A DNA stretch of 64,000 bases from Heptranchias perlo. Its lineage: Eukaryota. Of the stretch, positions 1 to 64,000 are shown piece after piece. The stretch lies in the NCBI RefSeq assembly GCF_035084215.1, contig NC_090327.1, positions 113,026,001 to 113,090,000 on the forward strand. The letters run 5' to 3'. The notes under the pieces were generated by a model. It had not been told where the DNA came from. It saw only the letters and a list, made by a program, of their open reading frames with translations, and made no database searches. A program made the position numbers and the translations under genes. How positions within the stretch are numbered: the stretch's first letter is position 1; each line of letters starts with the position of its first letter.

Positions 1-444
1 GGCAGCTTGCATGATACCATTGCAACTAAAGTACTGCTTTCCCTGTTTCCATGAAGTTTATAATGTTTATCTACTAAGTTGAATTTATTCAACAAGAAAA
101 ATTGCCATTCTGGCCCATGTGATGGTGACACTTACATTCATTAATTCTGGAACCTCCTGAAGTCTGGCTCATGAAGGAAGACAGAAACCAACAACTCATG
201 TCTGCCACAAATCAAATGTGGTGATTAATTTATCAACAGGGTTCTATAATTTGGCAACATCAGATCTTAGAAGATTCCAGAATTAGTTGATATTGTGGGA
301 TGTTTCAATTTGTCTATTAATGAGAAAGAATGAGTGGGCAAAATGTAATTTCCAATAGTAACCTTCCTTTTTACTTGATATCTGTGAAAGTTTTCTTGGT
401 ATGGAATTTCAGTATCAGCATCTACATATCCTGTTCACTGCCTA

Positions 445-987
445 TTCATCTTGTTTCTACTTGCATCCTCCGTAAACTTCAGCTCATCCTAAACTCTGTT
501 GTCCGTATCCTAATTCACACCAAGTCTCGTTCTCCCATCTCCTCTGTGCTTGCTGACCTACATTGGCTCCCGGTCCGGCAACACCTCGATTTTAAAATTC
601 TCATCCTTGTTTTCAAATCCCTCCATGGCCTCGCCCCCCCTTATCTCTGTAACCTCCTCCAGCCCTACAACCCTTTGAAATCTCTGCCCTCCTCCCATTC
701 TTGCCTCCTGCACATTCCCGATTTCCGTTGCTCCACCATTGGCGGCCGTGCCTTCAGCTGCCTAGGCCCTAAGCTCTGGAATTCCCTCCCTAAACTTCTC
801 CGCATCTCTGGCTCTCTCCTCCTTTAAGATGCTCCTTAAAACTTACCTCTTTTGGTCTCCTATCCTAATATCTCCTTATGTGGCTCGGCATCAAATTTTG
901 TTTGATAATCGCTCCTGTGAAGCACTTTGGGACATTTCACTACATTAAAGGTGCTATAGAAATGCAAGTTGTTGTTATTGTTGTTGT
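445..987 (+). mobile_element. L2-clade LINE, 5'-truncated 3' end
   Basis: ORF2 C-terminal motif LHWLPV...FKILILVFKSLHGLAPPYL...GGRAFSCLGPKLWNSLP, then a 3' UTR ending in a (ttg)n tail. Confidence 0.88.
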
Positions 988-1661
988 AAGACTTGTTTTA
1001 AGATCAGTTGTGTCAAAGTTGAGATCAGTTTTTTGTAAAAGACTCCTGACCACTGGGAATAAGTTGATCATAATCCAACTTTTAATTTGCAACATGTCAG
1101 TTTATGATGATTAATAACATGGAATGGAGCCGAACCCAGGCCTCCTTTGATGAATGATTCATTTGTTTGAATCATTCCACAACTCATCTCATGCCTATAT
1201 AATTACTAAAACTGCAACCAAATCATGATTGCTTCCATTGTTTTAAAGAGAACTTTGACTTGCTTAATAAATAATTAATATTAATTATATTAATTCTAAC
1301 TTCCTTTTGTCTCTACTTATATATTTGAAATATTCATATTTAATTAGTGAACACTAATTCCATTTTTGGGCAAATGTGCTTGGTAAGTTGTTGACCCTGA
1401 CAGACTGAGGGAGTTGAATTAACCTCAGCAGAAGTACAGTCATCAACCCTGGGTGCATCAATGATTGCTGTGTTTAAACACTGTGTATTTAAATTTAGCT
1501 GCTCACCACTGGGCTTAATAACTGCTCCCTGTCATGATGTGCATGCATAACCTAAATCTCTACCAATCCACAGCACAGCACATTGAAGCACCAAAGAGCA
1601 ACTTCATAGTGCCGTTCCATCCATTTTTTTTCTTCATGGTCTTAGAGCTTGTTGTGAGATC

Positions 1662-2599
1662 TTGAATCTATCTGAAGAGCAGTGCATCAGGAGGCTGTGC
1701 TTCTCCAGGCAGGCTGCTGCAGACCTCTGCAACCTCCTTCGACAGGATCTGCTGCCTGCTGGACTGGGGGGCTACGCCTTACGAGTGGCTCTCAAAGTCA
1801 CCACAGCTCTTAACCTCTTTTCCACTGGCTCCTTCCAGTGTGATACAGGGGACATCAACTGCATCTCCCAGTCTGCAGTGCACAGCTGCATTAAGCAGTG
1901 ACTGCCGCTCTGTTCGCCAGGGCTGAACAGTATAGCATCTTCCCCATTGACTTCAGCAGTCAACGGGAGAGAGCTAGGAGATTTGCAGCAGTGGCTGGCT
2001 TCCTTTGCGCCCACTTGACTGCGCACACTTTGCCATCAGGGCACCAGAACACCAGCCAGCAACATTCATCAATAGAAAAAACTACCACTCCATTAATGTC
2101 CAGGCAGTGTCCAATCACAGAAACAGGATCATGCAAGTTTGTGCAAGGTACCCAGGCAGCTGTCACGGTGCATTTATTCTGCAACAGTCTACCGGCCCCC
2201 CAATATTCGATCCTTCTAGGAATGTGACAGGGTGGCTGCTGGGGCACAAGGGGTACCCCTATCCACATGGCTCACGAAACCCCTCTGCAACCAACCATGC
2301 CTGAGCTGCACAGGTATAATCAAAGCCAGAAGATCACCAGAATGATTATTGAGCATACCATAGGACTGCTGAAGCAGAGGTTCAGATATCTGGATGGATC
2401 TGATGGCTCCCTACAATATGCCCCACAAAGAGTCTCCCACATCATAGTGTTGTGCTGCATCCTGCACAATCTCGCCATACAGAAAGGCCTGCATTTGGAG
2501 GAGTCGCAGCAGCAGCAGCCCTCGTCAGACGAGGTAGACCAGGATGAAGGCGAGGAAGCAACAGAAGAAAGAGGGCCACCTCAATGCCTTACAGCATGA
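1662..2599 (+). pseudogene. Harbinger (HARBI1-like DDE) transposase pseudogene
   Basis: Motifs across frames: LKVTTALNLFSTGSFQ, ISQSAV, LDCAH, NRKNYHSINVQAV, YPGSCHGA, LLGHKGY, IEHTIGLLKQRFRYL, CCILHN. Several frameshifts, and the conserved GD has become GH. Confidence 0.9.
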
Positions 2600-2792
2600 G
2601 GTGTGAGGGCTGAGTTCATTACTCAGTAATTCGGTCACCAGCTCATGCCCCTCCCCTCTGCATTCAGACAACTTCCATATCAATGACATAGTAAAATTGC
2701 AGACTCAGAAGCTGCTATAAAGGCTTGAGACCAAAGTACCAAATATGATAAAGGTGATTAGTTTAATGGCAAACATAATAAATGCCGTCCAT

Positions 2793-4797
2793 TCATTTCC
2801 ACCCAAGTGGAAAGCACGATGCCTTTCTTATAACAAGGTTTCCTAACTCTACTACACCTACGAGGTGCTCCTCTAGTGGCCTCAGCAAAGCTGGTGGAAG
2901 GCTGCTGTTCCACATGTTGGGACCCTTGAGATGCTCGTGGCCTGTGACCTCTGGGTGTTCAAGCCTGTGAGGGCCCGTCTGCAGACTGCTGCACCTCGGC
3001 TGCTGCTGGACAGTCTGGCCCAGCTGACTTGTAGGCAGTATGGCGGGTATTGGTTGAGGGGGAGGTGAAGGAGCGGACTTGCTGATATCCTGAGTGGGCA
3101 ACAGGTACTGCTCCCATCGCGCCACTGCCACTTCAATGGGGCTGGGCTTATCATTTCCTTGGATCTGCGGGAGAGCAGACTGCAGAAGATGAGTGGCTCC
3201 TTGAAAGCCCCTATGTCCAGCTATCCGCCCACGGTGGACACCTGTCTCTCCAAGGTAGAGCGCAGATTTTGCAAGGCAGCCATTTAAGCTTTCACCAAAG
3301 CTGCAAAGGCTGGTGACACTGATTCCTGTTGTGAGGGCCGGGCTGCAGTGTCCCTGGATATGGCCACACTCCAAAGTAGACGGCAGAGTGCTGATGCCAC
3401 ACGAGAGGCAAATAGTTTTCTTTTCCTATCTGGGCCCCTGAAGTCCTCATCTCTGTCCTGCTCAGCAGAGCTGCGAGAGAACCTTGTCCTTTGTCGAGCT
3501 GTCTCCTGGGCTATCCCTGCCACCAGTCCCCGCTGCTACTCGTGCTGTGTGTTTCACCACGTGCAGATCCCTCTGCTTCACTTTCTAACCCATGCGGACT
3601 TCCAATGTCTTTGCTGGTGCTTGGGAGGGATGGAGCCCATGATGGTCATCCTCAGGAGGATTGTCCTCCATCGAAGTGTCTTCTTCAGGAGCCTTTTGCT
3701 GCTGATAAGTCCCAGAGGAAAGAGAAAAGGGACAAGAGTCAGGATGGCACTGAGAGGCTGGACATTAGCAGGTGACAACCTTGAGAATGCAGCATGACAT
3801 TGTGAAGCTTGCTGAATATTTGCTAAGGTGAATGAAGGGTTACAAGTAAATTAAGGGAAAGCTAGATAGGTACATGAGGGAGAAAGGAATAGTGGGATAT
3901 CTTGATAGGGTGAGATGAAGTAAGGTGGGAAGAGACTCGTGTGGTGCATAAACACCGGCATAGACCTGTTGGGCTGAATGGCCTGTTTCTGTGCTGTAAA
4001 TACTATGTAAGTGATATGCAGGTACCCTGCTCAGGTAAGCCATCAGCTTCACCTTCCCTGATCTCATGGCTCTGCCTGCACTACTAATCTCTAGGGCTTC
4101 TTGCTCTGTTTCGGTGTGGGCTAGAACGTTGGGTATTCCTGCCCCGGTCTTGATCCTTTCCCTTGCATCATGCATTGTCTTGTCCAGTGGACAAGAGAGG
4201 GTGAAAGTGAATAGCTGCTGAAAAGTTAAGTGAAGATGTGTGGGGTCTGTGCACTTAGTGCATGTGTTGAGAACTGGAGAAGAAGCAAAATGGAATGAGG
4301 ATGGGGAGATGCTGAATGTGAAGTGAGGAAAGAGTGTTGGGAGGAGTTGCTGGTTGTGAGAAGAGAATTGTGTTCATGTGTGGTGTGAAGAGCACAAAGG
4401 AAGAAGTGAGTGGGCTTGGAATGAAAAGGAGAGATGTTGCAGTGAGCTTTGTGATTGTATGCTAAAAGATGTGATGGAGTGGAGGGAATTGTTCAGAGAG
4501 GTGGAGGTGAGAGGAGTGTTGTCAGGTGTTGTTGAGAGAGATGGAGAGATGAAAAGGTGAACTCACCCTTGCTGCTCTTGTGAGGCCATTGAACCTTCTT
4601 TGTCCATTAAAACCAGGTCCTGGGGGTGATGCTGGTGGCACTGACCCTGTCAGCCACCTCTATCCAGGCCTGCACAAGTGTGGTCCTGGGGATGCTCCTG
4701 CAGCTTCTGGAGAACAGTATCTCCCTCCTTGTCCCAACCTTCTCCACCAGATTTCCAGGGAGGCATCAGAAAACCTGGAGGCAGTTCTCCGACTCAT
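2793..4797 (-). pseudogene. Harbinger accessory Myb/SANT-like gene remnant (exons ~4797-4567, ~4185-4027, ~3700-2793)
   Basis: RFSDASLE...REILF...QAWIEVADRVSATSITPRTW (frameshifted) ends at a gtgagt donor. Next exon reads HDARERIKTGAGIPN...TETEQEALE. Confidence 0.75.
3845..4010 (+). mobile_element. CR1-type 3' UTR fragment inserted in the Harbinger element
   Basis: Ends gggctgaatggcctgtttctgtgctgtaa; closely similar to 61480-61625. Confidence 0.75.
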
Positions 4798-7700
4798 TTC
4801 TAGTGCTACAATTATTTCTACAACAGTTGAAATGAAATTCAAAGCAAGAAATGTAACCATGCTTCAAGAGGTGCTTTCCTGCTTTAAAGAGGCCTCAAGA
4901 GGCTCATCCGAAATTGTGCGCATCATGTGGGTGGGCTGCCCGATTCCCGACGCAATCGGGTGGGCAGCTCATCAATCATATTGAAATAAGACCTGCGAGT
5001 TAAAATCGACCGGGCCTCACGCTTGCGATGCCATGGGGGCTTTCTGCTCCCGCCCACCCGATTCATGCTCCAAGTTAAAATCGGGGCTTAACATTCCTGA
5101 CCATCTCTTCATTACTCAATTATTGAAAACTTGGAACCTGGAACAGAACTGCATTCATATCAAAATATTAATTGCTTTATACAATTTTGTATTGCTTTAC
5201 TGATCTGGAGCATTTCTGAGTATAGTTCTGTCATTGCTGATGCAGTAAGTTTTGTTAATTATCTTTCAGTTTTTGTACTAAGCAATGCATTTTCATTCAA
5301 ACATTAATCTTTTTACTTTGGAGCAAGCCAACTCCTCTTGTGCTTCTGACAGTGCAGCCTATTTGCATTTAATATATAACACCTTGTCATTCGACAGACT
5401 AAAATTTCAATATTAAAAGGGACAATATAATTCAATGAAATTCACCTTAATCCCTCATGCTTATCAAGGCAGATATCTGAACTGTTACTGGTATCTCTCA
5501 GTTGCCTCTCATTATTGTGTTTTATGTTTTGAAACTTTGCCGGGTAGAAGCAACCTTGCAGCAGAGATTTAAGGGCCGATTTTCCGAACAAATGCTTCCA
5601 GTAAGGAGCCTTGCACACAGGAGCACAAATCAGGAAATCATTGGCACAATCCCCAGGATTTTTCCATTCATTCATTTTAATAGACTCCTCACTGGGAGTA
5701 TATATTTGGGAAATCTGACCTACATCATTGCATGGTTGCATTTTGTTGACATTATTTTGTGAACAATTGACTGTGGGAACGCTACAGAACTATTATCAAT
5801 TCAGGTGGCTTCTGCACTAAAGCGTTTAATTTGTGGTCCCAGTAAAATCTGTGCCGGGAATGTCTAGTCAGCACAAAGCAAGTCGAAAGAGCATTGTGCT
5901 GACTACGTGCAATTTAAAATTTGAACATTTAGCATGAGCTCCCAGCACAGCTTTGACCTTGGTGTAGCAGCTAGGTTAATGGGGATTCAAATTTAAAGGG
6001 ATGTGGCCACTTAAAAGTAAGTGGCTGTATGTGGGCACAACTATTATTTCAGACATTCTAAAGATTCGAAATGGATTTTAAATGATTTGAGCTTTTTCCA
6101 CAGCTGTTGTGGGTGGGGCTGGGGATGGAGGGGGGGGGAATGGTGGTTAAGAGAAAGAAGGGCCAGGAAAGAAATGGTGAAAGGATTGCAGAGTGAGCAG
6201 ATAGGTGGTAGATTCCATTCAAGACATAGAAATGTGAAGCAATGCATTTTGCGAAAAAATAACAGTGAAAGGATTTATATCTGCAAAGGTAAGATTTTCA
6301 GCAGAGTAGAGGGTGGAGGATCAGAGACATCTAGGGTTTCAGATACATAAATGTTTGAAGGTAGAAGTGCAGATAGAAAAGGCCATTAGAAAAGACAAAT
6401 GGGATTCTGAGTTTTACACATGGGCATTGAACATAAAAACAGATGTTGAATTTGCACAAGACATTAGTCAGTTTAATGCAGTAGTCACCTTCACAACCAC
6501 AGGAAGGGCCATTCCTGAGTCCAAGTTATCTGCAGGTTAGACTCCAAGAGACAGCATAGCTATGTGACAGCCTTTTTTGTGAAGTGGAAGTATCAAAGAC
6601 AGGTCTTCTCTCACATGCCTCAGATGGAACATCTGGATCAATAAATGTGGGTCTTTAGGTGAGGATGTGTGTGGAGATAATACCACAGATGTAGATGCAT
6701 CTGCCTTTATTGTCCGTTCATAAATTCAGTTTCCTCTTCCAAATCTGAAAAAAGCTATTGGATCTCCCAAAAGATTTTCCATCCTCAACACTTGGCCGCA
6801 TGTTGAATTGCAGCTGCCAGCTGTATTAAAACCATATTGGCAAACAAAAGTCTCAGTAATGCAAAAATTATCCCTCCACAGCAATAGGAATGAATGCATT
6901 GAGGAAAATGCAACAAAAATAAAATGCTTACTCTAAAAACATTACAAACTATACAAACTACTTTAAGGATCCTATTTCTACAAGCCTAGCCAATTAAACA
7001 ATCATCATTCCCATTTTATATGGGTGAAGTACACACTGGGGATGGAGCTAGTGATAAGAGTATGAAATTTGGTGTTGGACCAATTATAATTATTATAACT
7101 ATTCAATGGAGTGTAGTGCTGGGCTCGGCACAGCCTCTTTGTACCAGGCAAGTTTCTTCACCGCCAAGTGGGGTGGGTGGCGAATCAACACACTGACTTG
7201 CACACCTGATTTGATGATCCGCTTTCACTGCTGATGTGACTACACTAATTGGGGCTAAAATAGCTATTGCCAGACAGCCTCTAGCTGACAGTTTTAAAGC
7301 ATAAAACACAATAATAAGGGGCGGCTAATAGACATTGGTAGCCATCCAGTTACCCTTTTGGGCCCTCGATGACTGCGGGGTTCTCCCGATCTCCTGCCGT
7401 AACATTGACGGACGATCGGCGGGAGCTGTATCTCTGGGAGCTCCACCGATCTCCCCTCTGGAGAATCCTCGCGGAAATTCCAGATGATAATATTTATGCA
7501 TCGTGGAACGGTTTAGTAAAGTACACTTCTGCTTTAAGTAAAATGGGTAATTAAACACAAGGGAGTTGATCGTCATCTCTATGTAGTCTCATTAACAGAA
7601 CCCTTTTTAAAATGAATTATAAAGAGTTGCGATTAACTTCAACATCTTATTTATTACTCTCCATAAATTTTATTGATTATGATTGTTTAAACATGGTTAT

Positions 7701-10700
7701 TGTACCAGCTGGTTTGATTGTGCGGCAGAGCTGATTGAACACTGGTACAGAGATGGATATGAACCCTTAGCAGGATTCAGCTTCCATTTGAATACAATTA
7801 ACACTAATTGATGTAGCTCACATGGATAAAATTAACACAAGATATTTCCCCTGCTGACTGATTATAAAAAAAAACATGAAACAAATCAAAAGGATGAAAA
7901 AGTATTAACTTTAATTCTTTACCATTCTTTTTGAGAAAATTAAGGTGAAAGTTCTCTACCAAATGGTTTTCTGCTTTTGTCATCATTAAGCTCCCCCAGG
8001 GGTAAACAGCGCAGACCTGTAAAATGGCCTCTGCTTTGCCAAGGCCCCAAAAATATGATTATCTCAGAAGGATCCTTATTGCAATGGGACAGGTTCATTT
8101 CTCACACCAGCCATCACTGTAGCCTCCCTGAGTAACTTAGTTAATTCAATGCTAATTTGTGCTGAATTGTAGGCCAATGTTCATGCTTTGATCCTGCACA
8201 TTAAGCTGTAGAACCCTTTTAATTCAGAGAGAGGAGACCTTCACCCAGCAATTTAGGCCAGCTATGAGCCAATGTCCCAGAAGTAAAAAGCTAGTATGTT
8301 AACCTAGTGCATCATTTAATCCTCTGCAATAATTTGATTTGTTATTTTTAAAGTGGTACTGATACTGGGAATTGTACATTATCACATATGACGTTCAGAG
8401 AGATTGTTAGACAAAGTGAGTACAATTTGAAGTTTTTCTTAATTAATATGATTCCAAGTATAATTTGCTTGCATTGTTTTTGACTTGCTCTCTGACCTGA
8501 ATGTAGACAGGTATTTTTTTTAAATTCACATGGTCTTGACCTGAATATGAAAGCCAAAATATAAAAAACCTAAAATGTGCAAAGTCAAAGAAGAAATACA
8601 GATGCCTTGGATAAATGTCTTTCCCCTAGAATCTACACAGAATCGAACAGGTCAGACCCATCTTCCATAGATTCATTGATGGACACCAACACAATTTAAA
8701 GAAAAAAATTAAATTAAAAGGAATCATTTCCCAACAGGTTCCTCTTTTGGTAATCCAAAAAACATGAAGGGACGCAAACTATTGCTACAGGATGACAAAA
8801 TCATTCATATGTTGACCGGATAAAAAGGCAACTTGTCCTACTACAGTGTTGTCCAATAGAAATTGCTAACTAGCTACAGGTGTAGCTACAATGACATTGT
8901 TTTAGTCACATGCAATAATTTTAGTAGAAAAACAGCTTACATACACTTACACAATACAGGTAAATGTGCTTCACATGTGTATATTAACTGAACAAACTAC
9001 TACCACCATTCAGTAACCAAGCAAGTAAAGCATGCACAACAATCAAAAAACACTCGCACTCTGCTTATTAGGGGGAAGGTTGTACGCAGGTGGAGCTTTA
9101 TTAAATTTTCACCAAGATTTTTATTACCAATGGTGGTTGTCATGGTAGACAGTAACGGACAGCAAGTTACTATAACGAAATTACGGAATTTGAACTGAGG
9201 TGCAGTGGCATTATGTCATGTGATTTATGCTTCATTTATATCTTGTTTTATTCTGTTGCATGATACCAAGGAATAACACATAAATTAGAGAAAAACTAAT
9301 ACCTCGGAGAGATTAAAAGGCAGTTTGATTAAGTGGATCAGACCATTTCGTAATCTGCAAGGGCAGATCATTAGGAATGCTTCATTCAACTTCTACATGC
9401 ATATACATAAGAAACAATTCAAATAAGGAAACTACAGGAAACTGACCCTGTAGATTTTGGTGCATTGACTTGCAGTAGATATGCAAACATCTGGGGCTTG
9501 AGTTTCTGTGGGGGTTTTCCCATGTGTCTGCTGTTTCTCTGGAGTTTCTGCGGATCTTCCGTGGATGATATGATGGTTGATTGGGAAAACTGCCTCAGAA
9601 ATGAATGGCGTTGATCTCCCACAAACCCTACTGCACATAAAGTCTTGTGCTGGTATCAAAACATGAACCTTTTTCTCCTATCATCAGAAGCAATATAGTT
9701 CCCTGTTTATATGCCGGAAAAAATTATACTGTATTCGTGTTTCCCCACTGTCAGTTGATGAATATAATTTTTTTTATATACGAGTGTCAATGGAGTTGAG
9801 AGACTTCAGAAAATCACTCCACAATGCCATCTGCTTGCCAGAGCCTGCAACTGCATTATTACAGGTAAAAGTTTACATATAAGATTCCTATTCTAAACGT
9901 TAAATGTTGACATAAAATCTTGACCAAAAATTATGACATTAGGAAGTTGGACAGGAATACACAAGATTTTTAATAATATACTAGTTGATTTCCCGTGGCA
10001 TTGCACATGGTAAGTCAGAAAACATGATAACAGTCTTACTCGTCTTTGCCGTCTACCTCTCTCAGCCCCCCTTCTACCCTAACCCTGAACTCCCATCTCT
10101 CCCATGTTTCTCCCCTACTTCCCCCATACCCGCTTCCAGCTCATCAGGAGATCTACTTTCTGCTCCCTTGACCCACTAAGCTCCTGATTACTTAGCCTCT
10201 TCCTAGCCCCCACGCTAGCTGAAATTATAAATGCTTTCCTCTCCTCAGGGATGGGTTGGGGGGGGGGGGTTCGCACCACATTCTTGACACATTTCCATCC
10301 CCCACCATTTTAACTAGCCTGAAATTGGGCACAGGAAGACTGCCCGCCCCAGAGGAGCGGGGGCCTAATTTAAATGGCAGAGGCACAACCGATGACATCA
10401 TCAGGACATGCACACAATTCTAACCGCAGGCCTGACTAAGGACTGCACGGTCTCTAACTCGCCAGTGAAAAATGGTGGCAGCAAGGATCCTGGCCACAGG
10501 AGGCTCAGGCAAGTTTAATTTTTTTTTTAAATGTTTGAATTCTTAAAGGTTCCTCTTGGGCCGGGAGGAGCATGAGTGCTTGTCCTGTCCTCACAATGAT
10601 ACCTTGGGCTTCATTGTCTCGGGATTTCACCCCTCCCCTCATTGAAATCTTGACCTCAGGCCATACCAAAGCACTTTACAGCCAATGAAGTACCTGTTAC

Positions 10701-10990
10701 AGCTTCAGTGGCCTACAAGTGAAGTATTTGGCTTCACTTATTTCCATAGCCATCTGGGAGAAAGAAAAGCACATTTAAGTTATATGTGCATATGTGAGTG
10801 AGTCAGGGAGATCTAAAATTATACTTGTGAATGAATCTTAAATGCAGAATTTCAAGTACTGAGAAATGCATGAACTGATTCCGACAGCTGAAAATTATTC
10901 TTCAGGAAATTTTGTTCTCATGAATAGTAATAAAGTATCCAAATGCTCAAAGTCATGCATTATGTACATAGCCAGTGTCTAATGAATGAC

Positions 10991-11122
10991 ATAAAAGCAA
11001 AATATTGCGGATGCTGGAAATCTGAAATGAAAACAGAAAATGCAGGAAATACTCAGAAGGTCAGGCAGCACCTGTGGAGAAAAAAAGAGTTAAGGTTTCA
11101 GGTCGATGACCTTTCGAAAGGT
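10991..11122 (-). mobile_element. Short Penelope-like terminal fragment (family B) with partial hammerhead
   Basis: Homologous to 20318-20414. Ends in the perfect palindrome acctttcgaaaggt (11109-11122). Confidence 0.75.
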
Positions 11123-11213
11123 GAATATTGATAGTTCTTTGCCAATTGATTTGATTCTAGTTAGAATAAATTGATGTTCTATCCTATTCATGTGAAGCTG
11201 ATGTTCAAACAAC

Positions 11214-11981
11214 GGCCCAGAAATTACTCACCTCCAGACGCTGTTTATCAATGACGTCCTCTCTCTCTGCTGGCGAAGACAGGGACCAAGTTCGCGAATG
11301 CACTCATGCGCACTAAAACCCGGAAATCGTGAACTTGCCCCCATTACTTCGCCGGCAGTTTAACAGGTCCGAATTAAAGGGCCACGGCACATTTCAATCA
11401 ATAAAATCATTAAACAATCGTAAACTTACCCATCTGCCCAGCTGGAACAAAGATACTTACGCCACCAAAAGGTATGCTGGAAAGCACCAGCCCTACACTA
11501 CTTTTTAAAAGCGCGATGACTGTTAATGACTGAGAAACAACAAAAAATTAAATTTTAAAAATGTGGAATGTCATATTACTCTTTTTCATTAAAAAAAATT
11601 ATAATTAAAAATTAAAATTTTTTTTTTACTTTTAACTTCTGTAAGTTTCATTAAATTAAATAATTTGCTTGGCTTTTTATTATAAGATATGTTAATTTTT
11701 TATTTAAACTAATGTACAGAAGTTTACTTTAAATGATTGAGTTTTACTTGCCTGCTTGTGGCCGTGACTTCTCTTCTTGACAGATTCTGTGGGCGAGGTT
11801 TCCATTCCCACAGTCTCTATCGATACGAAGAAACCTGCGCTGAAGTCACAGCACTGAACTTAAAAAAAAAATGAAGAGGGAGCAATTGGACACCGGAGAC
11901 CACCAGGTAAGTATTTTAGTCGTGTTTGTCCGCCGGACATGCGGATAGCCTTGCAACGCCAGTCGGAGCAAGTTCTGGCCC
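11214..11981. mobile_element. TIR-bounded non-autonomous DNA element (MITE)
   Basis: Left end ggcccagaaattactc vs reverse complement of right end gggccagaacttgctc (13/16). GC-rich ends, AT-rich middle. Confidence 0.7.
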
Positions 11982-13823
11982 ATTAAATTTGGGGCATTGA
12001 ATGTTTTAGCAATATTTGTTATAGAACCTCGTGATGGATAGCTACTATAAACCAAATCTACCATTTCGTCTAGTGACTCATTTCAATGACTTTTTGACAC
12101 TAGGTAAACAATATCAATCATTTCCTGTTAACAAATCTGAAGTTTATTGACCTGTTTTCAGAAACCTCATGATCTTGCTGACAAAATAGCAACCACACCA
12201 ACCTCTGTCAACATATTAAATAATCCAGTTACTAAACATCAAAATCAGCCACTTGCAAATTTGATTCCACGTACTTGCAAACAGGGAACTTGATTGTGCA
12301 ATGAGGTAGTACACTGTCTTTCCATTTCTCTGACCTATGTCAGATCCACTCCAGATTAATGGAATCACATCTTTCTGTGTTGCCTATAAGGATCTTAAAT
12401 ATCTCCAGTTCCAAGTAGGTACTGGCTCAGCACCAAACTGCCTGAATTTTGTCACATATTAGTGATCTCCCTAAGAACAGTCATAAGAATGTCTGGTGTA
12501 GGAGGATGAAAAATAGGGCTAATCAGATTAGTAATATGACCGTAGCAGATGCCAGTAAAATATTTGAATTTATATTCTTCAATTTACCAATATTTTCATT
12601 GAAACATTTCTTTCTCTAGTTTTTTTTGCAAATTGCCTGGTGTTTATATAAGAGCTGGATCATACTGATATTAGAACTCCTGGCTCTGCTGCAAGCAAAG
12701 CCAGATGAAAAGTACCAATTAACATCAATAAATCTAAATAACTAGATGTATATCAACATCTCATGAAACTAAATGACAATTCCCACCTGTCAACATGCCT
12801 GTTAATGTTTTAGCAAAGTAGATATTTTAGTGACTTATCTACCCATTGCGACATTTTAATAAAAAGTGACATAATACTCCAAAACATTTTGTGTGTGCAT
12901 TCAACAAACACTTTAACATCACCTATATTGAGTTTATTTGCATTCCTTTATTGTACATAGATGTTTCCCTTACCAAAAGTATATATATCCCACTATTAAC
13001 CATGCATTTGCCAATACTGCATCAGTACTTCAATGTATGCTGCTGGTATTTCAGGGTGATGTGGAGATGCCGGTGATGGACTGGGGTTGACAATTGTAAA
13101 CAATTTTACAACACCAAGTTATAGTCCAGCAATTTTATTTTAAATTCACAAGCTTTCGGAGATTTTCTCCTTCCTCAGGCAAATGTTTCAAGAGCTCCTT
13201 GAAGCCTACGCATTTATACATATTGAACAATACATGGTGTTTACAGACTGCCCCTGCAACTGCCCGTTGCCAAGGCAATCACCGTGTTCAGACAGAGAGG
13301 TGTCACCTGCAGAACCCCCGAATACACATTCAACAAAAAAACAAACAGGGAAAAAAAACAGAGAAAAAAAACACAGAGAGAGGCAGAAACATCCGGAAGG
13401 CAGAGAGAGCCAGCAAATGACCCATTATATTAAAAACAGATAACATTTGTTCGCTGGTGGGGTAACGTGTAGCGTGACATGAACCCAAGATCCCGGTTGA
13501 GGCCGTCCTCATGGGTGCGGAACTTGGCTATCAATTTCTGCTCGACGATTTTGCGTTGTCGTGTGTCTCGAAGGCCGCCTTGGAGTACGCTTACCCGAAG
13601 GTCGGTGGATGAATGTCCATGACTGCTGAAGTGTTCCCCGACTGGGAGGGAACCCTCCTGTTTGGCGATTGTTGCACGGTGTCCGTTCATCCGTTGTCGC
13701 AGCGTCTGCATGGTCTCGCCAATGTACCATGCTCTGGGGCATCCTTTCCTGCAACGTATGAGGTGGACAACGTTGGCCGAGTCACAGGAGTATGAACCAT
13801 GCACCTGGTGGGTGGTGATATGA

Positions 13824-14588
13824 TATGACGCTCGACTCATCGATCGACAGTTCCGACGGGCCACAGCAAAAAATCGCATAGACCTCCTCAGGAGACTAAC
13901 ACGGGACGCAACCAACAGAGTACCCTTTGTCGTCCAGTACTTCCCCGGAGCGGAGAAACTACGCCATGTTCTCCGCAGCCTTCAACATGTCATCAATGAG
14001 GACAAACACCTCGCTATGGCCATCCCCACACCTCCACTACTCGCCTTTAAACAGCCACCCAACCTCAAACAGACCATCGTTCGCAGCAAACTACCTAGCT
14101 TTCAAGAGAACAGCGTCCACGACGCCACACAACCCTGCCACGGTAACCTCTGCAAGACATGCCAGATCATCGACACAGATACCACCATCACACGAGAGGA
14201 CACCACCCACCAGGTGCATGGTTCATACTCCTGTGACTCGGCCAACGTTGTCTACCTCATACGTTGCAGGAAAGGATGCCCCAGAGCATGGTACATTGGC
14301 GAGACCATGCAGACGCTGCGACAACGGATGAACGGACACCGCGCAACAATCGCCAAACAGGAGGGTTCCCTCCCAGTCGGGGAACACTTCAGCAGTCATG
14401 GACATTCATCCACCGACCTTCGGGTAAGCGTACTCCAAGGCGGCCTTCGAGACACACGACAACGCAAAATCGTCGAGCAGAAATTGATAGCCAAGTTCCG
14501 CACCCATGAGGACGGCCTCAACCGGGATCTTGGGTTCATGTCACGCTACACGTTACCCCACCAGCGAACAAATGTTATCTGTTTTTAA
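13824..14588 (+). CDS. C-terminal part of Penelope ORF (linker, Cys-rich motif, GIY-YIG endonuclease), 5'-truncated but open
   Basis: YDARLI...PFVVQY...AFKQPPNLKQTIVRSKL...CHGNLCKTC...NVVYLIRC...WYIGET...LRQRMNGH...HF...E...I...GLN. Confidence 0.88.
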   Translation, partial: YDARLIDRQFRRATAKNRIDLLRRLTRDATNRVPFVVQYFPGAEKLRHVLRSLQHVINEDKHLAMAIPTPPLLAFKQPPNLKQTIVRSKLPSFQENSVHDATQPCHGNLCKTCQIIDTDTTITREDTTHQVHGSYSCDSANVVYLIRCRKGCPRAWYIGETMQTLRQRMNGHRATIAKQEGSLPVGEHFSSHGHSSTDLRVSVLQGGLRDTRQRKIVEQKLIAKFRTHEDGLNRDLGFMSRYTLPHQRTNVICF

Positions 14589-14833
14589 TATAATGGGTCA
14601 TTTGCTGGCTCTCTCTGCCTTCCGGATGTTTCTGCCTCTCTCTGTGTTTTTTTTCTCTGTTTTTTTTCCCTGTTTGTTTTTTTGTTGAATGTGTATTCGG
14701 GGGTTCTGCAGGTGACACCTCTCTGTCTGAACACGGTGATTGCCTTGGCAACGGGCAGTTGCAGGGGCAGTCTGTAAACACCATGTATTGTTCAATATGT
14801 ATAAATGCGTAGGCTTCAAGGAGCTCTTGAAAC

Positions 14834-14874
14834 ATTTGCCTGAGGAAGGAGAAAATCTCCGAAAGCTTGTGAAT
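14834..14874 (+). ncRNA. Minimal type-I hammerhead ribozyme motif (mirror copy on - at 13144-13184)
   Basis: atttgc-CTGAGGA-a-ggaga aaa tctcc-GAAA-gctt-gtgaat: both core boxes, 5-bp helix II, palindromic AGCT helix III, 6-bp helix I with two G-U pairs. Confidence 0.75.
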
Positions 14875-15639
14875 TTAAAATAAAATTGCTGGACTATAAC
14901 TTGGTGTTGTAAAATTGTTTACAAGTATTTCAGGGTGTAATTTATCAGGGTCACTGCTTTAATTTGAATGATGATGACAGCAAATTGTGTTGTCTTCTCC
15001 TCAGAATTTCCCTTTGAATTTTTTCCTTTTAAACCCTCCTGAAGGTGATGACTTATTTTAGGGTGAGATTCCATGGTTGACAGCAGCCACTTGGTAGCAT
15101 GTCCAAGTGGTTATTCTTCATGTGTGAACCTGGACTATGAAACCTGGCCCTTACAACTAAACGTGATCTCATCCGGTGTCCACAAATCGCAAACAGAAGT
15201 GAGAATCCTAACAATTTTCCCGACCTAATTACCTGAAAAGAAATCACTTGCACCAAACCCATGGCAAAATAAAACAATGCATCTAAGCATTCCGATGACA
15301 AGGCCCCTTGAGGTAGATTTTTTAGCTTGCCGCCCGGGCATAAAGATGACGTTGTGAATCAGTCACTCGTTATAGAAACCACCCAATTTTCACTGAACTA
15401 ATTTATGTTGCATAAAACTGAGAAAATTTAAATGTAAAGTTTAACATGCAGAAGATGTTCTAGAAAGTGTACTCCTTGTTGATACAGTCAATATCCACCA
15501 TTGCAATTTTTTTAAAGAATTGAATGGGCATGGTATTGAGATTTATTTATTTTTACTTATTGAGAATGCAAGATGAATGGCCAAGGCTTATAGTGGAAGT
15601 TTAAAAGAATAAAAAGGAAGATGAGACATATTGGGATGT

Positions 15640-16340
15640 GGTGATTAGCTGATGCTAAAATTGCATTTTAAAACTCCTTCAGTTTGTAGAAGGAAGGGAA
15701 AACTCAGGGAAGTTAAGGGTTCCACAACTTTGAAGTCATGCGAAGGAATGTGTCAGAATAAGAGACTGAGATAAATCCTGATTTCAATACAGTGAGGATG
15801 TAGAGAGGAGCTGTAGCATGTAGGATAGTATAGTTATGAACTTAGAAGGAGCAAGAGATGGAAGTTTGGATGAGCAATGAGCATAATAGTATTAAGAAAT
15901 TTGAAAGACAAGAAAGATTGCAACAGAGGGAGAGGTTGGAGGCTATTGACAAGAGAGGAATTGCTGATCAGACGACAAGCTTTTTCTTGTATCCTATGCA
16001 AGACTGAGAGAAAGGTGCTAGATATGAGAACAGTGTTGAAATCTTGAATGAACTTAGGCTTTATAAAGAGTTAAGAGTTGTTGAAAGGAAGAGAAGTGTT
16101 TGGCACAAAAGAAGAAACTATGATTCTCAAGGAATTTGGGAGCTTCTTTTGAGATCAGAGGAGATAGTGAGGCCAAGTACATTGACAGATGAAGAAAAGT
16201 AAGGGTGAAGCCATTAAAGGTAAGAGTTGGTATTTAGTTGGCATTGCAAGAGACATGAAAGAACTATCTTTGAAGAACTGAAAGGAACAAGGTTTTCATT
16301 TCAAAGAATTTTGAAGGGCACGAAAGGAACAAGGCTATTT
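15640..16340 (-). mobile_element. Highly decayed non-LTR retrotransposon 3' end
   Basis: Minus strand reads roughly F..TSKLWN...P.VFPSFYKLKEF, a LINE ORF2 C-terminal pattern. Confidence 0.5.
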
Positions 16341-16562
16341 TAAAATTACTTTTATCAATACTCATCAATGTAATGTGCGCCTAAATTGTAGTATAACCCT
16401 AGCAGATAACGGTCCATTTTCTAATGGAACTTTTTATTACATTATGGGGGTGAAATTAAAGTCAGTGGAGAAGAATATCAGGCAGGGTGTAAAACGGGCC
16501 ACTGATTCGTTATCACCCGTTTTGTGTTACTGGCAAAGACCAATTTCACTCCGGTTACATAT

Positions 16563-17349
16563 TGGCCCGTAAATTGCTCCGAGCAGTGCTCGCTGCCCAT
16601 TAGATTTCAATTCACCCACTAAGTTACCGTGTTCTTTTTGACGGCAACTTCCTTGAACTGTGAGTTGAAATAACATCAGCGTTCTTTCCCGGGCTGTGTG
16701 AGTGGTGAAAGGGTCTCTCAGGCCCCTCAACCAATCAGCTTGAAGCAAGCCACACTGCGAGAACCAGGAAGTGCAGTTCATAGACAAACCACGCATACTA
16801 AAAACCCGGATGTGCCCGATAAGGTATTATAAAATGACATAGAGAAAGCGAAATAAAGAGAGGAGAAATAAAGAGACTAAAGTAAGAGAGACAGAAGGAA
16901 AAAGTAGAAATAAATTTTTAAACGTTTTTAATTTAAAAGTTTTTTTTAAATGTCCAAAAACTATTAAAATCAGATTTAATGAGACTCCACGTTTTTAAGA
17001 GTTAATATTTAGTGTCAGTGAGGGTGTTTGGCAGTGATTAAGGTTTACCATGCTTTAAAGCTTAGTTTAGACTTAAAAAACTGAGCGTACCTGTTTTGTG
17101 GCGATATTAGTTAGTTTCCAGCTGGGCACGAGAGGAAGTTGGTGCTGTTCCGTTGATTCTATTGATTGCAGCTGGTGAAGTCCCTTTAAGGCGAAGCTGT
17201 CAGATCACCGGCGAACCAGGAAGAGCAAGTTCCGTATTTCCGCGTTTGACTGCGCATGAGCGGTCGCCGGAATTTGCTTTACGATTTCGCCACTAATAAT
17301 GGTGAGCGCTGTTGGGCTCACCGTTAATTTGAAAACAATTTCCAGCCCA
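16563..17349. mobile_element. TIR-bounded MITE, abutting or inserted in a smaller repeat (16446-16560)
   Basis: Ends tggcccgtaaattg and caatttccagccca. Related to 22090-22811 in the opposite orientation. Confidence 0.7.
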
Positions 17350-19257
17350 ATATATCAAACACTACTAAGTCTCAGAAGATGTTTGAATAACCTAAGGTTA
17401 TTGCCATATCTTTTCCTTTACCCCTATACTACCCTTTTCAGTCATGGTGGTGTCTTGGATTATGGACCTTGACTTGTCACCTAGATTTCTCAATTAAACA
17501 AATACTACTGCTTTTATTTTCCACAAATAGAGTTGTATACATGCAAAATATTAATAGGAGTACTTACATGCCAATTATTATTGAAGCTGCATATATCCAG
17601 GAACTTCTTCCTGTCATTGAATCACTGTACCTAAGCAGTGTGTTTACTTTGGATATTGATCCAGTTTCATTAACTATCGCACATTCAGTAGAAAAAAGAG
17701 CTGGTGGAGGTGACCCATGAGGTGCAGTTTTGTAGAAAGAGAGCGTGTGTTAGACTTTTGAATCCAAATCAAATGAGTTGACCCAATTTGAATTCATGGA
17801 GAAAATTAAATTTTTTCCCCTCAATTAAAAAAATTAAGGTTCTGTGTTTTTGAAATGTGTCAGTGTCCTTTTAGAGTAATGCCCCATCATGATTTAGAGG
17901 CCTCTGCTGTCAAGGCTTGGGAAGGAGCCCTATGAAATCGACATTTCAAATGGATAGGACGGATGGACCAATAGGGTGGACAGATTGTCACAGAGTTGGA
18001 TGGATTTCTACTGTCCACCATTTGTAGCATAATCATAAACCAGTTCTATAAGTTCTGCATTTACGAATTTGCTACGAACAGCTAATACGGTCAGGCTTCC
18101 CCTTTAATAACTCTTCCTTATGTGTGCATATCGATAAATATTAATGTGCCATTTCTTGTTTACTGATTACAGATTTTACTGAGAAACATTTCATGAGTGG
18201 TGTCTTATTTCTAATGTACTTTTAAAAAAAAAACACTGGCCTGGTTTTAGCAGCTCTTTATTGAAGAACCAGTTGAAGGAGGGATAAGTGTGTATTTATG
18301 TTCATTAGTCGTGCAAAATTTGTTCAGCGTCTGTACTGATGTGATGGCTGCAGTGGGAGGAATAAAACCTCCTGTAAAGATCAACAGAAAATGGATGTCA
18401 GGTCACAATGTTAATAGGAAATGGAAGTCTGGTTAAATGTTAAGGGTTCAGGCTGTTGCCTAGAGCTGAGCAGAGTATAAAGGAGCTGTGGAGAAAGGCT
18501 TTCTACAGTATTGCATTCCCCATAAATATGGATGGTTACCATATAAGAATAGTAAATACATTTGACTGGCTACTCAAGTGTGAATGTGTTTGAACCATTC
18601 ATTTCAGTGGTCTCTTCTCATGCCTTTGTGTTTTTCTGGACTTTGATTCCTTCACAGTTTTTGGGCAATTTCAACTCCAATTCACAATTTCTATTGAACG
18701 GTCAAACCAGCACCCCTTAAAACCACAGGACTTCCTGTGTGCACCGGGCAATTTTACCTAAAAACTATCGTACAACTGGACAGTGTACAAACTGCCATTT
18801 GGAGTCAGTGGAGGTAGTTTTGTGCAATAGAAGTCAATGGAAATAAAAATTGGGAGAGATGTAAAACGGGCTGCTGATTTGCTATCACCCGTTTTACACT
18901 TGCCCAAAATCAAAATTACCCCCGGTGTCTCTTAGATGATATGATCACTCATTAGTTGGCAGCTGTGAATTGTACATAGTCTGAAAAGGTGCTGTTTTTT
19001 AGGATAAAGTAACTGTGAATAATATCCAGGTGTGAAGCAGACGATATTTATTATTTAACAAAATGCACTGTAATTGCGATGTTTCAATTTTTTAGTCTAT
19101 GTTTATTTTTTGACAATAGACAGGAAAATAGCTGAAGCTGCACAAGAGCCTCTTGGTAAACAACTGAAGCAGATCTAACTCAAAGGAGCACAGTTTTATC
19201 CTTGTTACTAAGTAACTGTTCATTACGGTACACGTGTATACGCACACTTCACTCAAA

Positions 19258-19357
19258 TAAGAACAAAGAATGCTAAAAATACACAGCAAGCGCATCAGCA
19301 TCTGAAAAGAGAAAAGAAGGGTTAACATTTGAGTGTAGACCTTTCATTGAACGGAAC
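19258..19357 (-). mobile_element. Decayed Penelope-like terminal fragment
   Basis: aatgct.aaaata...cagcatctg...gttaacattt...gacctttc pattern shared with family B copies. Confidence 0.55.
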
Positions 19358-19440
19358 ATATAACAGAAATTGGCCACGTGATCATGTGCAAATGCTCTGC
19401 ACTCCCATCTTTACAAATTGGATGTACTAAAAATAATTAC

Positions 19441-19594
19441 AAAAGCAAAATACGACGGATGCTAGAAATCTGAAATAAAAACAGAAAATGCTGGAAACAA
19501 TCGGCAAGTCAATCAGCTGTGATGACCCGAAACATTAACTCTGTTGCTCTCTCCACGGATGCTGAGCGTTTCCAGCATTTTCTATTTTTATTTT
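19441..19594. mobile_element. Miniature inverted Penelope-like insertion (family B)
   Basis: aaataaaaacagaaaatgctggaaac ... gtttccagcattttctatttttattt. Flanked by imperfect TSD aaaaa(t/c)aattac at 19429-19440 and 19595-19606. Confidence 0.75.
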
Positions 19595-20314
19595 AAAAAC
19601 AATTACAAATAAGACTTTTGTCAAAAGGGACTTAATGGTGGCTTAGAAGTCATCTACATATGTGTATAGTTAAAATGAAAAGTTATAGTAAAAAGTAAAC
19701 CAAATACTTGCCAACTTATTAACATCATTGCCAAGTCCTGTGAAGTTAGACTTGAACATCTCACCTGGAGTATTCCATCAAACCCTGCATTCAGGTCAAA
19801 TAGAACAAGTTTCATTTGGGAGAAACTAGATGACTGCATCTGATAATCTGATGATACAAGGCTAGAAATACAAAAGAGGAAAAGTTGCTCTGGTTCCATA
19901 TGTAGCAAATTATAAATGCATTGAAAAAGAATATGAATAGATGTTCTTACACAAAGAACAAGAGCAATTGTCCTTCCAAAGAGAGTGAAGATATCATCAT
20001 GCTCGACTGTGATTGTTAAGTGTCACAGATAGGTTTTGAATTAGCTTGGAGAAAGGATGAAATGAATAAAAAACAAGATGTTCAGAAAGTAGTAAAACAG
20101 ATGGAACAACTACGTGGAATAATCTTCACACCAATTCTGGATAGCAGACCTTGAGGGTGCAAGTGTATTTTGCAAATGGTTAAATGGAACTAACAAACAA
20201 GGGGTGACGAGATGATCACTAGAGATAGCCACAATTATTGTATGTAGAGTGGAGTCATTATTAGAGCCTATCGCAGAGATAAGTGTTTCTCATCACAAAA
20301 CTCAGAAAGTCTCT

Positions 20315-21832
20315 AATATAAAAACAGAAAATGCTGCAGAAGCTCAGCAAGTCAGGCAGCATCTGTGGAAAAAGCAACAGAGTTAATGTTTCAGGTCGAT
20401 GATCTTTCGTCAGAAATGGAAAATGTTTTTGAGCAAGTACAGAGCCAGGCAAAGTGGGGGGTGAGGGAGGGGAGGGGAGGAAAGAACAAAAGGGAAGGTC
20501 TGTGATACGGTAGAGGGCAGGACTGATTAAATGACAAAAGGGATGATGGTGCAAGGCAAGGAAGATGGTAATGGGACAGGTTAAGAAACAAAAGATTAAT
20601 CAGGAGTAACTGTAAATGGCAACACCAGGGCCATTACCAGCACTTGCTGATGAAAAAATGGGAGCAGTGGTTATGATCTGAAGTTATTGAAATCAATGTT
20701 GAATCCAGACGGATGTAAAGTGCCTAAACGAAAGATGAGGTGATGTTCCTCAAGCTCACGTTGAGCTTCATTGGAACAGAGTAAGTGGCCGAGGACAGAG
20801 AGGTCAGAGTGGGAGTGGGACGGGGAATTAAAATGGCAAGTGACCAACAGGTCAAGGTCACACTTGCGGACTGAGCGGAGATGTTCAGCAAAGCGATCAC
20901 CCAATCTGCGTTTGGTCTCCCCAATGTAGAGGAGACCACACTGCGAGCAGCGAATACAGTTTACTAAATTGAAAGAAGTACAAGTAAATCACTGTTTCAC
21001 CTGGAAGGAGTGTTTGGGGCCCTGGACGGTGAGAAGGGAGGAGGTGAAGGGGCAGTTGTTGCATCTCCTGAGCTCGCATGGGAAGGTGCCGTGGAGTGGA
21101 GAGCAGGTGATGAAGAGTGGACTAGGGTGTTGCCGAAGGAGTAGTTCCTTCGGAATGCTGAAAGGGGAGGGGACCATGTGTTTGGTGGTGGGATCGCTCT
21201 GGAGGTGGTGGAAATGGCGGAGGATAATACATTGAATGTGGAGGCTGGTGGGGTAGAAAGTGAGGACAAGGGGGCCCCTATTGTGGTTCTGGGAGAGAAG
21301 GGAAGTTTAAGGGCAGAAGTGCAGGAAATAGGACGGACACGGTCGAGGACCCTGTCAACTACAGTAGAGGGGAATCAGTAGAGCAGAAAGGAAGACATAT
21401 CGGAAGCACTGGTATGTCAGAACAGATGCGACAGAGACAGAGAAACTGGGAGAAGAGAATAGAAGCCTTACAAGAAGTGGGAGGAAGTGTAATCAAGGTA
21501 GCTGTGGGAGTTGGTGGGCTTATAATAGATATTGGTTGACAGCCTATCCCCAGAAATGGAGACAGAGAAGTCGAGGAAGGAAAGGGAAGAGTCGGAGATG
21601 GACCATGAGAAGGTGAGGGAAAAGTGGAAATTGGAAGCAAAGTTGATGACATTTTCTAGTTCGGGGCGAGAGCAGGAAACTGCACCAATACAGTCATCAA
21701 TGTACCAAAAAAAGAGGTGAGGGAGGGGACTTGAGTAGGATTGGAACAAGGAATGTTCCATGTATCCCGCAAAAAGGCAGGCATAGCTGGGACCAATATG
21801 GGTTCCCATAGCGACACCTTTTATTTGGAGGA
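20315..21832 (-). mobile_element. Penelope-like retroelement (family B), 5'-truncated and decayed (RT plus GIY-YIG)
   Basis: RT motifs GVAMGTHIGPSYACLF, WYIDDCIG, SFLD, YKPTNSHSYL. Endonuclease motifs DRFAEHLRS, HF, E.HLIFRLGTL.PSGFN. TSD agaaagtctct at 20304-20314 and 21833-21843. Hammerhead motif at ~20381-20415. Confidence 0.92.
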
Positions 21833-22089
21833 AGAAAGTCTCTGACGTTTCAGCTATTTACTTCACAGTTCAGCTACTTCAGGCATGAAAGTTTCACTTT
21901 GAATAAACTGGAATCATTCCAGTATGCTGTGAACTGCATCGCAGTGAGGCATAATCTGATTCAGTCTGATTAACACCAAGACCACAACATCACTCTGCAT
22001 TATAGCTTCCTCTGTACAGTTACCCTTTTTGTAAAATTAGTTCTAGTTTCTGCTGAATTCTTCAGCTAAGGAACTGCATTAAAGTATGC

Positions 22090-22811
22090 AGTTGCTGGAA
22101 AAATGATGGCGAGTTCACTGCGCCCGCCATTATTAGTGCGTAAAAAACCCAGCAATTTGTGGCAAGGAAGAGCTATGTCATGAGTTGTGAGTCGCCCCAA
22201 ATTGCTGGACAATTTGCGCCGCTCCGCCATTAACTCAGTGTCATTCCCTCCCCCCCGGCGACGAGTGTCAAGAAATTGCTGGATTTCCGCCATGAATATG
22301 AATGAATCTCACTGCAGACATTTAAGGCTGATATTTCATGTCATAAGGACCCTGTTAATGATGTGATTTATGGTCCTGACATGACACTCAACTTTGGAGG
22401 CCTAGGAAGGGAATCTCACTCCTGCGGGCAGTAAATTGTTTCTAGAGTTTTTTTTAATTTTAAAATTTAAATTTTTTTCTTACTTTTCCTTTCTGTCCCT
22501 TTTCTCTCTCTTTCATAATCCAATCTTTCTTTCCCTCTCTTTATTTCTCTTTCTGTATCTAATTTGACTCTAATTTACCTTATTTGCTTCTCCGTCATTC
22601 GCTCTTGTCTCTTTCTTGTTCTTTAAATTTCATTGGTTATGGAGATAAACCTTTGGACCCGATGTTAATGAGGTCCCAGATGTCCTGTTAATGTCACTGC
22701 ACTAGTATCATTTTGCACTTCCAACAATTTGTGACACAAAAATAATACAATCTGAAGGGTGAGAAAAAAATCCAATTCACGGTGCTCACTGTTCCAGCAA
22801 TTTCTGGGCCA
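22090..22811. mobile_element. MITE related to 16563-17349
   Basis: Shares cgcc(a)ttattagtg and (tc)-rich blocks. Right end gcaatttctgggcc. Confidence 0.6.
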
Positions 22812-23383
22812 TTATATCTGAGAATGTTGTATCTTTCAGTATCAGTGATATATGTAATATTTTTATCTCAGGCAGTTATGTGATATATTGCTTCAGTAAA
22901 TTTGCTGTATTACAACGATGGATGAATCATTGTCATGTTTAGGCTTCAGTAGAACCATGGTAAACAGAAGAAATGCACTCCTGCTCCTGGACTACCCACG
23001 AGCAACGCCATAGAAGGTCTACTAGTCTTCCTGAAAAACGAGCGCAAAACAATTTTCCTTTGGCGGAAGTTACCCAGCTTTTCTATCTCTATCCCCTTCT
23101 CTAACAAAAAAAGTATCCCTTTTCACAAAGAAAGTATCCCTTTAATAAGATTTTCAGAAGAAAATGCTTTGGGGGTGGGTTTGTGCCCACAATTTTCCAT
23201 GTGAACCCAAATATCTCTCATAGCACCGTTGGGAAATGCTAAGCAAAAGCTGCATCTAAAGGGAGCAAAAAATGGTGGTATAGGTCTTACACACCTCCTG
23301 CCATTGGTTTCACCGCAGCATTGGCAGAGATCTGCTTGCCTAGTTTTGCTGCTGGCCACAATCAGTCATGAGATTTCATATCT

Positions 23384-24144
23384 TGGCCCCGACTTTAATG
23401 GGGGGATGGGCCCGGTATGGTGCAAACGAGCCCCAAAGCGGGCGGCAGGTGCGGGGAATCCGGAGACGTGGATCTTAACGGCTGGGCCTCATTTACATAA
23501 ATTTTCCTGGAGTCCCTGCTGAACCCCGCCAAATCCACTACTTGGCTGGCGGGTGGGAGCAGGAATTTGGCGGCAGGAGGCCACAGCCGGGGACCCATGG
23601 GAATGGTCCCCGGCAGCCAAAATGGGGTGGGCCTGGAGGCAATGGGAGGAGGGGGTTCTAGCTGCGATTGGAGGGGAGGTTCCAGCTGTGATCGGTGATC
23701 GGGGGGTGGGGTAGGGGGGGGCAGTGCTGTGGCCATGATCGGGCAAGAGAGGCCCAAGGCTTCCTTGTGAGGCCTAGCGGAGCATTCCTCCTTCTCCTAG
23801 CCCACAAGGAAACCTAAAATAATGCTTTAAAATTTACCTTGCTGGTCCTCTTCTGGCTCATGATCCCTTTGGTTTGGCCTGATGGGGAAGCTGTCACTGC
23901 TCCCCTGCTCAGGCCTTCAACTAAAATTGTAGATTGGATCCTGATGACATCATTGGACCCGATCTACATATTTGTAAAGAAGGATCCTGCTGACTTCCTG
24001 CGGGGGTCCCGCTGACCTGCTCAAAAGAGCAGGTTAAGATCAGAAAGGCAGCGGGATCAGGGTGGATGGTAAGTGACTGGCCTTATTTTAACTGCCTCTC
24101 CGCCTAGTTTCCGCCAGGCGGGTCCAGTTCAAAATCGGCGCCCC
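23384..24144. mobile_element. Harbinger-like MITE
   Basis: Ends ggccccgacttt and aaaatcggcgcccc; GC-rich. Confidence 0.7.
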
Positions 24145-24299
24145 TGTCTCCCCCAGCCTCAAAACATGATAATGCTTTGGAATATACATTGCCATTGTAT
24201 TCTCTGGTAACCAACTGCATACTGTGCCTTAACTAGATCTGTCTAGTCTTGATATCGCACCTGTGCCATAATGTTGCACACATGACTCTAGAGCAACAG

Positions 24300-25440
24300 T
24301 AGGATGTTTTTAAAAAAGAGATTGCAAAGGTACACAATGATTATATTCCATTAAAAAAGGAAACTACTAGTAGTTTTACTATACCATAAATAAATAAGTT
24401 AGAAAACAGTTAAAATTGAAATAGTCTTTATGTAAACTAGAATAATAAGAATTAAAAAACTGAAGGAGAATATGAGAAAATAAGTGTAAGAGCAGGATAC
24501 GGAAAGCTAGATATCAAAAGCAACAGTATTTTACAAGTTTATCAGTAGAAAGATAATTGTTAAAAGCAAAGTGTGACCTCTGAGAGGAGAGGATTATCAA
24601 TTTGTAGATGATCATCAAAAAATGGCAGAATTAATAAATACTTCGCATTGGTCTATACTAAAGAGACGGATATTAAAGAGGAGTTAAATCCTGAACTGGT
24701 TGAGAGCAAAATGAGTGATGGTATGATGGATCAAAGAAAATTTTACACGAGTTAGGTTAGCTAAAAGAAGACAAAGTGCCCAAAACAATGCCCCTCGGAG
24801 TCTTAGTAGACTTGACATGCAACATGTCCAGCCAATGAGATCAGCAATGAACAAAGACAATGGAACATTGAACTACATAGCCAAAGGAAGTTTTGAAGAA
24901 ACTCTGGTCAGACTACACCTGGAGTACTATGTCCATTCCTGGTTACCGAGATGTAAAGGAGACCAGTGCTGCAGGCAATGTAGACAAGAGCCACAAGACT
25001 GATTCCCAGTCTTAGAGGTCTCACTAATGAGGAAAAACTGGAGAAACTTGGACTTCTCAATCTTGATAGAGGCATCTGAGAGGTAATCTTATAAAGGTAT
25101 ATAAGATACTATATGGTGTGGAAGAGGGAAATCCGGAAAATTACTTCAAATTAAATTGTGAGAGTAAGACAATGGCCACAGGTTCAAACTAGTTGAAGAC
25201 AAATTTAGGATTGATGTCATGAAGTTTTACTTCACACAAAAAGTGATCAACACTTGGAATGGACTCCCAGATAAAGTAGTGAAGACGAAAACCCTGGAAT
25301 CTTTTAAAAGGGAAGTGAATAAACATTGAAATGGTGCAGTGAAAGAGCAGGGGCATAGGACAAAGTGGGTAGCTCTTTCAAAGAGCAGGCACAGGTGCGA
25401 TGGGTCGAATTGCTTCCTCTGAGCTGTAAAATTCTATGTT
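24300..25440 (+). mobile_element. Decayed, internally deleted CR1 LINE
   Basis: LVRLHLEYYVHSW motif, FTQKVINTWNGLP-like segment, CR1-type 3' UTR. Confidence 0.75.
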
Positions 25441-26009
25441 CATGTGATTACGAGCACAGTTAGAAAGATGGGGAAGACTGTCATATTGACAGATGGTGTT
25501 ACATCCCAAAACAATTTAATAATTGCCCGTCAGTGAATTGGCTATTGACTGTTGATTCAGCCAGTTACCCAGTGAAAATCAGAATATCCCACTGCACAAG
25601 TACTGCTTTTGGCAAGCATTTGCAATTACACACTTTCAAGTCTAAAAGGTTTTGTGTTTGATAACTCTCCCTTTTACAGGAAATGGAGATTACAGCCCAC
25701 CCTGCATTGCCTTGCCAAACATAAAAAGCATGAAATATTTTTGTTTTGTAGCTCTTGTCTCTGGAGTAACGTATATGCTGTAACCTTTAGACTCGTATTT
25801 GGTCAGGGAGTCGGCCAGTGGCATGTTAATGAGGCCGGGCCGTTAAAATCGTCCGGGCCTCCCACTGCTGCTCCTCGATGGGCCGGCTGCTCGCTAGACT
25901 GTTTTCCCATCAGTACTGTGTCAGTAAGAGGAGGAGTGTGCAGTGACATGATGAGCGATAGATCGCTGGGCCACTGATTGGGGTGGGGTCTGCTGCTAAA
26001 AAGAACAGT

Positions 26010-26335
26010 TCTCTTTTCCTTTGCTCCACCATGAAGGCACTGACTCTTGCTGGCGAACGGGTCCACAGGCACGGTAGCCCTCCAATATCTCACGCATTCT
26101 TTATGCGTGAGTCCAGTCTTTGAGTGTTGGACGGTTATTTGAACAGAGAGGGAATCACATTTGAGTTTGATTCTGTCTTCCTCACCCAATATCCGCACAC
26201 ATTCATTTTGCAGCAGGAGTCACCAGTTGACAATCAAGAATGGGAACCTTGGCTGATTTTTCCTCTCCTTGACCAGGAGCTCTGAAGCCAATTTTAGTGT
26301 CCCATGTGTGGCTTGGCCAAGATCAGCTAACTCAA
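26010..26335 (-). mobile_element. Ancient SINE (AmnSINE2-like)
   Basis: Reverse complement tgagttagctgatcttggcc...aaaaatcagccaaggttccc...gtgagga.acagaatc matches 60770-61250 and the recalled consensus. Confidence 0.6.
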
Positions 26336-26416
26336 TTTGTAACAAACTAATAGTTTTCCTGTGGCATTGCTCATAGTAAGTTAGAGGATACAGTTATACA
26401 GGATACAGTGGAGCTA

Positions 26417-26435
26417 CATCGCCACCTAGTGGCCA
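26417..26435 (-). promoter_or_regulatory. Candidate CTCF site
   Basis: Minus strand TGGCCACTAGGTGGCGATG closely fits the CTCF core (tgg)CCACYAGGKGGCR. Motif match only. Confidence 0.45.
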
Positions 26436-26544
26436 CAACCTACAACAACAGCATTGGTGAGACATGTTTACATAAGGAATTCCTATGGTAACTGATCAAT
26501 AGGTAGTTTCAATGTTAAATTTTTTTTGATATTCATTTTTCAGA

Positions 26545-26810
26545 TTCGGGCGTCGCTGGCAAGGCCACATTTACTGCCATTTCCTAGTTGCATTGAGAAA
26601 GTGGTACTGGCTTTCTTGACCCACTGCAGTCCGTGTGGTGAAGGTGCTTCCATAATGCTGTTAGGTAGGGAGTTCCAGGATTTTGACCCAGCAATGATGA
26701 AGGAATGGAAATATATGTCGAAGTCAGGACAGTGTATGACTTGGAGGGCAACTTGGATGTGATGGTGTTCCCTTGCACATGGTGCCCTTGTTCTTCTGGG
26801 TGGTAGAGCA
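26545..26810 (-). mobile_element. LINE 3' fragment, same family as 34048-34521 and 43815-44246 (more diverged)
   Basis: SFIIAGSKSWNSLPNS peptide. Confidence 0.8.
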
Positions 26811-27737
26811 CCCATTTCGAGGTGCGCCAGAAGAAACTGACAGTAGGCCTTGAAAGTGCCCCCCCCCCCCAACCCCGCCTCAGATTGGAGGATCTGAGGG
26901 GGCTGGCAGCAAGGTAAGGGAGGCCGAAAAGCTGAGTAAAATATATTTTTTTGCAAGCTCCTCAAGGATCTTTGGGCCTGGACAGCAGCCAAAGAGCACC
27001 AAAGCCAGTGGCCATTCTAGAGGTCCCAGATACCAGTTTCCTGTAATGAATTGATCACTCTATGGGAAACTGGCCTTTTAAAATTTAAATCCCTCCATCC
27101 CAAGGTCCTTAGCTATGCTAGATGCCAGGAACTCATGGGTGTATCTAGTGCCATCTTTGCTAAGGTGCTGTTAGGCAATGGATGTTCTTACTTATAAATT
27201 TATAAGTTACTCCATAAGATAATAGGATTCAAAGGCATTTATTGGCTTTCATAGGAATTAAGTATACAATGATAACCATTTGTACTAATAACTATACATA
27301 TACAATGATAACTATTACTAATAATAATTACACATATACTCAAGGTCACAATTACAATTCAGGGCCATGCTTTCTCTGAGACTTGCTAAATCAGCAGAAT
27401 AAACATTTTTGGGCAACTAACAGTCTTTCTGCTGTGCTTTTGGAACAAGCTGTTTCTGCTTTGCCAGGGACTGTACATGAAAGCTGCACAGTGAGAAATT
27501 GCCATCTCATGAATGGTAAAATATTCTGTAATACAGATTGCATGCAGAATTTCTCTGAGATCTACATACTTTATGGTAATGACAATACTGCACTAATGCT
27601 CTCACAAAGGAGGTTAATACCACTTTATATTATGAGACTCCAGAACACTTCCAACAAAAGCAAGGAAAAGACAAGGTGATTTCTTACTTAAAATGTAATC
27701 CATATAAAATAACAGATATTGAGACTTGTTGGATATA

Positions 27738-27852
27738 GGGTTGAATTTTCCCGGGCTTCTCCCACTCTGCTGCTGTAACATGAACAGACTTTTACATGTG
27801 TAAATGGGGTGTCTGCTGAATATCTGCTCAAATTACAGTGGAAATTCAGCCC
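27738..27852. mobile_element. Very short MITE (relatives near 7375, 32355, 60938, 62275)
   Basis: TIRs gggttgaattt and aaattcagccc; shared ttctcc..tct.c..c..taac core. Confidence 0.55.
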
Positions 27853-28508
27853 ATAGTCTTTGTGGTCAGAGGAAGTTCATAAACTATTCTAACTTCCATT
27901 TCAAAGTTGCTCACATCCCTTGAACGCTTCAATTATGTCACAGCCCTGAGTTCACTGGCAGTCTGCCATAATTAGTTTTTGTTTGTAATATTATTAAATA
28001 TATTACTTCTCTTCAGAAATGCAATCTTATATCTATCGCAGAACAGAAAACGAAATCTAACATCACACCCTGTAAAATCAATGAAGTGCAAAAAGTGTTA
28101 ACACTGACAGATTGCATGTTTCTTGAAGGCTGGGCGATGTTAACTTGCCAGTTGGTGTTCTGATTTTTTTTGCCCTTTTAGAAGCAAGACGAGCTGCATT
28201 GTGAATGGAGTGATTTTTTTTGTATTAGAAAAAGATTGTTACTTGTAAAGGAAATCCATAATGAAAGCATCACTGTGTTATGAACTATGCTTTTTTCACC
28301 TTTTCCATGATTCCTGATTATTAAGATAGTTAAAAATCTTTTAAAATCACAAATGTTGAAAGGAAGAACTAAAAGCAGCTATTTTTCCTGGCAACATTTA
28401 TATACTCCACCATTAACAGTCTTGGAAGGTCTAAATTGGAGCCTACAGCACTACATTTAAGCCATCAAATTGCAAATCTCGGCTCCTAGAGGTCAGTGCA
28501 TCTGATTC

Positions 28509-28725
28509 ATGTAAAGAGACGCACAACACCCGGTTATAGTCCAACAGCTTTATTTGAAATCACAAGCTTTCGGAGCTTTGCTCCTTCGTCACTTCACCTG
28601 ACGAAGGAGCAAAGCTCCGAAAGCTTGTGATTTCAAATAAAGCTGTTGGACTATAACCGGGTGTTGTGCGTCTCTTTACATTTGTCCACCCAAGTCCATC
28701 ACTGGCATCTCCACATCATGGCCAC
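28509..28725. mobile_element. Penelope-like fold-back: perfect 83-bp hairpin plus 3' tail
   Basis: Arms 28509-28591 and 28599-28681, 7-nt loop. TSD catctgattcatg at 28499-28511 and 28726-28738. Confidence 0.92.
28594..28632 (+). ncRNA. Minimal hammerhead ribozyme motif
   Basis: tcac-CTGACGA-a-ggagc aaa gctcc-GAAA-gctt-gtga. Confidence 0.75.
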
Positions 28726-30259
28726 CATCTGATTCATGGCACTCCCAATTTTCTAATCATGAAACTCATGCTGAAATCAGACTCAATTCAGATCAACATA
28801 ACATTGTCAAAATCCAAATTGTTTAAACATAACTAAGGTAGAGAAAGGCTGCCTGCCATAGAACTGTGCAAGTGTGAGTATGAGTTGGTCTGTGTTAAAT
28901 GTTACAGCTTACCTATTTGCACTGTTGTGGGTCATTGAGTGTCTAAATATTTTTAATCATAAAGTGCAGCACCTTTTGTCAAATGAGGAAGACTGTATTG
29001 TGAGGGTATTTTATGAGGGCATTCTCCCCAATTGTATTCAGTTGCTGATTCCACCCCTCCTCGTCCCAGCCATATGCTTCCTGTGTCCTAGATGTTAGAA
29101 CAGATGGTATGCTTCCAGGACACCCCCAATATTGCTCCTAACCATCCATAGGGTGGGGGATGCAAGAGTACCCAGATTTCACCTCATCAGTATTCCTTGC
29201 CCCCTCCCCCCCCCGAGATGCTTTACCTTCTCTCAGCACCTCCCTCCTCAGCTTGAATCAAATTTGCTTTGTACCCACTCCCATTTTGTGATCATTTTCT
29301 TTGTATGCAACATGTTCTATTTTTTCATTCCCTTTATATCCTGGCTGCTTTCCTGTACATATCCCAGTGACAAAAATGCCAAAGAGAATACAGGAGCAAT
29401 GATACTGTTTCCACACTTACCTTGCATGTTTATAATGTACTGTGTGTCTTTCACTTTGATCATGTTCTCATTGTTTCACTTCTTTACCTTTTTGTTTCTC
29501 TTTTCAATCTTTCTGCTTTTCTCATTTCTCCCTGCTGTGGTTTCTTTCCTTTCTGTCTCCTTCTCTCTTACCTCCTTTTTATCCTAAGCTGCTCCTCTAT
29601 TAGTTTTTATCTTTGCTTTTTCCCCTTCTCGTGCTGTTACTCATTGAGATAACTTGCCATTCATGAGTAGCTGCCTAAGTACTCTGAGAAAATTAGCTAT
29701 TGCAGTTTCTCTGAGAATCTTGGCAGTCATTTTAGAAATGTGCTGCCTAAGACAATTTTGTAGAAATAGCCATTCCTGATGTAGATAGATGGTCTCATGG
29801 AATCTAGGAATCCCTGCACAAAATGGGGACATCCTACATTAGATTCTCTAGCTTGCTACATTTTAAATACCTATCAGTAACTCTTGGGCACAATGTTATA
29901 ATTTCTCCGATTTGCAACACTGAAAATTGAATGTAGTTTTCCTCTAAATTATGACTACACTACATGCTAAAGGCATTACCATCTGATCCAATTAAGATGA
30001 GGTGTTATTTTCCAGTTGTAATGTGAAAAAGGTTCCTCACATTTCTGCCTGTCTAGTGCATAAACTGGCCAGATAGCGTACCCAAGAGTGACAAACTTAA
30101 ATACCTTTGGTCCAGATTTTCCTGGGGGCGTGCGCCATTAACACCTACATCACAAAAGAAAGAGGAAATTATGGAGTCGGTGACTTGTGCCATCACTTAT
30201 GGTGCTCCATATTTTCCTGTGGCTTTGGTGCCACTCTGTGCCCTGTGTCAATAACAGTT

Positions 30260-30407
30260 ATGATGTGGAGATGCCGGTGATGGACTGGGGTTGACAATTG
30301 TAAACAATTTTACAACACTTACCTGAGGAAGGAGGAAGTCTCCGAAAGCTTGTGAATTTAAAATAAAATTGCTGGACTATAACTTGGTGTTGTAAAATTG
30401 TTTACAA
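30260..30407. mobile_element. 148-bp inverted Penelope-like insertion (family A) with hammerhead motif at 30319-30355
   Basis: 21-bp inverted arms 30298-30318 and 30387-30407. TSD tcaataacagtt at 30248-30259 and 30408-30419. Near-identical to the termini of 13059-14924. Confidence 0.92.
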
Positions 30408-31449
30408 TCAATAACAGTTGGAAGCTAATTTTCAAAGCTCCGAGCTTCCACTGAAAACAATGACAATCGTGATTTTGCTGTATTATCGCCATTTCTCATG
30501 TTGCTGCAACTTAGACTTAAAAATAATGATGCTGGTGGCTTGGCAGCGGCGTGTTTTATAGCTAATATTTTTTTAATCGCTCAAAGGATTGAACTTGGGC
30601 CAGTCTGAGGCTGAAGAAAGGGCTCAGCACACCCGTGGAAGCTCAGTACTCAAATTCATGACATGCTTTAAACAGAAGGAGACCAACCAATTCTATCGAA
30701 AAAAGATAGTACCCAAGGTCTCTTTTAATATCTCAGTTGCCAAATTCTATCTAACCCATGGGCTATTTTTGCTTTCAATATTCATTACGATATATTTCTC
30801 TAAAGTGAACTTTATTTGCTGCTGATCATTTGAGCTGAAAGCCCTGTCGGGCTACCTTTGTAATATCTTGGCTGCCTCCTCTGATTCCAAAGTCCCTCAA
30901 CGTGGTGATGACTTCTGCAGTTTCTCTTTAACCCATTCACGCATCATCACCCAGTGTGTTCCTATCTTAAAATGTACACATGTTAGCATGCATTCAGTGA
31001 TCAGGAAATATTGACCAGGTTTTCACTTTGTGTGTGATTATGTGCTTACCACCATCAAAAAATAGTCACTGCTTTTGCTGCAGCCATCTTGCCCTCCTCT
31101 CAGTCAGCTAGTCAGCATGCAAGCAACATTTATTGATGTTTAAAGGGAGAGTGAGGAACATCAAATCTAATAGTGAAGTTGGACTGGATGAACAGACTTT
31201 AAATATTTCTTTAAACCTGTCCCCCGTTTCCCTGATTAATATGTTCTCCCTCCACATTTTTTGTCAATTGTACAGTGCAAAATAGTTTTACTAAATGGGA
31301 GTCAGGAACCAGTTGAAAAAGATTTACTACACATTGGATAGTCAAAGTTCAAATGTTCTAAATGATTTGTGCTTTTTGTTTTTCCTTTTTGGTACAACAA
31401 CTGTAATTCCCCCACCCCCCACACCCCAACATTCTGTTTTCAGCAGATA

Positions 31450-31673
31450 TGAACATAGGAACAGGAGTAGGCCATTCAGCCCCTCGTGCCTGTTCCACTA
31501 TTTGATAAGATCATGGCTGATCTGTGATCTAACTCCATATACCTGCCTTTGGCCCATATCCCTTAATACCTTTGGTTGCCAAAAAGCTATCTATCTCACA
31601 TTTAAATTTAGCAATTGAGCTAGTATCAATTGCCGTTTGCGGAAGAGAGTTCCAAACTTCTACCACCCTTTGT
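31450..31673 (-). mobile_element. CR1 3' end fragment
   Basis: gaacataggaacaggagtaggccattcagccc terminus and a QRVVEVWNSLPQ remnant. Confidence 0.85.
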
Positions 31674-33090
31674 GGAACAATTCCTGTGGCAAAAACGCAG
31701 GGAGGTGGGCAGAGGGGAACTGTTCTCGGGTCTCAGCCAGTGGCATTGCTGAACTGCCAGCTGAGGTTCATGGTGAGAGCTGCCTTTCCAATTTTTTCTC
31801 TCTCTCCCAGGTCATCCACTTTCCACTCAACTCTTTGCAGCAGTGTGGTTGAGATCAGTGACTCAGTATAGCCCTATCTCATTTTCCACTGACATTTTTA
31901 TTAGGTGCTATATGTATTTTTAAGAACCTAATCTCATAGGTATTTGAAAACGAAAAATGCTGGTGCCAAAGGATATTAAGTATTCAGATAAAATTAAGAT
32001 AAAGGACTGAGAGTAAAAGAAAAATCACAGTATACTTATACTCTGCACACCAAAAATTCTTACTGTTGTATACACACAATATAATACCATTGAACCCTGA
32101 GGGTTGACGATTTAAAAAAATAAAAATAATTCAGTACATTTTAATAGAGAGTGATAGACACCTGGAAGTGAGTCAGTTAGATAATCAGCAGGGTCCAAAT
32201 GTCAACATAAACAGTGAGCATGAAGTTTAAATCGGCTATGACCATTATTTGAACCAAAGATTAGATTTCAGCCTCGAATTCAGTCCCTTCTAAATTCTTA
32301 CTTGGGCAAAGCTTGAGGCAAAACGGACCAATCTACACCAGTGTCTATTACAGGTCGGGAATTTCCTCGGAGTTGTTCTCTCTCCACCACCACTGCGGCG
32401 GAAAATCCCACCATGCTACATTTTGGCAGGTCGTTAAATGAACAGAACAATAGCAGGCATGATTCTATGCTCCCAGTTGGGGAGCTACATCCTCAGGGAG
32501 TGAGCCATGGACAGGTAGCCCATGATCTTATCACCTTCCAGCCCCGCAATGCACTCAACATTAGTGTGGCTCCCCATCAGGAGCTCAGAATTCAACCTAA
32601 TAATTGGTTAGATATAATTAATTATACTTAATAATTAATAATGTTAAACATTTAAGGTGATGAATATTGATGCAAAATGTGAAAAATGTAATTATACACT
32701 GAAGGGTATGTCATTGGAAAAAGTAAAGAAGGAAGAAGTTTTGGGTGTGCTGGTTGATCATGTATTGAAAGTGTTGTCATGTTACGTGGTAGCAATTGCC
32801 AAAACAAATAAAATGTTAAGGTTTGTGAATGGATCGATTAAATAAGTAATGATCGGACTCTGTAAATCATCATTAACAGCAGGATTACAGGAAGGAGTGT
32901 AATCCATGTTTTACGTTTAATTGCAAAGGGAATCAATAGTACGAATGTGGAGTACATATAGGTTTTTGTACGAAACAAAAATAAATTGAAAAGTTCCGCA
33001 CAGAATGTGAACAGCAAAGATTCACACACCATAATGGGTTCTGTACCAGTATCTGTTTCCTAAAGGCAATAGTTTAAATGCAGTTAAGCA

Positions 33091-33933
33091 TGGGCTCGAT
33101 TTTCAAATGAAAGTCCGGATGCGTTAGGGGCCGGTGGGGGGGAGGGGAGGGCAGCGAAAATCAGTAAAACCCGGAGCGGGTAAGGAACCCGGCTCCAACC
33201 CGCCGACTTCCGCGTCTCACAGACGCATCTGTGTGCGCGGGGTTCTGGAATCTGGAAGTCCCATCGGCAATTAAAGCCGGCGGGACGATATTTAAAGAAG
33301 CAAATGTACCTCATTTAGGTACTTAAGGTACTTTATTTGTTACATCGTAGGTAGTTGCAATGATTTTCAACTTACCTGAGCGGCTTTCCCACGGCTTCCG
33401 ATTCACGCCTGGTGAAACCAGGCATGAAGGGCCGGATCAGGCAAAAATAAACTAAATAAATTAAATAAAATAACATTTCACAAAGTTAAAAAAATAAATA
33501 AACCTACCTTTCAAACGATCTCACCTGCACCCCCCCTGCTCCGATGTCTCACCCCCCAATGTCTCTACTCCGATGTCGCTTCTCCAATGTCTCCCCCACC
33601 CCGACAAAGTCTGATGTCCCGCCCCGATCTTTGTCCCCCACTCCGATCTTTGTGCCACCTCCCCCCACTCGCTATTCCAGTGCCTGTTGATGTCTCTCTC
33701 TCCCTTTCTTCCCTCACCCACCCCCCCCCCCCCCCTCCGCGTTGCAGCTCCTGTTGGCAGCCAGCCTGTCAATCAGGCTGGTTGCCAGGCGCGAAACCCG
33801 GAAACAAGATTAATGAACATCAATTACCTCGCGATCACGTGGGGAAAGGTAAGTTTTTTTTTATTCGGGTTTGTCGCGCGCCCATTGACCCCCCCACCAC
33901 TGCCATCCCGCCACCCTTTTAAAATTGAGCTCC
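33091..33933. mobile_element. Harbinger-like MITE
   Basis: TIRs tgggctcgattttcaaa and ttttaaaattgagctcca. Shares ggcaattaaagccggcggga and gcgcgaaacccggaa with 38560-40219. Confidence 0.8.
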
Positions 33934-34047
33934 ATCACTTTGGTGAACTATGGTTTGTTTGAACTTGTTGCCCGTTGTTTCCCAACTCTTTCGATGCTCC
34001 TAGTCAAAACGCGGGTCTAGTTCTTGAAACATCTGTTCTATGTACAG

Positions 34048-34521
34048 TTTTTTTTCATTCGTTCATGGGATGTGGGCGTCGCTGGCGAGGTCAGCATTTA
34101 TTGCCTATCCCTAATTGCCCTTGAGAAGGTGGTGGTCAGCCGCCTTCTTGAACTGCTGCAGTCTGTGTGGTGGGGAGTTCCAGGATTTTGACCCAGCGAT
34201 GAAGAAGGAACGGCGATATATTTCCAAGTTGGGATGGTGTGTGACTTGGAGGGGAATGTGCAGGTGGTGTTGTTCCCATGTGCCTGCTGCTCTTGTCCTT
34301 CTAGGTGGTAGAGGTCGCGGGTTTGGGAGGTGCTGTCGAAGAAGCCTTGGTGAGTTGCTGCAGTGCATCCTGTGGATGGTACACACTGCAGCCACTGTGC
34401 GCCGGTGGTGAAGGGAGTGAATGTTTAGGGTGGTGGATGGGGTGCCAATCAAGCGGGCTGCTTTGTCCTGGATGGTGTCGAGCTTCTTGAATGTTGTTGG
34501 AGCTGCACTCATCCAGGCAAT
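34048..34521 (-). mobile_element. LINE 3' end with A-tail (clade uncertain)
   Basis: KLDTIQDKAARLIG...HSLHHRRTVAA...SKSWNS...FKK peptide; A-rich tail. Confidence 0.85.
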
Positions 34522-34602
34522 TTTCAGCTTCACTATTGGTGTGTCACCTAATAATTTACTTCAGCAAAAAAAGAATTATTGAATGCAAGTAAAATAAAAG
34601 CA

Positions 34603-35389
34603 ACAGATGGAGTTCAATGTGGGAAAGTGTGAGGCCATCCACCTTGGACCTAAGAAAGATAGATCAGAGGATTTTCTAAATGGTGAGAAGCTAGGAACTG
34701 TGGAGGAGCAGAGAAATTTAGGAGTCCAAGTACAAGAATAACTAAAAGCTAGTGGACAGGTACACAAAATAATTTAAAAAGCCAATGGAATGTTGGCCTT
34801 TATCTCAAGGGGACTGGAATACAAAGGGGTGGATGTTATGTTACAGTTATATAAAGCTCTGGTTAGACCACATCTGAAGTATCGCGTTCAGTTCTGGGAA
34901 CCGCACCTCAGGAAGGATCTTTCGGCCTTGGAGGGGGTGCAGCGCAGATTCACCAGAATGATACTGGAGCTAAAAGGGTTAAATTATGAGGACAGATTGC
35001 ATAGACTCGGCTTGTATCCCCTTGAATATAGAAGATTATGGGGTGATCTGATTGAGGTGTTTAAGATGATTAAAGGATTTGATAGGGTAGATAAAGAGAA
35101 ACTATTTCCTCTGGTGGGAGAGTCTAGAACAAGGGGGCATAACCTTAAAATTAGAGCTAGGCAGTTCAGGGGTGATGTCAGGAAGCACTTCTTCACACAA
35201 AGGGTAGTGGAAATCTGGAACTCTCTCCCCCAAAAAGCTGTTGAGGCTGGGAGTCGATTGAAAATTTCAAAACTGAGATTGATAGATTTTTGTTAGGCGG
35301 GTAGATGGAGTTAAGATAGAGACCGGACATGATCTAATTGAATGGCGAAACTGGCTCAAGGGGCTGAATGGCTTACTCCTGTTCCTATG
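34603..35389 (+). mobile_element. CR1 LINE 3' end
   Basis: LYKALVRPHL...QFW.PH...LEGVQRRFTRMI...RTRGH...FFTQRVVEIWNSLP. Confidence 0.93.
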
Positions 35390-37499
35390 AGTTAAACATG
35401 TCTTAAAAAGCAGCTCATGTGGACGGTAATATAAATTGAGATGGGGAAAGAAGAACCTGAAAGCAGGTCATCTGTCACAAGAACATCAGCATTACTAGTG
35501 TATCTAACAACTTAACCCTGATTAACCATGTTAGAGATGTTAGTTGCCTAATTTAAGTTGTTCATTTCTGCTGCTTTATAGTGTTGGTAAAAGGATGATT
35601 ACAGGTACTGTTTTTGGAGAGATGTGAGAACACAGTGTGAAATTATATTATTCACTCACACTGCTTCAATAAAGGTTGCCAGTCACATTTCATTTAGTCC
35701 TGCTAGTGCATTTGAGCATACAGTTTATACACTGACGTGTACACATCCTTCTGGGTGTGTGTGCTTTGACATACTTATATTCTGTCTTAATTAGCTTAAT
35801 TTCCCATTGCTCCAGCGTTCAGTTTCCATTTTATTACAGAACTGATGGAATAAACAGATAATCGTCTCTTTTGCTGTTACAGCTGAGGCCTTTCTGGCCA
35901 GTTTAATTGCTCAAGTTAGTTAGATTGTTTTATTCACACTGCACATCACTATCCAGGTGGTCTTTCACCCAACCTGAAATGCTGAATCGCGCAAGTTCAG
36001 CAGGTTCAGTTATGCAACACAAAACATGCGTCACATCAAAGCAAAGTGTACAGTATAAGTGTAGCTTTAGACTGTTAGCTACTACAGTGAGCACATACTC
36101 TATTGAAGCTTTGAAAAACATTTTTTGATTCAACTGAGAGTAAATGGATATGGGTTTAGCACTAATGGAGTGAAAGTGATAACTATGGCTTTTATGAGCC
36201 ATATAGACTGAATGGACTATTATTCTTACATCTTTTAGTCTTTTATATAATAATAACACTATCCTTAATGATTTTTATTTTAAGAAAGCTGCTGTGGTGG
36301 CTCTGAGTGTTGGTGTATCGTTATTATGTACCATAGGGAAATAGAATGTGTGTTCATAGTCGCAGTTATACCAAACTCAGTTGTGTTGTTTGGTCGGAGG
36401 TGGTAAGTAAAGGCTGGCCATTCCTTCTCAAGAATGGATTAGAAATTAGAGGGTGAGTCTCCTTGCTCTGCTAACAGACACCTCCCAGCAGATAGATATA
36501 GAGCAGCACTAGTAAAGCCATAAACACAGCCTTCCTACTCTCCCATTGTTGTGTGGGTAGCAGAACCTAGAGGAAGAGATTCATCCAGTCATTACATTTA
36601 TCCCAAGACAAATTGAGCATTAAGGTGGAGAAATCTGTGGAATTTGTGCTAACGAATGTGTTGTCCTTTTCCAGTGTGGATTATTCCATTGGCTAAACTC
36701 TTTCACCAATCAATCCAAAGAGTGCCTGTGGGCAAGTGCCAATGACTGGCAAATCTGGTCCTCTTCAACAAACCCATGAGGACATCCTCAAGGTCAGGAG
36801 AGAGCATTGTACTGAGTTGCTCTTCACTCCAGTGGGTTGTAGTAAACACAATGGGCACTTTGGTCTTTCTCCTTTTCCTTCAATCACACCAAAGTCCCAA
36901 TGCAGGTTAAGATTATGGGGTATAAGACACATGTTCAAACATGTCTCCTTTATGGTTCAGAAACTGTAGGTATGCAATGGAAGGGTTTTCTTCAGCACAT
37001 GTGAGAGATCCAGGATTAACTGAGGTACCTGGCCTGTTACTCAGTATCTTGGAAGGGGGTTCAACTTTATGGCAAGCACGTCTCTTTGCCAAAGTCTCTC
37101 ATATTAGGACTTGGATTAAGCAGTTGGTGACAAGCAAGGCTAGTAGTTGGCAATGGATGACACATTGCAAACCATTCTGCAAAAGTAATTCCATTATATT
37201 TAAGGCAGATGATATTGTATAAGGAAACTCTGAGGTTTGGGATGACAGCTGCTAGTAGTGTTACTGGAAGTTGTGTATGAGAATATGAGCTCATATCCAG
37301 GATGCATCCAACCATTGATTATAGAGGAAGCTGGCAATGCATTCAAAAACTTTATGGTGAGTTAGGCAAGTCACCATGCTCCTTGAGGGAGTTCCCTGTA
37401 TGTACTGTGCGCCTAGGCAGAGTTCAAATACACACTTGTCAATTGTCTAATGACAAGACTCAACTTCTCTAATGCCTTCAACAACCTTCCACAGTCCAA

Positions 37500-37572
37500 C
37501 AAACCTTCATCCTCATTTACAAATCCCTCCATGGCCTCATCCCATCTTACCCTTATAACCTCCTCCAGCCCT
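37500..37572 (+). mobile_element. L2 fragment
   Basis: caaatccctccatggcctc...taacctcctccagccct shared with 614-666. Confidence 0.6.
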
Positions 37573-38559
37573 GAGTTAGTCCTTACTAGACAAGCAGCAT
37601 GAAGCTTACTAATACTCTGAACATCCACTTGGGGGTGCGTAAGTCTTGGCTCTTGCGAATCTGGACTGAGGTTAGTGAGGTGTGCTTTTGTGTAGTGAGA
37701 GAGTGTGTACCAAATAAATTGCACTTGTTAACAGAGAAGCCACAAAACAACTAATGGAACAGTCGTTTTGTGTACACAACAGCACAGTGCCGCATCCAGT
37801 ACCACATTAGCAGTCATCTTGAACGAGAGTGAGCAGGAGAAGGTTCAAGAGGGCATAATAGATGGACCAGAAAGATCCATCAGCACCCTATGTAGAGGCT
37901 TGCCACAGTACACTTAATTGGGCCTGACAGGGCATCACTGCCAGCTCAGCGGGGAACCTGTCACTATTCTCCACCACTGGATGGTGGATTGTGCCCTCTC
38001 TTTAGTGTCTCCTCGTGCCCCGCTCACTCTCTAGCTATCGGGATGCAATTCCACTTCAAAGAGGGCATTTTACTGCTTTGTAGCAGCTTCCACTAGAACC
38101 TTCAAAGGCTCTTCAGTGAAACATGGTTTCTTTTACTTCCTCCCTGCTCCATTAGCACACAACATTGGAATTATGAGCAATGCATGTTTTACATCAGTTA
38201 AATGGCTCGGAAGCATTTGTGCATTCTGATTAGTTCTTGAGTTGTACACGAATTCTAGCATCGTTCATCTTCCAGAAATCGCACCATTCAAAGTAATATT
38301 TCCCCACAAGTGCATTACAACACCAAACAAAAAGCATACAGCTGTAACATTTTCCGAATGCAAGGAGGAATTCATTCCACTAAAGAGAGTAGAAAATAAA
38401 TAAATTTGATAATTGGGTATTAAAAAAAATGAGAAAGATTACAAATTAATTACAGAGGTTATAATATAACTAAATATGTTATAATGACCAAGCGATTCTC
38501 CACATCAGAATTTTGCCTGAAGCTGATTTTATTTGTCAGTCATTTTGCAAAAAAAGACT

Positions 38560-40219
38560 TGGGGGTCAGTTTTAGGATGGCCGAGCGGGTCATCTCCTCA
38601 GCATTCATGGCGGGGGTTTCCTAAAATTGGGGAATCCCGGAGCGGGTTCGCCCCCGCATGCAGGACTCCCACCGGCAATTAAAGCCGGCGGGATGACAGT
38701 TTAGATAGTTAGGGAGGTACTTGAGGTCGTTGACAGACCTCATTGCGAAGAGATTTTAGCAGGGATGTGATTTTGGACTCTCCTCAGCATGTTTCCCGTG
38801 CTGTGGGAAACACTCCCTGTTGTTGCAGACGTGTTTCAGTCAGCAGCCATTGGGAGATGCAGAGGATTCCTTGACATTTGGGGGGAATACCTCATTCATT
38901 GCAGCAGGGCACTCTGTCACCTCAGACAAAGTTTTGCCTGCCACACCGTTGTCTCCACACTCAAAATTATTACATCATACCCTAAACTCTGCTGTCCAAA
39001 CACATTTACCTACTTTGCGGACCCCCTCACACTCACACCGTCAGGATGGGGTCGGCGGGGGGGTTCCATAGCTGCATTCATCACTCCATTGGAGGACGAC
39101 CAATATCACCAGCCTCGCCAGGCATACCGTCCACCTCTGCCACGTACAGCTACACAACAGAGTGCTACGCAACAGGCACCTGCACAAAATAATCGTGCAA
39201 CTACACATACACCCACTGTACGGTGACCCAATGGGTGGCATCAAGCGTGTTCATGGAGAACCTCATGAAAGGGCCTTATTGCACAAGCCAGTCAAGAATG
39301 GCCAAGACTTGGCAGGAGTGGTGACAATATAATATGTAATGTGAATTGATCAGAAATCAAATATAAGTAAAAGCCATGACAAACCCTCAAACACCCTTGT
39401 GCATCCCCTTCATGCTCATGACATGTTTGCCTAACGCTTCCTACTACACATATGTGATGCATGCCCTGTGGCTGCAGCACAGGTAGTGGCAGATTGACTG
39501 AGGCTGACCATGAAAGAGATGCATCAGAGGGTGAGTATGAGATAGAGCCATGAGATTGTATGAGGATTGGGTTGAGTGGTAGTGGTGGGATGAGTACTGG
39601 GGAGGTGAGGAAGTGCAGGTAAGATGAAGATGAGGGTTTGAGGAGTGATGTGATAGAGTAGTGTTGGCAGTGCAGAAGGAGATGTAGGGTAGGGGCGGTG
39701 ATGTGGCAGACGGAGTGTAGGGGAATGAGTAAGAGTACTCACTTCGGCTGACCTGGTTAGGTCATTGAAGCGCCTCCTGCACTGTATGCAGGTGCGGGAT
39801 ATGTTGGTGGTGCTGGTGACCTCCTCTTCCACCTCGAGCCAGGCCTTTGTGGTGGCAGCCAGGTGGAAGATCTCCCTCCTCCTCCCCACCCCATCCAGTA
39901 AGATCTGGAGTGAGGCATCATTAAACCTGGGAGCAGCCTTCCCCCTGGGCCGCTCCATGCTGTAATTTTGCCTATTTTCTGCAGCATCAGTCAGTGGAGG
40001 ACTGCCCCTTTAAATAGGGCTCCTCCAGCTGACAGCCTATGATGCGGGTGCGCAGTCCGCCCGCTGCGCAGCTTTCCAGCGCGAAACCCGGAAGCCAAGA
40101 TAAGTGGCTTCAATTTACTTACGATCGCGTGCCAAACCCACCGATTTCACCGGGCGCGTTACTGACGCGCCCAGTCGACCCCCCGCTGCCAACCCGCCTC
40201 CCTCCTAATATCGGGCCCT
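38560..40219. mobile_element. Internally deleted Harbinger element retaining the Myb/SANT first exon
   Basis: Ends gggggtcagttttaggatgg and cctcctaatatcgggccc. Minus-strand exon 39958-39743 (PRFNDASLQILLDGV..RREIF...KAWLEV.EEV....RTCIQCRRRFNDL) ends at a gtgagt donor. Confidence 0.85.
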
Positions 40220-40229
40220 TGATGTCTTG

Positions 40230-40850
40230 AGGAGTTTCTGGTCAATGACTGAACTGCAAAAACTAATTACTTCAAGAACAACATTTTAGTCACTGTTCAC
40301 CCTCTAAAAGAACTCATCATCTGCTTGATAACAAAATCAAAACAGCAACTGCTTCTAGTTCTGGAGAGTGCAAAATACTCTCCTCCTCTTACACTCTAAT
40401 TGGTGCACATAGCAGCCAGCAACGCTCCAGTCAGCATCTTCTCAGAGCTCTCTTGTGAATCAATGAGCAGAGTAAAGGAGGAGGCAGAGAGCTCCAGACG
40501 AAGAGCAAGCGGAGGAGTCAACAAGGCATTTTCATTTGCCTTAGGAAGAGGAGCGCAGCATTTGGTTTCCAGTGTAGCTTAATTCACAGGTGAACAGAGA
40601 GTGGACTTTCAGCTGTCCAAAGCTGTAGAGGATGTGTCTTCAGAAAATCCAAGCTGGATCTCTGCAGAGTCAATTGTCCGATTAAACTGTGAAGTGGAGC
40701 TTTTGCAGCACCAAAGCAAAACAGGCAGAGGTCTCTTTGACCATCCAGAGAACGGGGAAATCATCCCCGGATATTTCTTACTAGGGGCTGTTCTGAACAA
40801 CCGCCAAAACGCCTCGTGTTCTGTACCGCGCGAAAGGAGGGTCGTCCAAG
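40230..40850 (+). promoter_or_regulatory. RIMS2: Putative internal promoter / 5' UTR of RIM2gamma
   Basis: Non-repetitive stretch directly upstream of the gamma ATG with local CpG enrichment (40800-40850). The TSS is not identifiable from sequence. Confidence 0.5.
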
Positions 40851-40989
40851 ATGGTTAGACAGGGGCCAGACACTGGAAATGCTGGGTTGCGAATGCAGAG
40901 GTCTCAAAGCCGAATAAGCCTGTCTGCATCTTTTGAAGCCTTGGCTGTTTATTTCCCATGCATGAATTCTTTTGATGAAGATGATGGAG
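40851..40989 (+). CDS. RIMS2: RIMS2 gamma-isoform-specific first coding exon (MVRQGPDTGNAGLRMQRSQSRISLSASFEALAVYFPCMNSFDEDDG)
   Basis: ATG in good Kozak context (caagATGG). Peptide matches the recalled RIM2gamma/RIM4gamma N-terminal motif (M.RSQSR.SLSASFEALA.YFPCMNS). Phase-1 donor G|gtaag at 40989/40990 joins exon 52029 in frame (G+AG = Glu). Confidence 0.92.
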
Positions 40990-43779
40990 GTAAGAAAATT
41001 TACAAAGAAACCGCTGATCCACTGTACCTGTTGATTGACACTATAAAATTAAGGTAAAAGTGTTGACTCCATTATCTTATAATAGATGATATAAGTGCAA
41101 ACTGCTAGGAACATCTATATATATATTTAAAGCTCCTTAGACACTCCATTACTCATCAGTTATGTAGAAATTATCTCTTTAACCAGCAGAGGGACAAAGA
41201 AGTAATATTAAGCTCATATTCCTTACAATATTAAGTTATTTTTCCCTGACTGATCAAAACACTCCATGTCAGAGGAATTTTAATCCAGCATGAAGCACTC
41301 TCTGCAAATGTCCGTGCTGCACAAGCTAGTTTACACATGTTCTGTTTCACTTCCACAAAAATATGATAGAGAACACAGCAAAGAATTCCAATCTTCTTAT
41401 GTTTTTGTCATAGGATTCTCTTGTAATCTCCTGCTGATAGTGTCTCTCTCACTCACACACACACAACTTCTTTGCTGCATTCATTCCGTTTCTCACTTGC
41501 TCCCTCTCTGTCTTTCTTTCACACACACCTTGCCGATATTGTAGCTTCTGGGTAAGTGATGAATTGTGTTACAACTAAACAGCAAATGGCTTTCAATTTT
41601 TTACTTAAAATACATTACAGAGACTGTAGGTGGTACTTGTTTTAAAGTAATATTGATTTTTAAATACAAAAATGAAGAGAGAGAAAGTAATTTGCATTGT
41701 CTTCCTTGCCAGAAATAGAACATGTTTGTTCACTTAATAGTTAACACTAAGACTTTAGCGTCAACCAATTACAAATGAAGAATATACTAACAGCTCTTTA
41801 AAGTTATGAGTCAGCTTGCTCGATTATCATAGTATACATAAGGTGGCTGAGCCATTCACGTTGTAAAAATCAACTGTCACAATACACATGCAAAGGGCAC
41901 AGACTGACTCAAGTAATCTGATACCTGCTTCAATAAGGCAAAGTACCATTTTTTTTGCAGGGGTGGAGTTATTGCAAGCATCCTCAACAATTGAAAAAAC
42001 TTAATATTCAACAGTGTTTTTATACAATCTATCTTTGGTCCAATGGAAATAAATATTGAGTTATAATATAATATTTAGACTTTGGAAAGTTAAGTGTGTG
42101 TTCCTCTTTTCAGTTGCTATTCCTCATTATCCTAGTTAAGGTAACTCCCTTCTCCATTAAAGTTCAATATTTATTCATTGTTAGTGATGATGAGGGTCAT
42201 GTTTCTGGCTGTGGGCAGAGGCTGGATCTGTTAAATGTTCTTGTTACTCTGTCTTATTTCCCCTGGCGTTATCCTTTACCTCTCATTTTCTCAGACTCTT
42301 ACCACTGTTTTGCATGCATTGTTTGTTACTGCTCACTATGTGCATGAACTCTCTGGTGCCACCACATCAACAGAACTGTTTTAATCATTGTTCAATCATT
42401 GTGTGAGGATTCATATGGTCAGCTGATGAATAAAACATCATAATATTGATACCTGAAATGAGAAGACTGAAGTTCTTGCTTTCAAGTGAAACTTGACTCT
42501 TCTGTCTAGTTTGTAAAAATATATGTTGTTTCTGTTAATTGGTGGTAGGTCACTGGTTGCCTCTGTTAGGTAAATGATTTGCCTGACAGCTTCTATGGAG
42601 CACATGGACTGAGAAAATTGACGCTTTCACATCCCTTGTCTCACAGTGGGAAGTTGCAGGCTGCCTAGCAACAAGACCATCACTTGCAAAGGGAATTATA
42701 GGGACTTTGCACTAACCCACACGTGATAGGGTGAGAAGCTGAACAGAATGAAGCTATTAATTTATCCAGAAATCATGCGTGACTTATTTCAGAATTAAAT
42801 TAGAACAAAACTGAAATGCATTGTATAAACTCCCTTTTGTTGGCTACATGTTTGCATTAATGTCTGAGCATTTAATATTCCTTATAGTCACAGTTTCTTC
42901 AGTGTTTTACATTGTTGGCTTATTTGGAACGATGCAAGTCCCAAGGCTAAAGCCAGGAACAGCGTAAAATAATCCTTATTTTTATTAGATTTGAATGTCA
43001 ATTAAAATCACCCAGTGATGCAAAATTTTTTCACTATCACGAGTTTTAAATTTCATTTAATGATGCTAATCAGAATGGCTATTTGCTTCCTACCATTTGA
43101 TAGAAACCTTCATTTAGTCTTATTGTAGCAGCCTAATCAACTTTGGGTCAAAAGCTATAATCACTCAGTAAATAATGTTTGATTAGCTATTATCAATTTC
43201 CTCCCTACTTGATGTTTGTAAAAAGAATATAGATTTTTAAAAATCATGTAAATGTACACAATCCTTCCCATATGAAGATGGAAAATTGCATTAGTATTTC
43301 AACATTCCTATTTCATTTCAGTTCTTTAAACCACATCATTATTTCAAGCGTAACACTTATGTTCAATTTTGATGCTATTTCCTTAAAACCACTTGATCAC
43401 TGGATTGGGTACAGGGCAGGGTAAAAGCTTAGAGCAGCCTACGCTGTTACCACAGCAACAGAAGTCAGCGAATTAATGAAGAATAGCTGCAGTAATCCCT
43501 ATTCAGTCTTTGTAATAATATTTTCTGAGGCCTATTTTTGTCTCCATTTATAGTTCTTCTTCCCTACTTCCCACTCCCTTCAGGCCATATTCTATTACTG
43601 ATTGAAAAATGTTCTTCCATTTCTTCTTCCATTTCCTCACTTGATCAACCTAAGAACTGCTAGACAGCAAAGATTGACTCAAGCACCAATTAAAGAAAAA
43701 AAACTCATTGATTTTCTTTCCTTTCTTCTCAGTGAGGAAACATTTATAGCATTTATACAAAAAATACATACTTTGTTAA

Positions 43780-44780
43780 GCTAAACCTTTATAAAACACT
43801 AGTTAGGACTCAGCTTGATTGGCACCCCATCCACCACCCTAAACATTCACTCCCTTCACCACCGGCGCACTGTGGCTGCAGTGTGCACCATCCACAGGAT
43901 GCACTGCAGCAACTCGCCAAGGCTTCTTCGACAGCACCTCCCAAACCCGCGACCTCTACCACCTAGAAGGACAAGGGCAGCAGGTGCATGGGAACAACAC
44001 CACCTGCACGTTCCCCTCCAAGTCACACACCATCCCGACTTGGAAATATATCGCCGTTCCTTCATTGTCGCTGGGTCAAAATCCTGGAACTCCCTTCCTA
44101 ACAGCACTGTGGGAGAACCGTCACCACACGGACTGCAGCGGTTCAAGAAGGCGGCTCACCACCACCTTCTCAAGGGCAATTAGGGATGGGCAATAAATGC
44201 CGGCCTTGCCAGCGACGCCCACATCCCGTGAACGAATAAAAAAAAAGCTGGAGTATTGTGTTCAATTCTGGGCACCACACTTTCGGAAAGATGTCCAGGC
44301 CTTGGAGAGGGTGCAGAAGAGATTTACTAGAAAGGTACCAGGGATGAGGGACTTCAGTTATATGGAGAAGCTGGGGTTGTTCTCCTTAGAACAGAGAAGG
44401 TTAGGGGGACATTTGATAGTGGTGTTCAAAATCATGAACGGTTTGGATAGAGTAAATAAGGAGAAACTGTTTCCAATGGCAGAATGATTGGTAACCAGAG
44501 GACACAGATTTAAGGTGATTGGTAAAAGAATCAGAGGCGACATGAGGAAACATTTTTTTACGCAGCGAGTTGTAATGATCTGGAATGAACTCCATTGGAA
44601 GCAGATTCAATAGTAACTTTCAAAAGGGAATTGGATAAATACTTGAAGGGAAAAAAATTACAGGGCTATGGGGAAAGGGCAGGGGAATGGGACTAATTGC
44701 ATAGCTCTTTCAAAGAGCCGGCACAGGCAGGATGGGCTGAATGGCCTCCTCCTGTGCTGTACCTATTATAATACTTTGAT
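43780..44780 (+). mobile_element. CR1 LINE 3' end interrupted by a younger LINE
   Basis: LYKTLVR.Q / LEYCVQFWAPHFRKD is split by the 43815-44246 insertion. Confidence 0.9.
43815..44246 (+). mobile_element. Young LINE 3' end with A-tail nested in CR1
   Basis: Open ORF to HHHLLKGN*, then aataaa and an A-tail. Confidence 0.9.
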
Positions 44781-44854
44781 ACTAAACTTCACTCCACTCC
44801 ACGCTTTTGAAACACAGCTAGATTGAGATAACAAATTCAACACACAAAAAACCA

Positions 44855-45576
44855 TGGGGTCGATATTAACTCCTCCGCCTTGACGAATGGGAGAGAGTCG
44901 GGGGTGGGGTTAAAAATTTTAAATTGCGAAACGCAACCTCAACCCGCCGCGTACGCGCCTGGCGCCATTTTTACGGCGGCGGGTTACGTGTCGTGGAGAG
45001 GCGGGACACTTCATTATAATATTTAAATCAAGCTCCCACAGTGCTGGATTTCCAGGGCCCGGGAAACTCGGCAGCTAAATGGAGATGGGAGCAGCCAGAT
45101 CAAGCAGGATTTATAGCATTGCCTGTGAGCCAGAAGGAGCAGGAGTTTGCCCCCCGGCCCCTCAAGCAAACCGTCTGCCAATCACAGCCTCTCCTCGAAG
45201 CCGCAATCTGCCGTCCCCCACCCCCCCAACCCGCGATCCCGAACCCCCTTCTGCCCCACGATCCCGAGCCTTCTGTCCCCCGATCTTTCCTTCCCTCCCG
45301 ATTGCCAGTCTGACCCGCCCTCACTTCTGCCCCGCAATCTTTCCCGATTGCCGGGGACCGTCCACATTGGCCCCCGGCTGCGACCTTCTACCATTGGCTT
45401 TCCCACCCGGCAGCTGGCCAGCCTGTCAATCTGGCCGGCTGCCAGACGGGAAATGGAATCAAAAAATGATAATGATAATGAGGTCCTGCCGACCTCCACG
45501 TTCCCGGGATTGCTGTATTTTTTCCCTGCAACCGTACTCTCCCGTTCCCTCCTGCCTCATAAATAGCGGGGCCCAT
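44855..45576. mobile_element. Harbinger-like MITE
   Basis: Ends ggggtcgatatt and aaatagcggggccc. Shares gccagcctgtcaatc with 33091-33933. Confidence 0.7.
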
Positions 45577-45649
45577 GGATCTGCACCTATTTGCCAAGAG
45601 TTTTAAAAGTACATTCTTCATCAGAAAGCTTTTGAAGTTCTGAAAAAAC

Positions 45650-46590
45650 ATAGTAGTTGACTTGCTGTACCTAGACTTCCAAAAGGCATTTGACAAAGTT
45701 TCGCACGAGAGGTTATTCGTTAAGCTCAAAATAGTGGGGATTCAGGGTAAACCTTGGATATGAATGAGAAATTAGCTGAAGGGTAGAAAACAACAGTTAC
45801 TTGTTAGTTGGGGTAGGGGATGTACTGAGTGGGTTATCCCAGAGATTGTTTTTTGGGACCACTTCTGTTTCTAACTTACATCAAGACCTGAAAGCAATAG
45901 CCGAAGGCAAATTGGTCAAATTTGCAGATGATACAAAATTAGGAGAGCGGCAATGGAATCGGAGGAGGCAGCTCAGTAATCACAAGGTGGACAAAATGTG
46001 TAAGTGGGCGGAACAATGGCAGATGATATTTAATACAGATAAGCAAAAATGGGTGACGCATGTACTCCATAATTGATGTTGAAATAGCTAAGGATGAAGT
46101 TGAAAGAAACCTAGGAGTCTCAGTAGACTCAGCATTCAACATGTCTAACTGATTGAGAGCAGCAATCAACAGAGCCAATGGAATATTAAGCTATATAGCC
46201 AGAATGGTGGAGTACAAGTCAGAGGAAGTCATGAATAAACTGTATAGTGCTGCCTAGTACTGGACAGACTACTCAAGGTGTGGTCCGACTACAGCACTAT
46301 ACAGTTTGAAGGGAGACATTCAAGCATTGGAGACAATGCAGAGAAAAGCCACAAGGCTAATCCCTAGTGATAGAGGTGTGAGTTATGAGAAAAGACTGGA
46401 GAACTAGGGCTTTTCATCCTTAAATAGACATGTCTGAATAGGCAATCTTAAGAGAGATATAAGATAGTAAAGGATGTGAGCAAGTTAAATTTAGAAAATT
46501 GACTTGTGAGAATAGGACCAGGGGAGACAGGTTCAAACTAGTAAAAGGTAATTTTAGTATTGAAATCATGAAATTCTTCGTCACACAAAA
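45650..46590 (+). mobile_element. Decayed CR1 RT region
   Basis: YLDFQKAFDKV, KFADDTKLG and WQMIFN motifs. Confidence 0.85.
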
Positions 46591-48389
46591 TTTTAACTTG
46601 TTTCGCTTGGCACTAGTCTGGCCTGGTAACGGCCTTACCGCCCAATTAACCCTGACTATGCAGTCAGCAGCATTTTGAATAGGGCCTACCGTTGGGCACC
46701 CAAGGCGCACACCTCTTTCAAGTGATAGGCCCCTCTTAATATTGCCATTTTAGATTAGAACTGGTCGGAGCTACGCACGGAGCATGCTCCGACCAATTCC
46801 ATGGGCGATGCAGCAGAAGTGACCTGACAAAGGTAAGTTTGAAATTATTTTGTAATAATAATAACTCCGACTCCTCCAGGCCCCAAAACAATAACACGGG
46901 CTTGGACGTACCTTGCTGGCGGCCAGGGTGGCCCAGTATTGGCGATTTGATGTCCCAGCCTGATGTAAGTGAGGTACTGCTCTGCGCAGTGTACCTTTGT
47001 GGATGCGGAATATTCAGCCTGAGGTAAGCCACCGACTGTTGGCATGACATTGCATAATGATCTCCAAGTGAATATTTAGAGCCAAATTCCTACCAATCCT
47101 CATTCTTATACGTAGAGAAATCTATGAAGCACAGGACATGAAATTTCGAAAGATCACAGTAAATATTTATCAGTTTAGCATATAGGTGTCTTGCTCTCAC
47201 CAGCCAAACTTTCTCACCACCGCAGTCTGTGCTCTGGAACTAGAAAACAAACTTGTTTTTTTATCAGGAGTTCTGTTGGATGTGAGTGGCACTGAAAAAG
47301 CTGCAGAGAGAGAAAACTTGCTGTGAAGTAGAACTCATTTTTATCAGGATAGATCTTCAGTGAGTGCATATTCTGTATATTCTTTTGGTCATTTTGTTGA
47401 ACACAATGCAGCGGGTTTGGAAGCCCATGTACCGAGGGGTTATCTTTAAATAATCAGTGTTTCTTCCCATGATCTGTTTATCTTGATCTGTAAATGACCT
47501 GAGGAAGAATTTGAAATCCACAGCGTTTTTAAGAGTGGTGTTGGTGTCTGTGCAAGGGACAGAGCGAGATACGTTGACACTCATTCCGTTTGAACTGGTG
47601 TACAATTGTGTTTGTCTTTCTTACTGCACTATGAAAGGCAGCAGGTCACATTTTATTGAGACCTAAATTTTATTTAGGATTTTACTCTGGTGTTGATTTG
47701 TCAGAGCATTTACTTCCTTTTCAGTCTCAAGCACCGGAGACATTTGCAGTATCTCTGAAAACACATACAGGGGCGGCGTTAGAACTGTGCAATCTATGCA
47801 GTTGCACAGGGCCCTGAGCGGATCCAATGACAGGATCTAGGCAATGGCACTAGCTGATCCCTGATTATTTTATCAGTTACTTTTATATTACCTATTGCAA
47901 ACATCCTTTTCATGATCATACGTGTGTGGATTTGACACTAGATTAAGTAGGTGGTATTTAGTATCATTGTCCAGTTAATTGCAGGACCCCCAAATCAAAC
48001 CTTTGCACGGGGCCCCTGCAAGGCAGACACTGCTCCAGATCACTGTCAAAGGTACTAGCCGTAAAATAAGATGATTGCAAACTAAAGTGTGAAATTATTA
48101 CCATAATTAGATTTAATAGGGAAAAAAACCTTCTGATGCTATGACTAAGTGAAAGCATGAATATGCAGTACATGCATGTAAAGTTGTAGCCTGCTGTAAT
48201 TAAATCAGCTGTAATGGAGAAACAGAATTCATAAGAGAGACAATTTTAATCAAACTAATTTGGTGGAAGTTTTACAGTGCTATTCTGTTGCTTATCCTTA
48301 CAGTCCTTGCACATTTTAATATAGAGCAGCAAATCGTCCATGGCATTGCTCATGGTGACCCTGAGGATATGCAAAAATATGACATTTAA

Positions 48390-48865
48390 GGAATATAGAA
48401 ACAGGAGGTAGGCCATTCAGCCTCTTGAGCCTGTTCTGCCATTCAATTAGACCATGGCTGATCGGCACCTAAACTCCTTTTACCCGCCTTTGTTCCACAT
48501 CCCTTGATACCCTGACCTAACAAAAACCTATCGATCACAGTCTTGAAAATTTTAATTGTCCCATCATCCACAGCTTTTTGGGGGAGCGTGTTCCAGGTTT
48601 TCACTCCCATTTGTGTGAAAAAGGGCCACCTGATTTCACTCCTAAATGGCTTAGCTCTAATTTTAAGATTATACCCTCTTGTTCTGGATTCCTCCACCAG
48701 AGGAAAAAGTTTCTCTGTATCTACCCCACCAAATCCCTTAATCATTTTAAATACCTCGATTAGTTCATCCTTCAACCTTCTAAACTGAAGGGAATACAAG
48801 CCTTTAAACAATCTGGCTTCATCATTTAACCCTTTAAACTCTGGAATAATTCTGGTGAATCTGCC
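48390..48865 (-). mobile_element. CR1 3' end
   Basis: RFTRIIP...LIEVFKMIKG...SRTRG...WNTLP. Confidence 0.9.
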
Positions 48866-51049
48866 TGTGTGAAATTTGAAATGTGAAAGGAAAGAACACT
48901 TGCGGGAAGTGAACACTATTTGCAAGACTTTTAATATAAATTAGTAACTTCTGTTTTACATGATTTATCCATATTTGTGTATTTATTAGTATTTATTGCT
49001 CCATGTTTCTTTCATATGTGTATATAAATTCTGTCTTTGGAGTTGTAAAACCCACATTCAAACACTCAGTGGCTCAGCTGATACTTGGAAATTTAATGAA
49101 TGGTTACTGTGTAAAGCAGCAGCCTTTCTCCTTATGAAACAGACTCATTATTTGTTAATTACCCTACAGAATTTCCACATTACATGGGAAATTGAAACTT
49201 ATTTATTTGAACTAATAAAACACAGAGATCAAGTCTTTATTGCATGCTTACTTTGGAAATAAATCCATTTGATCCTCTCAAAACACAATAGTTACTTTGC
49301 AAATAATATTTAGAGAGTTTGAACATGCTTCGTGGCACCTACCCACGCACTACCAGCCTGATTGATGAAGCAGTGGGATGCCATCAGGGAATTATGGAAA
49401 CACTGCCAACTTGCAAGTGCCAGTGGCAGAGATCCATGCACAGGGCATTGTTTATTCTGACATATCAGTTCCGACCAAATAATGAGAGCTGATGGGAGAA
49501 TTGGGCCTTACCAACCGGTAGGAATTGAAAGACCAGCCTGTTGTCCGGCCATAAGCTTTTATTTTAAAGATTTGCATAACAATCAAAATAGATAAAGTTG
49601 AAACCAAGCAAACTAAAACAATAAATGAAAAAAGGATATATTAATAAAAATTTCCAAATGGTAACCCCAGCCATGATTACAAAACATTCACTGCAGGAAG
49701 CCAGCTGAAATTGAGAGGCTGCATGCCGACACTTCTCATGTTTTCGCATGACTTGTGCATGCATTGTCTAGTCTTGTCACAGTGATTGGATCGGGACCTA
49801 TAACAAGTTTGATGTAGTATGTCAGCTGTTCACTTCCATCAATTCAGTAGCAATAAGAAGCACAGACCTTGGTTTACAGATTGACAAAAGAATCCAACAT
49901 AAAGTACATCTCCTGCCACTGGTACTGGGTGCAGAAGCAGGAGCTGCTTTACTTCGCAATGTCACAGACTTGATTCGCACGTGATAGCTTTTTTGTGATT
50001 TTTTTTAGATTAGTAACTCGTGCAGTAGCGCTGTTATTAGGAAGCGCCCTCCATTTTGTTGAGCACTGTAGAAGTTGCTTTAAGATGAAGATATGAGGGT
50101 AGATTTTACATATTGGTGCTCCTGGCATGAAGCTTCACGTGCAAGGAGCACATAATGGGAATTCAGGCACTGAGGACAGCTTGAGCCCTGCAGGATTTTC
50201 TGTCCTTTAAAATTATTGGTCAGAAAGTTCTGCAAAGCCTGCTGATCTCCACCCCAAATTCCCAATTTTCACCCTGAGGGATTGAATCACAAATTGGTAA
50301 AACCTACCCTATAATATGATTTTGAAAAGTCTCGTGATCATCAGCAGATATTTTTATTTATTTATTTATTGTCAAATGTAATTGCAGGCTTGATGTGTGC
50401 ATATTATAATTTCCTGGATTTCAACTATCCTTGACCTGAAACTTATGATTAGTGTGCAGAATAACTACAGTTTTATTCTCTATCAGATACAATAATTGGT
50501 TGCATTTTTTATGACAGTTTTTTTGGTAATGTACAACTGTACCAGTAATATACTGGGTTTCCAACAGACAACCTGAGTCTGAATCCCAGTCACTAATTCG
50601 GATTTGGCTCCCCTTAAGGTGCTAGTTCCGGCTGCTTTGGGCAGGCTGGCGGATGGAATGCTTTGTCACAGTGAGTGGTCCAATTGGAATGCAGGAGGAG
50701 AAAAATATTGGTCTAAGATGAAACACACTACAAGCACCCTGCAAAGAACAGTCTCTGCCAGTTGACCAAGTGGCAGTGGAGACTTCTTTAACTCACTAGT
50801 CCCACCCTACAACCTGAAGGATTAGGCGTGGTAGAAGTGATCTAAGGAAAGGGGACGGAGGAGGCAAGTAGAACTTTTTTAAGGGAGTTGTGCCCCAGTC
50901 CAGATCTCATTTATTAACAACAAAACTGCTGTGTGCCCAAAGCAATACTTGAAAATGATAACAATGTCGTTTGTTGAACTGATTCCTGTTCCCCTACATT
51001 GTTTAGTAACATAATCTCAGTTTCAAAACATTGGCTCAGTTACAAAATG

Positions 51050-51352
51050 ACAGGAACAGGAGTAGGCCATTTAGCCCCTCGAGCCTGTTCCGCCATTGAA
51101 TTAGATCACGGCTCATCTGTATCTCAAATCCATTTACCTACCTTGATTCCATATCCATTAATACCCTTACCTAACAAAAATCTATCAATCTCAGTTTTAA
51201 AATTTCCAATTGACCCCCAGCCTCAACAGCTTTTTGGGGGAGAGTGTTCCAGATTTCCACTACCCTTTGTGTGAAGAAGTGCTTCCTGACATCTCCGCTG
51301 AGCAGCCTAGTTCTAATTTGAAGGTTATGACCCCTTGTTCTGGACTCCCCGA
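51050..51352 (-). mobile_element. CR1 3' end
   Basis: GESRTRGH...FFTQRVVEIWNTLPQKAVEA; same subfamily as 34603-35389. Confidence 0.9.
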
Positions 51353-52028
51353 CCAATGACAGCCAACGTTCACAAACAAGCAGCACTCGCTCAATTTTCA
51401 TGCATATCAAATAATAAAGCAATTGTTAGCACTAAAACGATTCTCATCTTAACAGTTGTACTACTAACCAGCAATCCCATTCTGCCTGGACAGTGTATGC
51501 TGCTGTTAAATGTATTCAAATAATTGGCACTGGGGGAAGATTTTCTATAACTGCTATGAGTAACAAACTCATAAACCTATTTAGAAAGAATGAGTTTACG
51601 ATTACATTGTACATAGCACACAGAGGAAATCTACCCCCAGTGTTGAGATTAAATCTTATTGTATTTGAGGCTCCTTCTGTAACTGGTCAATTAATTCGGT
51701 CTAAGAAGCATGTAGTTGGAAACAGTCAGAAATTGAAGCAGAAGGAGCCTAAAGGATGGAGGGCCACTGTGTTACAAATAGTAAAAGCAAGGAGCCACTT
51801 CTGCTAAGAAGTGACCATTCTGTTGTTGACCATTATGCCCCAGTGAGTGTTTTTCATACTATAAACTCTTGAACTATATTTGTTTCTATAGTTTGTATGA
51901 AAGGGTAATTTCGTAGAAGATCATCTCCTTTTCAGGATTGGACTCCTCTACCTGATCAATACTAATACAGTGCATGCAGTGTTCTCGAGATGATGTAACA
52001 TAGAATCTTCCCATACTTGTTTCCGCAG

Positions 52029-52170
52029 AGGCTGGAGGGAAGAAGCTGCGAAGTACCATCCAGCGCAGTACAGAAACTGGATTGGCAGTTGAAATGAGAA
52101 ATCGGATGACCCGGCAACCAAGTCGTGAGTCTACTGATGGGAGCATGAACAGCTACAGTTCAGAGGGAAA
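52029..52170 (+). CDS. RIMS2: RIMS2 exon: (E)AGGKKLRSTIQRSTETGLAVEMRNRMTRQPSRESTDGSMNSYSSEG(N)
   Basis: Acceptor ttccgcag, donor aa|gtaagt, 142 nt. Near-identical to the recalled RIM2 linker preceding C2B. Confidence 0.96.
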
Positions 52171-52779
52171 GTAAGTTCAGTATAAAGATGAACTCTGTTT
52201 TACAATGCAACTCAATAACAGTACATGGTGCTAGGGCACAAACTGATGTCCCATATCGCTAAGTTTTCCATCACTAAACTACCCTGAATCTAACATTCTG
52301 TGGAAATGGACAGATCAAGTCTTCAAAAGCGACCTGGTTCAGTGGATGGACCAAATGGCCTGGCCCTATGCCCACACTCTTTATAAGCCCACAATCATCT
52401 GCAAATAAATAAGTAATTATTGACTTAATTACAATGGAACTGAAGTATCAAAATATTTGGTGGACATTGTGTCAATGGTGTGGTGCTATTGTAAGATTTC
52501 AAGCCTGGGCATTGTTCCAAAAAATCCCTCAATGTGTTTGTATCTAACTTCTCCCTTTGGTATCCCAACAGAGCTGTTAACCCACTCGTTAACTCCGCCT
52601 CTAAAATAGTGGAGAGAGGAGTTTGATACAAGTACATTAAGCGTTCATACACTAACATGGCTCATGGTCATTTCTAGGATATAATGTCAGCCAGATGTGC
52701 ACAGTGAAAATGATGGGTATAGTAAGACTGGCCATCACAACATGTTAAAGCTCCTTGTATACTCACTCAAATTAGAATT

Positions 52780-52930
52780 ATTTTCCAATTTTCTCCCCAC
52801 TTTCCCTCTCCATCTCCTCTCCTCCAGTTGCTGACTCATACTGGTGTGGCCATTCATCATGAGTGAGCCCTGACAGTGAGAGCTATTTACCCACTGAGAG
52901 GCACAATCCGGACCTGATTCTGTCCTTACC
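52780..52930 (-). mobile_element. AmnSINE2-like fragment (another at ~15025-15145)
   Basis: ggccattc.tca.g..tgagcc..gacagtgag block shared with the other copies. Confidence 0.45.
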
Positions 52931-53526
52931 ACCATGGGATGACAGAAAATGGAGGCCAGATATTTGCCAAAAGGTGAAGGGAAAATTGGTAAGGCAGTCA
53001 TTTCTGGGTTGCTGTTGTAAGGTCCCTAGCAATCAGTTTGAAGTGACACTAGTGGAGTTGTACCCTCTTGGCCATAGATGACATTTGACTCTGAGAGATC
53101 AAGCAATGGTCAGAAAGCAAAAAACCTCAAGAGGAAAGAACCTGAACCTGTTCAAAAAATAACAATTTTGCTAGCCTCCAATCTGACTGCTACTCTAGGT
53201 CCAGGTTTTGTTAGAAAACAATTCTCTCTGTGGTTGAAAGTTAAGAGGGTTTTTTAAGTTTTTATTTTCTTACACATTACTGAACTAGGTATGGCGTCTA
53301 ATGATAATAATGAATGAAAAGCCACAAATATGAGGTGTTCCCAAACCTTACTAATATGTATACATCTCATTGCATAAATGTAAAGATCAAGAAATATAAA
53401 TTACAGCACAAATTTCAAGATTGAGGTTAAAAATTAATCTTTAGTGCAAGCTCACATTCCCATGTCTGCAAGATTACTAAGTATAACACTCAATTTCCTT
53501 TTCTCTTGCACTTACTTTCCTCATAG

Positions 53527-53639
53527 CCTTATCTTTCCTGGTGTTCGATTGGCATCAGACAGCCAATTCAGCGATTTTCTGGATGGCCTTGGCCCAGCCC
53601 AACTGGTTGGACGTCAGACACTAGCAACACCATCCATGG
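53527..53639 (+). CDS. RIMS2: RIMS2 exon: (N)LIFPGVRLASDSQFSDFLDGLGPAQLVGRQTLATPSM(G)
   Basis: Pyrimidine tract plus catag acceptor, donor g|gtaagc, 113 nt. Phases are compatible with both neighbours. Confidence 0.96.
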
Positions 53640-54304
53640 GTAAGCAGCATTGATATTTTGTGTAAAACGGATTAATCCTGATCCAAGAAGGTACTTCAAC
53701 TGCTAATAAATTCAATTACAGATTGGGAAACAAGTTATAAACATTGTGACATTGTACAGGTACACAGCTAATGCAGTGCGTCTGTTTTACAGTGTAAGTG
53801 ACTTTCAACATCATTGTGACAGTTTATATTCTCCCTTCCCTATTTCAGCTCATTATCGTTATTCAGTAAGCTATAAATACAGCACTGCGACTCCATTCTG
53901 GGAAGCACAGACACATTGCCCACGTCCGCAAGTCAGCTATTGTAGTAAAGATGTACAGACCCCCGAGCGGAGAACTGCTGCATGATTCACAGAACATGAC
54001 GGCAATATGTTACACCTAAGTTAATTTGTCTTAAAACTCGCAATGAAGGGAGATTGTCTTATAGTTGCTGCAGCCAGTGAGGCATTAGGTCGAGATATGC
54101 TATCACTTTTTTACTTGCAATGTAGAAGTTTTTCTTCAAGATTTGAAAGGGATCAGACGGATTTTCCTCTTTTAAAAAAAAATGTATCGGCTGGAGCTTC
54201 AGCACAGTGAACCATGAGGTCATTATTAATACATCGATAGTCCAGGTAGTGTAGCTTGTAATGAGGGGATGTATTAGAGGTTCAAAAGATAGAGTCAGAA
54301 ATTG

Positions 54305-54625
54305 ATTTCTGAGTCAGAAAGTTATGGGTTAAAGCCCCACTCCTGAACTTGAGCACAAAGTCTAGACTGACACGCCAGTGCAGTACTGAAGGAACGCTGA
54401 ATTGTTGGAGGTACTGTCTTTCAGATCAGACATTAAACTGAGGCGCTGCCTGCCTGTTCAAGTGGGCTTAAAAAAACTATTCGAAGAAGAGCAGAGAGTT
54501 CTCCTCGTGCCCTAGTCAACATTTATTCCTCAGCGAACACTACCAAAGTCAATTAACTGGTCATTTATCTCATATGCCATTTTTGGGTCTTTGCAGTACG
54601 CAAATTGGTTACCACATTTGTCGAC
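54305..54625 (+). mobile_element. DeuSINE (SacSINE1/AmnSINE1-like Deu domain)
   Basis: ttgttggaggtactgtctttcagat..gacattaaactgagg...ctattcgaagaagagcag...gttctcc...atttattcctca...ctggtcatt matches the recalled Deu-domain consensus. Confidence 0.75.
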
Positions 54626-54842
54626 AAAACAATGGTCACTGTTAAAATAGCAAGTCCAAACATTGGCTTTAACACAATTTGGTGCCCTGCCATCTCTGAA
54701 AAGATATGTAAGCTGAGAAAGGAAGAAAGTATTAAAAAAATAACAAAATAGGGTACATTTTATGGAGCCCAGAGAGAGCAGTTCCCCAAGGCCTTGCAAA
54801 ATTTACCCGGTAGTTTAATGGTTGAAGTTGAGCTTGAGATTT

Positions 54843-55358
54843 GGAGTGGAATTTTATCCCATGCCCAGTGGAAACCGGGGTTGGGGGAGGAGGGGAGTCA
54901 AAATAAGGACAGTGACTCCCTGCCGCCGATTAGATTATAGCCTACTGTTTCCAACAGGCACGCAGGACACCTGCCAGAGTGGGGGTCCTGTGTTAAATAT
55001 GCAAATTGGGCCTTGATGACATCATAGGGTACCAACTGCAATTTTAGCCTGAAGCCCGAGTGGGGGGTGGGGGGGGGGGTGCAGTTCTACCTTCCTGCCA
55101 GGCCAAACCTGCCGGGAGCTGCATTGAGGGCCAGAAGAGGCCCAGCCATGTAAGTTGTTTCAAATGTTTTTAGGTTTCCTTATGGGCCAGGAGGAACAGG
55201 TAGTAGATGTGGCTAGGTTCAGGAGGGAGTCCAAAGCTCCATTTAAATGAGGCCCAGGAGTTAAAATGTCCCAATCCTCACGCTGCATAGGGCCGACAGA
55301 ATTGTCATTTGCCCCGGGCTCCGTACTGACGGATTCTGCCGTGCGATAAAATCATCCC
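54843..55358. mobile_element. MITE (relatives at ~10290-10640 and 59727-59930)
   Basis: Ends ggaattttatc and gataaaatcatcccc; shared tgatgacatcat core. Confidence 0.55.
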
Positions 55359-55594
55359 TTTCAAGTCCGAAACTTTTGATTGATCTTTGACCTATTGGCC
55401 TTGAGCATCAACAAGGTGGGAATGGCATGAGGTGGAGAGAGACAAAGAGGTTACAAGAAAAAAAAACAAAGTTGGATGGATAGTCAGCGATATGTTTCTC
55501 TTTTTCAATTTATATAGTAAAACAATTTCTCTTGTCAGCTTTAGAACGCATAGATCACACATGAGACTTGTTCTGTGGAACTGATATGCAGGGA

Positions 55595-56601
55595 GAGAAG
55601 TATTTAATGGGGTCCCCCAGGGTATTAGGACTATTGTTTTTCTTGTTATATATAAATGACCTGGACTTGGGTATAGGGAATACAATTTCGAAGTTTGCGG
55701 ATGATACAAAACTTGGCAATGTAGTAAATAGTGAGGAGGATAGTAGCAGACTTCAGGAGGACTTAGACAGACTGGTGAAATGGGCAGACAGATGGCAGAT
55801 GCAATTTAATGCAGATAAGTGTGAAGTCATGCGCTTTGGGAGGAACAACACGGAGAGGCAGTATAATTGGTTAAGAAAGCATATGGGATACTTGGCTTTG
55901 TAAATAGGGGCATTGAATACAAAAACAGGGAAGTCATACTAAAACTTTACAAATCACTTGTTAGGCCTCAGCTGGAGAATTGCGTACAATTCTGGGCACC
56001 ACATTTTAGGAAGAATGTCAAGGCCTAGGAGAGGGTACAGAGGAGGTTTACCAGGGTGATACCAGAGATGAGGGACTTCAGTTATGTAGAGAGATTGGAG
56101 AAGCTGGAAAAAAAACAGAAAATGCTGGAAATACGCAGCAAATCAGGCAGCACCTGTGGAGAAAGAAAGAGTTAACGTTTCAGGTCGATGACCCTTTGTC
56201 AGAACTGAGATTGTTCTCCTTAGAGAAGGTTAAGGGGAGACCTAATAGAGGTATTCCAAATTCTGAGGGGTTTTGATAGAGCAAATAGGGAGAAACTATT
56301 TCCTCTGGCAAGTGGGTCAGTAACCAGAGGTCATAGATTTAAAATAATTGGCAAAAGAACTAGAGGGGAAATGAGAAGAAATTTCTTCACACAGAGGATT
56401 GTTAAGATTTGGAACGCACCACCTGAAAGGGTGGTGGTATCAGATTCCAAAAGAATTTTCAAACTGCAATTGGACATGTATTTGAAGAGGACTAATTTGC
56501 AGGGTTATGGGGAAAAAGCTGGGGTCTGGGACTAAATTGGTCTCCCCTGTCAAAGAGCTGGCACAGGCATGACTGGTCAAATGGCCTCCTTATGTGCTGT
56601 A
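55595..56601 (+). mobile_element. CR1 LINE 3' part
   Basis: G.LLFLLYINDLD...KFADDTKLG...WQMQFNADKCEVM, continuing to a 3' UTR. Confidence 0.93.
56108..56207 (-). mobile_element. Penelope family-B terminal fragment with hammerhead motif, nested in CR1
   Basis: Minus strand agtt-CTGACAA-a-gggtc atc gacct-GAAAC-gtt-aact (one core mismatch). Interrupts CR1 gagaagctgg/gattgttctcc. Confidence 0.8.
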
Positions 56602-58443
56602 TTCATACCACTTTTTTTGCCAGTATTTTGGTGCAAGTAGCACAGATGGAGAGAGAAATAAGTTTGTGTTCTAACACATAATAATGTCAGGCTAAAATCT
56701 TATTTGCCAATTAACCCACGCTAACTTTGCAAATAAACTGATGATATAAACTATGAAAGGCTTAACAGAGCAAAATGAGATACAAAGACCTGGATTTTCA
56801 GCCTATGTTTAATCACAGGCACTACTTCAGTCATTGGACTGTGATGTGCAATATCAGTAACAAATCCACTAATGAGCTTGCCTGAGATTCCTTTGTCTTC
56901 TACTTTAATGAAAGCATTAACAGCAACCAGAGGAATTTCATATCAACACGTTAACCTGATTGTTACTAATATTACACATTACAATATCTATGTGTTTTTT
57001 TGTACTTCTCCTATGATGCATCTTTTGTCAACTCCGTACAAAAGAATGTCATTGCCCTCTGGAGTGCCTATGAATGGGGCCTGTGTGGAAATGCCAGCAG
57101 GATGCTGGTAATTTGTGGAGAGTGTGCGTCACTAGGATCTTGTGATTCTTGAACTACTGTTCATTTCAAACATTGTTAATTAGAATTCGTCTAAAAAGCA
57201 AACGAGAGAAGCGCCCACACTGTGCTTTTAGGATATAAATACTGATGTGTTTACTGGGAGTCTAGAACAAGGCGGCACTAAAATACTGTGCTCCTGTCTA
57301 AGTGTCTGTAATTTTGACTCATATGCATCATGGCACAATAGGAAGGGGGAAGCTACCATAGGTTAATGTGTATGTCATTGATCTGGCATTGTTCATGCTC
57401 ATGGTCCAAATTTCAGAAGATGCCTTAAAATGACAGTGGAGAGACAGATATTCTCTCTGTGGGTTATTTTTAACAAATTGGTTAACACATTTGAGTGAAA
57501 TTCCTGTTTGCTATTTTAACAAAGTTTTCTTATTTTAAATGAGTTCACGACTCATGTACAACATAGAGGAATTTCTACCCCTTTGTAAGTGTACAGTGCA
57601 GTGGCATGATTGGTGGTGGCTGCAATGATAGAAAAGGAAAAAGGAAGGGAGAGAGGCCTCACCATCAGCATGTGTGGTAGTGAAGGCAGAATGGGACAGA
57701 TTGGGTGGGTTTATTTTGGAGGGAAGGGCTATTTATTTTGTATATTCCTCCCATTCCCTTTTCTGAGTTGTCTCTGTGCCATTCACAATTTTTTGACCGA
57801 GGATAACAAGTAACCTGCCTCCAACCTTTTCCACTGCTTCTCATTAACTGGCTACTGAGTGTGAGTGTTATCTGGGGCGATTTGCCATTTGACTTGTTCA
57901 CTTTCCTGGCAAAGAAACCTTTCTCCTGCATTCAATACCTTTCCCTGACAGCACAGCTGAAGTGGGAGGATTGTGGCTTTCTTCCCATGTTCTACAAGTC
58001 AGGAGCAGTGGGTTTAAATGACGCACTCACCCTGGGTGCCTGTTTTTGAATGTGTAGCACAAGGAAAGAAACTAACGAGATCACAGAAGAAGGGAGAGCG
58101 AGAAGAAGCGAACAAAGCAAATGGCTAACACTTCGCTGACTACTTTTTCATTTGCTCTAGTATTATAGCAAGTGCATTGTTAATGCTGCTGGTTGGCCAT
58201 AATTAGATAGAGACAACTCTTAAGATAATCAACGACCAGAAAATGGGGATCACTGCAAATAGGACACATTGACCTCTAAGCCGATTCTTCAGACTGCGCT
58301 CCTGTCAAGCAAGACCCTGCACCAAGAGCAGAGCCTTGCCAGCTTGGGTCAATACTGAAAGTGGAACTGTTTAAGATATGAACTGCCTTTTACAATCTTA
58401 GAGTGTACACTGAGGCAATGTATTTGATCTTTTTTACCTTTAG

Positions 58444-58545
58444 GTGACATCCAAATCGGCATGATGGACAAAAAGGGGCAATTAGAAGTAGAAGTCATCA
58501 GAGCCCGAGGCCTGGTGGGAAAACCTGGCTCCAAAGCTTTACCTG
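58444..58545 (+). CDS. RIMS2: RIMS2 exon, start of C2B domain: (G)DIQIGMMDKKGQLEVEVIRARGLVGKPGSKALP(A)
   Basis: Acceptor ctttag, donor g|gtaac, 102 nt. GMMDKKG and RARGLV are RIM2-type residues. Confidence 0.96.
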
Positions 58546-59941
58546 GTAACCAAGCCTATTTCTTATTTTTTGTGCACAAAGACATGAGGCAATCATGAAT
58601 AAAGTCATAATTTGACAGGACTTTTGAAGAGACAATTTCTTTACTTCTTCTTTCCAAGCACAACCTGCTGGAAACAATTTCTTTATGGTAGATCCATGGA
58701 GTTTTCATTCCTTCACATAAAGATAATTTTTCCTTAAATGTGAAGAAATATGCTATTTTACTGCAAGAATATTACATCTAGGTGACTTAATATTTTTACT
58801 CAAATTTAATATTATTTAGTTTCACTTGTGTGATGGGTTCTATTAAGCCATATGAGTAACACTAGCTATACTGTCTCACAGCCTAGCAGTGATAACTTTC
58901 TTTCTAGTTTTACATTTTAAACAGTGGGTTAAAAATAGCAGTGGCATTGTGGATCAGAATGCTAAACCACAGGCTTACACCTACAAATTCCCACATGGCT
59001 AGTTTCCCATTCTCAACTAGGCTTAGAAAAGGACAGGTGCTTTCTCATAGTGAGGGGTGGGGTTTGGTGGGGGGGGGGGGTGGTGCTGAAGTAAAATCCA
59101 GATGACCAGGAACCTGTTCAGTCCTCATACACCTCCCGGTGATATAGATAAAGGTCCAGGAGTAGGTTCCCAGCTGATTCAGTCAGCTGGGGAAGATGCA
59201 TGCCACCCTAGGACTTCATTAAAAAAGTAATTTGAAAGATGTTCGCCTCTTTTTTCATGACACTATCGCATTTTCGCAATGCAAATAATTATATAGTGGA
59301 TTTCCCTGTTCCTGCGTCTGGGTTATTGGATTGCTTGGTGCAGCCAACAAAGGAATATTGGGTGGAGAGGATCGCACGCCCAAAAAGGAACCCGCTCAAT
59401 TTTCTATCCATTTAAATTAATGAATGTACAAACAGGCGGCCTCCGTTATTTTCCTGTATTTGTTCTGGGCAATCCAATAGCCCCAGGTGTGAGAACAGGA
59501 GAATCTGCCCCTCATCTCCTGTGTTTTTAAATGGAGGGAATAACATTTCCAGCAACTTTACAGGTATGATGATGCCTCTTTAATGAACAGAATCATACGA
59601 ATACCGAGATAAAGAAGAGAATGTGTTCAATCACTTTTCAGAACAAACAATAATAGTTCAGTCATGCTTACCGTCTCTTGGATTTCTCTGGTCTTTCTCA
59701 TTTTTGAAGTTAAAAACAAAATCAATGGGGTTGATTTTAACTCCCTCTACCTGGCGGAAACTGGGCAGGGGACAGTTAAAACGGAGTAGGGGACTTACTC
59801 ACTCTGTTCCCACCCTGGTCTGGCCGACTATCATTATAAAATTGCAGGCAGCAAGGACACCTGCCTGGAGCTGGCTGGGTCCTTCTTTAAGTATCCAGAT
59901 CTGGCTCTGATTAAATCATTGCGAGGAAAGCTTCCATCAAT

Positions 59942-60180
59942 CATAAGATTTTCTGTACATTGTACACCATTTTATACCGAGAAATGGATCCAAACCACAG
60001 ATGCATGTTATAATTTTTTTAATGAAAACACAATTCACGGGGGAGATCAGAACTAAGGATCATAAATATAAGATCCAATAGGGAATTTAGGAGAAACTTC
60101 TTTACCCAGCAAGTGGTTAGAATGTGGTACTCACTATCACAAGGAGTAGTTGAGGCAACTAGCATAGATGCAATTAAGAG
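59942..60180 (+). repeat. Local direct duplication of 61253-61484
   Basis: About 95 bp of flank plus the start of a CR1 fragment are present twice. Confidence 0.9.
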
Positions 60181-60769
60181 ATGGAAGCTGGAACTAACAA
60201 AGTTTAAAATCTAGGTGCCAGTTCAGCAGCATTCCCCCGTAGTTCCATCTGCCCAGTACTCAGAAATACAAAAAAAGTGTCCTTCATTAAAATACTGGTA
60301 GTCCAGTCTTACTGAGAGCAGGGGCTAGCAGTACTGGTCCTGCCAGGAAGTAGCATCGCTGGTGCTTTGAGCAGGAGATTCAAACTGGGACTCGCACGTG
60401 GCTGAACTTGTGATGCCACATCCACAGCTGCACATCATGTGTAATTCATTCACATTCAGATCCCATCGTACTGACTCAAATGTCCAAAGTCATTCTGACA
60501 GCAATGTTCACATGTCAAGAACAATCGTATTTCTTTCAGGAAAACTGCAGCAGTGTCATTTTTTTTGTGTCTTTATTTCTTAGCACATCGCTGCCAATTT
60601 ATTTATTTAAAAAAAATCTTTACACAAGTGACTTTAATGGAACAAATACATGGCAAACTAACTGTCACTGGAGTGAAATTAAAGCCTGCCATGGAGATGT
60701 GCATCATGTAATCATGTAACACTGATACTGCGATATACATTGGGTTTAAGAGAGTAACATTTTTGCCCC

Positions 60770-61250
60770 AGTGCTCAGTCCCTACTGAGCCATATTAGCC
60801 AGGAAGTCTCAGGTTTGATCTTTGGTCTGTGTGGAATTAGCTTATCTCTGCTGAAGTAGGGGTATGAATACCACAGTGAGCCTCAAGTGCCTCTGAGCTA
60901 GGCAGGGATAAAATCAGCTAGCGCTCGCACTCTTATGGGTTAAATTACCACGGGGGTTCTCTTGCTTGTCCACCATAACTTTGGCAGAAGATCTGCGGAG
61001 ATCCTGGGAACAATCGGGAGAAGCCCTGCAGAAATTCAAACCTCTAATCTCTATCCACTGACTTTTGCTGTCAGGTGAGGAGAGGATCAGGCGTGGCTAG
61101 AATGCTCCCCATCACAATCAAATAGCCTGTCAACCCTCACCATCCTCACATAAAGAATAGCCATTTATGGAGGAATGGAGGTTGCCTGGGGCCAAATAGA
61201 ACTGTATCCCAACATAAGTCAGGATCTTCAGTGGGGAGGGGAAATTTCTA
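60770..61250 (+). mobile_element. AmnSINE2-like SINE with a short MITE inserted at ~60938-61045
   Basis: ctgagcc...ccaggaag..tcaggtttgatc.ttggtctgtg...ttagct.atctc...aaaatcagc...gtgagga.aggatcagg...aatagcctg. Confidence 0.6.
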
Positions 61251-61341
61251 AACATAAGATTTTCTGTACACATTTTATACCGAGAAATGGATCCAAACCA
61301 CAGATGCATGTTATAATTTTTTTTAATGAAAACACAATTCA

Positions 61342-61625
61342 CAGGGGAGATCAGAACTGGGGGTCATAAATATAAGATCCAATAGGGAATTCAAGAGAAA
61401 CATCTTTACTCAGCGAGTGGTTAGAATGTGGTACTCACTACCACAAGGAGTAGTTGAGGTGACTAGCATAGATGCAATTAAGAGGAAGGTGGATAAATAC
61501 ATGAGGGATAAAGGAATAATAGGATATGTTGATGGGGTTAGATGAAGAAGAGTGGGAGGAGGCTCATGTGGAGCATAAACAGCGGGATGGACCTGTTGGG
61601 CCGAATGGCCTATTTCTGTGCTGCA
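61342..61625 (+). mobile_element. CR1 3' end
   Basis: FTQRVVRMWYSLP remnant plus 3' UTR. Confidence 0.85.
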
Positions 61626-62018
61626 CACTCTGTTATTCTTCGTAATTCAAAGTGATTTTTAGATAAAATGTGGCATCAATTTATACTGGAGTGGTTCCAA
61701 TACCCAAGTGCACATTATATGAAAGTTACATCATTTTTTTTAACAGATGTACATGAAAGGAGTGCAGTATGCAGTACAAAAAATTGTATCAAATTATTTA
61801 GAATATTGTCGATAAGAATATGTGCCAAGTCACATGACATTACTAAATCACTCCAACTTGGATTTTGCTATTTATAGTATCGTCTGAACGAACTCATGTT
61901 AGCTGCAGCCTATCTGTTATCCTATGATAATGTACTACTGTGTAACTGTAGTATTCAGCACAATGTTACTTAGTTCACACCATATAGTAAAATTGTAATT
62001 CTCTTGTTTCTTCCTTAG

Positions 62019-62158
62019 CACCATATGTTAAAGTTTATCTATTGGAAAATGGCATCTGCATAGCCAAAAAGAAAACAAAAGTGGCACGAAAAACACTGGA
62101 CCCTCTGTACCAGCAACAGCTGCCATTTCAAGATAGCCCCCAGGGAAAGGTTCTCCAG
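62019..62158 (+). CDS. RIMS2: RIMS2 exon, C2B core: (A)PYVKVYLLENGICIAKKKTKVARKTLDPLYQQQLPFQDSPQGKVLQ
   Basis: Acceptor ttccttag, donor cag|gtaac, 140 nt. Contains the polybasic KKKTKVARK stretch of RIM C2B. Confidence 0.96.
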
Positions 62159-62499
62159 GTAACCACTTTTTATCCAATTGCTTTGTTTTGTTTTAAAGAC
62201 ACGTTGAAGTAAACTTTCAACCAATGTATCGAGGTGAGGCCCCGTTAGAGTTGTGACCACTGTCATTAGACTAGGGCTCCAGAATTCCTCAGGGGGTTCT
62301 GCCGGTCTCCTGCCATAACTCCAACGTGAGACCAGCAGAACCCTAAGGAAAACAGCAGAAAGCCAGTTGTGCCAGGTTTCTGCTGTTTCTAGGAATTGTC
62401 ACAATGCTTTGTAAGGGAAAAAATGTTCATTCCCAAATAAATTGCAGCCAGGCGCAGAGCCAAGGGTGGGGACTTCCTCTGTTAGGAGTTCCCACTCGA

Positions 62500-63646
62500 A
62501 TCATAGAACCTTACAGTACAGAGGAGGCCTTTTGGCCTGTCATGCCTGTGCCAGCTCTTTGAAAGAGCTGTCCAATTTAATCCCACAACCCAGCTGTTTC
62601 CCCATAACGTTGCAAATTAGTCCTCTTCAGGTACATGTCCAATTGTCTTTTGAAAGTTCCTATGGAATCTGATTCCACCACCCTTTCAGGAAGTGTGTTC
62701 CAATCTTTAAAATCCTCTGTGTGAAGAAATTTCTCCTCATTTCCCCTCTAGTTCTTTTGCCAAGTATTTTAAATCTATGACCTCTGGTTACTGACCCACT
62801 TGCCAGAGGAACAGTTTCTCCCTATTTGCTCTATCAAAACCCCTCAGAATTTGGAATACCTCTATTAGGTCTCCCCTTAACCTTCTCTGCTTTAAGGAGA
62901 ACAACCCCCAGCTTCTCCAATCTCTCCACATGACTGAAGTCCCTTATCCCTGGTATCATCCTGGTAAACCTCCTCTGTACCCTCTCCAAGGTCTTGACAT
63001 CCTTCCTAAAGTGCGGTGCCCAGTATTGTACAGAATACTCCAGCTGAGGCCTAACCAATAATTTGTAAAGTTTTGTAAAGGTTTAGCATGACTTCCTTGT
63101 TTTTGTATTCAATGCCCCTATTTACAAAGCCAAGTACCCCATACGCTTTCTTAACCGCCTTATCAACTTGTGCTGCCACTTCCAAAGATTTGTGAATATG
63201 CATCCCCCGGTCCCTCTGCTCTCGCACCCCCCTCAAAATAGGACCATTTAGATTATACTGCCTCTCCATGTTGTTCTTCCCAAAGTGCATTACTTCACAC
63301 TTATCCGTGTTAAATTGCATCTGCCATCTGTCTGCCCATTTCACCTATCTATCTATGTCCTCCTGAAGTTTGCTACTATCCTCACTATTTACTACTTCGA
63401 AATTGTACTCCCTATACCCAAATCCATGTCAATTATATATAGCAAGAAAAGCAATGGTCCTAATACCGATCCCTGGAGGACCCCACTGCATACTTCTCTC
63501 CAGTCAGAAAAAGATCTGTTCACCACTACTCTCTGCCTCCTATCCCTTAGCCAATTAGGTACCCAAGTTACCACTGTCCCTTTAATACCATGTGCTTCTA
63601 TTTTCCAAATAAGTCTGCTATGTGGTACTTTGTCAAACGCCTTTTG
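62500..63646 (-). mobile_element. CR1 LINE 3' part
   Basis: KAFDKVPH...SGVLQGSVLGPLLF...WQMQFN...LVRPQLEYSVQYWAPH. Confidence 0.93.
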
Positions 63647-64000
63647 AACTACATGGGCTCCAATGGAACCTGGCATAGTCCTGGCGACCAGTAATCCAAG
63701 CGAGTGGAGGCTTGCCTCCAAGGGTATCTGACGGCCCCACCCAAAGAGTTTTAATTCTGCAAATCGACTCCCTTATGCAGGAGGCTGATTGCCTGGAATG
63801 GTGGTGGGGGGGTGGGGGGGTGGGGAGGGGGGTTCCTGGGAAACTTGCGCTTACATGACCTAGCTAATGTGATGCTCTCCTGCCGACCTTGTAAACTAGA
63901 GCAGATTCAGCTTTGTAGGGCACTGTCAAACGTGATCCCAACATAACTGCTGGGATCATGACCCAAGGAGCTTCGGGGCCATGATTACATCCCATTTGTA

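Follow-up and report, generated by a model that had tools for sequence, protein, structure and literature searches.

How can both ends of an insertion be made from one and the same 3' terminus, with an extra tail on only one of them? The question is raised by a group of inverted (fold-back) insertions between positions 10991 and 30419 of the window, a 64,000-nucleotide stretch of the Heptranchias perlo genome, for which the original prediction had listed five items with a common architecture in two families (A and B) of Penelope-like elements (PLEs).

Fold-back loci in the window

Four of the five listed items, at 13059, 19441, 28509 and 30260, are real inserts flanked by a target-site duplication (TSD) and built of inverted arms. 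As predicted, one arm of each carries a tail and the other, tail-less arm lies next to the TSD, ending at tttaca(a) in family A and at ttttattt in family B. The predicted arm lengths of 83, ~27 and 724 bp also hold, whereas the arm match at 30260 is 22 nt and not 21. The 83- and 724-nt arms greatly exceed what chance would give: when 10991-30420 was shuffled 20 times, perfect inverted repeats within 400 nt reached a maximum of 10-14 nt. What is called family A here comprises two subfamilies in the window, one found at 13059 and 30260 and the other at 28509.

The long family A fold-back is bounded by 13-bp TSD copies at 13046-13058 and 14925-14937. Its left end consists of a 35-nt tail (13059-13093, minus strand; +2 to +36), followed by the tailed inverted arm (13094-13817, minus strand), which extends as far as -722 in reference-unit numbering; where a tandem unit is intact, the sequence of this tail continues up to the start codon of the ORF at +38. 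The tail-less arm (13822-14924, plus strand; -1101 to +1) is the longer of the two, and the 724 nt shared between 13094-13817 and 14201-14924 are identical at 722/724 positions. This arm codes for the end of the reverse transcriptase (RT), a CX4CxxC linker and a GIY-YIG endonuclease (open frame 13824-14588). It also contains a TATA-box motif (14800-14809, plus strand) of presumed promoter function, a predicted RNA start at about 14830, 30 nt 3' of that motif, and a minimal hammerhead-like motif (CUGAnGA, stem II, GAAA, stem I; 14835-14875, plus strand) read from sequence and fold, which has a counterpart in the mirror arm.

The other three are smaller. The short family A fold-back (30248-30419, TSD 12 bp) has a tailed arm at 30260-30318 (minus strand, tail on the left) that extends to -19 and a tail-less arm at 30314-30407 (plus strand) that starts at -92, or TATA+30; the arms overlap by 5 nt at their junction and match exactly over 22 nt. 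A rarer relative of family A at 28499-28738 (TSD 13 bp) has a tail-less arm at 28509-28591 (minus strand) and a tailed arm at 28599-28725 (plus strand, tail on the right), identical at 83/83 positions, and the genome has just two copies of its terminal 30-mer, one in each arm. Rfam miRNA models match 28539-28651, under their thresholds. In the old family B fold-back (19428-19609, TSD of 16 nt with one mismatch), the tailed arm lies at 19440-19522 (minus strand, tail on the left) and the tail-less arm at 19523-19594 (plus strand); the arm match comprises 16 exact nt plus 9 nt, or ~27 nt counting mismatches.

The fifth item, at 11109-11122, was rejected as a two-terminus fold-back, since it is without TSD and not 3'-terminal sequence. 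It is a 7-bp zero-loop hairpin at the inner end of a tailed family B copy (10993-11122, minus strand), whose innermost 7 nt it repeats; the segment has four hairpins of this class, and 10 shuffles gave 0-4. Also within 10991-30419 lies a tail-less family B insertion of plain, non-inverted form that is absent from the original prediction (20304-21843, minus strand, with an 11-bp TSD; element 20315-21832, ~1.5 kb). It contains decayed coding sequence for RT, CX4CxxC linker and GIY-YIG, which ties family B to PLEs.

Family A has a single ORF of 902 aa from the ATG within a 3,081-bp tandem unit, and its window fragment matches the Pfam models RVT_1 (E 3e-10, above cut-off) and GIY-YIG (E 0.001; 19.8 bits, under the cut-off of 22.6). 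At four family B loci, the sequence upstream of the terminus has matches to RT and endonuclease in decayed form. The order that defines endonuclease-positive (EN+) PLEs, RT followed by a C-terminal GIY-YIG endonuclease in one ORF, is thus present, together with tandem or partial-tandem pLTR units, inverted copies, a 30-40-bp tail and a TSD. Another EN+ hallmark is the CCHH motif, whose two cysteines lie between the halves GIY and YIG (PMC8557442); of this motif, the cysteines were located, in YLIRCRKGCPRAWYIG of family A and CIRCSQCGLLYIG of family B. A CX2-5CxxC linker between RT and endonuclease is found in Neptune and Nematis and is absent in Penelope and Poseidon (PMC8557442). With CHGNLCKTC in family A and CELRRCNNC in family B, membership of the Penelope/Poseidon clade was rejected, and judged by this motif both families are Neptune-type PLEs (Neptune or Nematis). 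The hammerhead-like core and stems of the pLTR were read by eye and folded, and Rfam gave no hammerhead match; the TATA-box motif is kept in every family A subfamily read.

End pairing and end positions across the genome

Pairing was counted in fetched genome samples, with loci of 3 kb, in which long insertions are under-sampled. In family A, TSD-flanked two-terminus insertions combined a tailed with a tail-less end in 127/129 cases; the count for family B was 23/26, and a full tailed/tailed pair was found in neither family's sample. The exceptions included two tail-less ends paired with partly tailed ones (C1 4.52 Mb and L141), one tail-less/tail-less pair (L221) and a family B insertion without TSD that was tailed plus partly tailed (L266). 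All 41 fold-backs found via their tailed end had a tail-less partner. As tailed copies make up at least 47% of family A cores genome-wide (28,157/60,228 exact), the chance of this outcome is, by our arithmetic, 0.53^41 or ~5e-12. Like-with-like pairs are not as common as mixed ones, and the ends are bimodal rather than scattered, so that neither of the patterns named in the original prediction as refuting it was seen in these samples.

Its two fixed start points are better described as windows a few bases wide, about -3 to +4 for the tail-less and +34 to +44 for the tailed end. Tail-less ends fell at -3 to +4 in 113/123 insertions, while 8/123 started 10-60 nt further in. TSDs were typically 12-13 bp. 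Microhomology at the two target junctions averaged 1.7 and 2.0 nt, compared with 0.4 in controls, and the start windows show 1-3 nt of it; the bases following the tail-less end were most often A, T and T (57, 44 and 44 of 65). Plain copies of both kinds are common: 32 TSD-flanked copies (21 tail-less and 11 tailed) had no inverted arm. Each site thus also works alone, and the tail-less ones among these copies show that priming takes place at the near site.

At their other end, short arms stop ~30 nt past the TATA box in both families, sharply at TATA+29 to +32. Among 203 short ends, 69 fell at TATA+28 to +33, compared with 9 in the preceding 6 nt, and 20 lay upstream of TATA+28; a second peak was seen near +40. 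The peak shifts with the TATA box, from -93 in one subfamily group to -99/-100 in the other, and in family B the mode is model position 106, or TATA+29. An apparent fixed boundary at -84 was discarded as partly an artefact of a one-subfamily reference. Genome-wide nested counts fall from 6,249 to 2,114 across the predicted start, and then to 1,469 over the next 9 nt. From the TATA and initiator motifs, an RNA start is predicted at the stop; counting against a TATA-based start, the Penelope promoter of D. virilis has been described as TATA-less (PMC2377424). An extra G was not in excess at run-off junctions (8/49), so that no mark of cap copying was seen. At the predicted hammerhead cut (-57 to -45), a cluster of 5' ends (14/33, p 0.011; a window picked post hoc in AT-rich palindromic sequence) gives a hint only.

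Relation between the two arms and competing explanations

The arms of one insertion differed by 0.52 nt per 70, compared with 3.7 between insertions (89 pairs; 0 of 10,000 permutations below 3.0), and carried the same stem II variant in 62/73 pairs against 23% by chance. Arm lengths were concordant in 121/123 pairs (30 long-long, 91 short-short and 2 mixed; Fisher p 2e-26). In the fold-back L136, both arms exit the element at the predicted start and pass, at one and the same base, into an identical stretch of neighbouring DNA. For this locus, an origin in the transcript of a remote source copy was rejected, since the shared stretch is local sequence that lies 0.6-1.1 kb upstream. Neither kind of arm is simply contained in the other: the tail-less arm reaches further 5' in 59 pairs and the tailed arm in 36, with 28 ties, and the former is longer at 13059, at 30260 and in L136 (438 vs 275 nt). 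The lengths of long arms are uncorrelated overall (Spearman 0.12, p 0.53), and 5/30 long pairs have lengths within 30 nt of each other (p 0.007), a result that a hairpin would likewise produce. Arm identity and asymmetry could also be mimicked by gene conversion at a later stage or by deletions in the centre of the palindromes.

We consider it probable that the fold-backs are truncated insertions of Neptune-type PLEs in which both strands of a staggered cut primed on one RNA. One strand would prime at the near start site, giving the tail-less end, and the other ~37 nt further 3', giving the tailed end, with primers that may pair with the RNA over 1-3 nt; as one RNA presumably could not be started twice at one site, the second primer would take the other site. 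Priming at the near site before the far one, accompanied by strand displacement, would explain why tail-less arms tend to reach further and tailed/tailed pairs are absent; the evidence for the order is a single p value of 0.023. With start sites near the RNA 5' end, both cDNAs would run off after ~90-140 nt and leave stubs of 130-290 bp, and use of the downstream start-site copy in a tandem read-through RNA would make both arms long. The two free cDNA ends would then be joined head to head, by microhomology or by end joining with filler, and extension of a single primer would yield a plain tailed or tail-less copy. The stubs would be dead products and not a self-copying family.

Of the two mechanisms originally put forward, a template switch by one cDNA is the poorer fit and double priming the better one: among the 95 asymmetric cases, 59 have the longer arm on the tail-less side. 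The same count argues against a reading that we find unlikely, namely that a single cDNA, started at the tailed site, snaps back at its 3' end and serves as its own template until synthesis is halted or the product cleaved at the tail boundary, with subsequent deletions in the middle of the palindrome deciding which arm is longer; the tail-less arm should then be a subset of the tailed one. Akin to published ideas of self-priming and endonuclease resolution (PMC3846280, PMC8557442), this reading would account for the single template, the joint short/long state and the shared continuation of L136 without added assumptions; many junctions are near-perfect palindromes, the 5/30 nearly symmetric long pairs suit it, and the 7-bp hairpin at 11109 resembles a short snap-back. 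However, the plain tail-less copies with TSDs show the near site to be a priming site of its own, and fillers of 7-43 nt at 19/91 short junctions suit the joining of two free ends.

A protein dimer might instead bring two RNAs, each subunit being biased to one site, with arm likeness due to few active source loci or later gene conversion. A dimer is predicted for the related Poseidon protein, the stem II variant differs in 11/73 pairs, some differences matching other common variants, and the 28509 arms are fully identical though their variant is unique in the genome, which conversion would also give. Independent arms would by our arithmetic yield ~46 mixed short/long pairs, against the 2/123 found, and the same-base switch of both L136 arms would be left unexplained, which makes this reading improbable to us. 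Abundance, similar size (~200-250 bp) and hammerhead-like motifs on both strands would also suit a non-autonomous, MITE- or retrozyme-like family copying itself as a hairpin unit. We find this very hard to credit: inner junctions vary by copy, with overlap or filler differing among the 91 short copies, arm lengths are continuous up to 3 kb, the arms follow many subfamilies of the autonomous element, and identical junctions occur only within one locally duplicated region.

Building on two primers and one RNA, we tentatively regard it as quite possible that PLE integration is a programmed two-primer reaction with exclusive start sites used in a fixed order. Because initiation would be internal, its commonest product would be a strong-stop-like cDNA pair that runs off the RNA 5' end and is able to jump together to a free 3' end.

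Known systems and implications

In L1 twin priming, the opposite target strand primes second on the same RNA, at variable internal sites, and yields a 5' inversion within the TSD whose two segments do not overlap. In the model for the present fold-backs, too, the second primer is supplied by the opposite strand and extended on one RNA. However, L1-type twin priming as so defined was rejected for them, since their tail-less end is fixed as described above and their arms overlap: with both starts at fixed sites at most 40 nt apart, the segments overlap as an inverted repeat.

As the original prediction had stated, tailed and tail-less inverted termini are already described for Penelope: typical insertions of endonuclease-positive PLEs (Pen2a_Av of Adineta vaga) have an inverted pLTR and a one-sided tail (PMC3846280; PMC8557442, Fig. 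2 legend). There, the one-sided tail is a tendency ascribed to self-priming or endonuclease resolution (PMC3846280, PMC8557442), whereas in the present families it is counted (0 full tailed/tailed pairs) and linked to a single template, and the majority of copies are stubs of ~100 nt that end at TATA+30.

For PAc, a Poseidon element of Anolis, both target strands are cut and extended in vitro, and synthesis begins at two internal sites, one at each boundary of the tail (PMC11167929). This speaks for the two-primer model, and the endpoint half of the idea is thereby already in print. Both systems use AT-rich targets with an ATT preference and have start sites adjoining the ORF start and a hammerhead (here a hammerhead-like motif). 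PAc is of the Poseidon clade, with sites that fall 111-118 nt within its ORF (PMC11167929), whereas the present families are Neptune-type and their tail ends at the start codon. The choice of start site by PAc was not strand-specific (PMC11167929), which counts against the two-primer model. That study is silent on end pairing, inverted products and run-off at the RNA 5' end (PMC11167929). We found no publication of the pairing rule or the run-off rule, in a comparison that covered the text of PMC11167929 and its three text supplements.

The origin of the inverted repeats and tail of PLEs has been named an open problem (PMC8557442), and the steps after first-strand synthesis were left unvalidated (PMC11167929). 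Our counts widen the two-site rule from one Poseidon element to two Neptune-type families and yield three predictions for in vitro work: that opposite strands differ in start site, that one RNA serves both arms, and that run-off stubs arise where initiation is 5'-proximal. This genome has such hairpins in the tens of thousands, and they could be mistaken for microRNA precursors or MITEs. If integration is indeed a programmed two-primer reaction, a single mechanism would account for inverted pLTRs, one-sided tails, stubs and captured local DNA alike, and each family's RNA start could be read off its stubs with nothing but genome sequence.

Fold-back insertions in the window and their source families

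The original prediction joined five items of two Penelope-like element (PLE) families, A and B, into one series of insertions with two inverted arms of element 3'-terminal sequence, only one of which carries an extra 3' tail. Arms, TSDs and the one-sided tail were confirmed for four of them in the window (G000:C3:113026001-113090000; genome 3.25 Gb): 13059-14924 (arms of 724 nt, 722 identical; 13-bp TSD), 28509-28725 (83 nt; 13 bp), 30260-30407 (22 nt; 12 bp) and 19441-19594 (~27 nt; 16 bp with one mismatch). In 20 shuffled controls, perfect inverted repeats reached at most 10-14 nt. The fifth item, a zero-loop 7-bp hairpin at 11109-11122, was dropped as a two-terminus insertion, since it lacks a TSD and repeats the inner end of a tailed family B copy; its size is at chance level (4 seen vs 0-4 in 10 shuffles). 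Its location exactly at that inner end suggests a small snap-back.

The window also holds a plain tail-less family B copy (20315-21832; 11-bp TSD) and two further tail-less family B stubs at 19252-19352 and 56101-56208, which start at 107 and 104 of the model, close to 29 nt downstream of the TATA-box motif (TATA+29). Other repeats have several dispersed copies, of either orientation, at 34048-35393, 43813-44751, 55621-56591 and 62502-63467, and similar GC-richer elements of ~800-900 bp with AT-rich centres (11210-12000 and 16440-17350) apparently represent another dispersed family.

In family A numbering, position 0 is the final base of the terminal 'tttaca', and the tail starts at +1. Its terminal 33-mer has 60,228 exact genome matches; in 28,157 of these cores the exact continuation runs through +17, and 643 matches to the sequence of one subfamily extend into the ORF. 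In the 3,081-bp tandem unit, an open frame of 902 aa begins with an ATG at +38, so that the 5' leader ends in the tail. Pfam identified an RT (E 3e-10), together with a weak GIY-YIG match below its cut-off. An array of these units with an intact reading frame (G000:C1:4460966-4473500) is a candidate young source locus, and nine tail-ORF junction matches with a 404-bp period at G000:C2:21273029-21276302 form a short array in which the pLTR plus the ORF start is repeated in tandem. At 4 loci, decayed RT or endonuclease sequence lies upstream of a family B terminus. Both families contain a CX4CxxC linker, a type that a passage of PMC8557442 ascribes to Neptune and Nematis, not Poseidon.

Pairing and positions of the two ends

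The family A sample comprised the window, the surroundings of the first 100 C1 core matches, and 70 anchors of each end type, out of 120 tail-less and 907 tailed ones. Automatic parsing gave 181 rows with a TSD (129 two-terminus, 51 one-terminus and 1 unparsed) and 78 anchors without. The predicted pairing of one tailed with one tail-less end held in 127/129 two-terminus rows; the remaining two combined a tail-less end with a partial tail (+11..17), and no pair of two full tails occurred among the 129. Every inverted pair read by hand among the 78 anchors without an automatic TSD was likewise tailed/tail-less. Of the one-terminus rows, 11 were set aside because their loci are repetitive. Manual reading removed another 8: 6 were tailed/tail-less fold-backs whose partner was divergent or trimmed, 1 was tail-less/tail-less and 1 was misparsed. 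This left 32 plain copies with a TSD, 21 tail-less and 11 tailed. The rule extended to family B, where 23 of 26 head-to-head neighbours were tailed/tail-less (3 reclassified by hand from the TSD), one was tailed with a partial tail and two were unresolved. Training of the family B profile used 18 of the first 30 loci. The 40 later loci, which are independent, gave 10/11. At L188:960-1330, two stubs, one tail-less and one tailed, share an orientation and are separated by 200 nt; their 12-nt flanks are mutually reverse complementary, an arrangement resembling the outcome of a fold-back event with inversion of the flanking DNA.

Excluding 2 local duplicates and 2 nested copies from the 127 tailed/tail-less rows left 123 family A fold-backs. 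Their tail-less end overlapped -3..+4 in 113 (-10 or further in, 8), and their tailed end +34..+44 in 121. Exact TSDs measured 12 bp in 52/105 and 13 bp in 36/105. Mean target microhomology, leaving out searched ends, was 1.7 nt at tail-less (n=78) and 2.0 nt at tailed ends (n=76), vs 0.4 in controls. Family B profile matches (n=129) ended mostly at 207-213 and 237-240.

Probable shared template and 5' ends of the arms

In 89 of the 123 fold-backs both arms were long enough to compare over 70 nt: 59 pairs were identical, and the mean difference was 0.52 between arms vs 3.7 between insertions. The terminal 30-mer of the insertion at 28509 was found only in its own two arms. Both arms were long in 30 fold-backs and short in 91, and only 2 were mixed. 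The longer reach belonged to the tail-less arm in 59 and to the tailed arm in 36, and 28 were ties; thus neither arm merely duplicates its partner. Inner junctions of the 91 short copies showed a 1-7 nt overlap in 43 and 7-43 nt of filler in 19.

The family A subfamilies read share a TATA-box motif, TATAAATGCG. Among 203 short 5' ends, 69 fell at TATA+28..33, near the predicted RNA start, 9 at +22..27 and 33 at +34..39. The peak lay at -93 with a short spacer and at -99/-100 with a long one, and hence follows the TATA box, not the terminus or the hammerhead-like motif. Nested exact patterns of one subfamily dropped from 6,249 to 2,114 across the 9 nt that include the predicted start; a further 9 nt lowered the count to 1,469. 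In family B, starts are most frequent at model position 106, 29 nt downstream of the TATA motif; an initiator-like sequence lies at +29 in family B and one family A subfamily. Counting against run-off, 20/203 short ends lie further upstream, a second peak occurs near +40, and the run-off ends show no extra G.

In one fold-back (L136:585-1545 = G000:C2:163426811-163427756; 13-bp TSD), both arms exit the element at -101, and their extensions beyond the predicted RNA start, 275 and 438 nt long, consist of the same neighbouring DNA. These extensions share their first base, which falls inside a ~720-bp repeat resembling an LTR, and match local DNA 0.6-1.1 kb upstream at 99.8-100% identity. Non-LTR enzymes can jump to a free 3' end, and we read this sequence arrangement as both cDNAs having jumped to one such end. 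Three short tailed/tail-less fold-backs with TSDs (L134, L166 and L210) have arms separated by 85-170 nt of unrelated sequence, possibly other RNA or DNA captured after run-off.

Models for fold-back formation

All these counts would be explained by double priming on one RNA, which we consider the probable mechanism: two primers would start at two mutually exclusive sites, and frequent use of the 5' copy of these sites would lead to run-off. Snap-back of one cDNA followed by a central deletion explains the shared template of the arms, but is unlikely, as longer tail-less arms need an extra step. Synthesis from two RNAs is more doubtful still, since it leaves the joint short or long state unexplained, and a hairpin family that copies itself, contradicted by the junctions, is highly improbable.

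PMC11167929 shows cutting and extension of both strands and a tail bounded by two internal start sites; passages of PMC3846280, PMC8557442 and PMC2377424 together describe an inverted copy, a tail that is often confined to a single end, a proposal of self-priming and, for D. virilis, a promoter without a TATA box. Our search, which did not extend to subscription papers including the 2005-2006 PLE surveys and so does not prove absence, found no published statement of exclusive pairing, one-RNA arm origin or run-off stubs (short arms ending near the predicted RNA start). The fold-back insertions are real and their architecture is of a known kind. Their quantitative rules, apparently unpublished, make an open mechanistic question directly testable.
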